Positions 1-64,000 of a stretch of DNA of 64,000 bases are shown here, in pieces. The DNA comes from Erysipelotrichaceae bacterium (lineage in GTDB: Bacteria > Bacillota_I > Bacilli_A > RF39 > UBA660): the NCBI GenBank assembly GCA_022772985.1, contig JALEZJ010000055.1, forward strand, positions 1,166 through 65,165, given 5' to 3'. A model generated the notes under the pieces. It searched no databases. It had not been told where the DNA came from and worked only from the letters and a program-made list of their open reading frames with translations. Numbering within the stretch: position 1 is the stretch's first letter; each line of letters begins with the position of its first letter. A program made the position numbers and the translations under genes.

Positions 1-218
1 ATCTTAGATTGTTCTAATAATTCTTCAAGTACTATGGTAATACTTTCAATGTGGCTACGACTCGCTATTTCTGGGACAACACCACCAAATTTTTTATGAA
101 TGTCAATTTGAGTTACTACTACGGTATTTATTTCAGTAGTTCCGTTTTTGATAATACTCATACTTGTTTCATCACAGCTTGATTCGATTGCTAAACAATA
201 TATATCTTTATTTTTCAT
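1..218 (-). CDS. tsaD: tRNA N6-adenosine threonylcarbamoyltransferase TsaD, N-terminal 72 codons only (gene runs off the window start)
   Basis: Absent from the ORF track because it is partial. My reverse-complement translation from ATG (218-216) gives [26 protein letters not shown]...[18 protein letters not shown], the conserved Kae1/TsaD N-terminus. The start abuts the rimI stop (219-221), completing the usual tsaE-tsaB-rimI-tsaD order. Confidence 0.85.
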
Positions 219-575
219 TTACATCACCTGCTTTTCCATTAAAATACCATCTTCATCTCCATAATAAAATTTTCTTCTTGCTACTTCCCGAAAGCCAAAT
301 TGTTTATATAGTCTTCTTGCTATTTCATTACTTATTCTTACCTCTAAAGTGATATTTTCAACGTGATTATTAATAGCAATTGCTACTAAATAACTCATTA
401 GTTTTTTGCCAATTCCTTCTCTTCGTCTATCTTCATCTACAAAGAAAGAATCAATTTCTATTCGATCATAAATCAAAGAATAATTTAAATATCCAATGAC
501 CTGATCGGCTTCATAAAATTCAATTTTTCGGGCGTAAGGATTTGGACTTTCTAGTTCCATGATTTCTCTAATCAT
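219..575 (-). CDS. rimI: GNAT acetyltransferase, RimI-like (ribosomal protein alanine acetyltransferase by context)
   Basis: 118 aa with acetyl-CoA binding motif RRREGIGKKLM. Overlaps tsaB by 8 nt and sits between tsaB and tsaD. It is short for RimI, so the function rests on context. Confidence 0.7.
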   Translation of the reverse strand: MIREIMELESPNPYARKIEFYEADQVIGYLNYSLIYDRIEIDSFFVDEDRRREGIGKKLMSYLVAIAINNHVENITLEVRISNEIARRLYKQFGFREVARRKFYYGDEDGILMEKQVM

Positions 576-1191
576 GTTTTTCCTCTAACGCTTGTGGTAA
601 TTTTAGATAATTAGGGACAACAAGATGTGGATTTAAGGGTTCTTCTTTTTGATAATATGTTATTATTTTTGAAATATCTAGGGATTGTTTTTTTATTTTG
701 TACTTCCCTATTTCTATGTTTTCATTACTTACTATCCTAGGTTGATACTTTTCAATTAATTCTAATACTTTTTCTTTGGTATTAAATTGTTCCTTCATTA
801 TTTCTTGATTATTTTCATCATATAAACCTAAATAATAGTTATCATGATGAGCGTCTATCAGAGCTAGGCAATATTTATGTTCACATGATATTGACATCAT
901 TTTTAGGGAAGATATACTGATAATACTTAAATTTTTTAAATAGGCATATACTTTTGCAATAGTGACCCCAATCCTGACACCTGTAAATGATCCAGGACCA
1001 GTTACTACCATAATTTTTTCAATATCATTGACAGTTAAGTTCGCTTCTTTTATCATTTGTTCAATAAAACTAACTGTATAGATAGAGTGCTTATTAGGAA
1101 TTGACTTAGTTATGTTCGATAATATTTTTTTATCTTTCATAATAGCAATAGATACATCAGAAGATGATGTATCTATAAAAAGAGTTATCAT
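568..1191 (-). CDS. tsaB: tRNA threonylcarbamoyladenosine biosynthesis protein TsaB
   Basis: 207 aa. N-terminus MITLFIDTSSSDVSIAI and GPGSFTGVRIG motif are typical of TsaB/YeaZ. 4-nt overlap with tsaE. Confidence 0.85.
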   Translation of the reverse strand: MITLFIDTSSSDVSIAIMKDKKILSNITKSIPNKHSIYTVSFIEQMIKEANLTVNDIEKIMVVTGPGSFTGVRIGVTIAKVYAYLKNLSIISISSLKMMSISCEHKYCLALIDAHHDNYYLGLYDENNQEIMKEQFNTKEKVLELIEKYQPRIVSNENIEIGKYKIKKQSLDISKIITYYQKEEPLNPHLVVPNYLKLPQALEEKHD

Positions 1192-1640
1192 AAAGCGTCC
1201 TCACATACTCGGGCATATTTCTCACCATGAGGAGTAATCACCATAACACGAGTATTTTCACCCGTTATTTTAAAAGTAATATCCAATCTATCTTTTGGTA
1301 AGGTATCTTCTATCATTTCAGCCCATTCAATGATAGTTACTCCACCTTTTTCAAAATATTCTTCTAATCCTAAATTATCTATTTTCCCATTGGTTCTATA
1401 AACATCTACATGATATAAAGGTAATTCCCCATTATATTCTTTTATAATATTAAATGTTGGGGATGTTATTTCTTCGATGGCCATTGCACTTGCAAATCCT
1501 TTCGTAAAAACAGTTTTGCCACTTCCTAAATCTCCATTTAAACAAATTACCATGTTTGGAAACTTTTCTGACTCTAAATTTTGTGCTACTTCTATTGTTT
1601 CTTCATCACTATGTGTTGTTATTTTGTATGTATTTTCCAT
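1188..1640 (-). CDS. tsaE: tRNA threonylcarbamoyladenosine biosynthesis ATPase TsaE
   Basis: 150 aa with P-loop GDLGSGKT and SPTFNIIKEY motif, characteristic of TsaE/YjeE. Confidence 0.9.
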   Translation of the reverse strand: MENTYKITTHSDEETIEVAQNLESEKFPNMVICLNGDLGSGKTVFTKGFASAMAIEEITSPTFNIIKEYNGELPLYHVDVYRTNGKIDNLGLEEYFEKGGVTIIEWAEMIEDTLPKDRLDITFKITGENTRVMVITPHGEKYARVCEDAL

Positions 1641-1904
1641 TTTTACTCACCTTTCTTTTTTACATATTTAATTATACCGGGTATTATATAAATTGACAAT
1701 ACTTTTTTTTCTTTTTTAGAATTTGTTTCTTATTTAGGATGATGATTATTTATAAATTTACCTTTTCTTTTTGTAGTGATTTTTTCTGCTTGGGTGTTTT
1801 TTTAACAATTCTGATAATATTTTTTATTTTTTGTCAAAAAATAGATACTTTTTGTTTTTTTTATGTTACAATGAGTTTGTAAAAAAGATATAAAGGAGAT
1901 TTCT

Positions 1905-2390
1905 ATGAAGAATATGGAATGTGAAAATGGTAAGCATCGTTATGGTTTATGGAATATTGTTGAAAAGGAACATATTGTTTGGCGAAAATGTGAGGAATGT
2001 TCTCATATATTAACACTGCCTATCTCAGAGATGGAAGTTGAATATTCAGGTCAAATTAGGATGCAAAAAGAAGCTGCTTTATTTTTTAAGGCGTTTCAAA
2101 ATGTTAGTAATCAGGATGAAAATATTATTGGCTATTTGAACGTAATATTACGTGATTATGCCACTTATTTGGGACCAGATAATTTAGAAGTTTTAATTCA
2201 TAGAATGGATGAAATAGAACAATCTGATGTTGTTGATACTAAAAATGCTTTATATATTAATGAAATACAGTCCCATCTAAAATTAAATAATATGGATTTT
2301 GATGATACTTTATATCAGTTTCAAGTTTATAATGGAATTTGTTTGACTGATAGTTTTTCCAATAATCCAGTTGAAGGAAGGCATATGTAG
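1905..2390 (+). CDS. hypothetical protein with N-terminal CxxC...CxxC zinc-ribbon-like motif
   Basis: 161-aa ORF. RBS AAAGGAG lies 6-8 nt upstream of the ATG, with TGtTACAAT (extended -10 like) at 1864-1872. N-terminus ECENGKH...CEECSH. No family recognised. Confidence 0.5.
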   Translation: MKNMECENGKHRYGLWNIVEKEHIVWRKCEECSHILTLPISEMEVEYSGQIRMQKEAALFFKAFQNVSNQDENIIGYLNVILRDYATYLGPDNLEVLIHRMDEIEQSDVVDTKNALYINEIQSHLKLNNMDFDDTLYQFQVYNGICLTDSFSNNPVEGRHM

Positions 2391-2454
2391 GAGGAACATT
2401 ACTTGTTCTTTTTTTATTTTTATATGATTTTAAATAAAAACACATTAGTAAAAA

Positions 2455-2487
2455 ATATAGCTTCAAAATTGAGGCTATATTTTTTTG
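2455..2487. terminator. bidirectional rho-independent terminator between convergent genes
   Basis: 10-bp stem atatagcttc/gaggctatat (one G-U pair) with loop aaaatt. An A-run lies upstream and ttttttt downstream. Confidence 0.6.
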
Positions 2488-2540
2488 TTTATTCAATTGA
2501 AATCATCAGTACTTATGATTTTTTATCTATTCTTTTTATA

Positions 2541-3530
2541 CTATGTATTTGTATCTGGAGTTACTGTGGTATATCCTGAAAAGACTGCTGTTACTTCACT
2601 ACCTTGTGCTGAATTAAAAGTTACTGTTCCTTGAAAGAAGTTATCTGTAGTTGCTGGAACGTTTGTCCCGCCTGATCCAACCGTTTGGTTTGTACCAGTT
2701 TCACTTAACCATACTACAATATAATATACTTGGGAATCTGCATATGTAGTGCTGCTATCTCCTGTATTATTTGAAGTGTTTCCATCATTTGGGGATAGAA
2801 ATTGATTATATACCAAAGCAGAAGTTACATCATTTGTTTGAGTATAATTTGTCCCTGAATGCTTGCTTACTCTGATATAATTAGTTTTAATGATACTATA
2901 ACTATTTCCTGATATAGTTGCAGTTCCTGTCACTCCGTTCGTTCCAGAAAATGTATCTTTTATTTCATCTGTATCGGCTTGACTTTCCCCGTTGGCTCCT
3001 AATGCAGTCCAAGTAAATCCGGTACTTTCTGTTTGTCTTGCAGTTGATGTTCCGGCTGTTGTGCAACTAGTTAGGTTATTACTTGTTTCTGTACAAAAGG
3101 CTTGCGACCATCTCATAGTGGTAGTAGCTGTTACATAATCTGTTGAATTTCCAGAACCACCTGTTAAAGTTACATAACCATCTACAAACATACTTGCCGT
3201 ACCAGTATTATTGACTGTAATTTTATAAATTTGACAAACGGCGTTTCCATTATCATCTACACAAATTCCTTTCGTGCTAGCATTTGTTACTGCTTTTTCA
3301 ACCATGGAATTCGTCATTGGAATTAATCCACCCTTTGTTTCATCTACTGTTGTCTTTTTGGTTACATTTAGATCAAAAGTAATAGTAGCCATATTTCCTT
3401 TAATGGTTGCATTATTACTTTGGGTTGCGGTAAAATATGCAAATGTTGCTCCAATCGTAGCAACCATCAGCGTCATAATTCCAATTACCATATATATTAT
3501 ATTTTCTTTTTTTCTATTTTTTTCTTGCAC
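2541..3530 (-). CDS. secreted TasA/camelysin-like protein with SipW-type signal peptide (paralogue 1)
   Basis: GTG start (3530-3528) 8 nt after GGAGGA. N-terminus KKENIIYMVIGIMTLMVATIGATFAYFTATQ has a basic region, a hydrophobic helix and a G-x-T-F-A-x-F-T motif, as in TasA/CalY signal peptides. The near-C-terminal segment FFQGTVTFNSAQG resembles the YQG..F.F.A.Q segment near the end of TasA. T/S/N/G-rich, with 4 Cys conserved with the paralogue. Confidence 0.65.
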   Translation of the reverse strand: MQEKNRKKENIIYMVIGIMTLMVATIGATFAYFTATQSNNATIKGNMATITFDLNVTKKTTVDETKGGLIPMTNSMVEKAVTNASTKGICVDDNGNAVCQIYKITVNNTGTASMFVDGYVTLTGGSGNSTDYVTATTTMRWSQAFCTETSNNLTSCTTAGTSTARQTESTGFTWTALGANGESQADTDEIKDTFSGTNGVTGTATISGNSYSIIKTNYIRVSKHSGTNYTQTNDVTSALVYNQFLSPNDGNTSNNTGDSSTTYADSQVYYIVVWLSETGTNQTVGSGGTNVPATTDNFFQGTVTFNSAQGSEVTAVFSGYTTVTPDTNT

Positions 3531-3553
3531 GTTATTTTCCTCCTATTGTTCTT

Positions 3554-3581
3554 ATTATATCAAAAATAAATTTTGACACAA
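3554..3581 (-). promoter_or_regulatory. putative sigma-A promoter of TasA-like paralogue 1
   Basis: On the minus strand: TTGTGT, 16-nt spacer, TATAAT, with the last three spacer bases (TGA) giving an extended -10. About 25 nt upstream of the RBS. Confidence 0.45.
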
Positions 3582-3591
3582 TCACTTTTCA

Positions 3592-3620
3592 AAATAAAAA
3601 AGGCTAATTTTCAGCCCTTT
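3592..3620 (-). terminator. putative rho-independent terminator after TasA-like paralogue 2
   Basis: Minus strand reads AAAGGGCTgaaaattAGCCTTTTTTATTTT immediately after the stop at 3625. The stem is short. Confidence 0.45.
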
Positions 3621-3624
3621 CATC

Positions 3625-4617
3625 TTATGTATTTGGTGTTACTCTTGTATGTCCTGAGAATGTTGCTGTAACCTCACTACCTTGTGCTGAAATGAATGTT
3701 ACATTTCCTTGAAAGAAATCAATTGCATTTGTGGCTGCTCCTGTTGCACCAGAAGTTTGGTTATGACCATTTTCACTTAACCATACTACAATATAATATA
3801 CTTGAGCATCTGTAAATGTACTTGAACTAGTACCAGTATTATTACCAGCATTATTATCATTAGCATCTAAATATTGGCTATATACTAATGCAGATGTTAT
3901 ATCAGTTGCTCTAGTGTAGGCAGTATTACCTATGGCATGATCACTTACGCGGATGTAATTTTTATTAATTACAGTATAATTATTTCCGCTAATAGATGCT
4001 GTTCCTGTTACGTCAGCCGGATTATTTTTTATTTCTGCTGTATTTAATCCTGAATTTTGAGTTGAACTTCCTCCTAAAGCAGACATTGAAATCGTACTTG
4101 ATGCTCTTACGGTAGAATTTCCAGCAGTGGTGCACGCTGTTACTTTTCCAGCAGCTTCTGTACTACAAAATGCTTGTGCCCATCTCATGGTCGTTTTTGC
4201 TGTATTATACTGATAAGTTGGATAATCTTCTGGCGTTCCTGAACCACCTGTTAAAGATACATAACCATCTACAAACATACTTGCAGTACTGGTATTTACT
4301 ACTGTAATTTTGTACACTTGACAAACGGCGTTTCCATTGTTATCTACACAAATTCCATTTGAACTTGCTAGGGCTTGCTCCATCATGTTATTAGACATTG
4401 GAATTAGACCACCTTTTGTTTCATCTACTGTTGTCATTTTGGTAACTGATACATCAAAATTAATTGTCGCCATATTACCAGTAATTGTATTATTGTTTGT
4501 CTGGGTTGCGGTAAAATATGCAAATGTTGCTCCAATAATAGCTATCATTAAAGTAGCAATTCCAATCACTCCATAAAATATGTTATTTATATCATATTTT
4601 TGTTTCTTTTGTTTCAT
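3625..4617 (-). CDS. secreted TasA/camelysin-like protein with SipW-type signal peptide (paralogue 2)
   Basis: The track start (4668) is probably too early, because ATG at 4617 is preceded by AAGGAGGAAT. N-terminus MKQKKQKYDINNIFYGVIGIATLMIAIIGATFAYFTATQ. Near-C-terminal segment FFQGNVTFISAQG. Roughly two-thirds identical to paralogue 1 by eye. Confidence 0.65.
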   Translation of the reverse strand: MKQKKQKYDINNIFYGVIGIATLMIAIIGATFAYFTATQTNNNTITGNMATINFDVSVTKMTTVDETKGGLIPMSNNMMEQALASSNGICVDNNGNAVCQVYKITVVNTSTASMFVDGYVSLTGGSGTPEDYPTYQYNTAKTTMRWAQAFCSTEAAGKVTACTTAGNSTVRASSTISMSALGGSSTQNSGLNTAEIKNNPADVTGTASISGNNYTVINKNYIRVSDHAIGNTAYTRATDITSALVYSQYLDANDNNAGNNTGTSSSTFTDAQVYYIVVWLSENGHNQTSGATGAATNAIDFFQGNVTFISAQGSEVTATFSGHTRVTPNT

Positions 4618-4639
4618 TTTATTCCTCCTTATTTTTTTT

Positions 4640-4668
4640 AGTATAGCAAAATCTGTCAAAAAATGCAA
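4640..4668 (-). promoter_or_regulatory. putative sigma-A promoter of TasA-like paralogue 2
   Basis: Minus strand: TTGCAT, 17-nt spacer, TATACT, about 20 nt upstream of the RBS. Confidence 0.5.
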
Positions 4669-4711
4669 TATTTTTTAAAGGTTTTTATAAACATCTTGTT
4701 ATTCTTAGGGA

Positions 4712-6028
4712 TCAGTTTGTATAAACACTAAAGATATTTGAAGAATATTTTTGATAATAAGTTTGTTTTACATATCTTAAAATTTCTCGATTCGTTTGAA
4801 TTGTTTTAGAAATGGTTGCTTCTTCATCATTAATAATAAAAATACATTTGTTTTCTTTACAATAATCATCAATTTCTTTTAAGTATTTTTCTTCACCATG
4901 ATATCCCATGTTTCCATTGTTAATGATATCATACTTATTAATTGGAATTTCATTGTTTAATTTGATTAAGTAAGAAAAATGTCCTAAAATATAAGGATGA
5001 TATTCTGCATATTCATCTAAATATTTTTTTACATTAAAAACATAATCTTCTGTTACGTTGTAAGTTACTCTTCCTTTCATGAAATTATTTACTTTATAGT
5101 GGCTTAAGTATAAGTAGTTTTGTTCTTGAACCATAATTAATGTATTTAATGCTAGAAAAAATGATATTACAGCGGTAGTACCTAATAAACATATATAATT
5201 ATTCTTTTTAAATTTCAAGAGAACAAGATAAGCCACAGGTATAAAGCTTATAATAAAATGAACATAATCTACAATCGGAAAAGTTATAATCTGAAATAAT
5301 AAACAATAAAATATATCTTTTCGTTTGGTTTTTAATGTTTGATACCCCAAAAACAAGATTATCATCCATTCTATTATAAGTAGTAGATTCATTTGAGTAG
5401 TATTTTTATTTGTAAAGTCAAGCATCCCTAATATACAGTAATCTATAAATTCGAAAATATTATTATTTATTATTAAATATAGAAGAAATAAACATCCACT
5501 TACTAAATAAATAGAAATTGTTTTTTTCTTGTTTTTTATATATATTATACTTGGAATCATTAAAATGGCTAAGCTTTGCTTAGTTAATATCATCATACTG
5601 ATTATGATAGGTTCTAAAATATCTGTATATTTTTTTTCTTGAATGTTTAATAATATAAAGAGTAGTAGTAAACTAAACATGTTATAACCAGTGTATGGAT
5701 AGATAAGCAGTAAAATATAAATAATTATTGTACTTTTTTTTATTGTTTTATAACCTAAGAATGTAATTATTGTGATAATTGTTGCAATTACAAAGTGATA
5801 AACAATTAATTTTTTTCCAAAAATTGCTAATATAAATGATAAAAAATAGCTAAATAATGGGGGGATAATCATATTGAAGTCTTTATAAGGAATGAGTCCT
5901 TCTAAAATATTTTTAGCAAAGCCATAATTAAATAATTCATCATCTACAATTGGTCGTATGTAATATGTATAAATAGTTGTTAAAATAACAAGGCAAATAA
6001 ATACTATTATTTTTTGATATTTTTTCAT
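4712..6028 (-). CDS. polytopic membrane protein, GT-C-fold glycosyltransferase-like (PMT/ArnT type), paralogue 1
   Basis: 438 aa. About 10 hydrophobic segments over the first ~290 aa, then a ~150-aa soluble C-terminal domain. An acidic D-D-E lies directly after TM1 (IVDDELFNYGFAKNILEGLIPYKDFNMIIPPLF). Confidence 0.55.
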   Translation of the reverse strand: MKKYQKIIVFICLVILTTIYTYYIRPIVDDELFNYGFAKNILEGLIPYKDFNMIIPPLFSYFLSFILAIFGKKLIVYHFVIATIITIITFLGYKTIKKSTIIIYILLLIYPYTGYNMFSLLLLFILLNIQEKKYTDILEPIIISMMILTKQSLAILMIPSIIYIKNKKKTISIYLVSGCLFLLYLIINNNIFEFIDYCILGMLDFTNKNTTQMNLLLIIEWMIILFLGYQTLKTKRKDIFYCLLFQIITFPIVDYVHFIISFIPVAYLVLLKFKKNNYICLLGTTAVISFFLALNTLIMVQEQNYLYLSHYKVNNFMKGRVTYNVTEDYVFNVKKYLDEYAEYHPYILGHFSYLIKLNNEIPINKYDIINNGNMGYHGEEKYLKEIDDYCKENKCIFIINDEEATISKTIQTNREILRYVKQTYYQKYSSNIFSVYTN

Positions 6029-6058
6029 TTTTTCTACTTCCTATTCTAAGTTTATTAT

Positions 6059-7399
6059 TTATGTTATATACCCACCAAAAACACTAGATGAATATATTTT
6101 GTTATAATTTTTAGTAACATATTCTAAGATTTCAGCATTCGTTTGATTGTAACTTTTTTTTGTTAATTCCATATCATTTACAATAAATAGGCAACTTTGG
6201 TTTTGACAATCTTTTTTTATTTCTTGAATATATTTTTGACTGCCGTGATATCCCATATTACCATCATTAATTAGATCATATTTGTTGATAGGGATATCTA
6301 AGTATAATTTTACTAAATAGCTATAGTTTCCTAAAATATAGAGCTTGTGGTCTGGATATCTTTGGATAAGTTCTTTCATGGTACTGATGTAATTTTCAGT
6401 AATAATAGGGGTCAATCTTCCTTCTAAAAAAGTATTACTTGTGTTATGGTCTAAATAAATTCGTGGTTTTATCGATGTTACATAATCATTCATGAATAAG
6501 ATGGAAACTTGAATTGTCAAAAGGACGAGGAAGGTAGAGATTTTTATAAATTTGGTAAGTTCTTTTTTTTGAAAAAGTATATAAATAACAGGAGCCCATC
6601 CTAGTACAAAATGACTAATGTCTGTGATTGGAAAAGTAATAATTTGATACATTAAGCAATAAAAAGCATCCTTTCTTTCTCCTTTTGTTTTTATTAAAAT
6701 TTGTAACAAAAAAATACAACTTACTAATTCAATTGGAAAATAGTATGTTCTAGTTAAATTATTTTTTTCTGTAAATTCAAACATTCCTAAAAAGCAATAA
6801 TCTATAAATTCTATTAAGTTATTGTTGATTAATAGATAGGTTAAAAATAATAGAAAACATACAAAATAAACGGCAATTGTCTTCTTTTTATTTTTAGAAT
6901 AGATTATATTTGGAATTATTAAAAGGACTAATGTTTGTTTCGTTTGAATCATTAAACTGATAATGATAGGAATCAGTATTTCTTGTTTGTTTGTTTTTTT
7001 ATCTAGAATTGTTAATAAAAGAAATAATAAAAATAGACTATTGATGTTATATCCATTGGTTGAATAAATTAAAAGACAGCTATAGATTAAAAAGGAATAC
7101 CAGCCTATTTTTTTGGATGCTAAATAAGTAATTCCTGTTACTAACACCGCCATTAGAATATGGTAGACGATTAATTTTTTACCAAAAATGAATAAAATGC
7201 CTGCTGTAATGTAGGGAAAGAGCGGCGGAATAATCATATTAAAATCTTTGTAAGGAATGAGTCCATCTAAAATGTTTTTGGCAAATCCATAATTCCAGAT
7301 TTCATCATAAGAATATAAATTCGTAAGATAAAATGAATGCACTATCGCAATTAATGTTAATAAAAGAAAAATAACAATTTTAAGCATTTTTTTCTTCAT
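6059..7399 (-). CDS. polytopic membrane protein, GT-C-fold glycosyltransferase-like, paralogue 2
   Basis: 446 aa with the same architecture and shared blocks (YDEIWNYGFAKNILDGLIPYKDFNMIIPPLF; INKYD.IN.GNMGYHG). Confidence 0.55.
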   Translation of the reverse strand: MKKKMLKIVIFLLLTLIAIVHSFYLTNLYSYDEIWNYGFAKNILDGLIPYKDFNMIIPPLFPYITAGILFIFGKKLIVYHILMAVLVTGITYLASKKIGWYSFLIYSCLLIYSTNGYNINSLFLLFLLLTILDKKTNKQEILIPIIISLMIQTKQTLVLLIIPNIIYSKNKKKTIAVYFVCFLLFLTYLLINNNLIEFIDYCFLGMFEFTEKNNLTRTYYFPIELVSCIFLLQILIKTKGERKDAFYCLMYQIITFPITDISHFVLGWAPVIYILFQKKELTKFIKISTFLVLLTIQVSILFMNDYVTSIKPRIYLDHNTSNTFLEGRLTPIITENYISTMKELIQRYPDHKLYILGNYSYLVKLYLDIPINKYDLINDGNMGYHGSQKYIQEIKKDCQNQSCLFIVNDMELTKKSYNQTNAEILEYVTKNYNKIYSSSVFGGYIT

Positions 7400-7415
7400 G
7401 ATTTTTTTTCCTTTT

Positions 7416-8111
7416 CTAAAGTATTTCCATTACTTTTTCAGCTACTTCTTGATGAATTTCTTCCATTGATCTCATGTGATTATTTTTGGTACATTCAATC
7501 ATTTTGAAATGATATAAGGCTTTTAATTCTAAATATGTCTGTTCCGCTCTTTTTAAGTGATTTTTATCTTTTTCGTTTTGATCTTGTAATTCTTTTCTAG
7601 TTTCTTGTAATTCAATTGTGATTTGATAAGGGACATATAATAATATTACTAAATCTGGTTTTGGTAATTCTAACAAATCAAATTCTAAGACTTCTATTTT
7701 TTTAAAAAATTGAAATCTTTCTTCTTGGGTAGGTATTTTTCCACCTTGATGTGCCATATTGGAAAATGTATATCTATCTAAAATTACATGAATACCATTT
7801 TTTAATAATGTTTCAATTTGATTAATATTGTATTTTCTATCTGCAGCATAATAAAGGGATGAAACTAAACCATCTACATTACTTGCACCTTCTTCAAACC
7901 AACCTTTTTTTTCATTTAATAATTTTTGACAAAGTTCTTCTTTTCCTAAATAACATGAACCAATAATTTTACCAGTGGGTGTTCCATAATTTGGAAAGGA
8001 TAAGTGTTTTGCTTTGATGTGTAATTTGGTTAATTTGTTTTCTAATAATTTGGCTTGTGTTTCCTTTCCTGAGCAATCTGTTCCTTCTATTACAATTAAT
8101 TTTCCTCTCAT
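7416..8111 (-). CDS. tmk: thymidylate kinase
   Basis: MRGKLIVIEGTDCSGKETQ P-loop and dTMP kinase blocks. The ATG at 8111 lies 6 nt after AAGGAGA, so the track start at 8117 is unlikely. Confidence 0.9.
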   Translation of the reverse strand: MRGKLIVIEGTDCSGKETQAKLLENKLTKLHIKAKHLSFPNYGTPTGKIIGSCYLGKEELCQKLLNEKKGWFEEGASNVDGLVSSLYYAADRKYNINQIETLLKNGIHVILDRYTFSNMAHQGGKIPTQEERFQFFKKIEVLEFDLLELPKPDLVILLYVPYQITIELQETRKELQDQNEKDKNHLKRAEQTYLELKALYHFKMIECTKNNHMRSMEEIHQEVAEKVMEIL

Positions 8112-8232
8112 TTTCATTCTCCTTCTTACTTGTTTTAGGATTTTAGTTTTCCTACTTTTAATTCTTGTTTATCATATCATATATTTATTAGAAATGCATT
8201 ATAATTAACTAATGAGATAAAATTTGGAATTT

Positions 8233-8245
8233 CAAAAATCAAATG
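8233..8245. repeat. target-site duplication, left copy (caaaaatcaaatg)
   Basis: Identical 13-mer at 9859-9871. Each copy is separated from the adjacent terminal inverted repeat by 1 nt. Confidence 0.7.
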
Positions 8246-8246
8246 T

Positions 8247-8270
8247 GTTGAATTAAAAAGTAAACGCACG
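8247..8270. repeat. IS left terminal inverted repeat (gttgaattaaaaagtaaacgcacg)
   Basis: Its reverse complement matches 9834-9857 at 23 of 24 positions. Confidence 0.8.
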
Positions 8271-8357
8271 TTTTAAAAAAAATGGAGAATTTACTTTTTT
8301 AAACTCTCGTTCTATAATATATAACTGTTTATGTGTCTCAATGAAAGGAGATAAACT

Positions 8358-9614
8358 ATGACACATCTAACTATAGAGCACAGAGAAATTATTGAAGATG
8401 CTTTAAAAGAAAAAATGAATTTTACAGAAATTAGTGATATGTTAGGTTACCATAGAACTAGTATATCCGCTGAAATAAAAAATAGAAGAGTTTTAGTTCA
8501 ACAAAATTTATATGGTACTACTTTTGTAAACTGTGAATATGAACATCAATGTGATAAATTTCAAGGTATTGGTTGTAAAAGAAAATGCAATAACTTTAAA
8601 CCTAAACAATGTCCTTCATTAAATAAGCCACCCTATGTTTGTAATGGTTGTTCTAAAAAACATAGATGTAGAATGCAAAAATATTTTTATAGAGCTAAGG
8701 AAGCGCAAAAGGATTATGATGAGTTATTAAAAGAATCTCGTGAAGGAATTAGATTAACACAAAAAGAAATAAACACAATTAATACTGCTATTGTTCCACT
8801 AATAAAAGAACAAGGACAATCTATAAATCAAGTATATATTAATCATCCTGATATTCTCTATTTTTCAAAAACTGAATTTTATAGATTGATTAGTTTAGGC
8901 TACTTTGATTTAAAAAATATTGATTTAAGAAGAAAAGTTAAATATAAATCAAGAAATACTGAATCACCTAGAAGAACAAGAGAAGAAGCAAAAGTAAGAG
9001 TAAATAGAACATATAAAGACTTTGAAAAATTCGTAGAATTACACAAAGAAATCGATATAATTGAAATGGATACCGTTGAAGGATTAAAAGGTGGAAAAGT
9101 AATGCTTACATTATTATTTGTGACATATAATTTTATGCTAATATTTCTATTAGAGTCACAAACTAAAGAAGAGGTAATAAAAAAATTTAAATTTCTAAAA
9201 CAAACATTAACTGAGAATAGATTTAAAGAAATAATAAAAGTACTTCTTACAGACAATGGAAAAGAATTCTATGGAGCTGATGAAATTGAACAAAATTTAG
9301 ATAAAACAGAAAAAATTACAAACTTGTTTTATTGTGATCCAATGGAATCTAATCAAAAACCACATATTGAAAAAAATCATGAATACATTAGATATATTCT
9401 TCCTAAAGGAACATCTTTTGACAACTTAACTCAAGAAGATTGCAATATAATCATGAGTCATATAAATTCAGTACCAAGAGAAAGTTTAAAAAATAAAACA
9501 CCTTATCAAGCAATTCTAAACATACTCACACGAGAAGAATTACTTAAATTAGGTGTTATTGAGATTGAGCCTGACAAAGTCAATCTTACTAAAAAAATAA
9601 TAGATAGTAAATAA
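8358..9614 (+). CDS. IS30-family DDE transposase
   Basis: 418 aa. N-terminal HTH (HLTIEHREIIEDALKEKMNFTEISDMLGYHRTSISAEIKNRR), Cys-rich linker and DDE blocks IEMDTVEG / LLTDNGKEF / HIEKNHEYIRYILPKG. RBS AAAGGAG upstream. Confidence 0.9.
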   Translation: MTHLTIEHREIIEDALKEKMNFTEISDMLGYHRTSISAEIKNRRVLVQQNLYGTTFVNCEYEHQCDKFQGIGCKRKCNNFKPKQCPSLNKPPYVCNGCSKKHRCRMQKYFYRAKEAQKDYDELLKESREGIRLTQKEINTINTAIVPLIKEQGQSINQVYINHPDILYFSKTEFYRLISLGYFDLKNIDLRRKVKYKSRNTESPRRTREEAKVRVNRTYKDFEKFVELHKEIDIIEMDTVEGLKGGKVMLTLLFVTYNFMLIFLLESQTKEEVIKKFKFLKQTLTENRFKEIIKVLLTDNGKEFYGADEIEQNLDKTEKITNLFYCDPMESNQKPHIEKNHEYIRYILPKGTSFDNLTQEDCNIIMSHINSVPRESLKNKTPYQAILNILTREELLKLGVIEIEPDKVNLTKKIIDSK

Positions 9615-9833
9615 TACAATTTGACACTTGAGACACATAAACAATTGTTATGCATCCGTGCGTTTACTTTTGCAACCATTAACTTATAGTTAAGTTAGTG
9701 GCCTTTTGCATGTCTCTAAATTTATAAATAAACTTAAAGATAATATAAATTTACTATATTTTTTATCATAAATCAATCTTTTTCAAGTTGAAAAAAGCTT
9801 AAATTCAAAGAATTTATGCTTTTCTCAACTTCA

Positions 9834-9857
9834 CGTGCGTTTAGTTTTTAATTCAAC
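9834..9857. repeat. IS right terminal inverted repeat (cgtgcgtttagtttttaattcaac)
   Basis: Pairs with 8247-8270. Confidence 0.8.
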
Positions 9858-9858
9858 G

Positions 9859-9871
9859 CAAAAATCAAATG
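9859..9871. repeat. target-site duplication, right copy (caaaaatcaaatg)
   Basis: Identical to 8233-8245. Confidence 0.7.
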
Positions 9872-10051
9872 CCATTTAAAAATGGATGATTCATGTTTAT
9901 CCATTTATTTAGAATTTGCTTATTTGCTAGTTGAAATCAATTTAAGTATTTTTATCTTACTAGCATTTTTAGCTCCCAAGTTAAATAGCAAAAAGTTGTT
10001 ATTGTTATTTCACATAAAAAATGATATACTTTTGTATGAGGATGTGTTTAT

Positions 10052-10756
10052 ATGAAAGTGTTTTTTTATTATTTTTTGCTTTTTTTTATTTATTCCGTTT
10101 TAGGATGGATTATTGAATCTTCTTTGGTTAGTTTTTATGAAAAAAAATTTGTTAATAGAGGGTTTTTGATAGGCCCATATTGTCCTATTTATGGATATGG
10201 ATCACTTGCGATGATTTTATATTTAGATCAATATAAAGATAATGCTATTACTGTATTTCTTTTGGGAGTTGTTATTTGTACTATTTTAGAATATTTTACT
10301 AGCTATATTATGGAAGTTTTATTTAAGACTAGATGGTGGGACTATAGCGATAAAAAATTTAATTTAAATGGTCGAGTTTGTGGGAAAAATGCTATTTTAT
10401 TTGGAATTGGTGGAATTTTTATTATTTATGTAGCTCAACCTTTTTTGACAAAGATTCTATCCTTCATTCCAGATATTGCTTTGTTTCCTATTTCAATAGT
10501 GTTATTTATTATTTTTCTTACTGATACTATTTTTTCTTTAAATATTATGACACGATTTAAGAAAACAATCACTAGTATTGATTTAAAGAAAGATTCTACT
10601 CAAGAGTTTTCTAAGATGGTACGTGATGCTATTAGTAATAATCATCGTATTTTCCAAAAAAGGTTAATGACTGCATTTCCTAATCTTGATTTTAATAAAG
10701 TGATAGAATTTAAAAATAAGATAAAAGAAGAATTGAGGGAAACTTCTAAAAAGTAG
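10052..10756 (+). CDS. integral membrane protein, resembles the family annotated as putative ABC-transporter type IV (CmpB-like)
   Basis: 234 aa. N-terminal block YSVLGWIIES...FVNRGFLIGPYCPIYGYG is typical of that family. About 5 TM segments. Confidence 0.55.
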   Translation: MKVFFYYFLLFFIYSVLGWIIESSLVSFYEKKFVNRGFLIGPYCPIYGYGSLAMILYLDQYKDNAITVFLLGVVICTILEYFTSYIMEVLFKTRWWDYSDKKFNLNGRVCGKNAILFGIGGIFIIYVAQPFLTKILSFIPDIALFPISIVLFIIFLTDTIFSLNIMTRFKKTITSIDLKKDSTQEFSKMVRDAISNNHRIFQKRLMTAFPNLDFNKVIEFKNKIKEELRETSKK

Positions 10757-10776
10757 TTTTTGGGTGATAAAGTAAT

Positions 10777-10809
10777 AAAATCTCAGCTAAAAGTTAGTTG
10801 AGATTTTTG
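10777..10809. terminator. bidirectional rho-independent terminator
   Basis: Stem tctcagctaa/ttagttgaga (one G-U pair) with loop aag. An A-run lies before it and ttttt after it. It sits between convergent genes. Confidence 0.6.
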
Positions 10810-10838
10810 TTATTTTTACTTTATAGATTATTTTTCTA

Positions 10839-11543
10839 TTAACTGCCTATATATGTTAGTATTACTGGAGCTAAAATAATGATTAGTATTAGTGGTACGA
10901 AGAAGAAGACAGATATGATACTAATTTTAATGGGAACCTTGCTAATTTCTGCTTTTACTTCTAATTTTCTTTTTTCTCTTAGATAATCAATTTGGTTATA
11001 AAGACTTTTAATAATACTACTTCCATATAAGTTGGCTTGAGTTAAGGAGAGGATAATATTATTAATGGTATCTGATGGTACGGATGATTGCATATCTTCT
11101 AGAGCTTCTGTTAGACTTTTGCCAAACTTTACTTCACGTATCACTTCTAGAAATTCGTTTACTAATTCTCCTTGACAAGAGTTGATTGTTACATCTAATG
11201 CTTCTTGGAGATTTCTACCTGTTTCTAAGGAGAGAGTTAATATTTCAAAGAAGTTTAACGATTCCATTTCTAATTGAATTTGTCTGTTATGAATTTTTCT
11301 ATCTAGTAAAAAATAGGTAATTCCTTTATAATAAAGAAAACTTAATATTGGTGCTATTAGGTATCCTATATTGCTTATATATAATACTAGAAAAAATAAG
11401 ATAATCATTCCTAGAAGGCGAATATTTAGAAATAAATAAGGATTTAATTTGGTAGAAACACCTAATAACTTTATCTTTTTTTCTATTTCCTCTACGCTCT
11501 TTTGGCGATATAATTTTTTAGAAATATAATGTTCTTCTATCAT
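10839..11543 (-). CDS. tadC: Tad pilus assembly inner-membrane platform protein, TadC-like (T2SS F domain)
   Basis: 234 aa. T2SSF-type block LSLETGRNLQEALD...FGKSLTEALEDM followed by a C-terminal TM. Last gene of the operon. Confidence 0.75.
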   Translation of the reverse strand: MIEEHYISKKLYRQKSVEEIEKKIKLLGVSTKLNPYLFLNIRLLGMIILFFLVLYISNIGYLIAPILSFLYYKGITYFLLDRKIHNRQIQLEMESLNFFEILTLSLETGRNLQEALDVTINSCQGELVNEFLEVIREVKFGKSLTEALEDMQSSVPSDTINNIILSLTQANLYGSSIIKSLYNQIDYLREKRKLEVKAEISKVPIKISIISVFFFVPLILIIILAPVILTYIGS

Positions 11544-11546
11544 AGC

Positions 11547-12524
11547 TTACACCTTAACTTTCATGATTTTATTTAAAAGATATATATAACTTATAAACAT
11601 TAGGCCAATGACTAATAATATCATATATCCTAGGGTAGAAGAAAATAGTGGTTCAAAGTAAGTAGGACTAATTACATAAATTAAAAGGACAAAAATAATG
11701 GGAATTACCATTAGTACTTTTACTACTAAATTAGATGCTGCTGTAGAATTTTTTAAATCACTTTCTAACTTTTTTTTATCAAATAAAGTTCTTTCAATAC
11801 TAGAAAATACATGAATAATATTACCACCTGTTTTATTTAAAATCGTTAGGGATGAGGCAATATAATTTGCTTCTTCTAATTTTACTCTTTTGGCAAATCG
11901 TCCAAAGGCTACATCCACGCTTAGTCCATATGACATGTCTTGATAGATTTTTTGAAATTCTCTTGCTATTGGCATTGGTAAATCTAAACTAGCGATTTCT
12001 ATTGCTTGAAGGGTGCTTTTCCCAGCTTTAAATGCATTATTCATCACAATTACTGCTCTTAACATATCATTTTTTATTTTTTTTGTTCTTCTTTTGGTTT
12101 TAACGATTAGATAGATATCATAAAGATAATAACCAGTTATAAAACTAATTAAAAAACCGATAATTCCTATTAGTTTTCCTTGAATTGCATATGAGATAAC
12201 AATTAAGGCTACAAAGCAAAATGCAATTAATAGTTTATTTATTATAAATTCAATAGCAGCCATTTTTTCTCCAACTGGAATGTATTTTTCATATTTGGTA
12301 GAGTACTTCATCAGTACTTTATTTTTTTGAAAGTGTGAGACTAGTTTTTGATACTTATCCCATAATTTATCAAAGTAACTTAATTCTTCCGTGCTATTTA
12401 TTTTTAGGCTATATCGAGCAATTCTTCTTTCCATGTGAATTGCTTTTCTAATTTTATATAATAGTAAAATAATGGTAAAGGCTAAAATTCCTAAAATTAG
12501 TCTTATGATGAAAACTCTATTCAC
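11547..12524 (-). CDS. tadB: Tad pilus assembly inner-membrane platform protein, TadB-like (T2SS F domain)
   Basis: 325 aa. AFKAGKSTLQAIEIAS...YGLSVDVAFGRFAKRV block flanked by TM segments. Confidence 0.75.
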   Translation of the reverse strand: MNRVFIIRLILGILAFTIILLLYKIRKAIHMERRIARYSLKINSTEELSYFDKLWDKYQKLVSHFQKNKVLMKYSTKYEKYIPVGEKMAAIEFIINKLLIAFCFVALIVISYAIQGKLIGIIGFLISFITGYYLYDIYLIVKTKRRTKKIKNDMLRAVIVMNNAFKAGKSTLQAIEIASLDLPMPIAREFQKIYQDMSYGLSVDVAFGRFAKRVKLEEANYIASSLTILNKTGGNIIHVFSSIERTLFDKKKLESDLKNSTAASNLVVKVLMVIPIIFVLLIYVISPTYFEPLFSSTLGYMILLVIGLMFISYIYLLNKIMKVKV

Positions 12525-12543
12525 GATTACACCTTCCTATTCT

Positions 12544-13590
12544 TTAATTGGAATGAATGGTTCCGCCCCACTCTACAGCAGTGAAACCTATTCTTTGAAA
12601 CTTTGTTAAAACTTGTTCTTTTATGTTTACTTTGCTATCTACTTTTTTAATATGCATATTTACTCTGAGAATAGAATCCGGAGTGGGATTTATGATTAAT
12701 TTATTATTTTTTTCTCTTTCTTCTGTTAATTCAAAATATACTAAACTTTGTTTATTTTCTTCTAACTTAGGTAACCAATACATAATAAACTCATTTTTTT
12801 CTTTATCATTTAAACCAATTATGGATAATTTTTCTTCTAGAAAAGGAATGGCTTCTTCTTTTGTAACATAAAATCCGGTTTTAAAATCTACAGAATTAGG
12901 ATTGTATTCATCCCAATATAATGCATAATAATATTTTCCATTTTGGTCATATAAATCGCCATTAGAATGTGCTAAAACATTCCAACCATCTTGATATTTT
13001 GGATATGAAGTAATTATTTTATCACTTTTTTCTAATTTTATATTGATAGACATATTTGTTTTAGGATATAGATATAAAATAGGTTTATATGCGATTAATT
13101 CGTCACACTTTTCTAATTGTTCTACCTGATAATCTGCTTTTATTTCTTCTATCTTTTGATTTTTTGGAATAGGAATCATAAAAATATGTGATTGAAGAAG
13201 ACAATTTTCGCAACTTTTCTTAACTTTAAATGTTAGATAGGCCGTGTTATTTTTTATTGTCATATCTTGAATGGAAACGTCTTCACTACAATTATCTGCT
13301 AATACTCCATAATATAGATAATTATTCTTTTTAAAATTGCTTTCTAAGATATTCGTTTCATTGTCTATTTCATACTGTGTTTTTAATTGCTGATATTCTT
13401 GATAATTGTGAACTATACCGCTGAAATCTCCTTCTAGTGTATCTTTTGTTGTGTAAAATTCTAATACTTGACTTAAGTTATTTGATTCTTTTTTAGATAG
13501 ATAAAAATTTATTAGTATTCCTATTAAAACTATTATTATACCTATTAAAATGAATTTTTTATTTTTTATTAAGAAAGTAAAATTTTTCAC
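12544..13590 (-). CDS. hypothetical membrane-anchored protein embedded in the tad operon
   Basis: 348 aa. GTG start 6 nt after GGGGGA. One N-terminal TM (FILIGIIIVLIGILINFYL). No recognisable domain. Tightly packed between tadA and tadB. Confidence 0.5.
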   Translation of the reverse strand: MKNFTFLIKNKKFILIGIIIVLIGILINFYLSKKESNNLSQVLEFYTTKDTLEGDFSGIVHNYQEYQQLKTQYEIDNETNILESNFKKNNYLYYGVLADNCSEDVSIQDMTIKNNTAYLTFKVKKSCENCLLQSHIFMIPIPKNQKIEEIKADYQVEQLEKCDELIAYKPILYLYPKTNMSINIKLEKSDKIITSYPKYQDGWNVLAHSNGDLYDQNGKYYYALYWDEYNPNSVDFKTGFYVTKEEAIPFLEEKLSIIGLNDKEKNEFIMYWLPKLEENKQSLVYFELTEEREKNNKLIINPTPDSILRVNMHIKKVDSKVNIKEQVLTKFQRIGFTAVEWGGTIHSN

Positions 13591-13604
13591 CTTTTATCCC
13601 CCGT

Positions 13605-14945
13605 TCATGATATTTTATTACTTTTAAAAATTGTATCTAATTCATCTATTCCTCTTTTTTTGATTTTATCATATGCTTTGGGAGTTATCCTTCTTTTTAT
13701 AAAATCTCCTATTACGGTTCCATCTGCTAGAGTGTCATTTTGGTTATAGCCAAAAATTTCTTTTACTAAAATATTTCCATCTTTTAATCCATCTACTTCA
13801 CTGATGCTAGTTATTTTTCTCCTTCCATCAGTTAAGCGATCAATTTGAATCACTATATCAATGGCATTTTCAATATAACCACGAACTGCTCCAACTGGAA
13901 TGGACATTTCATTCATTAAAATCATCGTTTCTAATCGATTTAAGGCATCAATTGGACTATTCGCATGAAGAGTTGTAATGGAACCTTCATGGCCTGTATT
14001 CATTGCTTGCATCATATCAAAAGCTTCTTTTCCACGTACTTCTCCTACAATGATTCGATCGGGCCTCATACGTAATGAATTACGTACTAAATCTCTAATT
14101 GTCACTTCCCCTTCTCCTTCATAATTTGTGAGTCTAGTTTCTAGAGATATTACATGTTTTTGTTTTAATCTTAATTCAGCAGCATCTTCAATTGTAATGA
14201 TTCGTTCTTCTTGTCCTATAAAACTACTCAAGATATTTAAAAGTGTTGTTTTTCCAGTACCAGTACCACCGCTAATTAAAATATTTAATTTTGCTTTTAC
14301 ACATGATTCTAGGAAAGTGGCCATTTCATTGGTTAACGCTCCTTTTATTAATAAATCATCAATACTTTCTAAATTTTTGGCAAACTTACGAATTGTAAGA
14401 ACTGGTCCTGTTAGAGATAATGGTGGAATAATTGCATTTAATCTACTTCCATCTCTTAGTCTAGCGTCTACCATTGGGTTAGCTGCATCAATTGTTCTTC
14501 CTAGTGGTTGAACAATTCTTTGAATGGTACGAATAATATGTTTCTCATTAATAAAAGATACCGATTCTTCTTTTACTAATTTTCCTTCTACTTCTACATA
14601 AATTGCATTGGGTCCATTTACCGTAATTTCAGTTATGGTATCGTCACGAAGTAATTCTGTAATTGGTCCATACCCGTTGATTTCATTTTGAATCAAATTA
14701 AAAATGTAATTTCTTTGTAAATAATCTAAATCATAGCCACTAATGCTTTTATCTATTTCATCATTAATATATTGTTCTAATAGTTTATCTTCTGGAATAT
14801 TTTCATCTATTAAATTTTGAATAATTTTGGTTCTTAGATTTTCTAAAAGTTCTTTATCTTGAAAAACTTCATAATCACTAATATTATTTATTTTTAAGGA
14901 AGTGGGTTTTACCTCAAATGCATCCATTAAGCTTTGTTTACTCAT
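13605..14945 (-). CDS. tadA: Tad/CpaF-family secretion ATPase
   Basis: 446 aa. Walker [15 protein letters not shown], plus [25 protein letters not shown] and [14 protein letters not shown] blocks typical of CpaF/TadA. Confidence 0.9.
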
Positions 14946-15738
14946 TGATATCTTCTTCCTCCTTTTTTTCAGTTGATTCCTTAATTAACTGAAGTGCAAT
15001 AGAACGAATTCTATTAATATCACCGCCATGAAAACGTAAAATATTACGATTTAAAGTTAATATTTCTCCATTTAAAACATATTTATCAATATTTTTAATA
15101 TAAAAACTATTGGAAATCGTATAATCTATATTACATTTTATAATATTTCGAATATCAAATAAAGATAGATAATCCCTGCCAGTATCTCTTGAGCAATTTA
15201 AGCAAACTAAATAATTTGTCTTTCCAGTATCTTTAAAAATACGAATCATACTTTTCATATTTTTTAAGTCGATTAAATCATTGGTTACCATAAATAATGA
15301 CATATAGGAATGATCTAAAATCATTAAACTTACTTCATTCATAATATGATTCGTATCTACTAAAATTACATCATATTCTCTTTTGGCAAGTTCAAAAATC
15401 ATTGGAATGTATTTGCAATCTATTTTAAGCGCACATCTAGGATCTCTTGGGCTTGCTAGTACATCAATTCCTTGATTATAACTTACTACATAATCTTCAA
15501 TATTACTATATCGATTATTAGAAATGCTGTCAATCATCATAAATATATCTTTTTTATTGCGAATATCTAACCAAGCAGAGACACCACCACTATAAAAGTC
15601 TGCATCAATAATTAAGACTCTTTTTTTCATCATATAATAAATTCCTGCTAAATTGATGGTCATGGTCGTTTTACCAACACCACCTTTTACTGAGGAAATA
15701 CTAATTATTTTTCCATTTCTAACTGCCATTTTAATCAC
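14938..15738 (-). CDS. MinD/ParA-type ATPase, TadZ/CpaE-like
   Basis: 266 aa with deviant Walker A SVKGGVGKTT. Located immediately upstream of tadA, as in tad loci. Confidence 0.65.
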   Translation of the reverse strand: MIKMAVRNGKIISISSVKGGVGKTTMTINLAGIYYMMKKRVLIIDADFYSGGVSAWLDIRNKKDIFMMIDSISNNRYSNIEDYVVSYNQGIDVLASPRDPRCALKIDCKYIPMIFELAKREYDVILVDTNHIMNEVSLMILDHSYMSLFMVTNDLIDLKNMKSMIRIFKDTGKTNYLVCLNCSRDTGRDYLSLFDIRNIIKCNIDYTISNSFYIKNIDKYVLNGEILTLNRNILRFHGGDINRIRSIALQLIKESTEKKEEEDINE

Positions 15739-15741
15739 CTC

Positions 15742-16215
15742 TTACTTGATTTTTTCTATTTTTTTGATGTTTCCATCTAAATATCCACGATATTCACTTT
15801 CAATTTCAAATCCATTAAATCCAAAAAAGGTAGCGAATATTCCTTTTACGTAAGATTTACTAGAAATTATTATACTATCTTCTTGTGCTATTACTTTATT
15901 TTGACTGTTTTTTTGATTATAATCTAGTAAAGTTTTTAATTTTTCTAATTCAGTTGTTTTTTCTTCTGATAAAGTATCTTTTTTTTCATCTTCACTTAAT
16001 TCATTTTTTGCTTCTTCTGAGACTGTTTCTTGCTCTATTTGTTCTATCTTGTTGGTTAATCCATAATCTAAGATAAATTCAATTTGATTGTCCATTTCGT
16101 TTTTTTGAATTAAAACGTTCCCTACATCTAGTACTAAAGTCATTATTCCAAGTAGAATCGGAATTATCAAAATAAATAGTACTAGACTTTGTCCTTTGTT
16201 ATTCAGCATTTGCAA
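15742..16215 (-). CDS. TadE/TadG-like pseudopilin
   Basis: 157 aa. N-terminus NNKGQSLVLFILIIPILLGIMTLVLDVGN resembles the TadE/G-like Flp pilus-assembly N-terminal domain. Confidence 0.6.
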   Translation of the reverse strand: MQMLNNKGQSLVLFILIIPILLGIMTLVLDVGNVLIQKNEMDNQIEFILDYGLTNKIEQIEQETVSEEAKNELSEDEKKDTLSEEKTTELEKLKTLLDYNQKNSQNKVIAQEDSIIISSKSYVKGIFATFFGFNGFEIESEYRGYLDGNIKKIEKIK

Positions 16216-16537
16216 TTACCCTTTCTACTTTAATTTGATATGGATCTCCTAAAATTCTATCTAAAAATGGGGTAATTAGATCAATTTTTTCTATTAAAAT
16301 TATTCTTTGATAATCTTCTTGATAAGAAGTTACTTCTATTTCTACATTAGAATAATTTTTAGAAACTTCTTGTAAATTTTCCCCATTTTGAATCAAACGA
16401 GCTATGTCTGTACTTTGATTTTGTAACTTATTTTTAGAATATAATAGGTTTCCAAAATCAACAATTACAAATAAAATCATTAAAAAAATAGGTAAAATTA
16501 AGACAAATTCAATTAATGCTTGGCCTTTTTTGTTCAT
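16199..16537 (-). CDS. TadE-like pseudopilin
   Basis: 112 aa. N-terminus MNKKGQALIEFVLILPIFLMILFVIVDFG carries a G/xxxxEF prepilin-type processing motif followed by a hydrophobic helix. Confidence 0.7.
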   Translation of the reverse strand: MNKKGQALIEFVLILPIFLMILFVIVDFGNLLYSKNKLQNQSTDIARLIQNGENLQEVSKNYSNVEIEVTSYQEDYQRIILIEKIDLITPFLDRILGDPYQIKVERVIANAE

Positions 16538-16569
16538 GAAACATCACCGATATCCCTATTGTTAGTTTA

Positions 16570-16578
16570 ATTATAGCA
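16570..16578 (-). promoter_or_regulatory. putative extended -10 element of the tad operon
   Basis: Minus strand TGcTATAAT about 30 nt upstream of the first tad gene. The -35 is poor. Confidence 0.35.
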
Positions 16579-16783
16579 AAAAGGAAGAAAAAAAGAAAGA
16601 ATATTTATAAATCTTCTAAATTTTTTTCTATTAAGAATATGTTGCATTTTTTGATATTTTTTTGTTATTAGAAATGTCATATTTATTTTTTCTTTTAATC
16701 TTTACTTTGAATAACTTTTTTTAACTTATTTTTTCTTTCAAACATATAATAAATTGAAAGCTTATAACTAGGAGGGGTTTATA

Positions 16784-17080
16784 ATGAATGATAGAGATAT
16801 GTATTATGGATCATATGGATATGGTGGTTTTAGTCCACTTCAAAATATGCCAAATGGAATGCAACCTATGATTGGTACTCAGATTCCTACACAAGTACCT
16901 AACCAGATGATGCAAAATACTTATGCTACTAGTCAATTTAATGATATGAATGAGCGAGTAAATCGTTTAGAACGCCAAGTAAAAAGATTAGATCAACGTC
17001 TTACAAGACTAGAAACTCCATATGCTAATCAAACTCAATCGCAAAATAATGAGCCTGATAATAATATGTATATGATGTAA
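16784..17080 (+). CDS. small Q/N/M/Y-rich protein with a central coiled-coil heptad segment
   Basis: 98 aa. Strong RBS AGGAGG lies 8 nt before the ATG, and a terminator follows. Low-complexity ends flank NERVNRLERQVKRLDQRLTRLE. Confidence 0.5.
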   Translation: MNDRDMYYGSYGYGGFSPLQNMPNGMQPMIGTQIPTQVPNQMMQNTYATSQFNDMNERVNRLERQVKRLDQRLTRLETPYANQTQSQNNEPDNNMYMM

Positions 17081-17119
17081 CTCTAGTGGAAGTTGCTATC
17101 AGTATTTTCATAAACAAAA

Positions 17120-17151
17120 ATTACCTCCAATTAAAAGAGGTAATCTTTTTA
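17120..17151. terminator. bidirectional rho-independent terminator
   Basis: Stem attacctc/gaggtaat with loop caattaaaa. An A-run lies before it and cttttt after it. It sits between convergent genes. Confidence 0.65.
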
Positions 17152-17158
17152 TCTATTC

Positions 17159-19744
17159 TTAAACTCCCATTAATTCTCCTTTCTTTTTAAAAAATAATTT
17201 TCTTAACATATCTACTGGTATTACAGTTAGTGATATCAGAATCATAAATATAAATTCAGATGGATTTAATCCTACTGTTCGAAATAAGTTTCCCCCACAA
17301 TAAATCATTCCAATTTGAACTATCATAATAAATCCTATAACGCCTAGAAATACTTTATTTTTAAAAATGTTGCCTAGTATATTCAACCTTACCGTCCTAG
17401 CATTAAAACTATTAAAAATACTAATAAAAATAAACATTCCAAAAAAAGCGGTCATTAAATACTTATTATCTATGCTATAACGGAACATCCCCCGAATCCA
17501 ATCACTTTTTAAAAATACGATACAAAGTAAAGAAGAGTAAAGTCCTGTTACTGCTATTTCCTGAAACATATAACGATTAATAATTGGCTCATCCCGTTTC
17601 TTTGGAGATTCTTCCATATATTCGTCAAGGGCTGGTTCATAAGAAAAGGCTAATCCCGCTAAAGTATCCATTACCATATTGATCCAAAGCATTTGAATTA
17701 CTGTAACTGGACTAGGAATTCCGATAAATGGTCCAATAACTGATACGCTAACTGCACAAAAATTGACTGTAAGTTGAAAAATAATAAACTTACGAATATT
17801 TTTAAATATTGTCCTTCCATAAAGGATTGCTTTCTCAATAGATAAAATATTATTATCCATAATGACAATATCGCTAGCTTCTTTGGCTACTTCTGTCCCA
17901 CTTCCCATTGAGAATCCAACATCTGCTTTCTTAAGTGCAATAGCATCATTAACCCCATCTCCGGTCATTCCGACTACTAAATTACAATCTTTTGCAATAC
18001 CAACTAATCGACTTTTATCATTAGGCATCGCCCGCGATACCACCCTTAACTTGGGTAATATTTTTTTTACTTCTTCATCGCTCATTTTGGCTAATTCTTC
18101 GCTACTTAAAACGATATCTTCATCATTTTCTATTATTCCTACTTCATGGGCAATTGAAAGAGCAGTTCCTTTATTATCTCCTGTGATCATAACCGTTTGA
18201 ATTCCTGCTTGTTTTATCATTTTAATTCCTTCTATACTCTCTTTTCGAATTTCATCTTTAATGAATAGAAAGCCTAATAATATTAAATTATCTAATGATT
18301 TTTCTACTCCATCTCCGTAAGCAACACATAATACTCGAATTCCCTTATTGGTAATTTCTTGTATCCTTTTTTCTAACCTCTTTTTATCTAAAATAAGTTG
18401 TTTAAATCCGTCTTCATTTAAATATCTGTCACATTTTTTTAAAATTACCTCTGTTGCTCCTTTTACATAACGATAATTCTTTCTATCTTCTTCTACTACT
18501 ACCATTGAATACTTCTTACTACTATCAAAATAGACTTGATCAAGAACTTTGACATCACTACTTCTGTTTCTTTTTACAAAATCAAGAATGGCTTTATCCG
18601 TAATATTTCCACCAATAATTTCATTACTATCCATATCAAATGTACTTTCATTATTATAAATTAAGCTTGAAATAAATATTTTTCTATAGCGTTGGCTAAC
18701 ATCTTCTATTTTAGAAAATTCTTTATTATTTCCTAGCATGAATTTTATTACTTCTAATTTTCCTTTTGTCAGAGTTCCTGTTTTATCTGTAAACAAAATA
18801 TTCAAGCTTCCTGCTGTCTCAATTCCTACTAATTTTCTTACTAATACATTATTTTTTAGCATTCTCTTCATATTAGAAGACAAAACCAAAGTAACCATCA
18901 TGGGTAGTCCTTCTGGTACAGATACTACAATAATTGTTACGCTAAGAGTCAGGGCATGAAGAATATAAGCAAACATTAATGAAATATCACTCATGGTGGT
19001 AATAATCTTTCCTATTTGAAAGCCATTACTAATTACGATTTTATTAAATAAGTAACTTATACTAACTAGTAATGCTCCTATATAGCCTATTCTACTAAGA
19101 ATTACTGCTAAAGAATTTAGTCTTTCTTTTAAGGGAGAACTGCCACTACTTTCTCCTAATTCATCCACCATTCTTCCATAATAAGTTTCATTTCCTACTT
19201 TATCTACTCGTACAAAAGCACTTCCATTGTAAATAACACATCCACGATACACAATATCTTTGATACTTTTTTGAATACTAGTAGCTTCTCCATTCATTGA
19301 GGATTCATCTACATCTACTTTTCCTTTTAAAATAACACCATCGGCGCCAATTTTATCCCCTGTATTTAACCATAATATATCTCCAACAACTACTTCTTCG
19401 ATTGGGATCTCTTTTATTTTCCCATCTCTTTTTACGTGACACTTAATTTTTGATGACTCATTCATTAATTTTTCAAATGCTTTTGATGAGCCATACTCAC
19501 TAATTGTAGATATCAGAGAGGCTATTATAATCGCAATCACTATCCCAATTGTCTCATACCAATCAAAATCATGAATTAAGAAACATGTTTTAATTCCTAA
19601 TGCAATCAGAAGAATTCTGATAATGGGATCACTTAAACTTTCTAAAAATAATTGAAAAAATCCATCTTTCTTACCTACTGTAATTTCGTTGGTTCCATAT
19701 TTTTTGCGTCTTTCTACTACTTCTTTTTCACTTAGTCCATTCAT
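17159..19744 (-). CDS. P-type cation-transporting ATPase (Ca2+-ATPase-like, P2 type)
   Basis: DKTGTLT, MITGDN and GDGVNDAIALKKADVG motifs. The ATG at 19744 lies 5 nt after AGGTGA; the track start at 19753 is a GTG with no RBS. Confidence 0.9.
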   Translation of the reverse strand: MNGLSEKEVVERRKKYGTNEITVGKKDGFFQLFLESLSDPIIRILLIALGIKTCFLIHDFDWYETIGIVIAIIIASLISTISEYGSSKAFEKLMNESSKIKCHVKRDGKIKEIPIEEVVVGDILWLNTGDKIGADGVILKGKVDVDESSMNGEATSIQKSIKDIVYRGCVIYNGSAFVRVDKVGNETYYGRMVDELGESSGSSPLKERLNSLAVILSRIGYIGALLVSISYLFNKIVISNGFQIGKIITTMSDISLMFAYILHALTLSVTIIVVSVPEGLPMMVTLVLSSNMKRMLKNNVLVRKLVGIETAGSLNILFTDKTGTLTKGKLEVIKFMLGNNKEFSKIEDVSQRYRKIFISSLIYNNESTFDMDSNEIIGGNITDKAILDFVKRNRSSDVKVLDQVYFDSSKKYSMVVVEEDRKNYRYVKGATEVILKKCDRYLNEDGFKQLILDKKRLEKRIQEITNKGIRVLCVAYGDGVEKSLDNLILLGFLFIKDEIRKESIEGIKMIKQAGIQTVMITGDNKGTALSIAHEVGIIENDEDIVLSSEELAKMSDEEVKKILPKLRVVSRAMPNDKSRLVGIAKDCNLVVGMTGDGVNDAIALKKADVGFSMGSGTEVAKEASDIVIMDNNILSIEKAILYGRTIFKNIRKFIIFQLTVNFCAVSVSVIGPFIGIPSPVTVIQMLWINMVMDTLAGLAFSYEPALDEYMEESPKKRDEPIINRYMFQEIAVTGLYSSLLCIVFLKSDWIRGMFRYSIDNKYLMTAFFGMFIFISIFNSFNARTVRLNILGNIFKNKVFLGVIGFIMIVQIGMIYCGGNLFRTVGLNPSEFIFMILISLTVIPVDMLRKLFFKKKGELMGV

Positions 19745-19892
19745 TACAATCACCTAATAAATACTATGGACAAGACTAAATTCTCATGAAATATATAAAT
19801 AGACAAAATATTCGTTTTTTTATTTTAGTTAAAATACTTATTCATTCTATTCCCTAAAACTTAACAAAGACTAAATAAGTATTTTTTCAAAC

Positions 19893-19922
19893 AAAAAAGA
19901 ATCCCCAATATCAGGAATTCTC
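19893..19922 (-). terminator. putative rho-independent terminator after the SDR gene
   Basis: Minus strand AGAATTCCtgatattgGGGGATTCTTTTTTG directly after the stop codon. Confidence 0.5.
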
Positions 19923-20672
19923 TCATTTACTTACTCTCTCTTGAATCATAGCATTCACTCTCAATACCAAACTCTTGGGAGCAACTTTCACCAAGACATA
20001 ATTAACTCTCATATTATTAGGAATAATCAACATCTGATTTAAAAACATCCCATCTATTGCATATTTTGCAGCTTTTTTGGCAGTTAAAGATTTTATTTTA
20101 AAATGGACGTTTGCTTTTTTCATAAAATTGGTTTTTACGGGACCAGGACAAAATACTGATATTTGTACTTTTGAATTATCTAACTTTAATTCCTCAGCAA
20201 CTGCTAAGGATAAATTTACGATATATGATTTTGTAGCATAATACGTTGCCATGTAAGGTCCTGGCATAACTCCAGCTATGGAACCGATATTTAGAACTCT
20301 GCCATATCCTCTTTTTGTAAAATCTTGGAGAAATAATTTCATTAAAATGTGATAGGCTTTTATATTTAAATCAATCATCTTAAGTTCTTTTTTTAAATTA
20401 GTTTCTGTAAAGTTTCCACAATCTCCAAAACCAGCATTATTTACTAAAATATCAATATTTTTTCTTTGAAGCATTTTATGAAGTTGATAACAATTATCTG
20501 TACTGGTTAAATCTAATTCTATCATTGTCACTTTTACTTGATAATCTTGATAGATCGATTCTAATTCTTTTTTATTTCTAGATACTACATATAAATCATA
20601 GCCAAAACTAGCTAAATATTTAGATATTTCTTTTCCAATACCTGAACTTGCTCCAGTAATTAATGCCTTCAT
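19923..20672 (-). CDS. short-chain dehydrogenase/reductase (SDR) family oxidoreductase
   Basis: 249 aa with TGASSGIG cofactor motif, NNAG and YxxxK (YYATKSY). Confidence 0.85.
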   Translation of the reverse strand: MKALITGASSGIGKEISKYLASFGYDLYVVSRNKKELESIYQDYQVKVTMIELDLTSTDNCYQLHKMLQRKNIDILVNNAGFGDCGNFTETNLKKELKMIDLNIKAYHILMKLFLQDFTKRGYGRVLNIGSIAGVMPGPYMATYYATKSYIVNLSLAVAEELKLDNSKVQISVFCPGPVKTNFMKKANVHFKIKSLTAKKAAKYAIDGMFLNQMLIIPNNMRVNYVLVKVAPKSLVLRVNAMIQERVSK

Positions 20673-20688
20673 TATAATTTCATTTCTC

Positions 20689-21141
20689 CTATAAATATGG
20701 TTTTAAAATCTCAATCTGTTTCTTGCCAAAATCTAATAGTTCTTTGGCTAAGTTTAATATATCTTTATCTACCTCTTTTTCAAAACGATCTATTTTTTTC
20801 TCAATATCCACATTTCCCATTGTAAATCCTTTTGTTAGCATATCAGCTATTCTAGCATCACTATTATCTTTCATAAGTTCCATATTCATGCCCATTTTGG
20901 ACATAAAATCTGCAATAATTCCCTTTTCTTTTGGTTCTTCTACTTTATGTTTTTTTAACAATTTTAAAGCTTTCTTTACAAATTCTTCGTAACCTTTTAG
21001 TTCTTCTTCTACTAATTTTTTTATTTTATTATCTTTTCCATTTAAACTTTTTATTAGATTGGTACAACTGTTTACCCCCATCTTGGCATTTTGGTAGATA
21101 TAAGTTAATAATTCATTATTTTCGTTCATCTTTTGGATCAT
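20689..21141 (-). CDS. hypothetical helical protein
   Basis: 150 aa, K/E-rich, predicted helical. No motif recognised. Confidence 0.4.
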   Translation of the reverse strand: MIQKMNENNELLTYIYQNAKMGVNSCTNLIKSLNGKDNKIKKLVEEELKGYEEFVKKALKLLKKHKVEEPKEKGIIADFMSKMGMNMELMKDNSDARIADMLTKGFTMGNVDIEKKIDRFEKEVDKDILNLAKELLDFGKKQIEILKPYL

Positions 21142-21250
21142 CCTTTCTTCATTTAGTATAGGTATTTTTTTTGATTTTATACAAAATACTTAAATTATTT
21201 TGAATACTTTTATCATTCTTATTTTGAGGCACAAAAAAGGAGAAATCCTT

Positions 21251-21973
21251 TTACAAATTTCTGCTTTCTTGATATTTTTTCATAAATTTTTTGTATAGGT
21301 CTTGGCATTTTTCTTTATCCATTTCTGGTATGTCTAAATAAGGATTTTCAATTCCTAATGTAATATATTTTTCACTTCCTAATTTATGATAGGGAAGGAA
21401 CTCAATTTTTTCTATATTTTTTATTTTTTTTACTGTTAAAAGTAAGCTATCTAAGTATTCTTCGTTGTCCATGATTCCTGGGACTACTACTTGTCTTATC
21501 CATACGGTTTTACCACTTTGATTTAAAATATCTATAAATTTGAGGCTCTCATCTATAGAATATCCAGTTAAATCTTGGTATCCTTCTTTCGTTGTATGTT
21601 TAATGTCTAAAATAACTAGATCGATATATTTTAGTACTTCTTCATAATCTCCGTTGCCAACTCCAGCTGTATCAAGGGCAATATGGATATTCTCTTTTTT
21701 TAAAATTTTCGCTACTTCAATGATAAATTTACTTTGTAGTAAAGGTTCTCCACCTGAAAAAGTAACTCCACCTTTTCTTTGAAAATAATTTTTATTTCTA
21801 AGAATTCTTTCTGCTAATTCTTCTGGCGTATAATTTTCACGACCTCTAATCCACATTTCTGGATTATGACAATACTTACATCTTAATTTGCAACCAGATA
21901 GAAATACAACTGTCCGAATTCCTGGTCCATCCACGAGACCAAAAGTTTCAATAGAATCTACTGCTCCTTTCAT
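21251..21973 (-). CDS. pflA: pyruvate formate-lyase activating enzyme (radical SAM)
   Basis: CKLRCKYCHNPE radical-SAM cluster motif and VDGPGIR block. The start at 21973 (MKGAVDSIETFG...) aligns with known PflA N-termini. The alternative ATG at 21988 overlaps pflB. Confidence 0.9.
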   Translation of the reverse strand: MKGAVDSIETFGLVDGPGIRTVVFLSGCKLRCKYCHNPEMWIRGRENYTPEELAERILRNKNYFQRKGGVTFSGGEPLLQSKFIIEVAKILKKENIHIALDTAGVGNGDYEEVLKYIDLVILDIKHTTKEGYQDLTGYSIDESLKFIDILNQSGKTVWIRQVVVPGIMDNEEYLDSLLLTVKKIKNIEKIEFLPYHKLGSEKYITLGIENPYLDIPEMDKEKCQDLYKKFMKKYQESRNL

Positions 21974-21974
21974 C

Positions 21975-24203
21975 TTACATTTTCTCATGGAATGTTCTAG
22001 CGATTACTTCTTCTTGTTGTTTTCTAGTTAATCTATTGAATCTAACTGCATATCCTGATACACGAATTGTTAATAATGGATATTTATCCGGATGATTCAT
22101 GGCATCTATTAAAGTTTCTCTATTTAATACATTGACATTCAAGTGATGTGCCCCTTGGGTAAAGTATCCATCTAATAAATTTACTAAGTTATCAATTTGA
22201 TTATTTAGATCAGTTCCTAAAGCAGTTGGAACAATAGAGAAAGTATTAGAAATACCATCTTTACAGCAACAACCATATTCTAGTTTTGCCACAGAGTTTA
22301 GTGATGCAATGGCACCATTGCAATCTCTTCCATGCATTGGATTGGCTCCTGGAGCAAATGGTTCTCCAGCTTTTCTTCCATCTGGTGTAGAACCTGTTTT
22401 AGATCCATATACAACATTAGAAGTGATCGTTAAAACAGACATAGTAGGCTCGGCATTTCGATAGCATTTATGTTTCTTTAATTCAGAGAAAATTTTCTCT
22501 AAAATTTCTTTGGCTATAGAATCTACTCTATCATCATCATTTCCATATTTAGGAAAATTTCCTTCAACTTTAAAATCAACTGCAATTCCTTCTTCGTTTC
22601 GGATTGGCATAACGCGTGCATATTTAATTGCAGATAGAGAATCCGTTGCAACAGATAAGCCAGCTACCCCATAAGCCATATAACGATGAACATTTGTATC
22701 ATGAAGAGCCATTTGTCCAGCTTCATAGGCATATTTATCATGCATATAGTGAATAATATTCATCGTATCACTATAAATTTCAGCAACACGTTCTAACATT
22801 TTAAAATAACTTGCCTTTACTTTTTCGTAATCTAATACCTCGTCTGTCATTTTTTCAAATCCATCAACGACTAAATCTCCTTTTACTTCGTCTATTCCGC
22901 CATTAATTGAATATAGAAGTGACTTAGCTAAATTGCATCTTGCTCCAAAGAACTGCATATCTTTTCCAACACGCATTGCAGATACACAGCATGCTATTGC
23001 ATAATCGTCTCCATAAATAGGTCGCATTAAATCATCATTTTCATATTGAATAGAATCTGTTTTAATACTCATTTCAGCACAATATTGTTTCCAATTCTCT
23101 GGTAATTTTGTGCTCCATAAAACAGTCATATTTGGTTCTGGCGCTGGGTCTAAATTTGTCAATGTATTTAAAATACGATAAGAACTTTTAGTAACCATGC
23201 TTTGACCATTCTCATTCATACCACCAATAGAACATGTTACCCAAGTTGGATCTCCTGAAAATAATTCATCGTATTCTGGAGTTCTTAAGTGTCTTGCAAT
23301 ACGAAGTTTAATAATAAATTGATCTATTAATTCTTGTGCATCACGTTCAGTTAATACACCATTTTTTAAATCTCTTTCCATGTAAATATCTAGAAATGCA
23401 TCTACTCTACCGAGACTCATTGCAGCACCATTATTTTCTTTAATTGCTGCTAAATATCCAAAGTAGGTCCATTGGACTGCTTCTTTTGCATTAGAAGCTG
23501 GTTTGGAAATATCATATCCATATTTTAAAGCCATTTTTTTTATCTTGTCTAATGCTCTATACTGTTCCGAAATTTCTTCTCTTTTTCGAATTAAATCGTC
23601 GGTCATTCTGCCACATTTTTTATCCCATTCGTGTTTCTTTTGCTCCATTAAATAATCAATACCATATAAAGCAATTCTACGATAATCGCCGATAATTCTA
23701 CCACGGCCATAAGCATCAGGAAGTCCTGTTAATAATCCTACATGTCTTGCTTTTCTAATATCTTCTGTATAAGCATCAAAAACGCCTTGGTTGTGAGGTT
23801 TACGGAACTCATTAAAATACTTATCTACAAGTGGATTTAATTTATATCCATAAGCATCTAGCTCTTGATAAACCATTCTCATTCCACCATATGGATTTAC
23901 AATCCTTTTCAAGGGAGCATCTGTTTGTAATCCAACAATTACTTCATTTTTTTTATCAATATATCCAGCATCAAAATTATCAATACCTGACATGTGATCT
24001 ACATCGATATCCAATACATGTTTTTTTAATTCTTATTTCAATAGAATAGAACATTTCTCCCAAACCTTATCTGTTCTAGGAGTAGTTTTTTCTAAAAATG
24101 ATTTATCGCCATTATATGGAGTATAATTCTTTTGAATAAAGTCTTTCACATCAATTCTATTACACCAATTCCCACCTTTAAAATTTTTCCATTGTTCTCT
24201 CAT
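21975..24203 (-). pseudogene. pflB: pyruvate formate-lyase PflB, full-length frame interrupted by a single in-frame TAA (24035-24033)
   Basis: The track ORF (679 aa, called from TTG at 24014) lacks the PflB N-terminus. My translation from ATG at 24203 (AGGAGGA 7 nt upstream) gives [69 protein letters not shown]..., colinear with canonical PflB. The catalytic CC and the C-terminal RVSGYAV glycyl-radical motif are intact. Confidence 0.85.
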
Positions 24204-24299
24204 TACATCATCCTCCTACTTTATTATTTTAACACAAACAAATAGAAAAAATAACTGCTAAATTAATAGTTAATCTTCTTTACATTTTTATTGACAAAT

Positions 24300-24818
24300 T
24301 TATTCCAGAGAAGTATCGACTGTATAATTAAAAATATCTTCCATTTTTATATCTGTAATTCCATTTATATACAAGACATTATGAGCTTCCATTTCCGGAA
24401 TAAAAATATAAATTGTACCAATCTCTTCTTCTGATTTATTTAGTAAATGAATGGCTACTTCTTTTCCATCAATTTTCACATCAGATTGATTTTCTACCAT
24501 TAAAACAATTCTATTGTCTTTTTCTCCAATCACTGCCTTAAAATTAGAGAAGGTATATTCCAAAAATTGTTTTACATCTTGTAGGGAATCAGCTTTTTTA
24601 TTTGTAACAAATTTTTCATCTTTTTCTAAGTAATTCAATGGATCAATTCCACCGGATTCATCATAAATTTTAGCCAAATCTCTACTGTAAATATAATCTC
24701 CTTCTTCTAAATATAGGTTTTCATCTTTTTTAGAATTTAAAAAAAGCAATAATACGATAACTCCAATGATGATAACAGTTACTGCTGCTACTACCATTAA
24801 TTTTATTTTATTTTTCAT
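24300..24818 (-). CDS. hypothetical membrane-anchored protein
   Basis: 172 aa with a single N-terminal TM (LMVVAAVTVIIIGVIVLLLFL). No family recognised. Confidence 0.45.
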   Translation of the reverse strand: MKNKIKLMVVAAVTVIIIGVIVLLLFLNSKKDENLYLEEGDYIYSRDLAKIYDESGGIDPLNYLEKDEKFVTNKKADSLQDVKQFLEYTFSNFKAVIGEKDNRIVLMVENQSDVKIDGKEVAIHLLNKSEEEIGTIYIFIPEMEAHNVLYINGITDIKMEDIFNYTVDTSLE

Positions 24819-24941
24819 ATATCCTCCCCATTTTTTCTTTCATATTAATTTGACTGTAATAATTATTCTAAAAATTTTTTTCTTTTGCTTTCACTTACTT
24901 TACTAATTTTAGTTTATGTAAAAAATCTTAGGGTCTATTGA

Positions 24942-25301
24942 TTATTTGTTTAAATATTGTTTTACTATTTGAATGGTTTTATCTGCTTCTTCTTTTAATT
25001 CTTCATAATGATTATTTATATAATTTATATCATTTTCTTGACTTTTTAATTGGTGTTCTAAAGACATTTCAGCTAACTTTGTAAATCCTAAATATTTTGA
25101 ATCACTTTTCATAGCATGTACTAAAATGGCATAGTTTTGCATATCTCCATTTTTCTTATATTCTTCTATTTTTGGAAGTCTTGTCTTGGACTCTTCTAAA
25201 AAATCTCCTAAAATTTCTTCATACATCTCTAGATCGCCTAATAGTTCAATTGCACTATCTACATCAATCCCATTATTTTTTAATAAGTTAATATTTTTCA
25301 T
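24942..25301 (-). CDS. free-standing Hpt (histidine phosphotransfer) domain protein
   Basis: 119 aa, four-helix type, with the phospho-accepting motif VHAMKSDSKYLGF. Confidence 0.7.
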   Translation of the reverse strand: MKNINLLKNNGIDVDSAIELLGDLEMYEEILGDFLEESKTRLPKIEEYKKNGDMQNYAILVHAMKSDSKYLGFTKLAEMSLEHQLKSQENDINYINNHYEELKEEADKTIQIVKQYLNK

Positions 25302-25399
25302 TTTATCCCTACTTTCTTTTTTTATTATACCGCAAGTATATAAAAAGTAAAAGAAAAATTGGTAAATTTTACACCAGTTTTTACCAATCTATGAACTTT

Positions 25400-26581
25400 T
25401 TATAATTTACTATTAATTCCTCTCATTGCAGGGAAAAATTTGACTGGATTAAAGGTTGTCCCTGGATAAGATGATGAAATGTTATAAATATCACTATCCC
25501 CTGCATAAGCCATAGTAAAGTGTAGATGTGGTCCACCAGTACAAGCATCTTTCCATTTGGCAATTTCTTGGGGACCTCCTCCACTTGTTCCAATTTTAGA
25601 ACCTGCTGTTACTTTTGTACCAACACTAACATTTGAACTAAGCAAATGCATATATAAGGAAATGTAATCGACACCATTATAAGTATGCCTAATTTGAATT
25701 ACTAATCCACCACAACTTTTAACACCCGTTTGCTTCCAATAAACACCTGAATATATGACTGTTCCATTTCCAACTGCCTTCACAACACTTCCTTCTGGAG
25801 TTCCTAAATCAACCGCATAATGATATCGGTCTTCATCCCAACCATAATTAGAAGTTTGTCTAAAACTATCTAATGGATATGTCCAACCATCTACCGCTGC
25901 AACTCCTGTACAAGAATTAATATCTGAGTTTCTTTTACATCCTATACTTTCATAGTAATTAATCAATTTCTTTTTGGCTGCTACTTGTTCAGAAACATCT
26001 AAACTTTCATCCGTTTCACTTTGGTATCTTACTTGAATAATTGCGTATTTTTCTTGTAATTCACTTTTTTTTACAGATAATTGTTCTTTTTTCGTAGATA
26101 ATTCTTGCTTTTGGTTATTTAATTCGGTAATCAAATTATTTAGCTCATCTACTAATCCTTGATTATAATCACTCATCTGAGTAACCACTGCATAGCGATA
26201 GATAAAATCAGTATAATCTTCTGCTTCAAATATATATTCTAACATGCTATTTCCTTTACTATTCGTAAGTTGTAAATAAAGAAGCATTTGATTGGTTTCT
26301 TCTTTTTTCTTTTCAATTTCTTTTTCACTTAATTCAATATTTTTTTCAGCTTGATTAATATCTTCTTGAGCTTTTTTTATTTCTGCTTCGGTACTAGCAA
26401 TACTAGCCTTTAAATTATTTAATTCTGCTTGTGTCATGTTTGCTTTGGATTTAGCAGAATTATAACTTTTCTCTAAAGCTGATAGATCATTATATAAATC
26501 TTGCAATGTAGTAGCATAAGTTTCACTACTAGCAAGGAAAAAACTTAATATGATAATCCATAAATATTTACTTTTTTTCAT
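25400..26581 (-). CDS. secreted coiled-coil M23 peptidoglycan metalloendopeptidase (EnvC-like architecture)
   Basis: The likely start at 26581 (MKKSKYLWIIILSFFLASSETYA) gives a signal peptide. A long heptad-rich region precedes HYAVDLG...GPHLHF M23 zinc motifs. Confidence 0.85.
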   Translation of the reverse strand: MKKSKYLWIIILSFFLASSETYATTLQDLYNDLSALEKSYNSAKSKANMTQAELNNLKASIASTEAEIKKAQEDINQAEKNIELSEKEIEKKKEETNQMLLYLQLTNSKGNSMLEYIFEAEDYTDFIYRYAVVTQMSDYNQGLVDELNNLITELNNQKQELSTKKEQLSVKKSELQEKYAIIQVRYQSETDESLDVSEQVAAKKKLINYYESIGCKRNSDINSCTGVAAVDGWTYPLDSFRQTSNYGWDEDRYHYAVDLGTPEGSVVKAVGNGTVIYSGVYWKQTGVKSCGGLVIQIRHTYNGVDYISLYMHLLSSNVSVGTKVTAGSKIGTSGGGPQEIAKWKDACTGGPHLHFTMAYAGDSDIYNISSSYPGTTFNPVKFFPAMRGINSKL

Positions 26582-26639
26582 TCGACCACCTACTATCATT
26601 ATAAATTGAGATAAGAAACAAGTCAATTTGTTTCTAACT

Positions 26640-28436
26640 TTATTTACTATTTTTTAAGTATTTTTTTAAAATTCTATCTAATTCATATTTATCAATTGGT
26701 TTTGATAAATAATCTTCAAAACCAATATTTAGATATTTTTCTTTCATTCCAGTAAATGCGTTTGCTGTTAATACTACTACTGGAATGTAATAGCCATCTA
26801 TTCTTTCAATCTTTTTAATAATATCTAATGTTTCTGTACCACTCATCTCTGGCATTAAGTCATCCATTAAAATTAAATCAAAATTTGTATCTTTATCTAA
26901 AATATCTAAACATTCTTTTCCACTATTCGCTTCTACTACCTCTACTTCATAGGGAGCTAGTAATTTTCTTACAACTTTTAAATTTAGTTTATTATCATCT
27001 ACAATTAAAATTCTTTTCTCTGGAGCAGAAAAAGGTTTCATTATCTTTTTCTTATCCACTTTTTCTTCATAATTTTCACTAATAATTTTTTGATCAATTG
27101 TTACAGTAAAAGTAGTCTCTTTTTCATAAACGCTATCTACATCAATTTTTCCATTCATTAATTCAGTTAAATGTTTAGCAATAGATAAGCCTAAATTGTT
27201 TTTTTCTTCTCTATCATTATACTCAAAAATTTGATTTAATTCTTCTTTTTTAAATCCTTTACTAGTATCTTTTATTACTATTTTTAATCGACATCTGGAA
27301 CTAGATTTTACACTTTCTATTTCTATGGAAATATTTCCTTTATCTGTATATTTGATAGAATTCATCATTATATTTAAGACAACTTGGCTAATTCTATCAC
27401 TATCACCTAATAATACTTTAGGAATATCCTTGGCAATTTTTACAGTAAAATCTATTTTTTTATCTTTCATTTTGGATTTACTAATTTCTATGATATTATC
27501 AATCATATCATAAACATTATAATTTTCTTCTATAATTTCTAAATTACCTGACTCTATAATAGATAAATCGATCATACCATTAATTACATTGATTAAATCT
27601 TTAGAAGCAATTCGAATATCTTTTATATCTCCTTTTATTTCTTCTATACTATTGCTATCTAATATTACTTGACTAAATCCATCAATGGTATTCAGAGGGG
27701 TTCTAATTTCATGAGAAAGATTCTTTAAAAAGGCACTTTTATTCATACTTTGTTTTAGAGCATAGTCTCTTTCTAATTTTAGAGTTTCCAATTCTTTTAC
27801 ATTGCTATTTTCTAAAGTCATATATAAATAAAGCACTACTAAAATAACCCCAGTATTTATCACCGGTAAATTTGGATAAATTGTTTGTAATTCTAGTAAT
27901 AGAGTTTCTATCATAAACATCACGAATAGATGAATCCATTTTTTGGTTGGAATCTTTTTTATACTTTTTAGTATCATTATAAAATCAATAAGTAAATATA
28001 CTCCAATAAAAATCATAAAAATATTATGTTCTTCATGAATTATCATTTCTTTGATTTGAATATTAGATATTAAAATGATTAGTGGTGTAAATAAATTGAT
28101 CGCAATAAAACTATTTCTTACCATTATTTTTTTTTGATTCAAGATTGTTTCGTTACTTGGATATTTTGCTTTTAAAAATTGAACTATATCATACATTGTA
28201 TAAAGTGAAAACCAGATAACTATACTAATTAAATAACACTTTCCAAACCATATGGGATTACTTTCCGTTTTAATTGCAATATAGGTGGATAGATATAGAA
28301 GTTGCATTATATAAGTGGTAAGTAAAATCATTTTAAAACTTCCTTCTCCGTGCACAAAATTTTCTTTCTTAGCATAATAAAAAGCAATTAATAAAACCAG
28401 AATAAGCAATCCTAATAGTTGAAATTGAAAAGCCAT
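26640..28436 (-). CDS. hybrid sensor histidine kinase (membrane sensor + HisKA + HATPase + receiver)
   Basis: 598 aa. About 6 N-terminal TMs, H-box LSHEIRTPLNTI, an ATPase region and a C-terminal receiver (ILIVDDNKLN...LILMDDLMPEMSG...K). Confidence 0.85.
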   Translation of the reverse strand: MAFQFQLLGLLILVLLIAFYYAKKENFVHGEGSFKMILLTTYIMQLLYLSTYIAIKTESNPIWFGKCYLISIVIWFSLYTMYDIVQFLKAKYPSNETILNQKKIMVRNSFIAINLFTPLIILISNIQIKEMIIHEEHNIFMIFIGVYLLIDFIMILKSIKKIPTKKWIHLFVMFMIETLLLELQTIYPNLPVINTGVILVVLYLYMTLENSNVKELETLKLERDYALKQSMNKSAFLKNLSHEIRTPLNTIDGFSQVILDSNSIEEIKGDIKDIRIASKDLINVINGMIDLSIIESGNLEIIEENYNVYDMIDNIIEISKSKMKDKKIDFTVKIAKDIPKVLLGDSDRISQVVLNIMMNSIKYTDKGNISIEIESVKSSSRCRLKIVIKDTSKGFKKEELNQIFEYNDREEKNNLGLSIAKHLTELMNGKIDVDSVYEKETTFTVTIDQKIISENYEEKVDKKKIMKPFSAPEKRILIVDDNKLNLKVVRKLLAPYEVEVVEANSGKECLDILDKDTNFDLILMDDLMPEMSGTETLDIIKKIERIDGYYIPVVVLTANAFTGMKEKYLNIGFEDYLSKPIDKYELDRILKKYLKNSK

Positions 28437-28532
28437 AACAACACCTCTCTACCTCTCTTTATTTTGATTTTATTATAACAAAAAAAATGAGAAAAGTATA
28501 TCTTTCTTCTCACTTTTGTTTAAAAAATATTT

Positions 28533-29330
28533 TTAGCTACTTTTTTTAAATAAACTACTTAAGACTTCTTTTTCTTTTTGATAATGATGATTTTGATAAA
28601 ATAAATGGGTTTTATTTTTATACATTTTTCTAATATTATTTACAATTTTTATTTTAGGGTATTGAATGGAATATAAATATCTTTCTAATAGAAATTTATG
28701 ATATAAATATTTTCGTTTTCTATAAAACTGGTATAAATAAGTAAATAATAAAACAAATATCATTAAATTGGAATAATTGTATTGATAAATATTTAATAGA
28801 GCTAAGAATAGAATTAGTAAAATAGAAATGATTATTGTAACCATATTGGCTAAATTATAATATAAGTATTTTGATAAAAGGAGATTTAAAATTTTTGCTC
28901 CATCTAATGGATAGATCGGTAATAAATTAAAAAAAATCATTTGATTATTATATAAAGTATATAGATTCATTGTATAATTGCGAATCAAACCTTGGTGATT
29001 GCAAAGTACAATTATTAAATAAAAAGCATATTGAAAAATTACTCCTGCAGTTGCAATTAATAATTCTTCCTGAATATCTCTATTTAGCATATCTTCTATT
29101 TTTGTCATACCACCATAAGGATAAATCACTATTTTGCTAACATGAAAGTGATTTAGTTTTGCTATTAGATAATGTCCCATTTCATGTATTAAAATTAAAG
29201 TTGTAAAAACAATTAAGTTTAGGTAATATCCTGTTAAAATAAAACCTAAAGCCATTAGTAAGTAGGAACTATGAAATTCTATTTTTAGTTTTTGATGGCT
29301 AAATTTCCCTTCTCGCATCGATTTCCCCAT
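28533..29330 (-). CDS. M50 site-2 metalloprotease, SpoIVFB-like
   Basis: HEMGH within a TM helix and NLLPIYPLDG motif. The N-terminus KIEFHSSYLLMALGFILTGYY...LILIHEMGHY parallels B. subtilis SpoIVFB. The start is uncertain (29330 or 29318); either overlaps the upstream gene. Confidence 0.8.
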   Translation of the reverse strand: MGKSMREGKFSHQKLKIEFHSSYLLMALGFILTGYYLNLIVFTTLILIHEMGHYLIAKLNHFHVSKIVIYPYGGMTKIEDMLNRDIQEELLIATAGVIFQYAFYLIIVLCNHQGLIRNYTMNLYTLYNNQMIFFNLLPIYPLDGAKILNLLLSKYLYYNLANMVTIIISILLILFLALLNIYQYNYSNLMIFVLLFTYLYQFYRKRKYLYHKFLLERYLYSIQYPKIKIVNNIRKMYKNKTHLFYQNHHYQKEKEVLSSLFKKSS

Positions 29331-30241
29331 GAATCTATCATTTTATCATTTTTGACAACGCAAATAATTTCACATTGATTTGCACAGCCGTGGCAATTTA
29401 CGCCTTTGGTTTCAAAACGAATATCTTCAATATCAAATGAAAATTCTTGTTCTTGTTTGCTCTTTTTGGCTAAAATAGCAACTCCTAATGCTCCCATTAG
29501 ATGAGAATTTTCATCCACATAAATATTTTCTCCTGTTAATTCTTCAAAAGCTTTTACTACTCCAATATTTTTGCTAACTCCTCCTTGAAATACAATGGGA
29601 CCTATAATTTTTTTTCCTTTCCCAACATTGTTTAAATAATTTGTAACTACACTTTTGCATAGTCCTGCAATAATATCTTCTTTTTTGTGTCCCATCTGTG
29701 CCTTATGAACTAAGTCAGATTCTGCAAATACTGTACATCTAGCTGCAATGGTTGTGGGTTTTTTGCTCGTCATTGCGATTTTTCCAAATTCTTCTACATC
29801 TACTCCTAATCTTTTGGCTTGAGAAGACAAAAATGATCCGGTTCCTGCAGCACACAAAGTGTTCATAGCATAGTCAGTTACAATGCCATGGTTTAAAATA
29901 ATGATTTTAGAATCTTGACCTCCAATTTCAAAGATTGTTCTCACCTCTGGATAAATTGATGTTGTTCCTACTGCATGTGCTGTGATTTCATTTTTTATTA
30001 CACTAGCACCTAAGATAGTACCAATTAATTTTCTGGCTGATCCTGTTGTTCCTACTGAAACTACTCGATATTCTTTGGCATTAAATTTTTTCTTTAAAAT
30101 ACTTATTAATCTTTTTACTGCCTCAATTGGGTTTCCTTCTGTATAAAGGTATTCACTTGCTAGTATTTGATTATTTTTATCTATAATTACACCCTTTGTT
30201 GAAATGGATCCAATATCAATTCCTAAATATGCTTTTTTCAT
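29285..30241 (-). CDS. BadF/BadG/BcrA/BcrD-type ATPase (acyl-CoA dehydratase activase-like)
   Basis: 318 aa. ASKHA N-terminus YLGIDIGSISTKGVII and C-terminal Cys cluster CHGCANQCEIIC. Confidence 0.75.
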   Translation of the reverse strand: MKKAYLGIDIGSISTKGVIIDKNNQILASEYLYTEGNPIEAVKRLISILKKKFNAKEYRVVSVGTTGSARKLIGTILGASVIKNEITAHAVGTTSIYPEVRTIFEIGGQDSKIIILNHGIVTDYAMNTLCAAGTGSFLSSQAKRLGVDVEEFGKIAMTSKKPTTIAARCTVFAESDLVHKAQMGHKKEDIIAGLCKSVVTNYLNNVGKGKKIIGPIVFQGGVSKNIGVVKAFEELTGENIYVDENSHLMGALGVAILAKKSKQEQEFSFDIEDIRFETKGVNCHGCANQCEIICVVKNDKMIDSWGNRCEKGNLAIKN

Positions 30242-30335
30242 AAAATATTACCTCCTCTTATAAATGATATGTATGTTTTACTAAAAAAATATACTAAAAA
30301 TAAAAAAAATCAATCCTAATTAATTGACTTTTTTC

Positions 30336-31295
30336 TTACTTTTTTCTTGGAATATAGCGAAGAGTTTTTGGAATACTTTTTTTGATTTCTTTTTCTAAAT
30401 TAATATTTTCTTTAAATAATTCATAAAAAATATAGTGATAATCCTCATTTGTTAGTTTTATCTTTTGAATATTCTTTTTATAAATAGAAATACTTATCAG
30501 TATTTTAGCAATGAAATCATCCCATTTATGAACTTTAAAACTTAATGTATCTTGGATTCCTTTGTAATTATTAATTTTTTGATAAAAATATTCATCAAAA
30601 ATATTGATACAAGATATACTTTTTAAGATGGAATAGTTGTCGTTTAAATAGTCATAATATTGAATTCCACCTTCTAAATAATTTTTAGAACATCCAGGAC
30701 ATTGGCATTTGATATTTAATGTATCTTGAATAGTACCATTTTTTGGGCTAAGTGCTATTAAATTTGTAGAATACTTTTCTTGAATTTCAAGAAGATTTTC
30801 TTGTTCTAAAAATAAATTTTTATATTCTTGATAAATTTCTAGTGTTTCTTCATTTCCAATTAGAAAGTATAATTTTGGTATTAATTCTTCAAAATTACCT
30901 TCTAAAAGAGTGTAAGCTTTTTTTTCTAACTCACCAAATGTTAATACTTGATACTCTTGTTGCCTTTGAATTGAATATAGAATTCTGATTATGTTTGCTA
31001 ATTCTTTTATATCAAATTTTCCATATTCTTCTAATGGATGAGGAGCATTCCACGTTTTTGCAGAATAATATGTTATCATCTCGTCTAAATTTGGGAATTT
31101 ATCATATAGTATTATTTTTTTACTATTTTTAGATATGAAGAAATTCGTATAAGGTTCTATTGAATGAAGAACTTCTTGTTTTAACACTATATCTTTATGT
31201 TTTATTGTTTCTTCTGTTTGTTTTCTTGACTTTTTGATTTCTGTTTCACTTTTAAAAAATTCTTTCTTGATTTGATTGTTTTGTCTTTTTCCCAT
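30336..31295 (-). CDS. hypothetical protein, member 1 of a three-paralogue family (unknown function)
   Basis: 319 aa with a K/E-rich helical N-terminus. Shared blocks: HPLEEYGKFDIKELANIIRILYS, EYQVLTFG, GIQDTLSFKVH..DDFIAKILISISIYKKN. C-terminal tail IPKTLRYI. Confidence 0.5.
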   Translation of the reverse strand: MGKRQNNQIKKEFFKSETEIKKSRKQTEETIKHKDIVLKQEVLHSIEPYTNFFISKNSKKIILYDKFPNLDEMITYYSAKTWNAPHPLEEYGKFDIKELANIIRILYSIQRQQEYQVLTFGELEKKAYTLLEGNFEELIPKLYFLIGNEETLEIYQEYKNLFLEQENLLEIQEKYSTNLIALSPKNGTIQDTLNIKCQCPGCSKNYLEGGIQYYDYLNDNYSILKSISCINIFDEYFYQKINNYKGIQDTLSFKVHKWDDFIAKILISISIYKKNIQKIKLTNEDYHYIFYELFKENINLEKEIKKSIPKTLRYIPRKK

Positions 31296-31321
31296 AAAAA
31301 CCCCTACCTACTTAAAATTTT

Positions 31322-32236
31322 TTATTTTACATATTTTAATGTCTTAGGAATATTTTTTTCTACTCCTTTTGCAACATCAACAGAATATTCTCTAAATATT
31401 TTTTGAAAAATGTATCGATAATCATCATTAGTTAAATCATGAACTTTTCTATTTTTCTTATAAATAGCAATTCCAATCAAAATTTCTGCTAAAAAAGTAT
31501 CATCCTTATGAATTGGAAAACTAATGGTGTCATTCATACCTTCATAATTTGCAAATTTCTGATAAACTCTTTTATCAAATATATTAATTTGATCACTATA
31601 TTGAACACTACACTGTATTTCTTCATCCTCTATCCAATCACAGTAATTAATTCCTGGATCATTTCTTAAGAATTTTGGACAATTACATTGGATTTTCAAG
31701 GTATCATCAAGTGCATACTTAGGAAATAGGCTAATCTGGTTTGCTTTCTTTACATATTCTATTGGAACATAATCATCTGCTATAAAACAATTTTGATACA
31801 ATTGATATGGTTTTAATTGTTCTTGTTCCCCGACTGTAAATTGTAGAGATGGTTTTCTTGTTACCAACTGTTCTTTTATTTTTTCTTTCTTTAAATAGCC
31901 AACAGTCAATATCTGATATTCTTTTTGATTTTGTAGAGAATAAATCAGACGAATAATTTCTATTAATTCTTTAATATTAAAATAACCATACTCCCAAATT
32001 GGGTGAAAAGAGTTATCTGAATAAGGACTACTATAATAAGCTTTCAGAACTTCTAAATCAGGAAAATTTTCTACAAAAACAAAATCTTTTTTTTGAAAAG
32101 AAGCAAAATAGTTTGGATAAAGGGTCTTTTTTTCCATCTCTTTATTTTTAATAGCAATGTCATATTCTCTCATCATACTTATTTTTTCTTTTTGTAATTT
32201 TTTTATTTCTAAATTTATTTTTTCTATCTTTGTCAT
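31322..32236 (-). CDS. hypothetical protein, member 2 of the three-paralogue family
   Basis: Likely start at 32236 (MTKIEK...), 5 nt after AAGGAGAG. Same blocks as member 1 (HPIWEYGYFNIKELIEIIRLIYS; NDTISFPIH; IAIYKKN). Tail IPKTLKYV. Confidence 0.5.
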   Translation of the reverse strand: MTKIEKINLEIKKLQKEKISMMREYDIAIKNKEMEKKTLYPNYFASFQKKDFVFVENFPDLEVLKAYYSSPYSDNSFHPIWEYGYFNIKELIEIIRLIYSLQNQKEYQILTVGYLKKEKIKEQLVTRKPSLQFTVGEQEQLKPYQLYQNCFIADDYVPIEYVKKANQISLFPKYALDDTLKIQCNCPKFLRNDPGINYCDWIEDEEIQCSVQYSDQINIFDKRVYQKFANYEGMNDTISFPIHKDDTFLAEILIGIAIYKKNRKVHDLTNDDYRYIFQKIFREYSVDVAKGVEKNIPKTLKYVK

Positions 32237-32247
32237 GTTTCTCTCCT

Positions 32248-33210
32248 TCATTCATTATTTTTTTTGATATATCGTAATGTCTTTGGAATATCTTTTTTAA
32301 CCATTTTCTGGATACTTTCAATATTATCTTCATTAAATAATATCTTAAATATTTCCTGATAATGTTCATCCGTTAAATCTTTGACATCCTGATTTTGTTG
32401 ATAGATAAGACCATTATTTTTCTTATAAATCGCTATACTAAGTAACATTTCTGCAAGAAACTTATCCTCTATATGAACTTTAAAACTTAATGTGTCCTGT
32501 ATTCCTTCATAACTAGAAAAGTTTGTCAAACAATTATTAAAAATATTGAAGCATTCCGAATAAAATGAACAACAAGGAATTTGTAACCAATCATGGTAAT
32601 AATGAATTCCTTCTTTTTTATTATCAGTTACTCTATCTATATTACAGCAAATTCCTAAAGTATTTTCCTCATAACTTTCTCTTGCTTGAAGAGCAATTAA
32701 GTTCGGTATTTTTTTAGATTGTATTATCGCTAAATTTTTTTCAAGATCTCCTTGAAAAGTTCCATTTAGAAAATAGTAATCTGCTAAGCTTTTTTCGTTG
32801 CCAATTAATAAAAACAGTGCTGGATAATTAGGCTTAATATGACTCTCTGGAGTCATGGTACCAAAGGTAATAATTTTATACTCTTCTTGTTTCTGATAAG
32901 AAAATAATAATTTAATTACTTCTGCTAATTCTTTTATTGAAAAATCGCCATAAGAAGCAAGTGGATGAGCAAAGTCACCACTTTCTTCATAAATTTGCAC
33001 TTCTTTCTTTGTTGGAAAATCATGAATGAATTCAAAATTTTTATTGTTCTTTTTCTTAAAAAAATTTGGATAACAGTTCATCATATCCTCTCGATATTTT
33101 CTTATTTTAATATCTCGATAATGAAGTTCATTTTCCATTACCCTTATTAATTCTTCCTTTTCTTTTGTTAATCTAGATATTTCTTCCTCTAAGATAGCAA
33201 AATTAGACAT
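32248..33210 (-). CDS. hypothetical protein, member 3 of the three-paralogue family
   Basis: Likely start at 33210 (MSNFAILEEE...), preceded by GAAGG. Same blocks as member 1 (HPLASYGDFSIKELAEVIKLLFS; GIQDTLSFKVH; IAIYKKN). Tail IPKTLRYI. TGA stop lies 11 nt before the member 2 start. Confidence 0.5.
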   Translation of the reverse strand: MSNFAILEEEISRLTKEKEELIRVMENELHYRDIKIRKYREDMMNCYPNFFKKKNNKNFEFIHDFPTKKEVQIYEESGDFAHPLASYGDFSIKELAEVIKLLFSYQKQEEYKIITFGTMTPESHIKPNYPALFLLIGNEKSLADYYFLNGTFQGDLEKNLAIIQSKKIPNLIALQARESYEENTLGICCNIDRVTDNKKEGIHYYHDWLQIPCCSFYSECFNIFNNCLTNFSSYEGIQDTLSFKVHIEDKFLAEMLLSIAIYKKNNGLIYQQNQDVKDLTDEHYQEIFKILFNEDNIESIQKMVKKDIPKTLRYIKKNNE

Positions 33211-33380
33211 TTTATACCTTCTTTCTAATTTAATCATATCATAGATTTCTTATCTCATCATAATAATTAATTAGCAATTAATATAAAGTTTTCTCTATTT
33301 TTAAATACAAAACTTATCTTTGAATCACTAATTATCAAATTGAACTATCTAAAAAGTAAGTAACATATCATCTATATTAC

Positions 33381-35861
33381 TTACTTAGTTTTGTGATGCT
33401 CTCTAAGATCATATTTATCCATATTTTTTAAAATATCTTGTACTAAATAGCTATATTTTTGAAATTCTTCCATTGCTCTTTTATCATAAGGAAGACAATA
33501 TTTAACAATTTCTTGCTTTTTATTAATTCCAATAAACCAATCTTTAGAACCAACAATATAAATAAAATCCTCTACTTCTAATTTATTATAATATAAATAA
33601 TGCTTATTTTTTTCTTGTTCTGAATGACTAATATACTCTATACTAGAATAAGCAATATTATTTAAAATTAGTTCGATTCTTTCTTTATCATATTCATGAG
33701 TTGGAGAAAAAATATAAGGATTTGGTCTACTTTGATAAAAGATATCTTTATTATCATAATATTGAATCTTTGTATCCATATTTTTTTTATATAAGATATA
33801 ATTTGATACATCACTTTTATTATAATCACAATATACATCTGTATTTAAGGGAATGAATCTCTCAAAATTTATTTTTTCGTAATTTAGGTTCTTCATATAT
33901 GTCTCATGATGAATATCAGTGATTGTAACAATTTCTATCTGATTTCTATTATCTTGGATTATTCTTTTAGCGATTTTTTCAATAATACTCATTATTTTTC
34001 GATATAAAGCGTCATCTTCTATTCTGGGATCAATACTATTTATATTTAACATATTGCCATTAATACTACCTGGAAGTACATATTTTATATTAGCATACTC
34101 TATATAAAGTACTAGACCTCTAGGGTTAGTTAAGCAAAATCGAAAAAAATCTTCTCCTTTTCCACCTACTTTGAAACAAGAACCAGTGTCAATTCCACTA
34201 ACTAGCAAATCTTCCTCATCTGGATTTGCTACTCTATATTTCGCTTCGTCAACTATTCCACCATAAAAGTCTATGGCACAACTATTTTTTTTCTTTCTTT
34301 CTTTATGTATTTTCATGGCTCGTTTTAAAATAACTTCAGGTAGTTCTGTACAATATTTTCTAGATTTTAATAACTTAGATAATGTTGATAATGTAATATC
34401 CAATTCATCTGGTTTTAAATGATACAAAAATACTTTAGAAATATCAATAACATCTAAAATAGAATAAAGACTTAATTCATTATCCTTGGCAATCAGGGTA
34501 TTTATCTTATCAAAATGATTCATGATTTGATATAACTCATCATTTAAACCTAATGCCTGTTTATTTAGTACCATTCTGAGTAAACAATCATTATCTTTTT
34601 TCGAGTTTCCTAGTAAAAATTTTATAAATATAGCATTTTCTTTTAATTTTCCATCCTTTGTAAGTTGATAATCTAAATCAATATCACTTACCAAATTATA
34701 AATATCTTTCATTGTAATAGGCGTTTTTCTAGCAATACTTTCATAATATTTTTTATATTTCATAGTGTCTATTTGATGATAATAATTTTCTCTCTTCTCA
34801 ATTTCTTCTAATATAATTTTTTTCACAATTTCCTTTCGCTTTTCTTTAGTTACTCCGACTAATCGTTTTTCTAAGGTATTCCAAAAAGAAAAAATATATT
34901 CTTCATCATTATTGGCACAAAATTCTTTAAAATAGTCTAACTTTCTATTCATAAATGCTTCTAAAAAAACATGCTCAATTCCATAATAATAATACTTATT
35001 TTGATTTTTTAAGCGGTATTCTCTTCTTGTATCTTTAAATAGTTCTTCACTTGCTCTCTTAATAGAAGAAGGTGTAGAATAAGTAAAGAAATCATTTAGA
35101 ATCTTCTTACTATTATCTAATCCAAAAGCCATATATAACTTCATTATGCCAATAAATAACTGATTGTTAGAAACATCATTTTTAGTTTTGCATAATTCTA
35201 ATAACGATAAAATATGTCTACGATTTACATGTTCTATAAAATCATATGGAATTTTTTTCTCATCGATATATAGATAACCCTTCTCTACTTTAGAAACCCT
35301 TACTAATATCTGAAACTTTGCATAAATTAATAATTCCACTTCATTTTTTATATGAAATAAAGCGATATTTTTAAATTGATTCGAATTAATAGCATTTTCA
35401 ACAGTTCCTATTACATATGAACTACAAGAATACTTATTTAGAATATATTCTTGGATATTCATTTGATATACTTGATTAAGATTATCATTCAAAAGTAATT
35501 TAGATAACTCTTCTTCATTTAACTTTCTTAAGTGATGGGTTAAAACTTTTTTTCCTGAATTAGAAACTAATAAGTTTCTATGATTATAAATATAATTTTT
35601 AATTTCATCGTCACTTAAATCAAGAATAGATTTGTTCATCTTATTAACGGGGATACTCATTACTTTGTTAAATAGATCCATATCATCTAAAATCATCTTT
35701 TTACATTCATGATTTACATTTAAGAATAATAAATTAAATTTTGTTATATCCATTTCTAATAGTGATTCTTTTTCTTTTAATAAAGATTTAAATGTAGTAA
35801 CGTCCATTTTTTGAAAATGGCGAATTAATTGTAGTGGATTCATTTTATTTATTTCATTCAT
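33381..35861 (-). CDS. large hypothetical cytoplasmic protein (826 aa), first gene of the four-gene cassette
   Basis: Long uninterrupted ORF with no signal peptide, TM or nucleotide-binding motif seen. Helical N-terminal two-thirds and a mixed C-terminal third. No family recognised. Confidence 0.5.
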   Translation of the reverse strand: MNEINKMNPLQLIRHFQKMDVTTFKSLLKEKESLLEMDITKFNLLFLNVNHECKKMILDDMDLFNKVMSIPVNKMNKSILDLSDDEIKNYIYNHRNLLVSNSGKKVLTHHLRKLNEEELSKLLLNDNLNQVYQMNIQEYILNKYSCSSYVIGTVENAINSNQFKNIALFHIKNEVELLIYAKFQILVRVSKVEKGYLYIDEKKIPYDFIEHVNRRHILSLLELCKTKNDVSNNQLFIGIMKLYMAFGLDNSKKILNDFFTYSTPSSIKRASEELFKDTRREYRLKNQNKYYYYGIEHVFLEAFMNRKLDYFKEFCANNDEEYIFSFWNTLEKRLVGVTKEKRKEIVKKIILEEIEKRENYYHQIDTMKYKKYYESIARKTPITMKDIYNLVSDIDLDYQLTKDGKLKENAIFIKFLLGNSKKDNDCLLRMVLNKQALGLNDELYQIMNHFDKINTLIAKDNELSLYSILDVIDISKVFLYHLKPDELDITLSTLSKLLKSRKYCTELPEVILKRAMKIHKERKKKNSCAIDFYGGIVDEAKYRVANPDEEDLLVSGIDTGSCFKVGGKGEDFFRFCLTNPRGLVLYIEYANIKYVLPGSINGNMLNINSIDPRIEDDALYRKIMSIIEKIAKRIIQDNRNQIEIVTITDIHHETYMKNLNYEKINFERFIPLNTDVYCDYNKSDVSNYILYKKNMDTKIQYYDNKDIFYQSRPNPYIFSPTHEYDKERIELILNNIAYSSIEYISHSEQEKNKHYLYYNKLEVEDFIYIVGSKDWFIGINKKQEIVKYCLPYDKRAMEEFQKYSYLVQDILKNMDKYDLREHHKTK

Positions 35862-35889
35862 AACATCACCAATAAACTTTCTTTTTCTA

Positions 35890-35918
35890 ATTATATACTG
35901 TATTTTTTTCTTTGTCTA
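35890..35918 (-). promoter_or_regulatory. putative sigma-A promoter of the four-gene cassette
   Basis: Minus strand TAGACA, 17-nt spacer, TATAAT, about 28 nt upstream of the ATG at 35861. Confidence 0.45.
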
Positions 35919-35998
35919 GAAAAAGAAAAAGAACATTTTCTAATAAAAAACTAATTACAGAACTATAAATTCATATAAAGAGAAACATAAATTTTTCT

Positions 35999-36027
35999 AA
36001 AAAAAACAAATGCTCTGAATAGCACTT
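35999..36027 (-). terminator. putative terminator after murC
   Basis: Minus strand AAGTGCTattcagAGCATTTGTTTTTTTT, overlapping the murC stop codon. Confidence 0.45.
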
Positions 36028-37315
36028 ATTTTCTCTTTAATAATTCTTCTAAATCATTTTCTAATTTACTAATATCATTTGGGCTCATAAAAGCAAATAC
36101 TGTATTATCATACTTACTTAATTTGTTTGCTTCCTCTATATTTATATGGTATCCATTTTCTAGCTTATTTATAATCATATTTGAAGTAACGTCTGGATAA
36201 TCTTCTTGTTTTTCTCTTGCTGGATGGATATCTAATATGTAGCTAGCATCTGCCTTATTAAAAACACTTACTAAATCGTCTGCAAATTCTTTGGTTCTAG
36301 TAAAAGTATGGGGTTGAAAGATAATTACTAAATGTTTGTCTGGATACTTTTGGCGAATTGCTTCAAGCGTTGCTTTTACTTCATTAGGATGGTGTGCATA
36401 ATCATCAATAATCCTATTATTTCCAACTTTTTTTTCGCTAAATCTTCTTTTTGCTCCTGTAAATTTTTTTAAATTAGCAAAAATTTCTTGATATGGAACT
36501 TTTTCTATTATGCCCACTGCAATAACTGCTAATGCATCTAGTAGTTGATGTTTTCCATATAATGGCAAATCAAAGTGTCCATAATTATCTACATCAAAGG
36601 AAACACCATCTTTTGTATAGATAACATTTGTAGCCCTTACGTCATTAGATTCTTCTAATCCATAAAAGGTAATAGGTTTTTCTACTTTCATCTTTCTAGT
36701 ATATGGATCATCTCCATAAGCTACAATCATTTTTTTTGCCATATTAGCATAACTTGTATAAGCATCTATTACATCCTCAATATCTTTATAATAATCTACA
36801 TGGTCTAGATCAATATTTGTAATTACTGCTATATAAGGGTGATAAGCTAGGAAATGACGTTTATATTCGCAAGATTCTAATGCAAAATATGGATTTTCTT
36901 TTTTAGCACTTCCCGTTCCATCCCCAATTAAATAGGAAATTCCTTGATTTTGAAATGCTAATGAAAACATATTGGTAGTGGTTGTTTTTCCATGGCATCC
37001 TGCAATACAGATTGTTTTAAATTGCTTTGTTAATTCTCCAACCATCTCATTATACTCTAATATCTTTAAATTTAATTCTTTGGCTTTTTTTAATTCTACA
37101 TTATCATCTTTAATAGATGCACCTTTAATAATTGTAAATCCTTCTTTTATATTTTTTTCTTCATATACATAAAAGGGAATATCATTTTTAATTAGTTCTG
37201 ATTCGGTAAAAAAGTGTTTATCAATATCACTTCCTGATACAGCGTATCCTAGTTGCTTTAGAATAACCGCTAATGCACTCATTCCAGTACCTTTTATTCC
37301 AATTAAATAATACAT
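36026..37315 (-). CDS. murC: UDP-N-acetylmuramate--L-alanine ligase
   Basis: YYLIGIKGTGMSALA N-terminus, GCHGKTTTT P-loop and Mur ligase middle and C-terminal blocks. The ATG at 37315 follows the upstream stop directly. Confidence 0.9.
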   Translation of the reverse strand: MYYLIGIKGTGMSALAVILKQLGYAVSGSDIDKHFFTESELIKNDIPFYVYEEKNIKEGFTIIKGASIKDDNVELKKAKELNLKILEYNEMVGELTKQFKTICIAGCHGKTTTTNMFSLAFQNQGISYLIGDGTGSAKKENPYFALESCEYKRHFLAYHPYIAVITNIDLDHVDYYKDIEDVIDAYTSYANMAKKMIVAYGDDPYTRKMKVEKPITFYGLEESNDVRATNVIYTKDGVSFDVDNYGHFDLPLYGKHQLLDALAVIAVGIIEKVPYQEIFANLKKFTGAKRRFSEKKVGNNRIIDDYAHHPNEVKATLEAIRQKYPDKHLVIIFQPHTFTRTKEFADDLVSVFNKADASYILDIHPAREKQEDYPDVTSNMIINKLENGYHINIEEANKLSKYDNTVFAFMSPNDISKLENDLEELLKRK

Positions 37316-37316
37316 A

Positions 37317-37805
37317 TTATCTTCCCCTACCTTTCTTAGGTTCTTCTTCATCTAAGTAATATAAATCATTCATATTTTCAAACATTCTTCTTTGATTTAT
37401 CTTATTATATAGTTTAATACGAAGTTGATTGATAATTACTTGGATTTTTTTTATAGAAAAACTACCATAAGTATTTCCTAAATATTTTACATAATTATTA
37501 ATGATATTTAACTTTAATCTTTCCGCATCCATTAAAGTAGCTTTAATAGTACCTTCTTCTCCACCGGATGGGTCTTCTTCAAACTCTTCTAACATTTTCA
37601 GTAAATAGCGAATTTTAATTTCTACTTTTTTACGAATTAGTTTTTCACTTAATGTAGGATTTACAAAAATAATTTTATTTACAGCAATTGCATCTTCGAT
37701 TTTCGTTTTAGGAGTAATTGGATAACCTTTTATTTTATCATATTCTAAATATAAAATTTCTCCACTTTTTTGGTTTCTATATAAATAGTAATTTCCCTTT
37801 TCCAT
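37317..37805 (-). CDS. hypothetical protein
   Basis: 162-aa ORF packed between trmD and murC. No family recognised. Confidence 0.45.
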   Translation of the reverse strand: MEKGNYYLYRNQKSGEILYLEYDKIKGYPITPKTKIEDAIAVNKIIFVNPTLSEKLIRKKVEIKIRYLLKMLEEFEEDPSGGEEGTIKATLMDAERLKLNIINNYVKYLGNTYGSFSIKKIQVIINQLRIKLYNKINQRRMFENMNDLYYLDEEEPKKGRGR

Positions 37806-37808
37806 AGC

Positions 37809-38459
37809 TTACTCCTCTCTATTCTCAGTTAGTTTTTTTCTCATATCTTCTCTCCATTTATTAATATTGGCATGATGACCACTAAGTAATACTTCCGGTA
37901 CTTTTAGTCCTCTAAACTCTGCTGGCTTTGTATAGACAGGATAATCTACCATTCCATCAGTAAACGTTTCACTAATTAAACTCTCTTGATTAATTACTCC
38001 TGGTATTAATCTCGTTACTGCGTCTACTACTGCCATTGCGGGAATCTCTCCACCTGTTAATACAAAATTGCCTATTGATAGTGTTCTATCTACCATTGTT
38101 TTAATTCTCTCATCAAATCCTTCATAATGACCACATAGCAAAATAATATGTTTTTTTAATGAAAATTCCTGAGCTAGTTTGGAAGAAAAGTTTTCACCAC
38201 TAGGAGTTAGCATGATCACTTCACTACTATCTGTTCGTAAATCCTCAATTGCTAAGAATATTGGCTCACACATTAAAACCATCCCAGCACCGCCACCATA
38301 AGAATAGTCATCTACTTGTTTGTTCTTATATGGAGAATAATCTCTAATATTATGTACCTTTATTGTAACTAACTTTTTTTCAATTGCTCTTTTCATAATA
38401 GACTCTTTCAAAAATCCATCAAACATACCTGGAAACAAAGTTAAAATATCTATCTTCAT
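37809..38459 (-). CDS. trmD: tRNA (guanine37-N1)-methyltransferase
   Basis: MKIDILTLFPGMF N-terminus and DDYSYGGGAGMV, GHYEGFDERI blocks. Confidence 0.9.
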   Translation of the reverse strand: MKIDILTLFPGMFDGFLKESIMKRAIEKKLVTIKVHNIRDYSPYKNKQVDDYSYGGGAGMVLMCEPIFLAIEDLRTDSSEVIMLTPSGENFSSKLAQEFSLKKHIILLCGHYEGFDERIKTMVDRTLSIGNFVLTGGEIPAMAVVDAVTRLIPGVINQESLISETFTDGMVDYPVYTKPAEFRGLKVPEVLLSGHHANINKWREDMRKKLTENREE

Positions 38460-38473
38460 CTTTTATCCCTCAA

Positions 38474-38968
38474 TTAATCTAATAATCCTTTTATATATTC
38501 AAGAGTCATAGTGCGCTCTTTTAAATTGATTTTTTTTATTATATCACAAACATAAGGAACTAAATACTCTTTTCCGTCTTTGTTTACAACAATTCTTTCT
38601 TGATATGGATCTTTTTCTATTTTTATTACTTTACCTATTTTTTTGTTATTCATCACAACATCCATACCAATTAAATCTTCATCTAAGTATTCTCCTTCCT
38701 CTAAGACTAGATCACTTTTCTTTAGATAAACATTCTTTCCTTTATATTTTAGTACTTCATTAATATTAGTATATCCATCCATAGTAATCATATCAAATTG
38801 TTTATGTGGACGATAACTAGCAATAATTTCCTTTACTTTTTCTTTTCCAATATAAATTGGAAAATGCTTATGTAGAACTTTATCTTTGTATTTAAATTGA
38901 GATAAGATTCGTACTTCTCCTTTAATACCATGAGTATTTACAATTTTTCCTAAATAAAGATATTCCAT
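38474..38968 (-). CDS. rimM: 16S rRNA processing protein RimM
   Basis: YLYLGKIVNTHGIKGEVRI N-terminus. Located upstream of trmD, as usual. Confidence 0.85.
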   Translation of the reverse strand: MEYLYLGKIVNTHGIKGEVRILSQFKYKDKVLHKHFPIYIGKEKVKEIIASYRPHKQFDMITMDGYTNINEVLKYKGKNVYLKKSDLVLEEGEYLDEDLIGMDVVMNNKKIGKVIKIEKDPYQERIVVNKDGKEYLVPYVCDIIKKINLKERTMTLEYIKGLLD

Positions 38969-39055
38969 ATATAATTCACCTACTTATTCGTTTTTTATTT
39001 TCTTTGAATATACAAAATAAATTCTTACCTTTTCATTACCTATCTAATTCTAAAA

Positions 39056-39787
39056 TTACTTATTATTAATCTCATACAATAAAATAGAAGCTGCTACAGA
39101 TGCATTTAAACTTTCACAATTTTCATTCATTTTAATATATAAATATTCATCACATAATTCTTCTATATTTCTACTAATTCCTTGGCCTTCATTTCCAATT
39201 ACTAGAGCAAAATGCGAATATATTGAAGCTTCTCGTACATCGTGTCCATTTGTTACTTTAGTGCCTACTATTTTATAATCTTGATTCTTTAATTCATGAA
39301 TCAGTTTTTCAGTATTTTTAACTAGGATTGGGATATGAAACATCATGCCCTGACTTGCTCTTACTACTTTAGGACTATAAAAATCCACTGTATCAGGACT
39401 ACACACAATTGTATCTATATTAAAAGCAACTGCACTTCGGATGATGGTTCCTAAATTACCAGGATCTTGTATTCGATCTAAAATTAAAATTTTTTCTCCA
39501 AATTTTTCTTCATCTTTTCTTTTGTTGACCACTGCCATTACCCTAGATGGACTATCCATAGAAGATAATTTCTTTAATACTTCTTTTGAGACATATAAAG
39601 TTGGTACATCTAAAGGGAAGATTTCATTTTGCTCTAATATCAATTCTTTAATTAATCCTGCTTTAAATGCCTCTAAAACCAAATGTTTTGTTTCTACTAA
39701 AAAAGTATTACTTTGATCACGATATTTTTTTTCTTTTAACCTTGTTAATTCTTTAATATGCTCATTATGAACAGATGTTATTAACAT
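39056..39787 (-). CDS. TrmH/SpoU-family RNA 2'-O-methyltransferase
   Basis: 243 aa with motifs LDRIQDPGNLGTIIRSA, LVIGNEGQGIS and SLNASVAASILLYE. Confidence 0.8.
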   Translation of the reverse strand: MLITSVHNEHIKELTRLKEKKYRDQSNTFLVETKHLVLEAFKAGLIKELILEQNEIFPLDVPTLYVSKEVLKKLSSMDSPSRVMAVVNKRKDEEKFGEKILILDRIQDPGNLGTIIRSAVAFNIDTIVCSPDTVDFYSPKVVRASQGMMFHIPILVKNTEKLIHELKNQDYKIVGTKVTNGHDVREASIYSHFALVIGNEGQGISRNIEELCDEYLYIKMNENCESLNASVAASILLYEINNK

Positions 39788-39995
39788 TTTATCAGCTCCA
39801 TTTTCTAACTATGTACAATAATTCTAAATATCCATTCCATATCTATTTAATAAATACATTAAATTACTATAATCAACCATATTTTCTCATCCTTACTTAA
39901 TAGACCATTTATTTTTCATAATCAATTAAAATTCATTATATTAATAAAAATTCTTACAAAAATGAAAAATAAACTTAAGTATTTTTTTCAATTAA

Positions 39996-40628
39996 TTAAT
40001 CTCTTAATTTCTTTCGAATTTCTTTATAATTAGGGCAATATTTTTCTACTTGTTTCCAAAAATTTTTAGAATGGTTAGGGACTAAAAAATGAGATAATTC
40101 ATGGACAATCACATAATCTAGGCATTCTATATCATAGCGAAACAATTCAAAATTTAAAGTTACATTATGATTCTTGGTATTACAAACTCCCCACCTAGTT
40201 TTCATCTTTCTTATTTTCAAATTAGGGTGTGGTATTTTTTCTTCAAATTCATCGTACCAATACATTAAATGATTATAAAATGTGGTATGAATAAAACTAT
40301 CTAACCATTTGTATAATACTTTTTCATCTACTACCCAAATATGTCCCTCTTCTACTGTTATTTGGTGTTCAAAATCACCATAAACTATATCATAATATTT
40401 TCCAAATAACAAAAATAGTTCTCTTTTTTCTTTTCTAGTTTCTGCTCTTTGTATCATTTTGCCAATTGCTTTTTTATTTTCTTCTAGTAAATGAGAAATC
40501 TTTTTTTCACTAATGAAATAATTCGTTGTTACATATATTTTCTCATCTTTTACTCTTACATATGTATTTTTGTTGTCTTTTTTTATAATTTCTACTTCAT
40601 AATCTTTATTTTTATATTGAAATACCAT
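39996..40628 (-). CDS. YgjP-like (DUF45/SprT-like) zinc metallopeptidase-fold protein
   Basis: 210 aa. RWGVCN block and VHELSHFLVPNHSKNFW (HExxH) near the C-terminus. Confidence 0.7.
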   Translation of the reverse strand: MVFQYKNKDYEVEIIKKDNKNTYVRVKDEKIYVTTNYFISEKKISHLLEENKKAIGKMIQRAETRKEKRELFLLFGKYYDIVYGDFEHQITVEEGHIWVVDEKVLYKWLDSFIHTTFYNHLMYWYDEFEEKIPHPNLKIRKMKTRWGVCNTKNHNVTLNFELFRYDIECLDYVIVHELSHFLVPNHSKNFWKQVEKYCPNYKEIRKKLRD

Positions 40629-40630
40629 AT

Positions 40631-41155
40631 CTACTTATTATAATAATCATATTTAGGGAAATGAAATACCCTAGCAAGAAATCGAATCAACTTTTTCTTT
40701 TGATAATCATTATAATCCATTACCCCCTTATCATAACTATCCATTGCATAAACAACCCTTTCTTGATTTAGTTCTATTTCTTGTTTTAGGGCTAAATATT
40801 TCTTATTCTTTTTTAAAGAAGGATAAACTTTCTCTAATGTTAGGAAACTTAAAAATTCTTTTTCATATTTTTTAAATTCCTTTAGACTGTTACTATTTTG
40901 AAATAAATTTTGAATGCTAACTTTTGTTTGTTCTAACTTTTTAATAAAATTTTCTTCATAATTCAATTCACTAGAAATAAATTTTATCATTTCGTCTATT
41001 AACTTCATTCTTGCATCTAAATATTCTAAAATTGTGGCGAAAAGATCTTTTACTTTATTCTGATAACCTATTAGGCGATTTAAAAAGAACACTACAATCA
41101 AAGCTATTATAATTAAAAGACCAAATATCAATACAATGATAGAATAACTATCCAT
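40631..41155 (-). CDS. LemA-like membrane-anchored protein
   Basis: Probable start at 41155 (MDSYSIIVLIF...), after GAGAGGTGG. N-terminal TM followed by a helical region of LemA type (NRLIGYQNKVKDLFATILEYLDARMKLIDEM). Confidence 0.5.
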   Translation of the reverse strand: MDSYSIIVLIFGLLIIIALIVVFFLNRLIGYQNKVKDLFATILEYLDARMKLIDEMIKFISSELNYEENFIKKLEQTKVSIQNLFQNSNSLKEFKKYEKEFLSFLTLEKVYPSLKKNKKYLALKQEIELNQERVVYAMDSYDKGVMDYNDYQKKKLIRFLARVFHFPKYDYYNK

Positions 41156-41328
41156 AATGCACCACCTCTCTTTATTCATTGTATCAAATTTCTTTGGAAA
41201 AGTCATTATTTACTTTTGAATTGCAAACAAAAGTATTTTTTATCTTAATTATTTTCCTTATTTACTTATTTTTTGAAGAATTTTATTAGCTTATTTCTAA
41301 AGATAAAGAACAAAACATATAGTATACT

Positions 41329-42618
41329 ATGAAAAATAATTTTATTAAATCAACCATTATCTTAATATTAGGTGGCTTTCTTAGTAAGATTCTAGGAATG
41401 TTTATTAAAATCATTTTAACTAGAACAATTTCTACAGAGGGAATTGGAATTTACTCTTTAGTATTGCCTACTTTTAATTTATTTATTACCCTTTGTTCTT
41501 TAGGACTTCCAGTAGCAATTTCTAAGTTAGTAAGTGAAAATAAGAACGATAATAAGAAAATCGTTTTATCAACAATTCCTATTATTCTTTTGTTTAATTT
41601 AGGATTGATTATTCTTCTCTTTCTCATTGCACCTTTTTTAAGTAAATATCTTCTTCATAATCAAATTACCTATTATCCCTTAATTTCAATTGGTTTTACT
41701 CTTCCTTTTATCTGTATTTCTTCTATTATTAAAGGATATTTTTTTGGTAAAGAAAAAATGTTTCCTACTACTTTATCTAATATTATTGAACAATTAGTAA
41801 GATTATTTTTAACATATACAGTGATATCAAAATTAATGAATCACTCTCTTACTTATGCCATTACTGGGGTAGTTTTAATTAATATTCTTAGTGAAGGAGC
41901 TTCTATTTTAGTTTTACTTTTCTTCTTACCACATCGACAAAAGGTTACAGTATCAGATTTTTGCTATAACAAAGTTATTTTAAAGGATTTGTTGGAAATT
42001 AGTATTCCTACTACTGGTAGTCGATTGATTGGTTCTTTATCCTATTTTTTAGAACCTATTATTTTAACTTATGCTCTTACAAAGATTGGATACTCTAATC
42101 AATTTATTACTTTAGAATATGGTATCGTTAATGGATATGTATATCCTTTATTGCTTCTTCCATCTTTCTTTACTTTAGCGATTTCTAATGCTTTACTTCC
42201 TGTTGTATCTAATACTTATAGTCATAGAAATTATGATTATACAAAATATAAAATTAAGCAAGCAATTACTTTATCTTTAATTATTGGTATTCCATGCACT
42301 TTACTATTTATGAGTATTCCAGAATTTTTTCTAAATCTAATTTATAATACTACAGAAGGGCTTGAATATATCAAAATTATTGCTCCTGTCTTTTTGATTT
42401 ACTATGTTCAAGGTCCACTTACAGCTAGTATGCAAGCTATGGGAAAGGCAAAAGAAGCCATGATGGGTACTTTATATGGCTCTATCCTTCGAACAGTTCT
42501 TTTATTTGGTTTGTCTTTATGTCATATTGGAATGTGGGGATTAATTATCTCTAGTTTGGGAAATATTTTATTTATTACTATTCATCATTTTTACTATGTT
42601 TTTAGAGAATTTTCATAA
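41329..42618 (+). CDS. MOP-superfamily flippase (polysaccharide biosynthesis / SpoVB / MurJ-like)
   Basis: 429 aa, about 12 TMs. N-terminal block IILILGGFLSKILGMFIKIILTRTISTEGIGIYSLVLP is typical of SpoVB-type flippases. Confidence 0.75.
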   Translation: MKNNFIKSTIILILGGFLSKILGMFIKIILTRTISTEGIGIYSLVLPTFNLFITLCSLGLPVAISKLVSENKNDNKKIVLSTIPIILLFNLGLIILLFLIAPFLSKYLLHNQITYYPLISIGFTLPFICISSIIKGYFFGKEKMFPTTLSNIIEQLVRLFLTYTVISKLMNHSLTYAITGVVLINILSEGASILVLLFFLPHRQKVTVSDFCYNKVILKDLLEISIPTTGSRLIGSLSYFLEPIILTYALTKIGYSNQFITLEYGIVNGYVYPLLLLPSFFTLAISNALLPVVSNTYSHRNYDYTKYKIKQAITLSLIIGIPCTLLFMSIPEFFLNLIYNTTEGLEYIKIIAPVFLIYYVQGPLTASMQAMGKAKEAMMGTLYGSILRTVLLFGLSLCHIGMWGLIISSLGNILFITIHHFYYVFREFS

Positions 42619-42774
42619 ATTGTGTCTGAAAGTATATGGTAAAATTACCTTTTATTTAGTAGTTTAAAAAAAGGTATAAAAAGAGACTAATGCCTAAAGG
42701 GCACTAGTCATCGTTGATTATCTTTTTGTTTTTTGATCATTAACACAATTATTCAGTAAAATTTGAAATGGAAT

Positions 42775-45642
42775 CTAGCAATTACTACTGATACATCTTC
42801 CACTGTAATCAAATTGATAAGTTCCATTCCAACTGGCGGTTGAAGATCCACTAATGGTACGATTTCCAGAATTTGGGCAAGTAGATGCTGTATCCTCTGC
42901 TTCGTTTCCTTGTGTACAAGCTACCATACTTCCTATAGGTCCGTTCCAATTGGTGACTGTTACTCCGTTTTCTACAAAGTAGTACCAAGCACTACCACTA
43001 TTCCACCATCCTGTTTTCATAGTTCCATCAGAGTTAAAATAATACCAATGATATTTACCTCTAGAAACTTGTAATATTTTCGCCCAGTTTCCTGCTAATT
43101 TAGTTCCTTTGGCTTTTCCACTCCAATAGGAGTTATAACTAGCTTGAGTAATTCTTTCAATACTATTTCCACTATTATATGGAACTAAATAATAATACCA
43201 TGTGCCACCTGATCCATACCAACCTAATTTATTTGCAGAATAGGTTGTAGATTTTCCTCCATAACTAACTGTAAATGTATAGCGATTGTAATCTCCATAA
43301 TTATTATTAGTAGTATAACTTGCAGCAGTAGTTGGTACGCTTTGTGTTGAACCATCTGCGTAAGTTACCTTTATTGTAACAGATCTATCTGCTGTTGTAC
43401 TAGCAGTATAATGAGTGGTATAACTAGTAGCAGAAATATTTGTTACATTTGGTGACCACTGAGCATATAAGGTTATATTTTCACTGGGTGTATAACTTGC
43501 TCCGGCATTTCCAATTTTTGTTCCACCAGATGCAGCAGTATACCAACCATTAAATGTCCAATTGCTCCTAGATGGTGTTGGTAATGTCACAGATCCAGTA
43601 TTCCAATTTGCGTACAATGTTGTATTATTCACTAAATTCCAATCCCGTGCACTGTTTCCACTTGAATTATAATATTGAATTCCATTGCCACTTGTTTCTG
43701 TATAATAACCTGTAAAAGTATAAGTAGCTACATTGCTTGTGGTTCCAACACTTCCACCGTTTGCATTGTATGTCACTGTATATTTTCTTTCTGGCTTTGT
43801 AATTGTAGGCATTGTACTTCCATATGTTGCTGTCACACTAGTGGTTCCCGCAGACGTTGCACTTTGATTATTTAGGGTAACTGTATAAGTATTTGCTGTC
43901 CATTGAGCATGAAGTGTATGATCACTAGCCGTACTAACTTTACTGCTAGAAGTAATATTAGTTCCACCGCTTTCTGAAGTAAACCATCCATTAGATGTGT
44001 ATCCTGCTCTAAATGGAGTTGGTAAGGTTCCGTAAGTCGAATCATATGTAACTGTTTTTGAACTCTCTACTTTAGTAACATTAACTTTAATTTTATAATT
44101 TGAAAAAACAAATGCTCCACTTTCATTAGCCCAAATCCAAAATTTAAATGCGTTTCCCTCTGATTCTGCTGCCGAATTTACCGTTAAAATACCTGTACTA
44201 GAACCACTAGTTGGAAAAGCAAGATCCTTATAATTTCTAGTAGATAATCCATTATTTTCATCCATATAAAGATCGGTTACAAAACAACCACTACTATTTC
44301 TTGTATAAGTTCCTGAAATAAAGGAGAGAGTAATTTGATATTGTTCCCCTTCTGTAAAACTATATCCACTTAATGCAGATAACTGTACATTCCCTGTTTG
44401 GGTTCCATCTAGGGTAAGATAAGAATTCGTAGAATCATATGTTACTGTTACTCCATTTTCTGTCTTACTATTTGAGTGAAAAATATTAGCATTATAATTA
44501 ACAGTGTAAGTTTTTGGTTTCCATCTAGCATATAAGGTAACAGTTCCTCCAACTTTATAATTATCTCCAGCATCTCCTATCTTTCTACCTCCTGTTGCAG
44601 CTGAATACCAACCTTGAAAAATACAACCACTTCGTGTTACATTTGGTAGAGTATTTGATGAATCAGCTATCCATTTGGCATACAATGTATGATTATTTGC
44701 AATCGTAACAATTGTGTCATTTGTAATTAAATTTGTAAAATTATTTTCTAAATACCATCCATTAAATGTCCAATTTACTTCTTGAGGAGAACTTGCTCCA
44801 GAGGCTAATGTTCCTCCTTGGGTATCATAAGTAATCACGGTAGTTTCTTTGGTTGGAATAGGCAATTGTCCATAAGGTTGCCCATTATTCACATAATATG
44901 GACTACTACTAAGTGATCCACCATCTAAATTAAAAGTTACCAAATAGCCGTCTCGACAAAGAGTAGTATCTAAAGTAGAACTAGGATTTCTAACTAATTC
45001 TTTCTTACTTTCTGTATAAAGTTCTACTTCCACTTTACCGCTTAAATTTTGATTAATCATAGCAGACTGGTCTTCTAGCTGATTGTTATTTAGACAATCT
45101 GATAAATCCGAACTTTGACAGGAGTCACTAAACCACATATAGAAAATATAATCATCATACTGACTTTTATCTGTAGCATTATAATCTGGTAAATCTTGTT
45201 GAATTGTAGTAAGTACCATTCTTCCATCTGCAATAGTATCAAATTTGTAATCTAGAGAACCATTAGATATTTCTGTTCCATTTTTTAGTAATTTCCATTT
45301 AATATAAGGGCTAAGTAAAGAACAGTTTACTTCCAAATCATTTAAAGCGATATCATAAATAATATTGTTTGCATTGTTTGCTTCTGCTCCTCCTACTTTA
45401 AATTCTATCTTAATGACATTATTAGTACTAGTTTCTACTGCACTATCTAAAATTGGTTTAAATTCTAGATTACTAGAATCAAAAGAAGTATTTCCATAAG
45501 CTGTTTCATCTATTTGAATTAATGCAGTACTAGTTTGAAATGCTAATGAAGAAGATTGTAGGGCATAAGTAACTCCAATTATTAGTAAGGCAAAAACTAT
45601 CAAATATATAGAGATGATTCTTTTATCTTGGAAATTTTTCAT
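42775..45642 (-). CDS. large secreted cell-wall-binding surface protein (Listeria-Bacteroides/Flg_new repeats + CW_binding_1-like repeats)
   Basis: 955 aa. N-terminal signal/anchor KRIISIYLIVFALLIIGVTYALQ. At least 5 repeats of the type (W/Y)TFNGWYT..GGTKIG....ITLYAQW. C-terminal GW..G.WYYF repeats (GWYGSGGTWYYY; KYHWYYFNSDGTMKTGWWNSGSAWYYF). S/T/N/G/Y-rich. Confidence 0.75.
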   Translation of the reverse strand: MKNFQDKRIISIYLIVFALLIIGVTYALQSSSLAFQTSTALIQIDETAYGNTSFDSSNLEFKPILDSAVETSTNNVIKIEFKVGGAEANNANNIIYDIALNDLEVNCSLLSPYIKWKLLKNGTEISNGSLDYKFDTIADGRMVLTTIQQDLPDYNATDKSQYDDYIFYMWFSDSCQSSDLSDCLNNNQLEDQSAMINQNLSGKVEVELYTESKKELVRNPSSTLDTTLCRDGYLVTFNLDGGSLSSSPYYVNNGQPYGQLPIPTKETTVITYDTQGGTLASGASSPQEVNWTFNGWYLENNFTNLITNDTIVTIANNHTLYAKWIADSSNTLPNVTRSGCIFQGWYSAATGGRKIGDAGDNYKVGGTVTLYARWKPKTYTVNYNANIFHSNSKTENGVTVTYDSTNSYLTLDGTQTGNVQLSALSGYSFTEGEQYQITLSFISGTYTRNSSGCFVTDLYMDENNGLSTRNYKDLAFPTSGSSTGILTVNSAAESEGNAFKFWIWANESGAFVFSNYKIKVNVTKVESSKTVTYDSTYGTLPTPFRAGYTSNGWFTSESGGTNITSSSKVSTASDHTLHAQWTANTYTVTLNNQSATSAGTTSVTATYGSTMPTITKPERKYTVTYNANGGSVGTTSNVATYTFTGYYTETSGNGIQYYNSSGNSARDWNLVNNTTLYANWNTGSVTLPTPSRSNWTFNGWYTAASGGTKIGNAGASYTPSENITLYAQWSPNVTNISATSYTTHYTASTTADRSVTIKVTYADGSTQSVPTTAASYTTNNNYGDYNRYTFTVSYGGKSTTYSANKLGWYGSGGTWYYYLVPYNSGNSIERITQASYNSYWSGKAKGTKLAGNWAKILQVSRGKYHWYYFNSDGTMKTGWWNSGSAWYYFVENGVTVTNWNGPIGSMVACTQGNEAEDTASTCPNSGNRTISGSSTASWNGTYQFDYSGRCISSNC

Positions 45643-46083
45643 TTCTAGTTCTCCTTCCTATTCTAATAAAATGAAGCAGTTATTTTTTTTATAAATTGTT
45701 CACTTTCATTAGCTTTTAATTATTTTTTTACTTTATAATTTTTACTTTCTATTATAAATAATTATACCATATTCATCATTTTTTTCAAGTACTTTTCAGC
45801 TTCAAATTTTCTTCAAAAAATTTAAAAGATATAGTAAATTTTTTTATTCTTTATATTAGCATAACTATATTTTGAAAAATGCATCAGAAAATTAAATCTT
45901 TTAATTATCAGTAATATTGTAGTGAAAAGATATCTCAAAAAATACTTTAGTTTATTTTTTAGAGATTCTATTCAACAAAAAGATGAAGTTTGACTCAATT
46001 TTCTGATTTTTCAATTTCTAAGAAATTTATAAAAGAATAATCATTCATATAACTATTATACTTAATAAAAAGGGTTTATATTT

Positions 46084-46124
46084 AAAAAAAGATCATCATA
46101 GGTGTAAATTTCTATATGATAATC
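46084..46124 (-). terminator. putative terminator after the YmcA-like gene
   Basis: Minus strand has an imperfect hairpin GATTATCATATAG...CTATGATGATC followed by TTTTTTT. Confidence 0.4.
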
Positions 46125-46196
46125 CCTTTATAAATTTTAGTTTTCCTTAATCTTGATGAACCAAATTTCTTCGTTTTTATTTTTCATCATGAAACA

Positions 46197-46526
46197 TTAT
46201 ATTTTACTATTGATATATTTTTCAATATTAGATGAAGACATTGCCAAAATATCATTCAATTCATTCATTCTCCTTAAATACTCTTGATAAATTGGTTTTT
46301 CATTTAATAATTTTACTTTTTCATCTATCACTTTATCTATTTCTTTATAAGTATTGTCCCCTTTTTCTTCAAGACGTACAGATTTTTGTTGCAACTTTTT
46401 TATTTCAGATACCATTCTATTAATTTCTTCATCTTTTTCTAAAATTTCTCCGATATTTAAGTAAGCTTGATATTCTTTTGAATTATTAATTGTTTGAAAT
46501 AATTCATCAATTTTATTTTCAATCAT
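46197..46526 (-). CDS. YlbF/YmcA (RicA-like) family protein
   Basis: 109 aa, helical, with SKEYQAY...EINRMVSEIKKLQQK and PIYQEYLRRMNELNDIL blocks. Located directly downstream of miaB, as ymcA is in Bacillus. Confidence 0.6.
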   Translation of the reverse strand: MIENKIDELFQTINNSKEYQAYLNIGEILEKDEEINRMVSEIKKLQQKSVRLEEKGDNTYKEIDKVIDEKVKLLNEKPIYQEYLRRMNELNDILAMSSSNIEKYINSKI

Positions 46527-47949
46527 CTATTATTTCACCATCCATACTCCAGGTTTTCACATCTGTAATTTTTACTGGTACAATTTTACCAATATATTTT
46601 TCATTTGTATCTATATTTACCAATTTCATCGTATCCGTATAGCCCATCATTTTGTTATCTTTATCACTAGGACCTTCTATTAATACATCTACAGTTTTTC
46701 CTAAGTATTTTTGATTATTCCAAAGTGCATATTTATTAATTAACTCATTTAAAGTTGCTAATCGTTTCTTTTTTTCTTCCAAGCTCGTTTCATCTTTCAT
46801 AATACTAGCAGGAGTTCCTTCTCTAGGAGAATAAATAAAGGTATAAGCTAAATCATACTTTAATTCATTTACCAAATCAATAGTGTCTTGAAAATCATCT
46901 TTTGTTTCTCCAGGAAATCCTACAATAATATCTGTTGTGATAGCACAATTGGGGATTATTTTTTTTATTTTGTAAAATAATTCCTTATATTCTTCTTTGG
47001 TATATCTTCTTCCCATTTTTTTCAAAATTTTTGTAGAACCACTTTGTAAAGGTAAATGAATATAAGGCATAATATTATCATATTTGGCAATTATCTTAAT
47101 CATTTCATCTGAAAAATCCCAAGGATGTGAAGTGACAAATCGAACACGAGGAATATTAGTTTTTGCAACATCTTCTAATAAATTAGCCATATTATAGTGT
47201 ATTTTTAAATCTTTTCCATAAGCATTTACGTTTTGACCAAGTAAAGTCACTTCTTGGTATCCATTTGCTACTAAATCTTTTACTTCTTTTAAAATATCTT
47301 CTGGTAATCTACTTCTTTGTTTTCCTCTAGTATAAGGTACAATACAGTAAGTACAAAACTTATCGCAACCATACATAATATTCACCCATGCTTTATACTT
47401 AGAATCTCTTTTTACGGGTAAGCCTTCAATGATATCTCCTTCTATACTAAATACTTCCATCATTTGCTCTTTTGTTTTTAATGTTTCTTTTAAATAAAGT
47501 GGTAACTTATGAATATTATGAGTGCCTATTATAATATCTACCCATGGAAATTTATTTTTTAATTCTAAACTAATTCCTTCTTCTTGAGCCATACACCCAC
47601 AAAAAATTGTAATTAGATCACTTTTTGTTTCTTTTAAGTGTTTTACTCTACCTAACATTCCCATTACCTTATTATGAGCATTTTCTCGAATAGCACAGGT
47701 ATTTAAAATAACAACATCGCTATTTTCCATATCTTCTTGTCTTTTATATCCCATGTCTTCCATGATTGCTGCAATATTTTCACTATCATGAACATTCATT
47801 TGACACCCATACGTATATAAACAATAATATTTCCCTTTTCCTATCTGTTTCATATCTTCTGGAACTATATAATCATTTCTTTTTACAATAGTTGCATCAG
47901 ATGTTCTAATTCTAGCACTTTCTAGATTTGGTAAATTCATTCCTTTCAC
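46519..47949 (-). CDS. miaB: tRNA-2-methylthio-N6-dimethylallyladenosine synthase
   Basis: UPF0004 domain (YTYGCQMNVHDSE), radical SAM CDKFCTYCIVP and a C-terminal TRAM domain. Confidence 0.9.
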   Translation of the reverse strand: MKGMNLPNLESARIRTSDATIVKRNDYIVPEDMKQIGKGKYYCLYTYGCQMNVHDSENIAAIMEDMGYKRQEDMENSDVVILNTCAIRENAHNKVMGMLGRVKHLKETKSDLITIFCGCMAQEEGISLELKNKFPWVDIIIGTHNIHKLPLYLKETLKTKEQMMEVFSIEGDIIEGLPVKRDSKYKAWVNIMYGCDKFCTYCIVPYTRGKQRSRLPEDILKEVKDLVANGYQEVTLLGQNVNAYGKDLKIHYNMANLLEDVAKTNIPRVRFVTSHPWDFSDEMIKIIAKYDNIMPYIHLPLQSGSTKILKKMGRRYTKEEYKELFYKIKKIIPNCAITTDIIVGFPGETKDDFQDTIDLVNELKYDLAYTFIYSPREGTPASIMKDETSLEEKKKRLATLNELINKYALWNNQKYLGKTVDVLIEGPSDKDNKMMGYTDTMKLVNIDTNEKYIGKIVPVKITDVKTWSMDGEIIDD

Positions 47950-47995
47950 TCCTTACTTCTATTTTTACGTTTATTATATTTTTTTAAATTTTTTG

Positions 47996-49843
47996 TTACT
48001 TCTTTTTGATTAATCTTTTATAAGATAAATAATTGTACTGACTCGTAAATATTTCATTTGCTTTTTTCTTTTCATTTAAATAATTTGCTAGTTCATTTAC
48101 TCTGTATTCCCAGCATTGAATCTGTTCATCGTTTACCTTTTTGTGAAATAAAAGTTCATACATTACATATTGTCCAAAAGCGTCAGCATACCTTCTCGCT
48201 GGACTAGTGGAATGGGAATAACACTCTAAATTTAGACCTTTATGAAATATTGGAATTCCACTATATGAGGATTCAATATAACTTTCTCTTAAATGATGTA
48301 AAAATTCTTTATCTTTTTTGATTTTTGGATCCATTTTTTGAATCTTCAAAAGTTGTTTTTCTATAAAATCATCACTAGGCCACTCTACTTTTCTAAAAAT
48401 ATAGGGATAGGATAACTTTTTAAAATGTTTTGCAATTTGATAATTTACTAAAACCATAGACTCATGAACAATATTTGCGGCCGGGGAATAATCTAATTTT
48501 AAAGATTCATGATGAGTTTCAAAATAAAGAAAATTTTCATATTGACGATATATTTCTTTTTGTTGATTCTGTTTTCTTCTTTTTGTTGCAAAATGAAATA
48601 GTTGTATTATCATTTGATTTAGTGGATCATTTTTTGGATGTAAAACTAGTTCATCAACAGTCTCATAGGATAATTTATGTTTGCTACAAATCTTTCCTTT
48701 GACTACTCGGAAGTAATTTTCAATTAGTTCAAAATGAGAGTCTAGTTGAAACATATAAGTAATTACATTTCTATTGCAATTTGGTAATAGAGAACAACGA
48801 TTATTACTAATATTCTCTGGATACATCAAAATATTATAATCTTTTACATAAAGAGTTTCCATTCTTTTTCTTGCTTCTTCATTTACTAAGGATGAATATG
48901 GAATTAAACTAGCAATATCTGTAATATGAATATATAAGGTAAAGGTTCCATTTTTATTTTTTTCTATATAAATTGCATCATCTAAAACTAAAGCATTTTC
49001 ACTGTCAATCGTAATACATTCTTGATACGTAAAATCAAATCTTCTTTGGGATGATAATTGAAATTGTTCTGCTTCTTTTAAAATAATATTTGGAAATTGA
49101 AAATTTACTCCATAACGTTTTTCAATTTCTTCTAAAGAAATTTTAAAGTTTGGATCAAGTAATTCAATTGCCTGAATAATATGTTCTTTATATCCTAATC
49201 TAGATTGTTTAATTATATTTAAGTAATGTTTTTGGTTGCTTAAAATAAATTCTCCATGTTGGCTATGGATAAACAATGACATAACTTGATATAGGAATTT
49301 AATTTCTTCTTGATTTCGTTCATCTAGAAAAAGATATTTTTTTAAAATTATATCAAAAATATTTTCTTCTTCACTGCCATTTAATACTTTATCATCATTT
49401 TGCAAAAAAACTTCAATCATAGATAGATTTTTATCTTGAAAAATTAAAAATTCTAAATAATTCATTTTTCCATTGTATGTATATAACATCTTTTTATGTT
49501 GAACATTATTCAAAATTTCATGGACTCTGAAACATGGGCTTTGTATAGCCTTTCTTTGTTTTAATTTAAATTTATAATTGATTTTGTTATCAAAATCATG
49601 AATTGGTGCAATAAAATAGTTTAATTTATCAATTGGTACTTCCTCTACAAATCGTTCTAAAAAATCTAATATTTCATTTACTCTTTTCTTATTTTTATCA
49701 TAATTTTTCAAAAGTATTAATAAAGAATTAAAAATTTCTTTGATTGTACTACGGAATTCACTTTGTAAAAATATCATAATTTCATCTAAATTGCTCGATG
49801 AATCAAGAATTAAATTTTTAATTTCTTTGGCATTATCTATCAC
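47996..49843 (-). CDS. RNB-domain 3'-5' exoribonuclease (RNase II/R family), atypical architecture
   Basis: 615 aa. RNB motifs ENALVLDDAIYIE and STSPARRYADAFGQ. An unrecognised helical N-terminal region of ~270 aa. No S1 domain is visible after the RNB domain. Confidence 0.75.
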   Translation of the reverse strand: MIDNAKEIKNLILDSSSNLDEIMIFLQSEFRSTIKEIFNSLLILLKNYDKNKKRVNEILDFLERFVEEVPIDKLNYFIAPIHDFDNKINYKFKLKQRKAIQSPCFRVHEILNNVQHKKMLYTYNGKMNYLEFLIFQDKNLSMIEVFLQNDDKVLNGSEEENIFDIILKKYLFLDERNQEEIKFLYQVMSLFIHSQHGEFILSNQKHYLNIIKQSRLGYKEHIIQAIELLDPNFKISLEEIEKRYGVNFQFPNIILKEAEQFQLSSQRRFDFTYQECITIDSENALVLDDAIYIEKNKNGTFTLYIHITDIASLIPYSSLVNEEARKRMETLYVKDYNILMYPENISNNRCSLLPNCNRNVITYMFQLDSHFELIENYFRVVKGKICSKHKLSYETVDELVLHPKNDPLNQMIIQLFHFATKRRKQNQQKEIYRQYENFLYFETHHESLKLDYSPAANIVHESMVLVNYQIAKHFKKLSYPYIFRKVEWPSDDFIEKQLLKIQKMDPKIKKDKEFLHHLRESYIESSYSGIPIFHKGLNLECYSHSTSPARRYADAFGQYVMYELLFHKKVNDEQIQCWEYRVNELANYLNEKKKANEIFTSQYNYLSYKRLIKKK

Positions 49844-49859
49844 TTAATAATCTCCTTTT

Positions 49860-51668
49860 TTATAGATCATCGTTAATTTCTTCAGTACTAAGTACTGCTA
49901 AGAAGGCCTCACTTGGAATTTCAACGTGTCCTATTTGTTTCATTTTTTTCTTTCCTTCTTTTTGTTTTTCTAAAAGTTTCCTTTTACGGGTAATATCTCC
50001 ACCATAACACTTTGCTAAAACATTTTTTCTCATCGCTTTAATATCTGCCCTTGCAATGACTTTACTACCAATTGTTGCTTGAATTGGTACCTCAAACATT
50101 TGCCTTGGAATTAATTTTTTTAAATTATCAACTATAATCCTAGCACGATTATAGGCAAAATCTCTATGAACAATGACACTTAATGCATCCACAATTTCGC
50201 CATTTAATAAAATATCCATTTTTACTAAATCACTTGTTTTATTTCCAATTATATCATAATCCATCGAAGCATATCCTTTGGTATAGCTTTTTAATTTGTC
50301 AAAAAAATCATAAACAATTTCAGATAATGGTAACTCATAATGAATGTTGACTCTTTTTTCATCAATATATTCCATAGATAAGTAGGTACCTCTTTTATTT
50401 TGACATAACTCCATGATACTTCCTACATAATTATTTGGAACAAATATGCTAGTTCTAACATATGGTTCTTTAATTTCTTTAATTTTCACTCTTTCTGGAA
50501 ATTCACTTGGATTATCAATATAAATAATATTTCCATCCGTTAAAATAATTTCATAGATTACTGATGGAGAAGTTGCAATTATCTCTACTCCAAATTCACG
50601 TTCAATTCTTTCGACAATAATTTCCATATGTAATAATCCTAAAAATCCAGTTCGGAAACCAAATCCTAATGTTGTAGATGATTCTGTTTCAAACGTTAGA
50701 CTGGCATCATTAATTTTTAATTTTTCTAAAGCTTCTCGTAAATTTGTATATTTTTTAGAATCAATTGGATATAGTCCACAGAATACCATTGGTTTCATTG
50801 GTTTGTATCCGGGTAGTGCATCCGTGCAAGGATCGTCTGCTAGTGTAATAGTATCCCCTACTCGAACATCAGAAATTTCTTTAATGCTAGCACAAACATA
50901 TCCAACTTCTCCAGTAGATAAACTATCTATTTTTTGAGGTTCTGGTGTATGAAATCCTAGTTCTGTAACATCGTAGCAAGCACCAGTTGTAAACATTTTT
51001 ATTTTCGAGTGGTTAGTAATTTTTCCTGATACTACACGAATTAGTGCTACAACTCCACGGTAAGGGTCAAAATAACTATCAAAAATTAAGCATTTTAGTT
51101 TATTGGATGTAGGCTGTTTAGGGGCCGGAATTTTTGCAACAATGGCATCCATTAATTTGGCAACACCTTCGCCAGTTTTCCCACTAGTAAAAATTACATC
51201 TTCGGTATTAAAGCCAAATGTATCAACTAATTCTTGTCTTCGCAGTTCTGGCTCTGCATTAGGTAGATCAATTTTATTCACTACCGGGATAATTTCAAGA
51301 TTATTTTCTAGGGCTAAATAAACATTTGCAAGTGTCTGGGCTTCTATTCCTTGAGTTGCATCTACTACTAAAATGGCTCCCTCACAGGCAGCAAGTGAAC
51401 GAGATACCTCGTATGTAAAATCAACATGTCCTGGTGTATCAATTAAATTTAAAACATAATCTTTGTAATGAATTCGGACAGCATTTAATTTAATTGTAAT
51501 TCCTCGTTCTCTTTCAATTTCCATGCTGTCTAAAATTTGAGCTTTCATCACTCTTTTATCAACAGAATTTGTATATTCTAAAATTCTGTCTGCTAATGTG
51601 CTTTTTCCATGATCTATATGAGCTATAATGCTAAAATTTCTAATTTTTTCTGTATTCATAAGTTCCAC
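49860..51668 (-). CDS. lepA: translation elongation factor 4 (LepA)
   Basis: [32 protein letters not shown] and the LepA-specific C-terminal domain. Confidence 0.95.
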
Positions 51669-51768
51669 ACAACCTTCTTTAAAGATTATAACAAATCATC
51701 ATAAAAAAAACAATTAAAAAAAGTGAAAGAACTATAATTTCTTTCACCTAATATAATTAGAGAGCTAA

Positions 51769-52173
51769 TTAGGCTTTATTTTCTAATTTTTTTAAGACAT
51801 CTTTTGTCACATTAATTGCTTTTTGTCTAACATCATTAGCTGCATTTTCTAACACAGGAGTTCCTTTTTCTTTGGCAAGTTCTACTAGTTCATTTGCTTT
51901 TTTCTTTAAATCTTCAGCTTTTTCTTTGGCAATTTTTGCTACTTTTTCTTTATCTAATTCTTCAATTTCTGTTTTTATTTCATCTACTTTTTTTAAAAAT
52001 TCATCTTTTACTTCATTTACATCTATATTTTTTACTTCCTCTACAAACTTTTCTAACATTTTTTTTAAATCTTCTCTTGTTTCTTTACCACTTTTAGGTG
52101 CTAATAAAATTCCTAATCCTGCACCAATACCAATTCCTGCTAAAAATTTCCCAAATCCACTTTTTTTACTCAT
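51769..52173 (-). CDS. YtxH-domain protein
   Basis: 134 aa. N-terminus GFGKFLAGIGIGAGLGILLAPKSGKETREDL followed by a K/E-rich helix. Confidence 0.6.
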   Translation of the reverse strand: MSKKSGFGKFLAGIGIGAGLGILLAPKSGKETREDLKKMLEKFVEEVKNIDVNEVKDEFLKKVDEIKTEIEELDKEKVAKIAKEKAEDLKKKANELVELAKEKGTPVLENAANDVRQKAINVTKDVLKKLENKA

Positions 52174-52459
52174 TATTCTCCTCTTCCTTTCTCTTTTCTT
52201 TTCTATAAAAAATTTTTCTTATAAAGCAACTCATTCCATCTACTAATTTATCACTTAATAAAGCCATATTATCTGTCAAGATATCAACAATTCGGAAGGC
52301 TTTTTCAAATTTAGCAACTTTTACACTTACTTCATCAATAATACCATTTAATCGATTGATGGTATTAATTAACTTTACTACTAAAACTATTAATGTAATT
52401 AATAAAATAGAACATAATATATATATAAACATGAGTAAAAATGTATTTACATCTATCAC
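52166..52459 (-). CDS. DUF948-like membrane protein
   Basis: 97 aa with an N-terminal TM followed by a helix. Paired with the YtxH-like gene, as in Bacillus ytxG-ytxH. Confidence 0.55.
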   Translation of the reverse strand: MIDVNTFLLMFIYILCSILLITLIVLVVKLINTINRLNGIIDEVSVKVAKFEKAFRIVDILTDNMALLSDKLVDGMSCFIRKIFYRKEKRKEEENNE

Positions 52460-53541
52460 TTTGTCTCATTCCTTTCATCATACATAGAATCAATTAAATT
52501 GAATAAGTCATCTGTAAGTTCTAAATTTTCTTCTTTTTTCGGAGTTGGTTCTACCGAATCACCCATACTTTTTTTCAAGGTAGAAAGCAAGTTTATACTA
52601 CTTTTTACTGGTGGGATTTCTTTTTTTGTCCTAGTTTCTTCTTTTTCATGATTTAAAATTTTAACACTATCCATAGATTGTTGGTCATAATCTTCATTTA
52701 TTTTTTGATATTCGACCCCATAATCATAATAATTTTCCGTTGCTTCATCAAGTGTTATATCTTTGTTGAAGTTATCTTCCGTTTCATCTTCTAATACATC
52801 ATATAATAATCCATCAGAACGCTGGTTTTCTCTTTCTTTTTTACATTCTTTTACTTCTTTTAGATATTCACAATTTTCACACATTAAGTTTTCTTTAATT
52901 TCTTTGCTTAAATTGCCATATGCCTTTTTACGAACACTATCAAAGTCCACATTTTTTGAATGTCTCTTTTCTTCAAGGTTTTCTCCATCTGTATTCTCTA
53001 TATCTACCGGTGTATAATTTTTATCTAACACTCCATAAATTGGAGAAATAATTGGAGTTGCTCTAAATTTTTTTTCTTCTTTTTTTTCTGTTTTTTTATC
53101 CTTGTATAAATCTGCAACTTTTGCTTCATTTTTAACTGTTTTTTCTTTTATAGTAGCTTCTCTAATCGACTCGGATGGTAGTTCTTTTTCAACTTCTAAT
53201 TTTTTTTGATGCATACTTTGTCTGCTACTTCTTGTTTCTATAAAATCGTTTTCTGAAAAAGATATTGGAAATTTAAAGGTGTTCTTTTCTTCTGTTTTTG
53301 GAGAAGAAAGGACATCTTTTTCTAATTTTGGTTCTAATTTTATTTCTTTTTTCACTTCTAAGTCAGGAATTACCTGTTTTTCTTTTTGCTCTTCTTTTTC
53401 AATTTTTTCACGCATAAATGTGGGTAATTTTTGTACTTCTTCCTCTTTTTTTATTTCTTTAATTTCAATTGGTTCCGCATCATCTTCTTCAATAATCTCT
53501 TCATCTGTAAATAAATTTTTAAATTTATCCATTAATCCCAT
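52456..53541 (-). CDS. hypothetical E/K-rich protein
   Basis: 361 aa. N-terminal amphipathic MGLMDKFKNLF followed by an acidic stretch. Internal PIISPIYGVLDKNY and CENCEY...C motifs. Confidence 0.4.
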   Translation of the reverse strand: MGLMDKFKNLFTDEEIIEEDDAEPIEIKEIKKEEEVQKLPTFMREKIEKEEQKEKQVIPDLEVKKEIKLEPKLEKDVLSSPKTEEKNTFKFPISFSENDFIETRSSRQSMHQKKLEVEKELPSESIREATIKEKTVKNEAKVADLYKDKKTEKKEEKKFRATPIISPIYGVLDKNYTPVDIENTDGENLEEKRHSKNVDFDSVRKKAYGNLSKEIKENLMCENCEYLKEVKECKKERENQRSDGLLYDVLEDETEDNFNKDITLDEATENYYDYGVEYQKINEDYDQQSMDSVKILNHEKEETRTKKEIPPVKSSINLLSTLKKSMGDSVEPTPKKEENLELTDDLFNLIDSMYDERNETK

Positions 53542-53561
53542 TTTAGCACCTCTCTTTTGAT

Positions 53562-54197
53562 TTATTCATCAGGCAACTCTTCAGTTTCTTCTTCTTTTTG
53601 AACATATTCTTCTAAAAACTGTGAAAAATTACTACTTGCCCCATCTGGTTTATCTACTTCATAAGTAAACTCAGAAAATTGACCCAAATCTCCCTCCAAG
53701 ACTTTTTCTATCACAGTGTCATTATACTCAATGCTATTTAATATGATAGAAGATAATGTAATGATTTTTGTTAATTTATCTTTTTGAACATATCCTTCCA
53801 TTTTAGAATAGTGATATATTATTTCTAAAAAATATTGATTATCATTTTGTTTTTGTATTCTAATATAACCAATTTTATCCTTATAATTAAACTCTTGATA
53901 ATAATAATCTTCTGGTTTCTTTGATGTTTCTAATTTTTTATCATAAAAGTAACTAATAATATCAACATATAAATACATATAGCAATTATCCATTAAAAAA
54001 ACTTGATTGTAATCATAATCATGTAACTTCGTTATCCCTTTAGGAATATAATATTTATACCCTAAAGTAACCGTATTAACGTTGTGTTGATCATTTAAAC
54101 AATTCTGAACAGACTCGATGTAATTATCATTTTCATTAACTCTAGTACACCCAACTAGTAATAATAAAAAACAAATCAGTACTAATTTCTTATGCAT
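53562..54197 (-). CDS. lipoprotein, unknown function
   Basis: Signal peptide with lipobox: MHKKLVLICFLLLLVGC. Confidence 0.65.
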   Translation of the reverse strand: MHKKLVLICFLLLLVGCTRVNENDNYIESVQNCLNDQHNVNTVTLGYKYYIPKGITKLHDYDYNQVFLMDNCYMYLYVDIISYFYDKKLETSKKPEDYYYQEFNYKDKIGYIRIQKQNDNQYFLEIIYHYSKMEGYVQKDKLTKIITLSSIILNSIEYNDTVIEKVLEGDLGQFSEFTYEVDKPDGASSNFSQFLEEYVQKEEETEELPDE

Positions 54198-54305
54198 AAT
54201 TTACACCTACTCTTAAAATATTATATCAAAAAAATATATAAAATCAAATAGTTTATTAAACTTTTTTATAAAATTTTATATAATATTTTGAAAGGAGTTA
54301 AACCT

Positions 54306-54491
54306 ATGTATCATGCAAATTATATGAGAAGGCCTAGACCTATGCCTTATGGAAATAGGATCATTGGTGGTGGTTTTGCTGTTCCATTTCTTTTAGGTGG
54401 CCTAACCGGTGGCTTATTAGCACCAGCTTTCTATCCAAGACCATATTATCCACCATATCAACCATATCCACCTTATGCTGTTTATTATTAG
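54306..54491 (+). CDS. small P/Y/G-rich protein
   Basis: 61 aa counted from ATG at 54306, which lies 8 nt after AAAGGAG, with TATAAT at 54279-54284. Sequence MYHANYMRRPRPMPYGNRIIGGGFAVPFLLGGLTGGLLAPAFYPRPYYPPYQPYPPYAVYY. Confidence 0.45.
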   Translation: MYHANYMRRPRPMPYGNRIIGGGFAVPFLLGGLTGGLLAPAFYPRPYYPPYQPYPPYAVYY

Positions 54492-54859
54492 TAGCAGTCA
54501 TCAATCAAGTTTACTACAGTAACTCCATTGGAATTCGTAGCTTCTAATAAAAGACAACTTCCTAAATCTTTTCCATCGATGGGGCTATTTAAATTTTTTA
54601 AATAACCACTCTCTTTTAAAACTTCTGCTACAAACTGATTATTATTTTCGAAAGAAAAATCGCAGGAAATTAACTTTTGATTACATTCTTGAATATATTC
54701 ATAACTAGCGGATATAATATTATTCTTCATTAGTTTATAAGCTTCTTCTTTGCTAACACTCAATGTAGAATGTATGCTTCTAAATGTAATTGTTAAAAGA
54801 ATAGAAGCAACGACTAAAACACCTAAAACTTCAATTAACGTAAATCCTTTATTATTCAT
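54488..54859 (-). CDS. type IV pilin / pseudopilin-like protein (prepilin-type N-terminal cleavage/methylation motif)
   Basis: Likely start at 54859: MNNKG/FTLIEVLGVLVVASILLTITF. The C-terminal region has two Cys pairs. The ATG overlaps the rpoZ stop (ATGAATAA). Confidence 0.7.
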   Translation of the reverse strand: MNNKGFTLIEVLGVLVVASILLTITFRSIHSTLSVSKEEAYKLMKNNIISASYEYIQECNQKLISCDFSFENNNQFVAEVLKESGYLKNLNSPIDGKDLGSCLLLEATNSNGVTVVNLIDDCY

Positions 54860-55061
54860 GATTCTTATGTTCAATATGAATTAAATTTTCGTAAACTTCT
54901 TCTAAAGCTCTACCAATAGGCTTAGATGATTTATATTTTTTCTCTGGTAATTGATAATAGTTTGTTTTAAGCATTTCTTTGCTTCTATTTGCTACAATAT
55001 AAACTAAAGCATATTTAGAATCTACAATATTTAATATTTTATCAATAGATGGATATATCAT
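54852..55061 (-). CDS. rpoZ: DNA-directed RNA polymerase subunit omega
   Basis: 69 aa. MIYPSIDKILNIVDSKYALVYIVANRSKEM and IGRALEEV parallel Bacillus RpoZ. Confidence 0.8.
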   Translation of the reverse strand: MIYPSIDKILNIVDSKYALVYIVANRSKEMLKTNYYQLPEKKYKSSKPIGRALEEVYENLIHIEHKNHE

Positions 55062-55185
55062 ATTCTCACACTCCCTTACTATCTATTTTTACTATAATAC
55101 AAACGAAAAAAAAAGACAATACATTTTACACATAATATACATCTTTTTTGTGACATTTTTTTAAGAAAGTTCTTGCTTTCTTTTT

Positions 55186-56259
55186 TTAATAATCATTCCT
55201 ATCTCTAAGGAAAGGTGGAACATCGAAATCGCTATCATCATCCGTATCTTTATATAAATCTTCACGATTGGTAGTATTAAAACTATGATATAATGGTTCA
55301 CTTGGTTTTTCAAAACCGGTAGCAATTACAGTGACAATTACTTCATCATTCAAATTTTCATTAATTACAGCCCCAAATATTGTATTAATATCTGTATTAG
55401 CTGCACTTCTAATTACTTCAGCTGCTTCTTCCACTTCAAATAATGTTAAAGAGGAACCACCTGTTACATTAATGATGGCATCTGTAGCTCCATCAATAGA
55501 TGTTTCTAATAAAGGACTAGAAACGGCTTGTTTAGCAGCTTCTACAGCTCTTCCTTCTCCTGATCCTACACCAATACCAATTAAAGCATTTCCTCTATCT
55601 TTCATGACTGTTTTGACATCAGCAAAATCCAAATTAACAAGTCCTGCTACGGCAATCAAATCAGAAATGGATTGCACACCACGGTGAAGTACATTATCTA
55701 CTTCCCTAAAAGCTTCTAACATTGGGGTTGTTTTATCAATTAACTCTCTTAATCTATCATTTGGAATCACAATAATTGTATCTACATGTTTTTTTAATTC
55801 TTCTAAACCTTTTACGGCTTGTTCCATTCTCTTTTTTCCTTCAAAGCTAAAAGGCTTTGTAACAATACCGACTGTTAATGCGCCCAAATCTTGAGCAATT
55901 TCGGCAACAACCGGTGCTGCTCCGGTTCCAGTACCGCCACCCATTCCGCAAGTAACGAATACCATATCAGCACCTTTCAAAGAATCCTCAATCGCAGATT
56001 TGCTTTCTAAGGCAGCTTCTCTCCCAATTTCAGGATTTGCTCCTGCCCCAAGCCCATCTGTAAGTTCACTTCCTATCTGTAACTTGGTAGTAGCAAGAGA
56101 ACGATTTAAAGCTTGAACGTCAGTATTAGCAACAATAAAATCAACACCCTTTAAACCGGAAGATATCATTCGATTAATTGCGTTACATCCACCGCCACCA
56201 ATACCTATTACTTTTATCTTTGCTAATTGATCCATTTCTAAACCTAACATATTATTCAT
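55186..56259 (-). CDS. ftsZ: cell division GTPase FtsZ
   Basis: [28 protein letters not shown] and the C-terminal DVPPFLR tail. The start overlaps the ftsA stop (TAATG). Confidence 0.95.
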
Positions 56260-57509
56260 TACTTATCCTCCTTATTTGCTATAAAGTTTCCAAATATTTT
56301 ATTCACGATAACATTATCTTTTTTTAATTTGTCATGTTGTGTTACCAAAGTTGTTTCGTCTTCTACACTAAGCATTGATACCACTTTTCCCCTAGATTCC
56401 ATTTTATTAATAAAATATTTTATCATTCCTATTGCATTTACGTATTTGTTATCACGGCATCCCAATGTCGTAACTGTATATATTATAACATCTTTTCCAA
56501 AGATTTCATAGGCTAAATTTTTAAAAGATTTAATTTCTGTAAGTCCTCCTGTTATCACAATATAACTGATTTCTCGAGAAGACAGTAAGCGAATTTGTTT
56601 TTTGGCTAAATTTAAAATTTCTACCAAGCGACTCATTACAACTTCAGATACTTCTAATTGATTTAGTTTGACGCTCTCTCCAATTGTATTTTTTACTTCA
56701 TAAATTTCATTTAATTGACAAAATCTTTTATGAGAACTAGCAAATTTTTCTTTTAAAACTCTTCCATCAAAAATACTTACTCCGAACACATAGGCAATAT
56801 CTTTTTCAACGTTAATTCCACCAATTTGTAATGTTTCATTATTTACTAACTGTCCATTTTCAAAAATACTAATCGTCGTAGTTTCATGGCCTAAATTAAT
56901 TACTGCTCCATCTTTCTTATCTAATTGCTCATCATGTACTTCAAAATAACTAGATAATCCATTTATCACAATATCTATCACTTCTAAACCTGCACCTTCT
57001 AATACACTTAGTACAGAATAAATATTTTTTTTAGGCGTTGATATCATTATACCTTGTATTTCTAATTTTTGTCCATTTTTACCTATTGGTTTACTAATTC
57101 CCTTTTCTCCATCAATTATATATCGAGTTGGTAACATAGTCACAAGTTCAAAATTTTCCTCTAATCGATTATAAATAGAATCTTTGATTACTCGATTGAC
57201 ATCTGATGAAGTCACAATACCATTTTCTTCAATATCAACACTGCCTGTAACAGTTTGAAAAGAGGCGTTGTAATCAGGAACATTTACAACTACTTTTTTT
57301 ATTTCCACTCCTAACATTTCATTAATCTCAGCCATTCCTTCTCTAATAGCTTCAATTACTAGATTTGGTTCTACAATTAATCCTTTCTTTACTCCTTTAG
57401 AATTGACACAATGAGATGCTAAAACATAAAATTTACGGTTAAAATATTCACCTACTACAAATTTTATAGAATAAGTCCCTATATCTATTCCAGCATAAAT
57501 TTTTCTCAA
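56259..57509 (-). CDS. ftsA: cell division protein FtsA
   Basis: TTG start. [21 protein letters not shown] actin-like N-terminus. Located upstream of ftsZ. Confidence 0.9.
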
Positions 57510-57574
57510 AACAGCATCAACTCTTTTCCAACTATAAAATAACTTTTTATTTTTTCATAATTATATGTAAGCTA

Positions 57575-57593
57575 ATAGGCGTCGAGGGCCTAT
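57575..57593 (-). promoter_or_regulatory. GC-rich hairpin in the predicted ftsA 5' leader
   Basis: ataggc-gtcgagg-gcctat core, extendable to about 57563-57606 with mismatches. It stands out as a GC-rich island in AT-rich spacer. No adjacent U-run, so it is not a classical terminator. Confidence 0.35.
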
Positions 57594-57608
57594 CTCACAT
57601 ACATATTC

Positions 57609-57637
57609 ATTATATATGAAAGCCCGAACCATGTCAA
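57609..57637 (-). promoter_or_regulatory. consensus sigma-A promoter upstream of ftsA
   Basis: Minus strand TTGACA, 17-nt spacer, TATAAT (perfect hexamers), about 100 nt upstream of the ftsA start. Confidence 0.6.
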
Positions 57638-57863
57638 TACAATGAAATTTTTCCTTTCTTTCTTTTCTAAAAAAAGTGCTTTTTTCACCAAATATTCTTT
57701 TTATTTGACCAAATAAGTAACAGATTTTATCAAAGTTAAATTTTTATTATTATTTATTTTCCATTTTTTAATAGTACTTTTTCATTTTTTTCTAGTTATT
57801 ATTATAGTTAAATCATAGCATAAAATTAGTTATAAAACAATGGAAAAGAAGAGAATTTCGAAT

Positions 57864-59138
57864 TTACTTTGTTTTTTTTCTCTTCTTATTCCTTCTTAGC
57901 GAAGCAACAATTATTACAATTACTATAAAAGAAACTATACCCATAAAAACCATTAAATAATTTTTTAACTTTCTAATTTCTTTTTGATATATTTTTACTT
58001 CATCATCAAAATATTTGCTTAGCGTTTCTTCATTTTGGTCATATACATAATATCCTGTATTTCCAGTTTTTACATTGGTTCCATAAATCAGCCCAACTTT
58101 ATGACTATTTTTTATTTTGTAATAGGTGATCTCTTGATCCTGAATTTTTAATGAATACTTTTGATAATTGATTAATTCTTCTATTGGTTCTAATAATTGA
58201 ATCGTAACATTTTGAATTGTAAGAGAATGATATTTTTTATAAGTATTATCTTGTTGATTATAAACATAATATGCTATTTTATTATCTTTATTTTTTAATA
58301 AAACTAATGTTACATTGGTTTTAGAATTTACATAGGCAACTACATCTTGATCATTTATTTTGATAGTTGTTTCTTCATATTCTTCTAATAAATCTATTAA
58401 ATGATTATTTTTTCGCACAACGGTAAATTCTTCTTTTCCTATTTTTATTTTAATAGGGTGTTGATCTTCTACTGTTACCATAATTTTATATATTTTTTCA
58501 TTACCATTTTCTGCTATTACTTTTACTTCAATTGTATTTTCTCCACTAGATAACATGACTTCTCCTGTTCCTGTTATGCTAGCTTTTTCATGGCTTGTTT
58601 TGGCTAATATATTCACTTTTTCGATACTTTCATCTACTGTTAATTGATATTCTGTAATATCTTTATTAAATTCAGGAGTGATTTGATATCCATCAACAGA
58701 CAAACTACTAAGATTATTATCACTACTATATTCTTTCTTATCAGCAGTTGTTTCATTACTAGAAGAAACTTTTTTTTCTACCACATTTAAGGAAACCGAC
58801 TTACTTCCCGTGAAAACTCCATTCGTATCAAAGTCTCCTACTTCTTCTATTGCTGTTGCTGTTACTGTAACTTTTCCAGCACTTTTGGCTGTAAACTCAA
58901 ATGTATAAGTATCATTTTCTAACCAATTTCCATTTGCTCCACCTGATAAGATTGATTGATTGGAAGAAGTAACATTAAATTTTCCAGCTAAATTATCTAC
59001 TTTTACTGAAATCGTTACAGTTTGTCCAACTGTTATATTAGATGCACTTGCCCATATTGATAAGCTACCTGCAAAAACATCATTTTTTGCCACAAAAAAC
59101 ATAAAAAACATTATTATAAAATATCGGATTTTTTTCAT
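57864..59138 (-). CDS. membrane-anchored surface protein with N-terminal Ig-like beta-sandwich and cadherin-like beta-sandwich domain
   Basis: Start at 59138, 6 nt after AGGAGG. Signal peptide MKKIRYFIIMFFMFFVAKNDVFA. Cadherin-like block LSSLSVDGYQITPEFNKDITEYQLTV...GENTIEVKVIAENGNEKIYKIMV. C-terminal TM plus RRNKKRKK stop-transfer. Confidence 0.6.
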   Translation of the reverse strand: MKKIRYFIIMFFMFFVAKNDVFAGSLSIWASASNITVGQTVTISVKVDNLAGKFNVTSSNQSILSGGANGNWLENDTYTFEFTAKSAGKVTVTATAIEEVGDFDTNGVFTGSKSVSLNVVEKKVSSSNETTADKKEYSSDNNLSSLSVDGYQITPEFNKDITEYQLTVDESIEKVNILAKTSHEKASITGTGEVMLSSGENTIEVKVIAENGNEKIYKIMVTVEDQHPIKIKIGKEEFTVVRKNNHLIDLLEEYEETTIKINDQDVVAYVNSKTNVTLVLLKNKDNKIAYYVYNQQDNTYKKYHSLTIQNVTIQLLEPIEELINYQKYSLKIQDQEITYYKIKNSHKVGLIYGTNVKTGNTGYYVYDQNEETLSKYFDDEVKIYQKEIRKLKNYLMVFMGIVSFIVIVIIVASLRRNKKRKKTK

Positions 59139-59151
59139 GATTTCCCTCCTA

Positions 59152-61476
59152 CTACTGTGTAATAGTACCATTGCCCATAATGCTATTTTTTATTTGAACA
59201 TAATCTACTGCTGTTACTTTTCCATCTCTATTAACATCTGCTGCTTTTAAATAACTTTCTGTTAAATTAGATGCCTTCATAATATAATTTTTGATATTAA
59301 CATAATCTACTGCTGTAATTTTTCCATCTCCGGTTACATCACCATAGATAACTGCAGTATAAGTTTTTGTCCCATCAGCACCAGTAACTATGATCTGATC
59401 TCCAGTTTTGAAAATATCATTTGTCTTTGGAGTTCCATTACTATCTTTTATCACAACACCAACTGAATGATTAAAATCACTAATATTACCAATCAAATTA
59501 GAAACATTGGTTCCAAGAGAAATACCAAATATGTGATTATCATTATATTTAAATCCTGAATGATTCATGGCATCTGCTATTGTTGATGATTTTCCTTCTT
59601 CACGAATGAATTTGATTATATAAGTTCTTTGTTTTCCATTTTCAGCGGTCACTACTACTTCATTTGTTTGATTGTCCGAAGTTATCTTTATTTCTCCTAA
59701 TCCACTGATATAAGCTTTCTTATTAATCGAACTGGCACTTAGACGAATTGAAGTGGTATTTTGTGATAAGTAAACATTATAATGATATGTATTATAGCTA
59801 AAATTAGAAACACTTACTCCATCAATTGTTAAGTCTTTTAAATAATTATTAGGATTTCCTACTTTGGGAGCTGTTACTGTATATGTTGGCATATTTTCAT
59901 AAACAGGAATAACAAAGGTAATTTCAGTATTCAAATAATTATTTAATCCATTTACATAGCCATTATATTTTATTCCACCTTCTTGAATAGGGGCAGCTAA
60001 ATTTTGCATATATTGATGAGTATAATGTCCATTTGTAGTAGATACATCAAATTTCTCATAGTAAATTGTATCTTGGTTTAATGAAATATATCCATTATAC
60101 ATAAAACTAGCTCCGCCATAGATTCCTTTATATGGGGTATTCCATCCTTGTTCATAAGCATACCCTGAATAAATAGAACTACAATTAGAACATCTTGATT
60201 TAATATTAAAGAAATTATAGTAATTAGAATAACTTCCACCATTGTAAGTAAATGTTCCACCAATTCTAGAATCACTAGTAGATATGCCAGAAATTTCTTG
60301 TTTTATTCTAGATGCAACATGAACTGCACTAATTCCTATTTTAGAAGAAGCATCTGTTACATCACTATTTACACTTCCTGTAGTATCTAAAATGGCATCA
60401 CTCTTATTATAATAAGAATAAATATTAGGCCAAAAACTTTGACTAGATAAAATAGATGAAACTATACTAGTATTTTGATTTTTACTATATTCTAAAGTTT
60501 CAAATGCAAAAATATATTTTTCGTTTAAATAATTTCTAGGATCCATATAATAAGCAATTGCTTCTTTTGATGCATTATAATAACCTGGTTCACTAGGGTA
60601 ACTAGTAAAGGTATCTGTTAAAACGTTATAAGTATTGGCATCCATTGATAAATATCCTTCATCAAAAGGTGCATCTTTCTGAAGAAGACTAGCTCCATTC
60701 CCACTTTCTCCAACAACTGCATCATCAAAATTCATATTTAATTTTTCTGCTACAAAGATCCAATTTGGATGCCTTGCATGAAGCTCTAATAAATAAGAAT
60801 GATAACTTTCTGGAAAACCATTTTTAGTTAAAATTTGCGTATAAGACGCAATTGTATCTCCATTTGTTTTATTATTATAATAATTTTGAGCTGTAGAACT
60901 TAATTTAGTAGTATTAACATAATAGCCACATACATAACCACTATTTTGACCATCATGAATCTTATACCAGTAAGGACATGTTGTATTTGGTCTATCAACC
61001 GTTTCAAGAATATTTACTTCATCACCACAATTTACTTTGATACCAGTCTTACTACCATTTGTACTACTACGAAGACTAAGTGATCCTGTATCTTCATAGC
61101 ACATAATGGTACCATCTTTACTTGGAGCCTTATCATAATTACTCTTAGAATAACTATCATCTTCTCCCTGATAAATAGAAGTATTTTCTTGCTTTAAAAC
61201 TATATAATCCCCGCAAGAATATCCAGTATAACTACCATAACTTACTTTATACCAATTTCCAGAGCAACCATTGCCATTTCCAGCATTTGTATTTAAAATA
61301 GTAAGTTCCGTTGCATTATAAAATTTGGTAATAATACCACCAGTAGTAGTAGGTCCATCTCTTAGTGTTAAGGAATCATTCACATTCACAATACCAGTTA
61401 AGGCTTGTACTTCTTTATGAAATCCAAGAAATGCAAAAATGAATAAAAATAAATATTTGAAATACTTTTTCCTCAT
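59152..61476 (-). CDS. secreted peptidoglycan hydrolase: 2x SH3b + GH73-like N-acetylglucosaminidase + cadherin-like domain + C-terminal dockerin
   Basis: 774 aa with a signal peptide. SH3b-like segments (WYKVSYGSYTGYSCGDYI; WYKIHDGQNSGYVCGYYV). GH73-type blocks YNFFNIKS, QDTIYYEKFDV, HQYMQNLAAP. Dockerin duplicated Ca-loops GDVTGDGKITAVDYVNIKNYIM / ADVNRDGKVTAVDYVQIKNSIM. Confidence 0.75.
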   Translation of the reverse strand: MRKKYFKYLFLFIFAFLGFHKEVQALTGIVNVNDSLTLRDGPTTTGGIITKFYNATELTILNTNAGNGNGCSGNWYKVSYGSYTGYSCGDYIVLKQENTSIYQGEDDSYSKSNYDKAPSKDGTIMCYEDTGSLSLRSSTNGSKTGIKVNCGDEVNILETVDRPNTTCPYWYKIHDGQNSGYVCGYYVNTTKLSSTAQNYYNNKTNGDTIASYTQILTKNGFPESYHSYLLELHARHPNWIFVAEKLNMNFDDAVVGESGNGASLLQKDAPFDEGYLSMDANTYNVLTDTFTSYPSEPGYYNASKEAIAYYMDPRNYLNEKYIFAFETLEYSKNQNTSIVSSILSSQSFWPNIYSYYNKSDAILDTTGSVNSDVTDASSKIGISAVHVASRIKQEISGISTSDSRIGGTFTYNGGSYSNYYNFFNIKSRCSNCSSIYSGYAYEQGWNTPYKGIYGGASFMYNGYISLNQDTIYYEKFDVSTTNGHYTHQYMQNLAAPIQEGGIKYNGYVNGLNNYLNTEITFVIPVYENMPTYTVTAPKVGNPNNYLKDLTIDGVSVSNFSYNTYHYNVYLSQNTTSIRLSASSINKKAYISGLGEIKITSDNQTNEVVVTAENGKQRTYIIKFIREEGKSSTIADAMNHSGFKYNDNHIFGISLGTNVSNLIGNISDFNHSVGVVIKDSNGTPKTNDIFKTGDQIIVTGADGTKTYTAVIYGDVTGDGKITAVDYVNIKNYIMKASNLTESYLKAADVNRDGKVTAVDYVQIKNSIMGNGTITQ

Positions 61477-61592
61477 ACTACCGACTCTCCTTCTATTCTT
61501 ACCCTCATTATAACAAACTTCGACTATTTTTGCTACTATTTTTTAACATTTTACACGCAAAAAAGGAACTAGTTGAAACTTGCACTAATTCC

Positions 61593-62234
61593 TTAAATTA
61601 CATAAAAATAAATCATAAAGAAATGAAATAAACTTCCGGCTAAAACAAAAAAATGGAAAACAGAATGCATATATCTTTTTTTAGCACCAATTCCATAAAG
61701 AATTGCCCCAATCGAATACATTACTCCACCTAAGATTAAATAAACAACACCTCGAATCGCACAAGAATTTATCAATGGGTGAATCACAAACAAGATTGCC
61801 CACCCCAAAATTAAATTACAAGCAACAGAAACTCCTTGATATCGATCTACATCCATTGCATTAAAAATAATTGCAATCAAGGTAATTCCCCAAACGATTC
61901 CAAACATTATCCAACTAAGTGGAGAAGAAAACAAACATAAGCAAATTGGGGTATACGTCCCAGCCTCTAATAATAAAACATTACAATGATCGAGTACTCT
62001 TAATACTTTCTTTCCCACTAATCTAGGACTTAAAGCATGATAAATACAAGAGATTGTATATAAAAGAATCAAACTAATCGCATAAACTAAAGAAGTAAGT
62101 AAACCCATCAACGTATTAGAACGAATAATTAACAAAACTAATGCTGCAATACTAAGAGCAGCTCCAATTCCATGACTAATAGAATTAATTAATTCTTCTC
62201 CTAAGGTATAATTAGGTATTTTAATATGTTTCAT
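61593..62234 (-). CDS. hemolysin III / PAQR-family membrane protein
   Basis: 7-TM protein with SHGIGA and HxxxH-type motifs (HSVFHFFVLAGS). The ATG at 62234 lies 5 nt after AGGTGA. Confidence 0.8.
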   Translation of the reverse strand: MKHIKIPNYTLGEELINSISHGIGAALSIAALVLLIIRSNTLMGLLTSLVYAISLILLYTISCIYHALSPRLVGKKVLRVLDHCNVLLLEAGTYTPICLCLFSSPLSWIMFGIVWGITLIAIIFNAMDVDRYQGVSVACNLILGWAILFVIHPLINSCAIRGVVYLILGGVMYSIGAILYGIGAKKRYMHSVFHFFVLAGSLFHFFMIYFYVI

Positions 62235-62331
62235 TCCCATCACCTATATCTATTTTATTAACTATCTATTTTTTTGTAAACCAACAAAATCCTAAAAGTG
62301 TTCAAAAAAAATATAACATTTTATCTAAAAT

Positions 62332-64000
62332 TTATTGATACTTTAGTTGTTTTTTTATTCTAGAAATCACTTGTTCTACTTCTAAGGCATCTTCTTCGAA
62401 AAACTCAATTCTAAAATGTTGAATCCCCATTTTTTGATAATCTTGTATCTTGGAAATCCGATTCATATTTTCAAAATGCATAATATGCGTAAGACAATTT
62501 TTTCTAATCATAGGATATCTTCTCCCAGCCTGATCTTCTAAATAAAATTTTTCTTGACTATTCAGACACTTATCACAATACTTTAAGCATTTCTTTAAGG
62601 GACAATATTTCATAACCATAAGTTCTAATCTTCCATAAATAATAAGTTCTACTGGATAAGACTTCTTCATAATATCCCGAATTTGACAATCATTTAATTC
62701 TACAGATAAATTTACTTTTCTTACCCCAAGTTCACTCAAGAACTCTATACTATGATGATTTGTAACATTTAAATAATAATCTCCAATAACCATATTATTT
62801 TTAGCATAACGATGGACACTACCTAATTCCCCTACCACAAGCTTTTCCTGAGAATAATCAAGATAACTAGAATTTACTCTATCCATACGATAATAAATAT
62901 TACCCAAATTTTTATACTTTAAATACAAAGTATAATCTGTGACATAAACATCATGGACATCATTTGCTAAACAGCATTTTAATTGTTCTTCTGTACGAAC
63001 TAAAACATTTAAATAAATATGTTGATCGGATTCCAGATTCCCAGAATAATCTAAAACTACATCTTTCACAAACTTTTTCTTTTGATTCTGTCTAATTTGT
63101 ATTAGCTTTCCAATCCCCCTTCTCCTTAACTCATTGATATCTTTTAAATTAATAAAAATATGTTGTTCTTTCTGAATATCTATTTTTTTTAAAACAAAAG
63201 GAGTATTTCCTAACTTTTCAAATTGCCTTTGTATCTCCGATGTATCAACTTCTCTCTTAATAGCAGACTCAACTTGACCAAATTGTTCAAAAACAGTATG
63301 AATACCATCTGTAATCTTTAATTGCATTTCTCTTCCTAAAAAACATTTTACTTCCATCCAAACAGGAATTTTTTTCAAAGAATATCTTTCTAATTCCCGA
63401 ATCAAATTACTGTCTACTGTCTTAATTAAAATATCTCCCTTTTCTACTCCAAATTTATTATCTAAAAAGCAAATCTTTCCCTTATCTACTTGCTGAATCA
63501 ACAATTTATTTTGATCATATAAACGATTTACAATCATCCCTTGATCTTTATTCTTAAATCGAATTCCATCATTTTGACAAAGAGAATCAAAATTCAACTT
63601 AATCTTCATTTTTTTTGAATCAACTTCTAATACTTTGCCAATTTCTATTCCCAAATGGTTAGGAGAATGAATATTCATAATATCTGGATCAGAAAACAAA
63701 TATCCACAAGTAAACTCTCGATGAAATAATTTCTTTAAATTTTGTAATTCTAGAGTAGTAAGTTTAGTCTCCTCTTGGTGATAATAGCAATCAATCAACT
63801 TCCGATAAAGACGAGTAACATAACCAACATAAGCAGGAGATTTCATTCTTCCCTCAATCTTAAAACTAGTTACACCAGATCGAATTAAACTTCCTACCTT
63901 ATTCATTGTATTCAATTCTTTCGTACTAAGTAAATACTCACCATCTATATCCATTTTTTGATTTCCTCGAATTAATCGATAAGGCAGTCTACAACTACCA
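62332..64000 (-). CDS. U32-family peptidase (collagenase-like), N-terminus beyond window end
   Basis: FKIEGRMKSPAYV block and the long C-terminal extension typical of U32 proteins. The frame stays open upstream of the track ATG to position 64000 (..GSCRLPYRLIRGNQK-MDIDGEYLLS). Confidence 0.8.
   Translation of the reverse strand, partial: GSCRLPYRLIRGNQKMDIDGEYLLSTKELNTMNKVGSLIRSGVTSFKIEGRMKSPAYVGYVTRLYRKLIDCYYHQEETKLTTLELQNLKKLFHREFTCGYLFSDPDIMNIHSPNHLGIEIGKVLEVDSKKMKIKLNFDSLCQNDGIRFKNKDQGMIVNRLYDQNKLLIQQVDKGKICFLDNKFGVEKGDILIKTVDSNLIRELERYSLKKIPVWMEVKCFLGREMQLKITDGIHTVFEQFGQVESAIKREVDTSEIQRQFEKLGNTPFVLKKIDIQKEQHIFINLKDINELRRRGIGKLIQIRQNQKKKFVKDVVLDYSGNLESDQHIYLNVLVRTEEQLKCCLANDVHDVYVTDYTLYLKYKNLGNIYYRMDRVNSSYLDYSQEKLVVGELGSVHRYAKNNMVIGDYYLNVTNHHSIEFLSELGVRKVNLSVELNDCQIRDIMKKSYPVELIIYGRLELMVMKYCPLKKCLKYCDKCLNSQEKFYLEDQAGRRYPMIRKNCLTHIMHFENMNRISKIQDYQKMGIQHFRIEFFEEDALEVEQVISRIKKQLKYQ

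Follow-up and report, generated by a model that had tools for sequence, protein, structure and literature searches.

The 64,000-nucleotide stretch of DNA that we analyzed (the window; contig JALEZJ010000055.1 of a gut Erysipelotrichaceae bacterium) carries on its minus strand tmk, then G2 and G1, then A2 and A1. Thymidylate kinase is encoded by tmk (7416..8117; PF02223, E 4.6e-23), the conserved upstream neighbor of GT-C genes. G2 (6059..7399) encodes a 446-aa polytopic membrane protein with a predicted GT-C fold, and G1 (4712..6028) a 438-aa polytopic GT-C-like membrane protein that scored 5e-200 on the G-family HMM in a profile search. A2 (3625..4617, 330 aa) is listed at NCBI as a SipW-dependent-type signal peptide-containing protein (MCI6265684.1), while A1 (2541..3530, 329 aa, GTG start) is a hypothetical protein (MR598_02415) that scored 2e-70 on the A-family HMM. 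The A2 open frame (3625..4668) runs up to a TTG at 4668. The true start is almost certainly the ATG at 4617, which gives 330 aa, since AAGGAGG lies 7 nt upstream and a public 330-aa protein is 100% identical. A Tad-like cluster lies 3.4 kb away from the A and G genes.

G2 begins 17 nt past the tmk stop codon, which suggests that the GT-C genes share a transcript with tmk, not with the A genes, and makes tmk their probable operon partner. Both A2 and A1 have an RBS and a promoter-like site of their own, and a terminator-like hairpin with a T-run (3597..3621, minus strand; 11-pair stem, 3 GC pairs) lies between the A2 stop codon and the A1 promoter region. The site 5′ of the A2 ATG (4631..4659, minus strand), a consensus match only, reads TTGACA-17-AAAAAT by scan or TTGCAT-17-TGCTATACT by eye and is followed by AAGGAGG. 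An earlier reading made from the letters alone (the sequence-only reading) had given each A gene its own promoter-like element and RBS. The RBSs are good, but this DNA is AT-rich, and promoter-like hexamers were not enriched in it relative to shuffled sequence (29 versus 43 expected), so that the case for separate promoters rests on position, the RBSs, and the hairpin between A2 and A1.

A1 and A2 are 62% identical (E 2e-127), bearing out the description of adjacent paralogs of about 330 aa, and the other protein features read from the sequence were recovered. In both proteins, a basic N terminus and a single hydrophobic helix precede IGATFAYFTATQ, FFQG.VTF.SAQG lies close to the C terminus, and the blocks TTVDETKGGLIPM, ASMFVDGYV.LTGGSG, and QVYYIVVWLSE are shared. 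Each contains four Cys (90/99/146/156 in A1 and 90/99/151/162 in A2). The reported 35-nt identity (3421..3455 and 4502..4536) holds at every position and covers the codons for IGATFAYFTAT, where cleavage is predicted, and another exact match, 34 nt long, pairs 2699 with 3771. This mosaic DNA identity suggests gene conversion. The A family is large and uncharacterized and comes from gut Bacilli; one search returned >1000 proteins, and a second gave 750 clusters at 50% identity. The family core, with two invariant Cys and an invariant P73, is strongly conserved, and the stretch just past the cleavage motif is also conserved. Members form tandem arrays of up to 14 paralogs (median 3 per locus), and some have large extra C-terminal domains (P0241, 640 aa; P0334, 470 aa; P0342, 647 aa).

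TasA, CalY, and camelysin are Bacillus biofilm fiber subunits that are processed by SipW. As in these proteins, the A signal consists of a basic and a hydrophobic stretch followed by G-x-T-F/W-A-x-F. A2 scored just above the cut-off of TIGR04088, the NCBIfam model of the SipW-type signal (19.8-19.9 bits versus 19), and 24 of 71 A-family relatives matched; no match was reported for A1, despite its having the same IGATFAYFTATQ as A2. S26B peptidases that pass TIGR02228 with 85-104 bits directly follow A arrays at five loci in MAGs of other gut Bacilli (L039, L040, L046, L077, and L078), a linkage that resembles TasA but is found in other genomes. These matches support placing the A-protein N terminus in the SipW-dependent class, as had been proposed. 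In the window no SipW peptidase was found, as the sequence-only reading had stated, and, unlike in TasA systems, neither sipW nor tapA adjoins the A genes.

That reading had also called the A proteins TasA/camelysin-like. Such a relationship, in fold or family membership, was not supported beyond the first ~50 residues. The match to Pfam PF12389 (Peptidase_M73) fell below the cut-off (15 bits versus 22.5) and covered the N-terminal 55 residues only. Alignment to a TasA-family profile by hhalign (probability 46%, 49 columns) was confined to the signal peptide and N-terminal strand, and no profile-profile match was found over the A globular domain. An AlphaFold2 model of A2 is a beta-sandwich (pLDDT 77.9), for which Foldseek returned the TasA fiber only at rank 36 (E 0.03, TM 0.27/0.36). 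Searching PDB sequences with the A-family HMM gave zero matches, and the globular domain has no detectable relative of known structure. Unlike TasA, the A proteins have two conserved disulfide-type Cys pairs, and the long-form proteins of the window have a ~110-residue insert. Like TasA, they are beta-rich and secreted, with paralogs in tandem, and the 20-30 residues past the cleavage site align to the TasA donor strand and linker: hhalign pairs A2 residues 11-63 with TasA 5-51, spanning the donor strand at residues 28-38 (PMC9674648). Residues 29-48 of A2 are disordered in the model (pLDDT below 50).

The failure to detect a TasA fold, the absence of SipW from the window, the long arrays, the extra C-terminal domains, and the signs of gene conversion would all fit A1 and A2 being variable surface-coat proteins, membrane-anchored or shed, rather than fiber subunits. 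Their N-terminal helix would then either remain uncleaved as an anchor or act as a simple signal peptide, and variation in this multi-copy, fast-diverging family would serve antigenic or adhesive diversity. We consider this unlikely, since in several genomes A arrays end in a dedicated SipW-type peptidase gene, which points to specific processing, the conserved stretch past the cleavage motif can be aligned to the TasA donor strand and linker, and the family core is strongly conserved.

The A proteins also bear comparison with BsaA (TIGR04090), a SipW-dependent matrix polymer of Clostridium perfringens. The SipW-type signal is common to both, and A paralogs are adjacent, as are the BsaA paralogs, which form one operon. 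A remote, TasA-like N-terminal exchange loop has been proposed for BsaA (PMC11580942). BsaA secretion involves a type IV pilus-like system, which the Tad-like cluster of the window recalls; that cluster is not a conserved neighbor in relatives of the window (L001, L004, and L115-L117). Unlike BsaA, the A family has no isopeptide-forming residues in evidence, and only 2 of 71 members touch TIGR04090 (E about 0.01).

G1 and G2 are 49% identical (E 8e-133). As the sequence-only reading had described, both have an acidic D-E directly past TM1, in the first outer loop, and a soluble C-terminal domain (~130 aa). Among 42 G homologs, D32 is invariant and E33 is present in at least 90%. The AlphaFold2 model of G2 has a pLDDT of 91.8, and the best eight Foldseek matches in the PDB were all GT-C enzymes (PglB, ALG9, AftA, ALG3, GPI-MT-I, PimE, and EmbA/B). 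Thus, modeling supports a GT-C fold with an acidic pair after TM1, in agreement with the identity first suggested. GT-C enzymes of the PMT_2, ArnT, GT87, and YfhO kind depend on lipid carriers and act on the outer membrane face. The G proteins resemble them in the predicted fold of G2, in the D-E past TM1, and in the presence of homologs in clusters with GT2 and YfhO. They differ in falling under the Pfam cut-offs of every family, in being short (about 440 aa), and in a distinctive soluble C-terminal domain with an invariant D-x-I-N-x-G-N-x-G-x-x-G and two Cys that matches nothing known. The sole Pfam match of G1 was to DUF6057 (E 0.0027, below the cut-off), while G2 matched GT87 and PMT_2 weakly; PMT_2, GT87, and DUF6057 were the only recurring matches across the 42 homologs.

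Of these, PMT_2 was the best (9/42, best E 4.2e-6), and the conserved D-E pair resembles that of protein O-mannosyltransferases (PMT). G1 and G2 could therefore be general PMT-like O-glycosyltransferases of surface proteins, with A1 and A2 among many substrates that may include Tad pilus proteins, and the adjacency of A and G would mirror shared surface biology, not exclusivity. Tad-like pilus genes neighbor G homologs in L091, L093, L099, and L102, just as the Tad-like cluster of the window lies near G1 and G2, and GT-C genes are expanded in tandem to up to four copies (L111). Against this unlikely reading, the relatives of the window lack a nearby Tad cluster, and G homologs also occur inside GT2/PMT_2/YfhO glycosylation clusters (L091, L093, and L103). 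The pairing of YfhO with GT2 (CsbB/YfhO) is a signature of teichoic-acid rather than protein glycosylation.

In Pseudomonas aeruginosa, the GT-C enzyme TfpW is encoded beside its pilin substrate. By the same concept, a GT-C gene beside the gene of the fiber subunit that it modifies, G1 and G2 would glycosylate A1 and A2 on the outer membrane face after export and SipW cleavage, possibly with one enzyme per sugar or per subunit, and the glycosylated subunits would polymerize into a surface fiber. The tmk-GT-C order is kept in L001-L012, L028, L029, L035, L036, L083, L086, L088, and L115-L117. The tmk-GT-C-A order is kept within one clade across genomes in which tmk is 58-76% identical and the A proteins are 41-70% identical to A2, and has thereby outlasted the usual association of random neighbors. 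Each family is present as a tandem pair in the window, the D-E motif is PMT-like, and in L098 a distant GT-C homolog (32% identical) lies directly upstream of an independent operon encoding a secreted beta-sandwich protein, a long SipW-type peptidase, and DUF5305. However, of 74 genome loci of the A family, only 10 place a GT-C gene next to it, all of them tmk-linked, and the other 64 lack one within 10 kb; more loci (26/74) have an atypical F-type ATPase-like cluster upstream of the A genes. Among ~20 informative GT-C loci from metagenomes, three have an A gene next door and about 16 have none. Each partner occurs alone at the tmk position (tmk-GT-C without A in L083, L086, and L088; tmk-A without GT-C in L031 and L037), and L105 has the synteny of L004 minus A. 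GT-C:A copy numbers are mismatched (1:1, 2:1, 1:2, 1:6, and 2:2), and no lipid-carrier GT2 was found among the genes of the window, which also lacks SipW. Unlike the strict, operonic pairing of TfpW, the G/A adjacency is restricted to one lineage, and the genes are apparently transcribed separately.

The composition of the A proteins speaks to the same question. A1 and A2 contain 26-31% Ser+Thr, which makes them plausible O-glycosylation substrates. Ser+Thr content is equal in GT-C-linked and unlinked family members, and N-x-S/T sequons, described earlier as numerous, are no commoner than composition predicts (mean z 0.34, 43 homologs), so that neither tells linked from unlinked copies. AbpA, a TasA homolog and bundling pilus subunit of the archaeon Pyrobaculum calidifontis, has three N-x-S/T sites with extra density and no dedicated signal peptidase encoded nearby (PMC9245690). 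It sets a precedent for glycosylation of a TasA-type fiber, but is N-glycosylated by general machinery, not by an adjacent enzyme, and G1 and G2 lack the oligosaccharyltransferase WWDYG motif. Comparative genomics thus gives weak support to the dedicated GT-C partners of the sequence-only reading, and we consider such pairing quite improbable. That G1 and G2 glycosylate A1 and A2 at all, exclusively or otherwise, is a fair deal likelier, though short of an even chance.

The explanation that we favor, at about even confidence, is that two units lie side by side at a variable position downstream of tmk, and that the locus is not a demonstrated enzyme-substrate module. Their independence is indicated by the tmk-G2 spacing, the RBSs, promoter-like sites, and hairpin of the A genes, the limited, tmk-only adjacency with each partner found alone, the GT-C genes in GT2/PMT_2/YfhO clusters, the variable copy numbers, and the uninformative sequons and Ser+Thr content. 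The persistence of tmk-GT-C-A, the duplication of both families, the L098 operon, the Ser/Thr richness of A1 and A2, and the glycosylated archaeal homolog (PMC9245690) argue the other way. The first unit, tmk-G2-G1, contains the old paralogs G2 and G1, with their predicted GT-C fold. As in PMT/ArnT/YfhO-type enzymes, their sugar would come from a polyprenyl-phosphate carrier, and the Asp-Glu pair past TM1 would serve to transfer it at the outer membrane face. The acceptor would most likely be an envelope glycoconjugate or else surface proteins of many kinds. In the second, A2 and A1 would be transcribed separately and their products exported via Sec. Cleavage after GATFA would fall to a SipW-type S26B peptidase whose gene lies in another part of the genome, or possibly to the general signal peptidase, given that T-F-A obeys the -3/-1 rule. 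The proteins would then fold into a disulfide-containing beta-sandwich. Cleavage would free an N-terminal segment that matches the TasA donor strand in the alignment and lacks order in the monomer model; through it, subunits most likely join to one another, and in this way the A family may build a fiber or coat on the cell surface.

The secreted paralogues A1 (2541..3530, 329 aa) and A2 (3625..4617, 330 aa) and the polytopic membrane paralogues G1 (4712..6028, 438 aa) and G2 (6059..7399, 446 aa) are all encoded on the minus strand, in a window with a GC content of ~27%. A1, G1, and G2 are ORFs that NCBI names hypothetical, and A2 is annotated there as a SipW-dependent-type signal peptide-containing protein; the four public proteins are MCI6265683-MCI6265686 (locus tags MR598_02415-02430). 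The open frame of A2 reaches a TTG at 4668; we took ATG 4617 as the start, as AAGGAGG lies 7 nt upstream and the public protein is also 330 aa. Immediately upstream of G2, on the same strand, is the thymidylate kinase gene tmk (7416..8117). Only 17 nt separate the tmk stop from the G2 start, and the G genes look as though they share an operon with tmk and not with the A genes.

A1 and A2 are 62% identical, and G1 and G2 are 49% identical. All sequence features listed in the sequence-only reading were found, including the IGATFAYFTATQ N-terminal motif, the C-terminal FFQG.VTF.SAQG, the shared blocks, and the four Cys. The exact 35-nt identity between 3421-3455 and 4502-4536 is accompanied by another exact stretch of 34 nt. 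The proposal that each A gene has its own promoter and ribosome-binding site (RBS) held in part: both genes have good RBSs and a terminator-like hairpin lies between A2 and A1, but promoter-like matches are no commoner than in shuffled sequence.

Searching a large protein collection revealed >1000 relatives of A2, none with a Pfam domain, and an exhaustive search (E up to 0.001) yielded 750 clusters at 50% identity. Short forms (205-260 aa), which have the N-terminal third and the C-terminal strands in common with A1 and A2, make up most of the relatives. A1 and A2 represent a long form with a ~110-residue insert, and a few family members carry large extra C-terminal domains.

The N-termini had been assigned to the SipW-type signal peptide class, and this assignment stands. 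The NCBIfam model TIGR04088 describes a basic N-terminal stretch and a hydrophobic helix, followed by a [GA][GAS]T[FWY]A.[FW]-like motif. A2 passes its cut-off of 19 bits marginally (19.8-19.9 bits), and the model matches 24 of 71 family members, with a best E of 1.4e-5. The motif of A1 is identical to that of A2, yet hmmscan returned no TIGR04088 match for A1.

As the sequence-only reading had noted, no SipW/S26B peptidase is encoded in the 64-kb window; blastp with a SipW query and an HMM of eight SipW-like proteins taken from related loci gave the same outcome. Elsewhere among gut Bacilli MAGs, a short S26B peptidase gene comes directly after arrays of 3-7 A genes; these peptidases have TGSMxP, THR, and GDNN motifs and reach 85-104 bits with the model for archaeal/ER-type signal peptidases. 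Among the compared loci in other genomes or metagenome contigs (handles L001-L117), S26B genes that pass TIGR02228 (73-104 bits, cut-off 51.85) are neighbours of A arrays in L031, L039, L040, L046, L054, and L077. The S26B gene beside the A array of L078 was assigned by similarity, and the peptidases beside the A-family genes of L031 and L054 are of a long form. Because of the TIGR04088 matches and the S26B peptidases directly after A arrays, the A family is a genuine SipW-cognate family. We also considered an S26 gene 10 kb upstream in L001 as the missing SipW and rejected it, since it ends in an ordinary bacterial-type C-terminus (GDNR..S.DSR-like).

A second kind of SipW system was seen at L098:7896-14546, L031:12627-15605, and L054:5190-9916. 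Its long S26B peptidase (379-391 aa) has a polytopic N-terminal domain and is accompanied by small secreted proteins with the N-terminus VG(F/Y)A(A/L)YS..L.(I/V).G and by a DUF5305-like protein (Pfam-confirmed for L098 only). L098 and L054 also encode a large protein (625-799 aa) with the same VG(F/Y)A-type N-terminal motif.

Membership of A1 and A2 in the TasA/camelysin family, as originally proposed, was not borne out. Against Pfam PF12389 (Peptidase_M73), A2 scored 15.1-15.2 bits, below the cut-off of 22.5, over a stretch of only ~55 residues at the start of the protein (residues 16-70). A1 did not match, and the 13 of 71 A relatives that did were all matched weakly and at the N-terminus only. 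Comparison by hhalign of the A-family profile with a TasA/CalY profile (43 sequences) gave a probability of 45.7% over 49 columns, with A2 11-63 placed on TasA 5-51; with a narrow A-family profile, the probability was 1.1%. [quoted passage not shown]

A TasA-like globular fold, which had also been proposed, fared no better. The AlphaFold2 model of A2 (pLDDT 77.9) is a beta-sandwich in which residues 29-48 are disordered in the monomer. The best PDB match in Foldseek was ApaG (E 1.5e-3), and the TasA fibre 8aur_A ranked 36th (E 0.03, TM 0.27/0.36). The matches were generic beta-sandwiches only, and we did not accept them as evidence for a TasA fold. Searched against PDB sequences, the narrow A-family profile matched none and the broad profile gave only chance matches (nanobodies, pilin; E 0.4 or weaker). 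A relationship to TasA is thus shown at the N-terminus only, and the globular domain is not demonstrably homologous. Our reading is that the A family is new and has its export and processing signal in common with TasA/BsaA-type proteins. An N-terminal exchange strand is probably also common to them. Polymerisation by strand exchange has only indirect hints in its favour: the N-terminal segment of A2 falls opposite the TasA donor strand in the alignment, and the monomer model leaves this segment disordered. Fibre formation by A1 and A2 is unproven.

We also characterized the membrane paralogues, for which the sequence-only reading had proposed a GT-C fold. The AlphaFold2 model of G2 is confident (pLDDT 91.8, pTM 0.91), and the eight best PDB matches in Foldseek are all GT-C enzymes: PglB, ALG9, AftA, ALG3, GPI-MT-I (GPI mannosyltransferase I), PimE, and EmbA/B (probability 0.85-1.00, TM 0.36-0.50, with E values of only 2.7e-3 or weaker). 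The model therefore supports a predicted GT-C fold. The acidic D-E pair reported after TM1 is present in both G1 and G2; across 42 G homologues D32 is invariant, E33 occurs in at least 90%, and the first loop after TM1 has another invariant residue, D52. From the K-rich N-terminus and the fold alignment, we infer that this loop is extracytoplasmic; hydropathy-based TM counting is too crude to fix the topology of G1 and G2.

Assignment of G1 and G2 to a named glycosyltransferase family failed, as all scores fell below Pfam cut-offs. G2 reached 17 bits for GT87 (PF09594; cut-off 25) and 10.6 for PMT_2 (PF13231; cut-off 26.1), and G1 reached 17.1 for DUF6057 (PF19529; cut-off 29.8). The same three models were the only recurring Pfam matches among the 42 homologues: PMT_2 in nine (best E 4.2e-6), GT87 in four, and DUF6057 in four. 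We take all three to belong to the GT-C clan. The G-family profile had no HMM matches to PDB sequences. In their soluble C-terminal domain, the G proteins have an invariant D-x-I-N-x-G-N-x-G-x-x-G motif as well as two Cys. We regard the G family as a GT-C subfamily that has no name yet and whose soluble domain is distinctive.

With PglB as the top structural match, we considered whether G1 and G2 carry out N-glycosylation. Unlike the oligosaccharyltransferases PglB, AglB, and STT3, which have a WWDYG-type motif, neither G1 nor G2 contains a WWDYG-like motif, which excludes them from the STT3-type oligosaccharyltransferases. The many N-x-S/T sequons of A1 and A2 are real, but their numbers are what the Asn/Ser/Thr-rich composition gives, with no enrichment (mean z 0.34 over 43 homologues). 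We rejected the N-glycosylation reading because of the missing motif and the unenriched sequons. Ser+Thr content, our other proxy for glycosylation in A-family sequences, gave no signal either, as it was the same in GT-C-linked (0.219) and unlinked (0.214) A genes (p 0.57). No lipid-carrier GT2 was found in the window.

The sequence-only reading had further cast G1 and G2 as dedicated partners of A1 and A2. Scanning species-representative genomes with the narrow A-family alignment gave 457 confirmed relatives, from which 74 loci were kept. A G homologue lies within 10 kb of the A genes in 10 of these 74 loci, always in the order tmk-G-A; the rest are A arrays without GT-C (median 3 A genes per array, maximum 14). 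The adjacency is thus limited to the tmk locus, and even there either partner can be missing. In L031 and L037 an A gene directly follows tmk with no GT-C, in L083, L086, and L088 tmk-G is followed by an unrelated convergent gene, and L105 matches L004 in synteny but lacks the A gene. From the opposite direction, a G-family scan of metagenome contigs gave 34 loci, ~20 of them with enough flanking DNA, and an A gene is next to G in only three (L082, L087, and L109). Other G homologues lie between a GH25-like gene (judged from sequence) and gyrB (L089, L090), or in GT2-containing clusters, with a PMT_2 protein in L091 and with YfhO in L093 and L103.

Copy number varies as well. In the window's clade, the G:A ratio is 1:1 (L001, L004), 2:1 (L115, L117), 1:2 (L116), 1:6 (L028), and, in the window itself, 2:2. 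At L111:3954-9290 and L110:1-3574, we observed 3-4 tandem G genes with no A gene nearby, followed in L111 by a 478-aa polytopic protein; therefore, the G family expands by itself.

Two observations count for a link. The tmk-G-A order is kept even where tmk identity is only 58-76%, and in L098 a distant G homologue lies directly upstream of an independent operon encoding a secreted beta-sandwich protein, a long SipW-type peptidase, and a DUF5305 protein. On balance, the comparative data go mostly against strict G-A coupling. At this variable site downstream of tmk, each of the two families is present in duplicate. That G1 and G2 glycosylate A1 and A2 at all is a tentative possibility, to which we give somewhat less than even chances, and that they are dedicated to them is unlikely.

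A stronger neighbour of the A family than GT-C is an atypical F-type ATPase-like cluster directly upstream of the arrays. Such a cluster precedes the A array on the same strand, mostly by 0.4-2 kb, in 26 of the 74 genome loci (L026, L033, L039, L040, L043, L046, L048, L050, L052-L054, L056-L060, L062, L063, L065, L068, L070, L072-L075, and L080); the window has none. In L040 (L040:4338-12807), the order is c (81 aa), b-like (253), alpha-like (441), beta-like (451), epsilon-like (84), a 4-TM protein (174), and gamma-like (260), with no 'a' subunit seen in the cluster. The beta-like proteins are 66-100% identical among loci. Some of these arrays have a gene for a short SipW-type peptidase after them, together with one for a membrane protein of 570-705 aa that belongs to no known family.

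The cluster may represent the ATP synthase of these organisms with its genes in an unusual order, in which case its linkage to A genes would be mere synteny. Alternatively, the linkage may be functional, by analogy with the mycoplasma F1-like X0 ATPase, which the MIB-MIP surface system needs (PMC3369863, PMC12994834). Identity of the cluster with a mycoplasma type 2/3 F1-like ATPase was not established, as the beta-like protein is nearer canonical F1 beta (369 bits, vs 292 bits for the M. mobile G1-ATPase beta) and a c-subunit gene is present.

We also surveyed the surroundings of the window locus. A Tad-like pilus cluster (10839..16537, minus strand) encodes TadC, TadB (T2SSF), a 348-aa protein of unknown type, CpaF/TadA, a ParA-like ATPase, and two TadE-like proteins; neither a Flp pilin gene nor a prepilin peptidase was recognised in it. 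In Clostridium perfringens, type IV pilus genes aid secretion of the SipW-dependent BsaA and BsaC (PMC11580942). We rejected the Tad cluster as a conserved assembly partner: IS30-like and divergent CmpB genes lie between it and the locus, and it is absent at the same position in relatives. As other genes occupy that position there, the cluster was not counted as part of the feature. The intervening genes, both on the plus strand upstream of tmk, are an IS30-like transposase gene (8358..9614; HTH_38 match and weak integrase-core match) and, beyond it, a CmpB-family gene (10052..10756). The IS30-like gene looks recently inserted, because relatives have no such gene there. Elsewhere, G-family homologues also occur near Tad-like genes in L091, L093, L099, and L102.

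Two further loci in the window drew attention. Three tandem ~310-330 aa paralogues ending IPKTLRY(I/V), followed by an 826-aa ORF, lie on the minus strand at 30336-35861; Pfam searches of the 319-aa paralogue and the 826-aa ORF gave no match. On the plus strand, 16784-17080 encodes a 98-aa protein rich in Gln/Asn/Met/Tyr that has a coiled-coil-like RLERQVKRLDQRLTRLE at its C-terminus; in L086, a conserved homologue of this protein adjoins a cation-ATPase-like gene.

Overall, we view the locus as combining an unnamed GT-C subfamily with secreted beta-sandwich proteins of a new SipW-type family; a fibre with its own GT-C partners is too weakly supported to build on. The A family is confined to poorly known, mostly uncultured gut Bacilli. 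Since it is large, lacks any Pfam domain or structural relative, and occurs in arrays of up to 14 genes, some ending with a dedicated SipW peptidase, it is probably a major surface or matrix component of its organisms.

A bolder model, which we consider unlikely, is that the A family would be a new kind of surface polymer in uncultured gut Bacilli (RF39/Erysipelotrichaceae-like), processed by SipW and built by strand exchange, with assembly or function tied to dedicated membrane machinery. In most lineages this machinery would be the upstream ATPase-like cluster, an arrangement reminiscent of the F1-like X0 ATPase of mycoplasmas. The lineage of the window would have captured a long-form copy next to GT-C enzymes, and these enzymes would glycosylate that copy. 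Machinery-coupled, possibly glycosylated strand-exchange polymers in these bacteria would, if real, be of high interest, for all their low probability. If A proteins do form fibres, the strand-exchange principle of TasA, BsaA, and AbpA would extend to a new fold. Likewise, the acceptor of the G family, once known, would reveal how these reduced Firmicutes decorate their surface.
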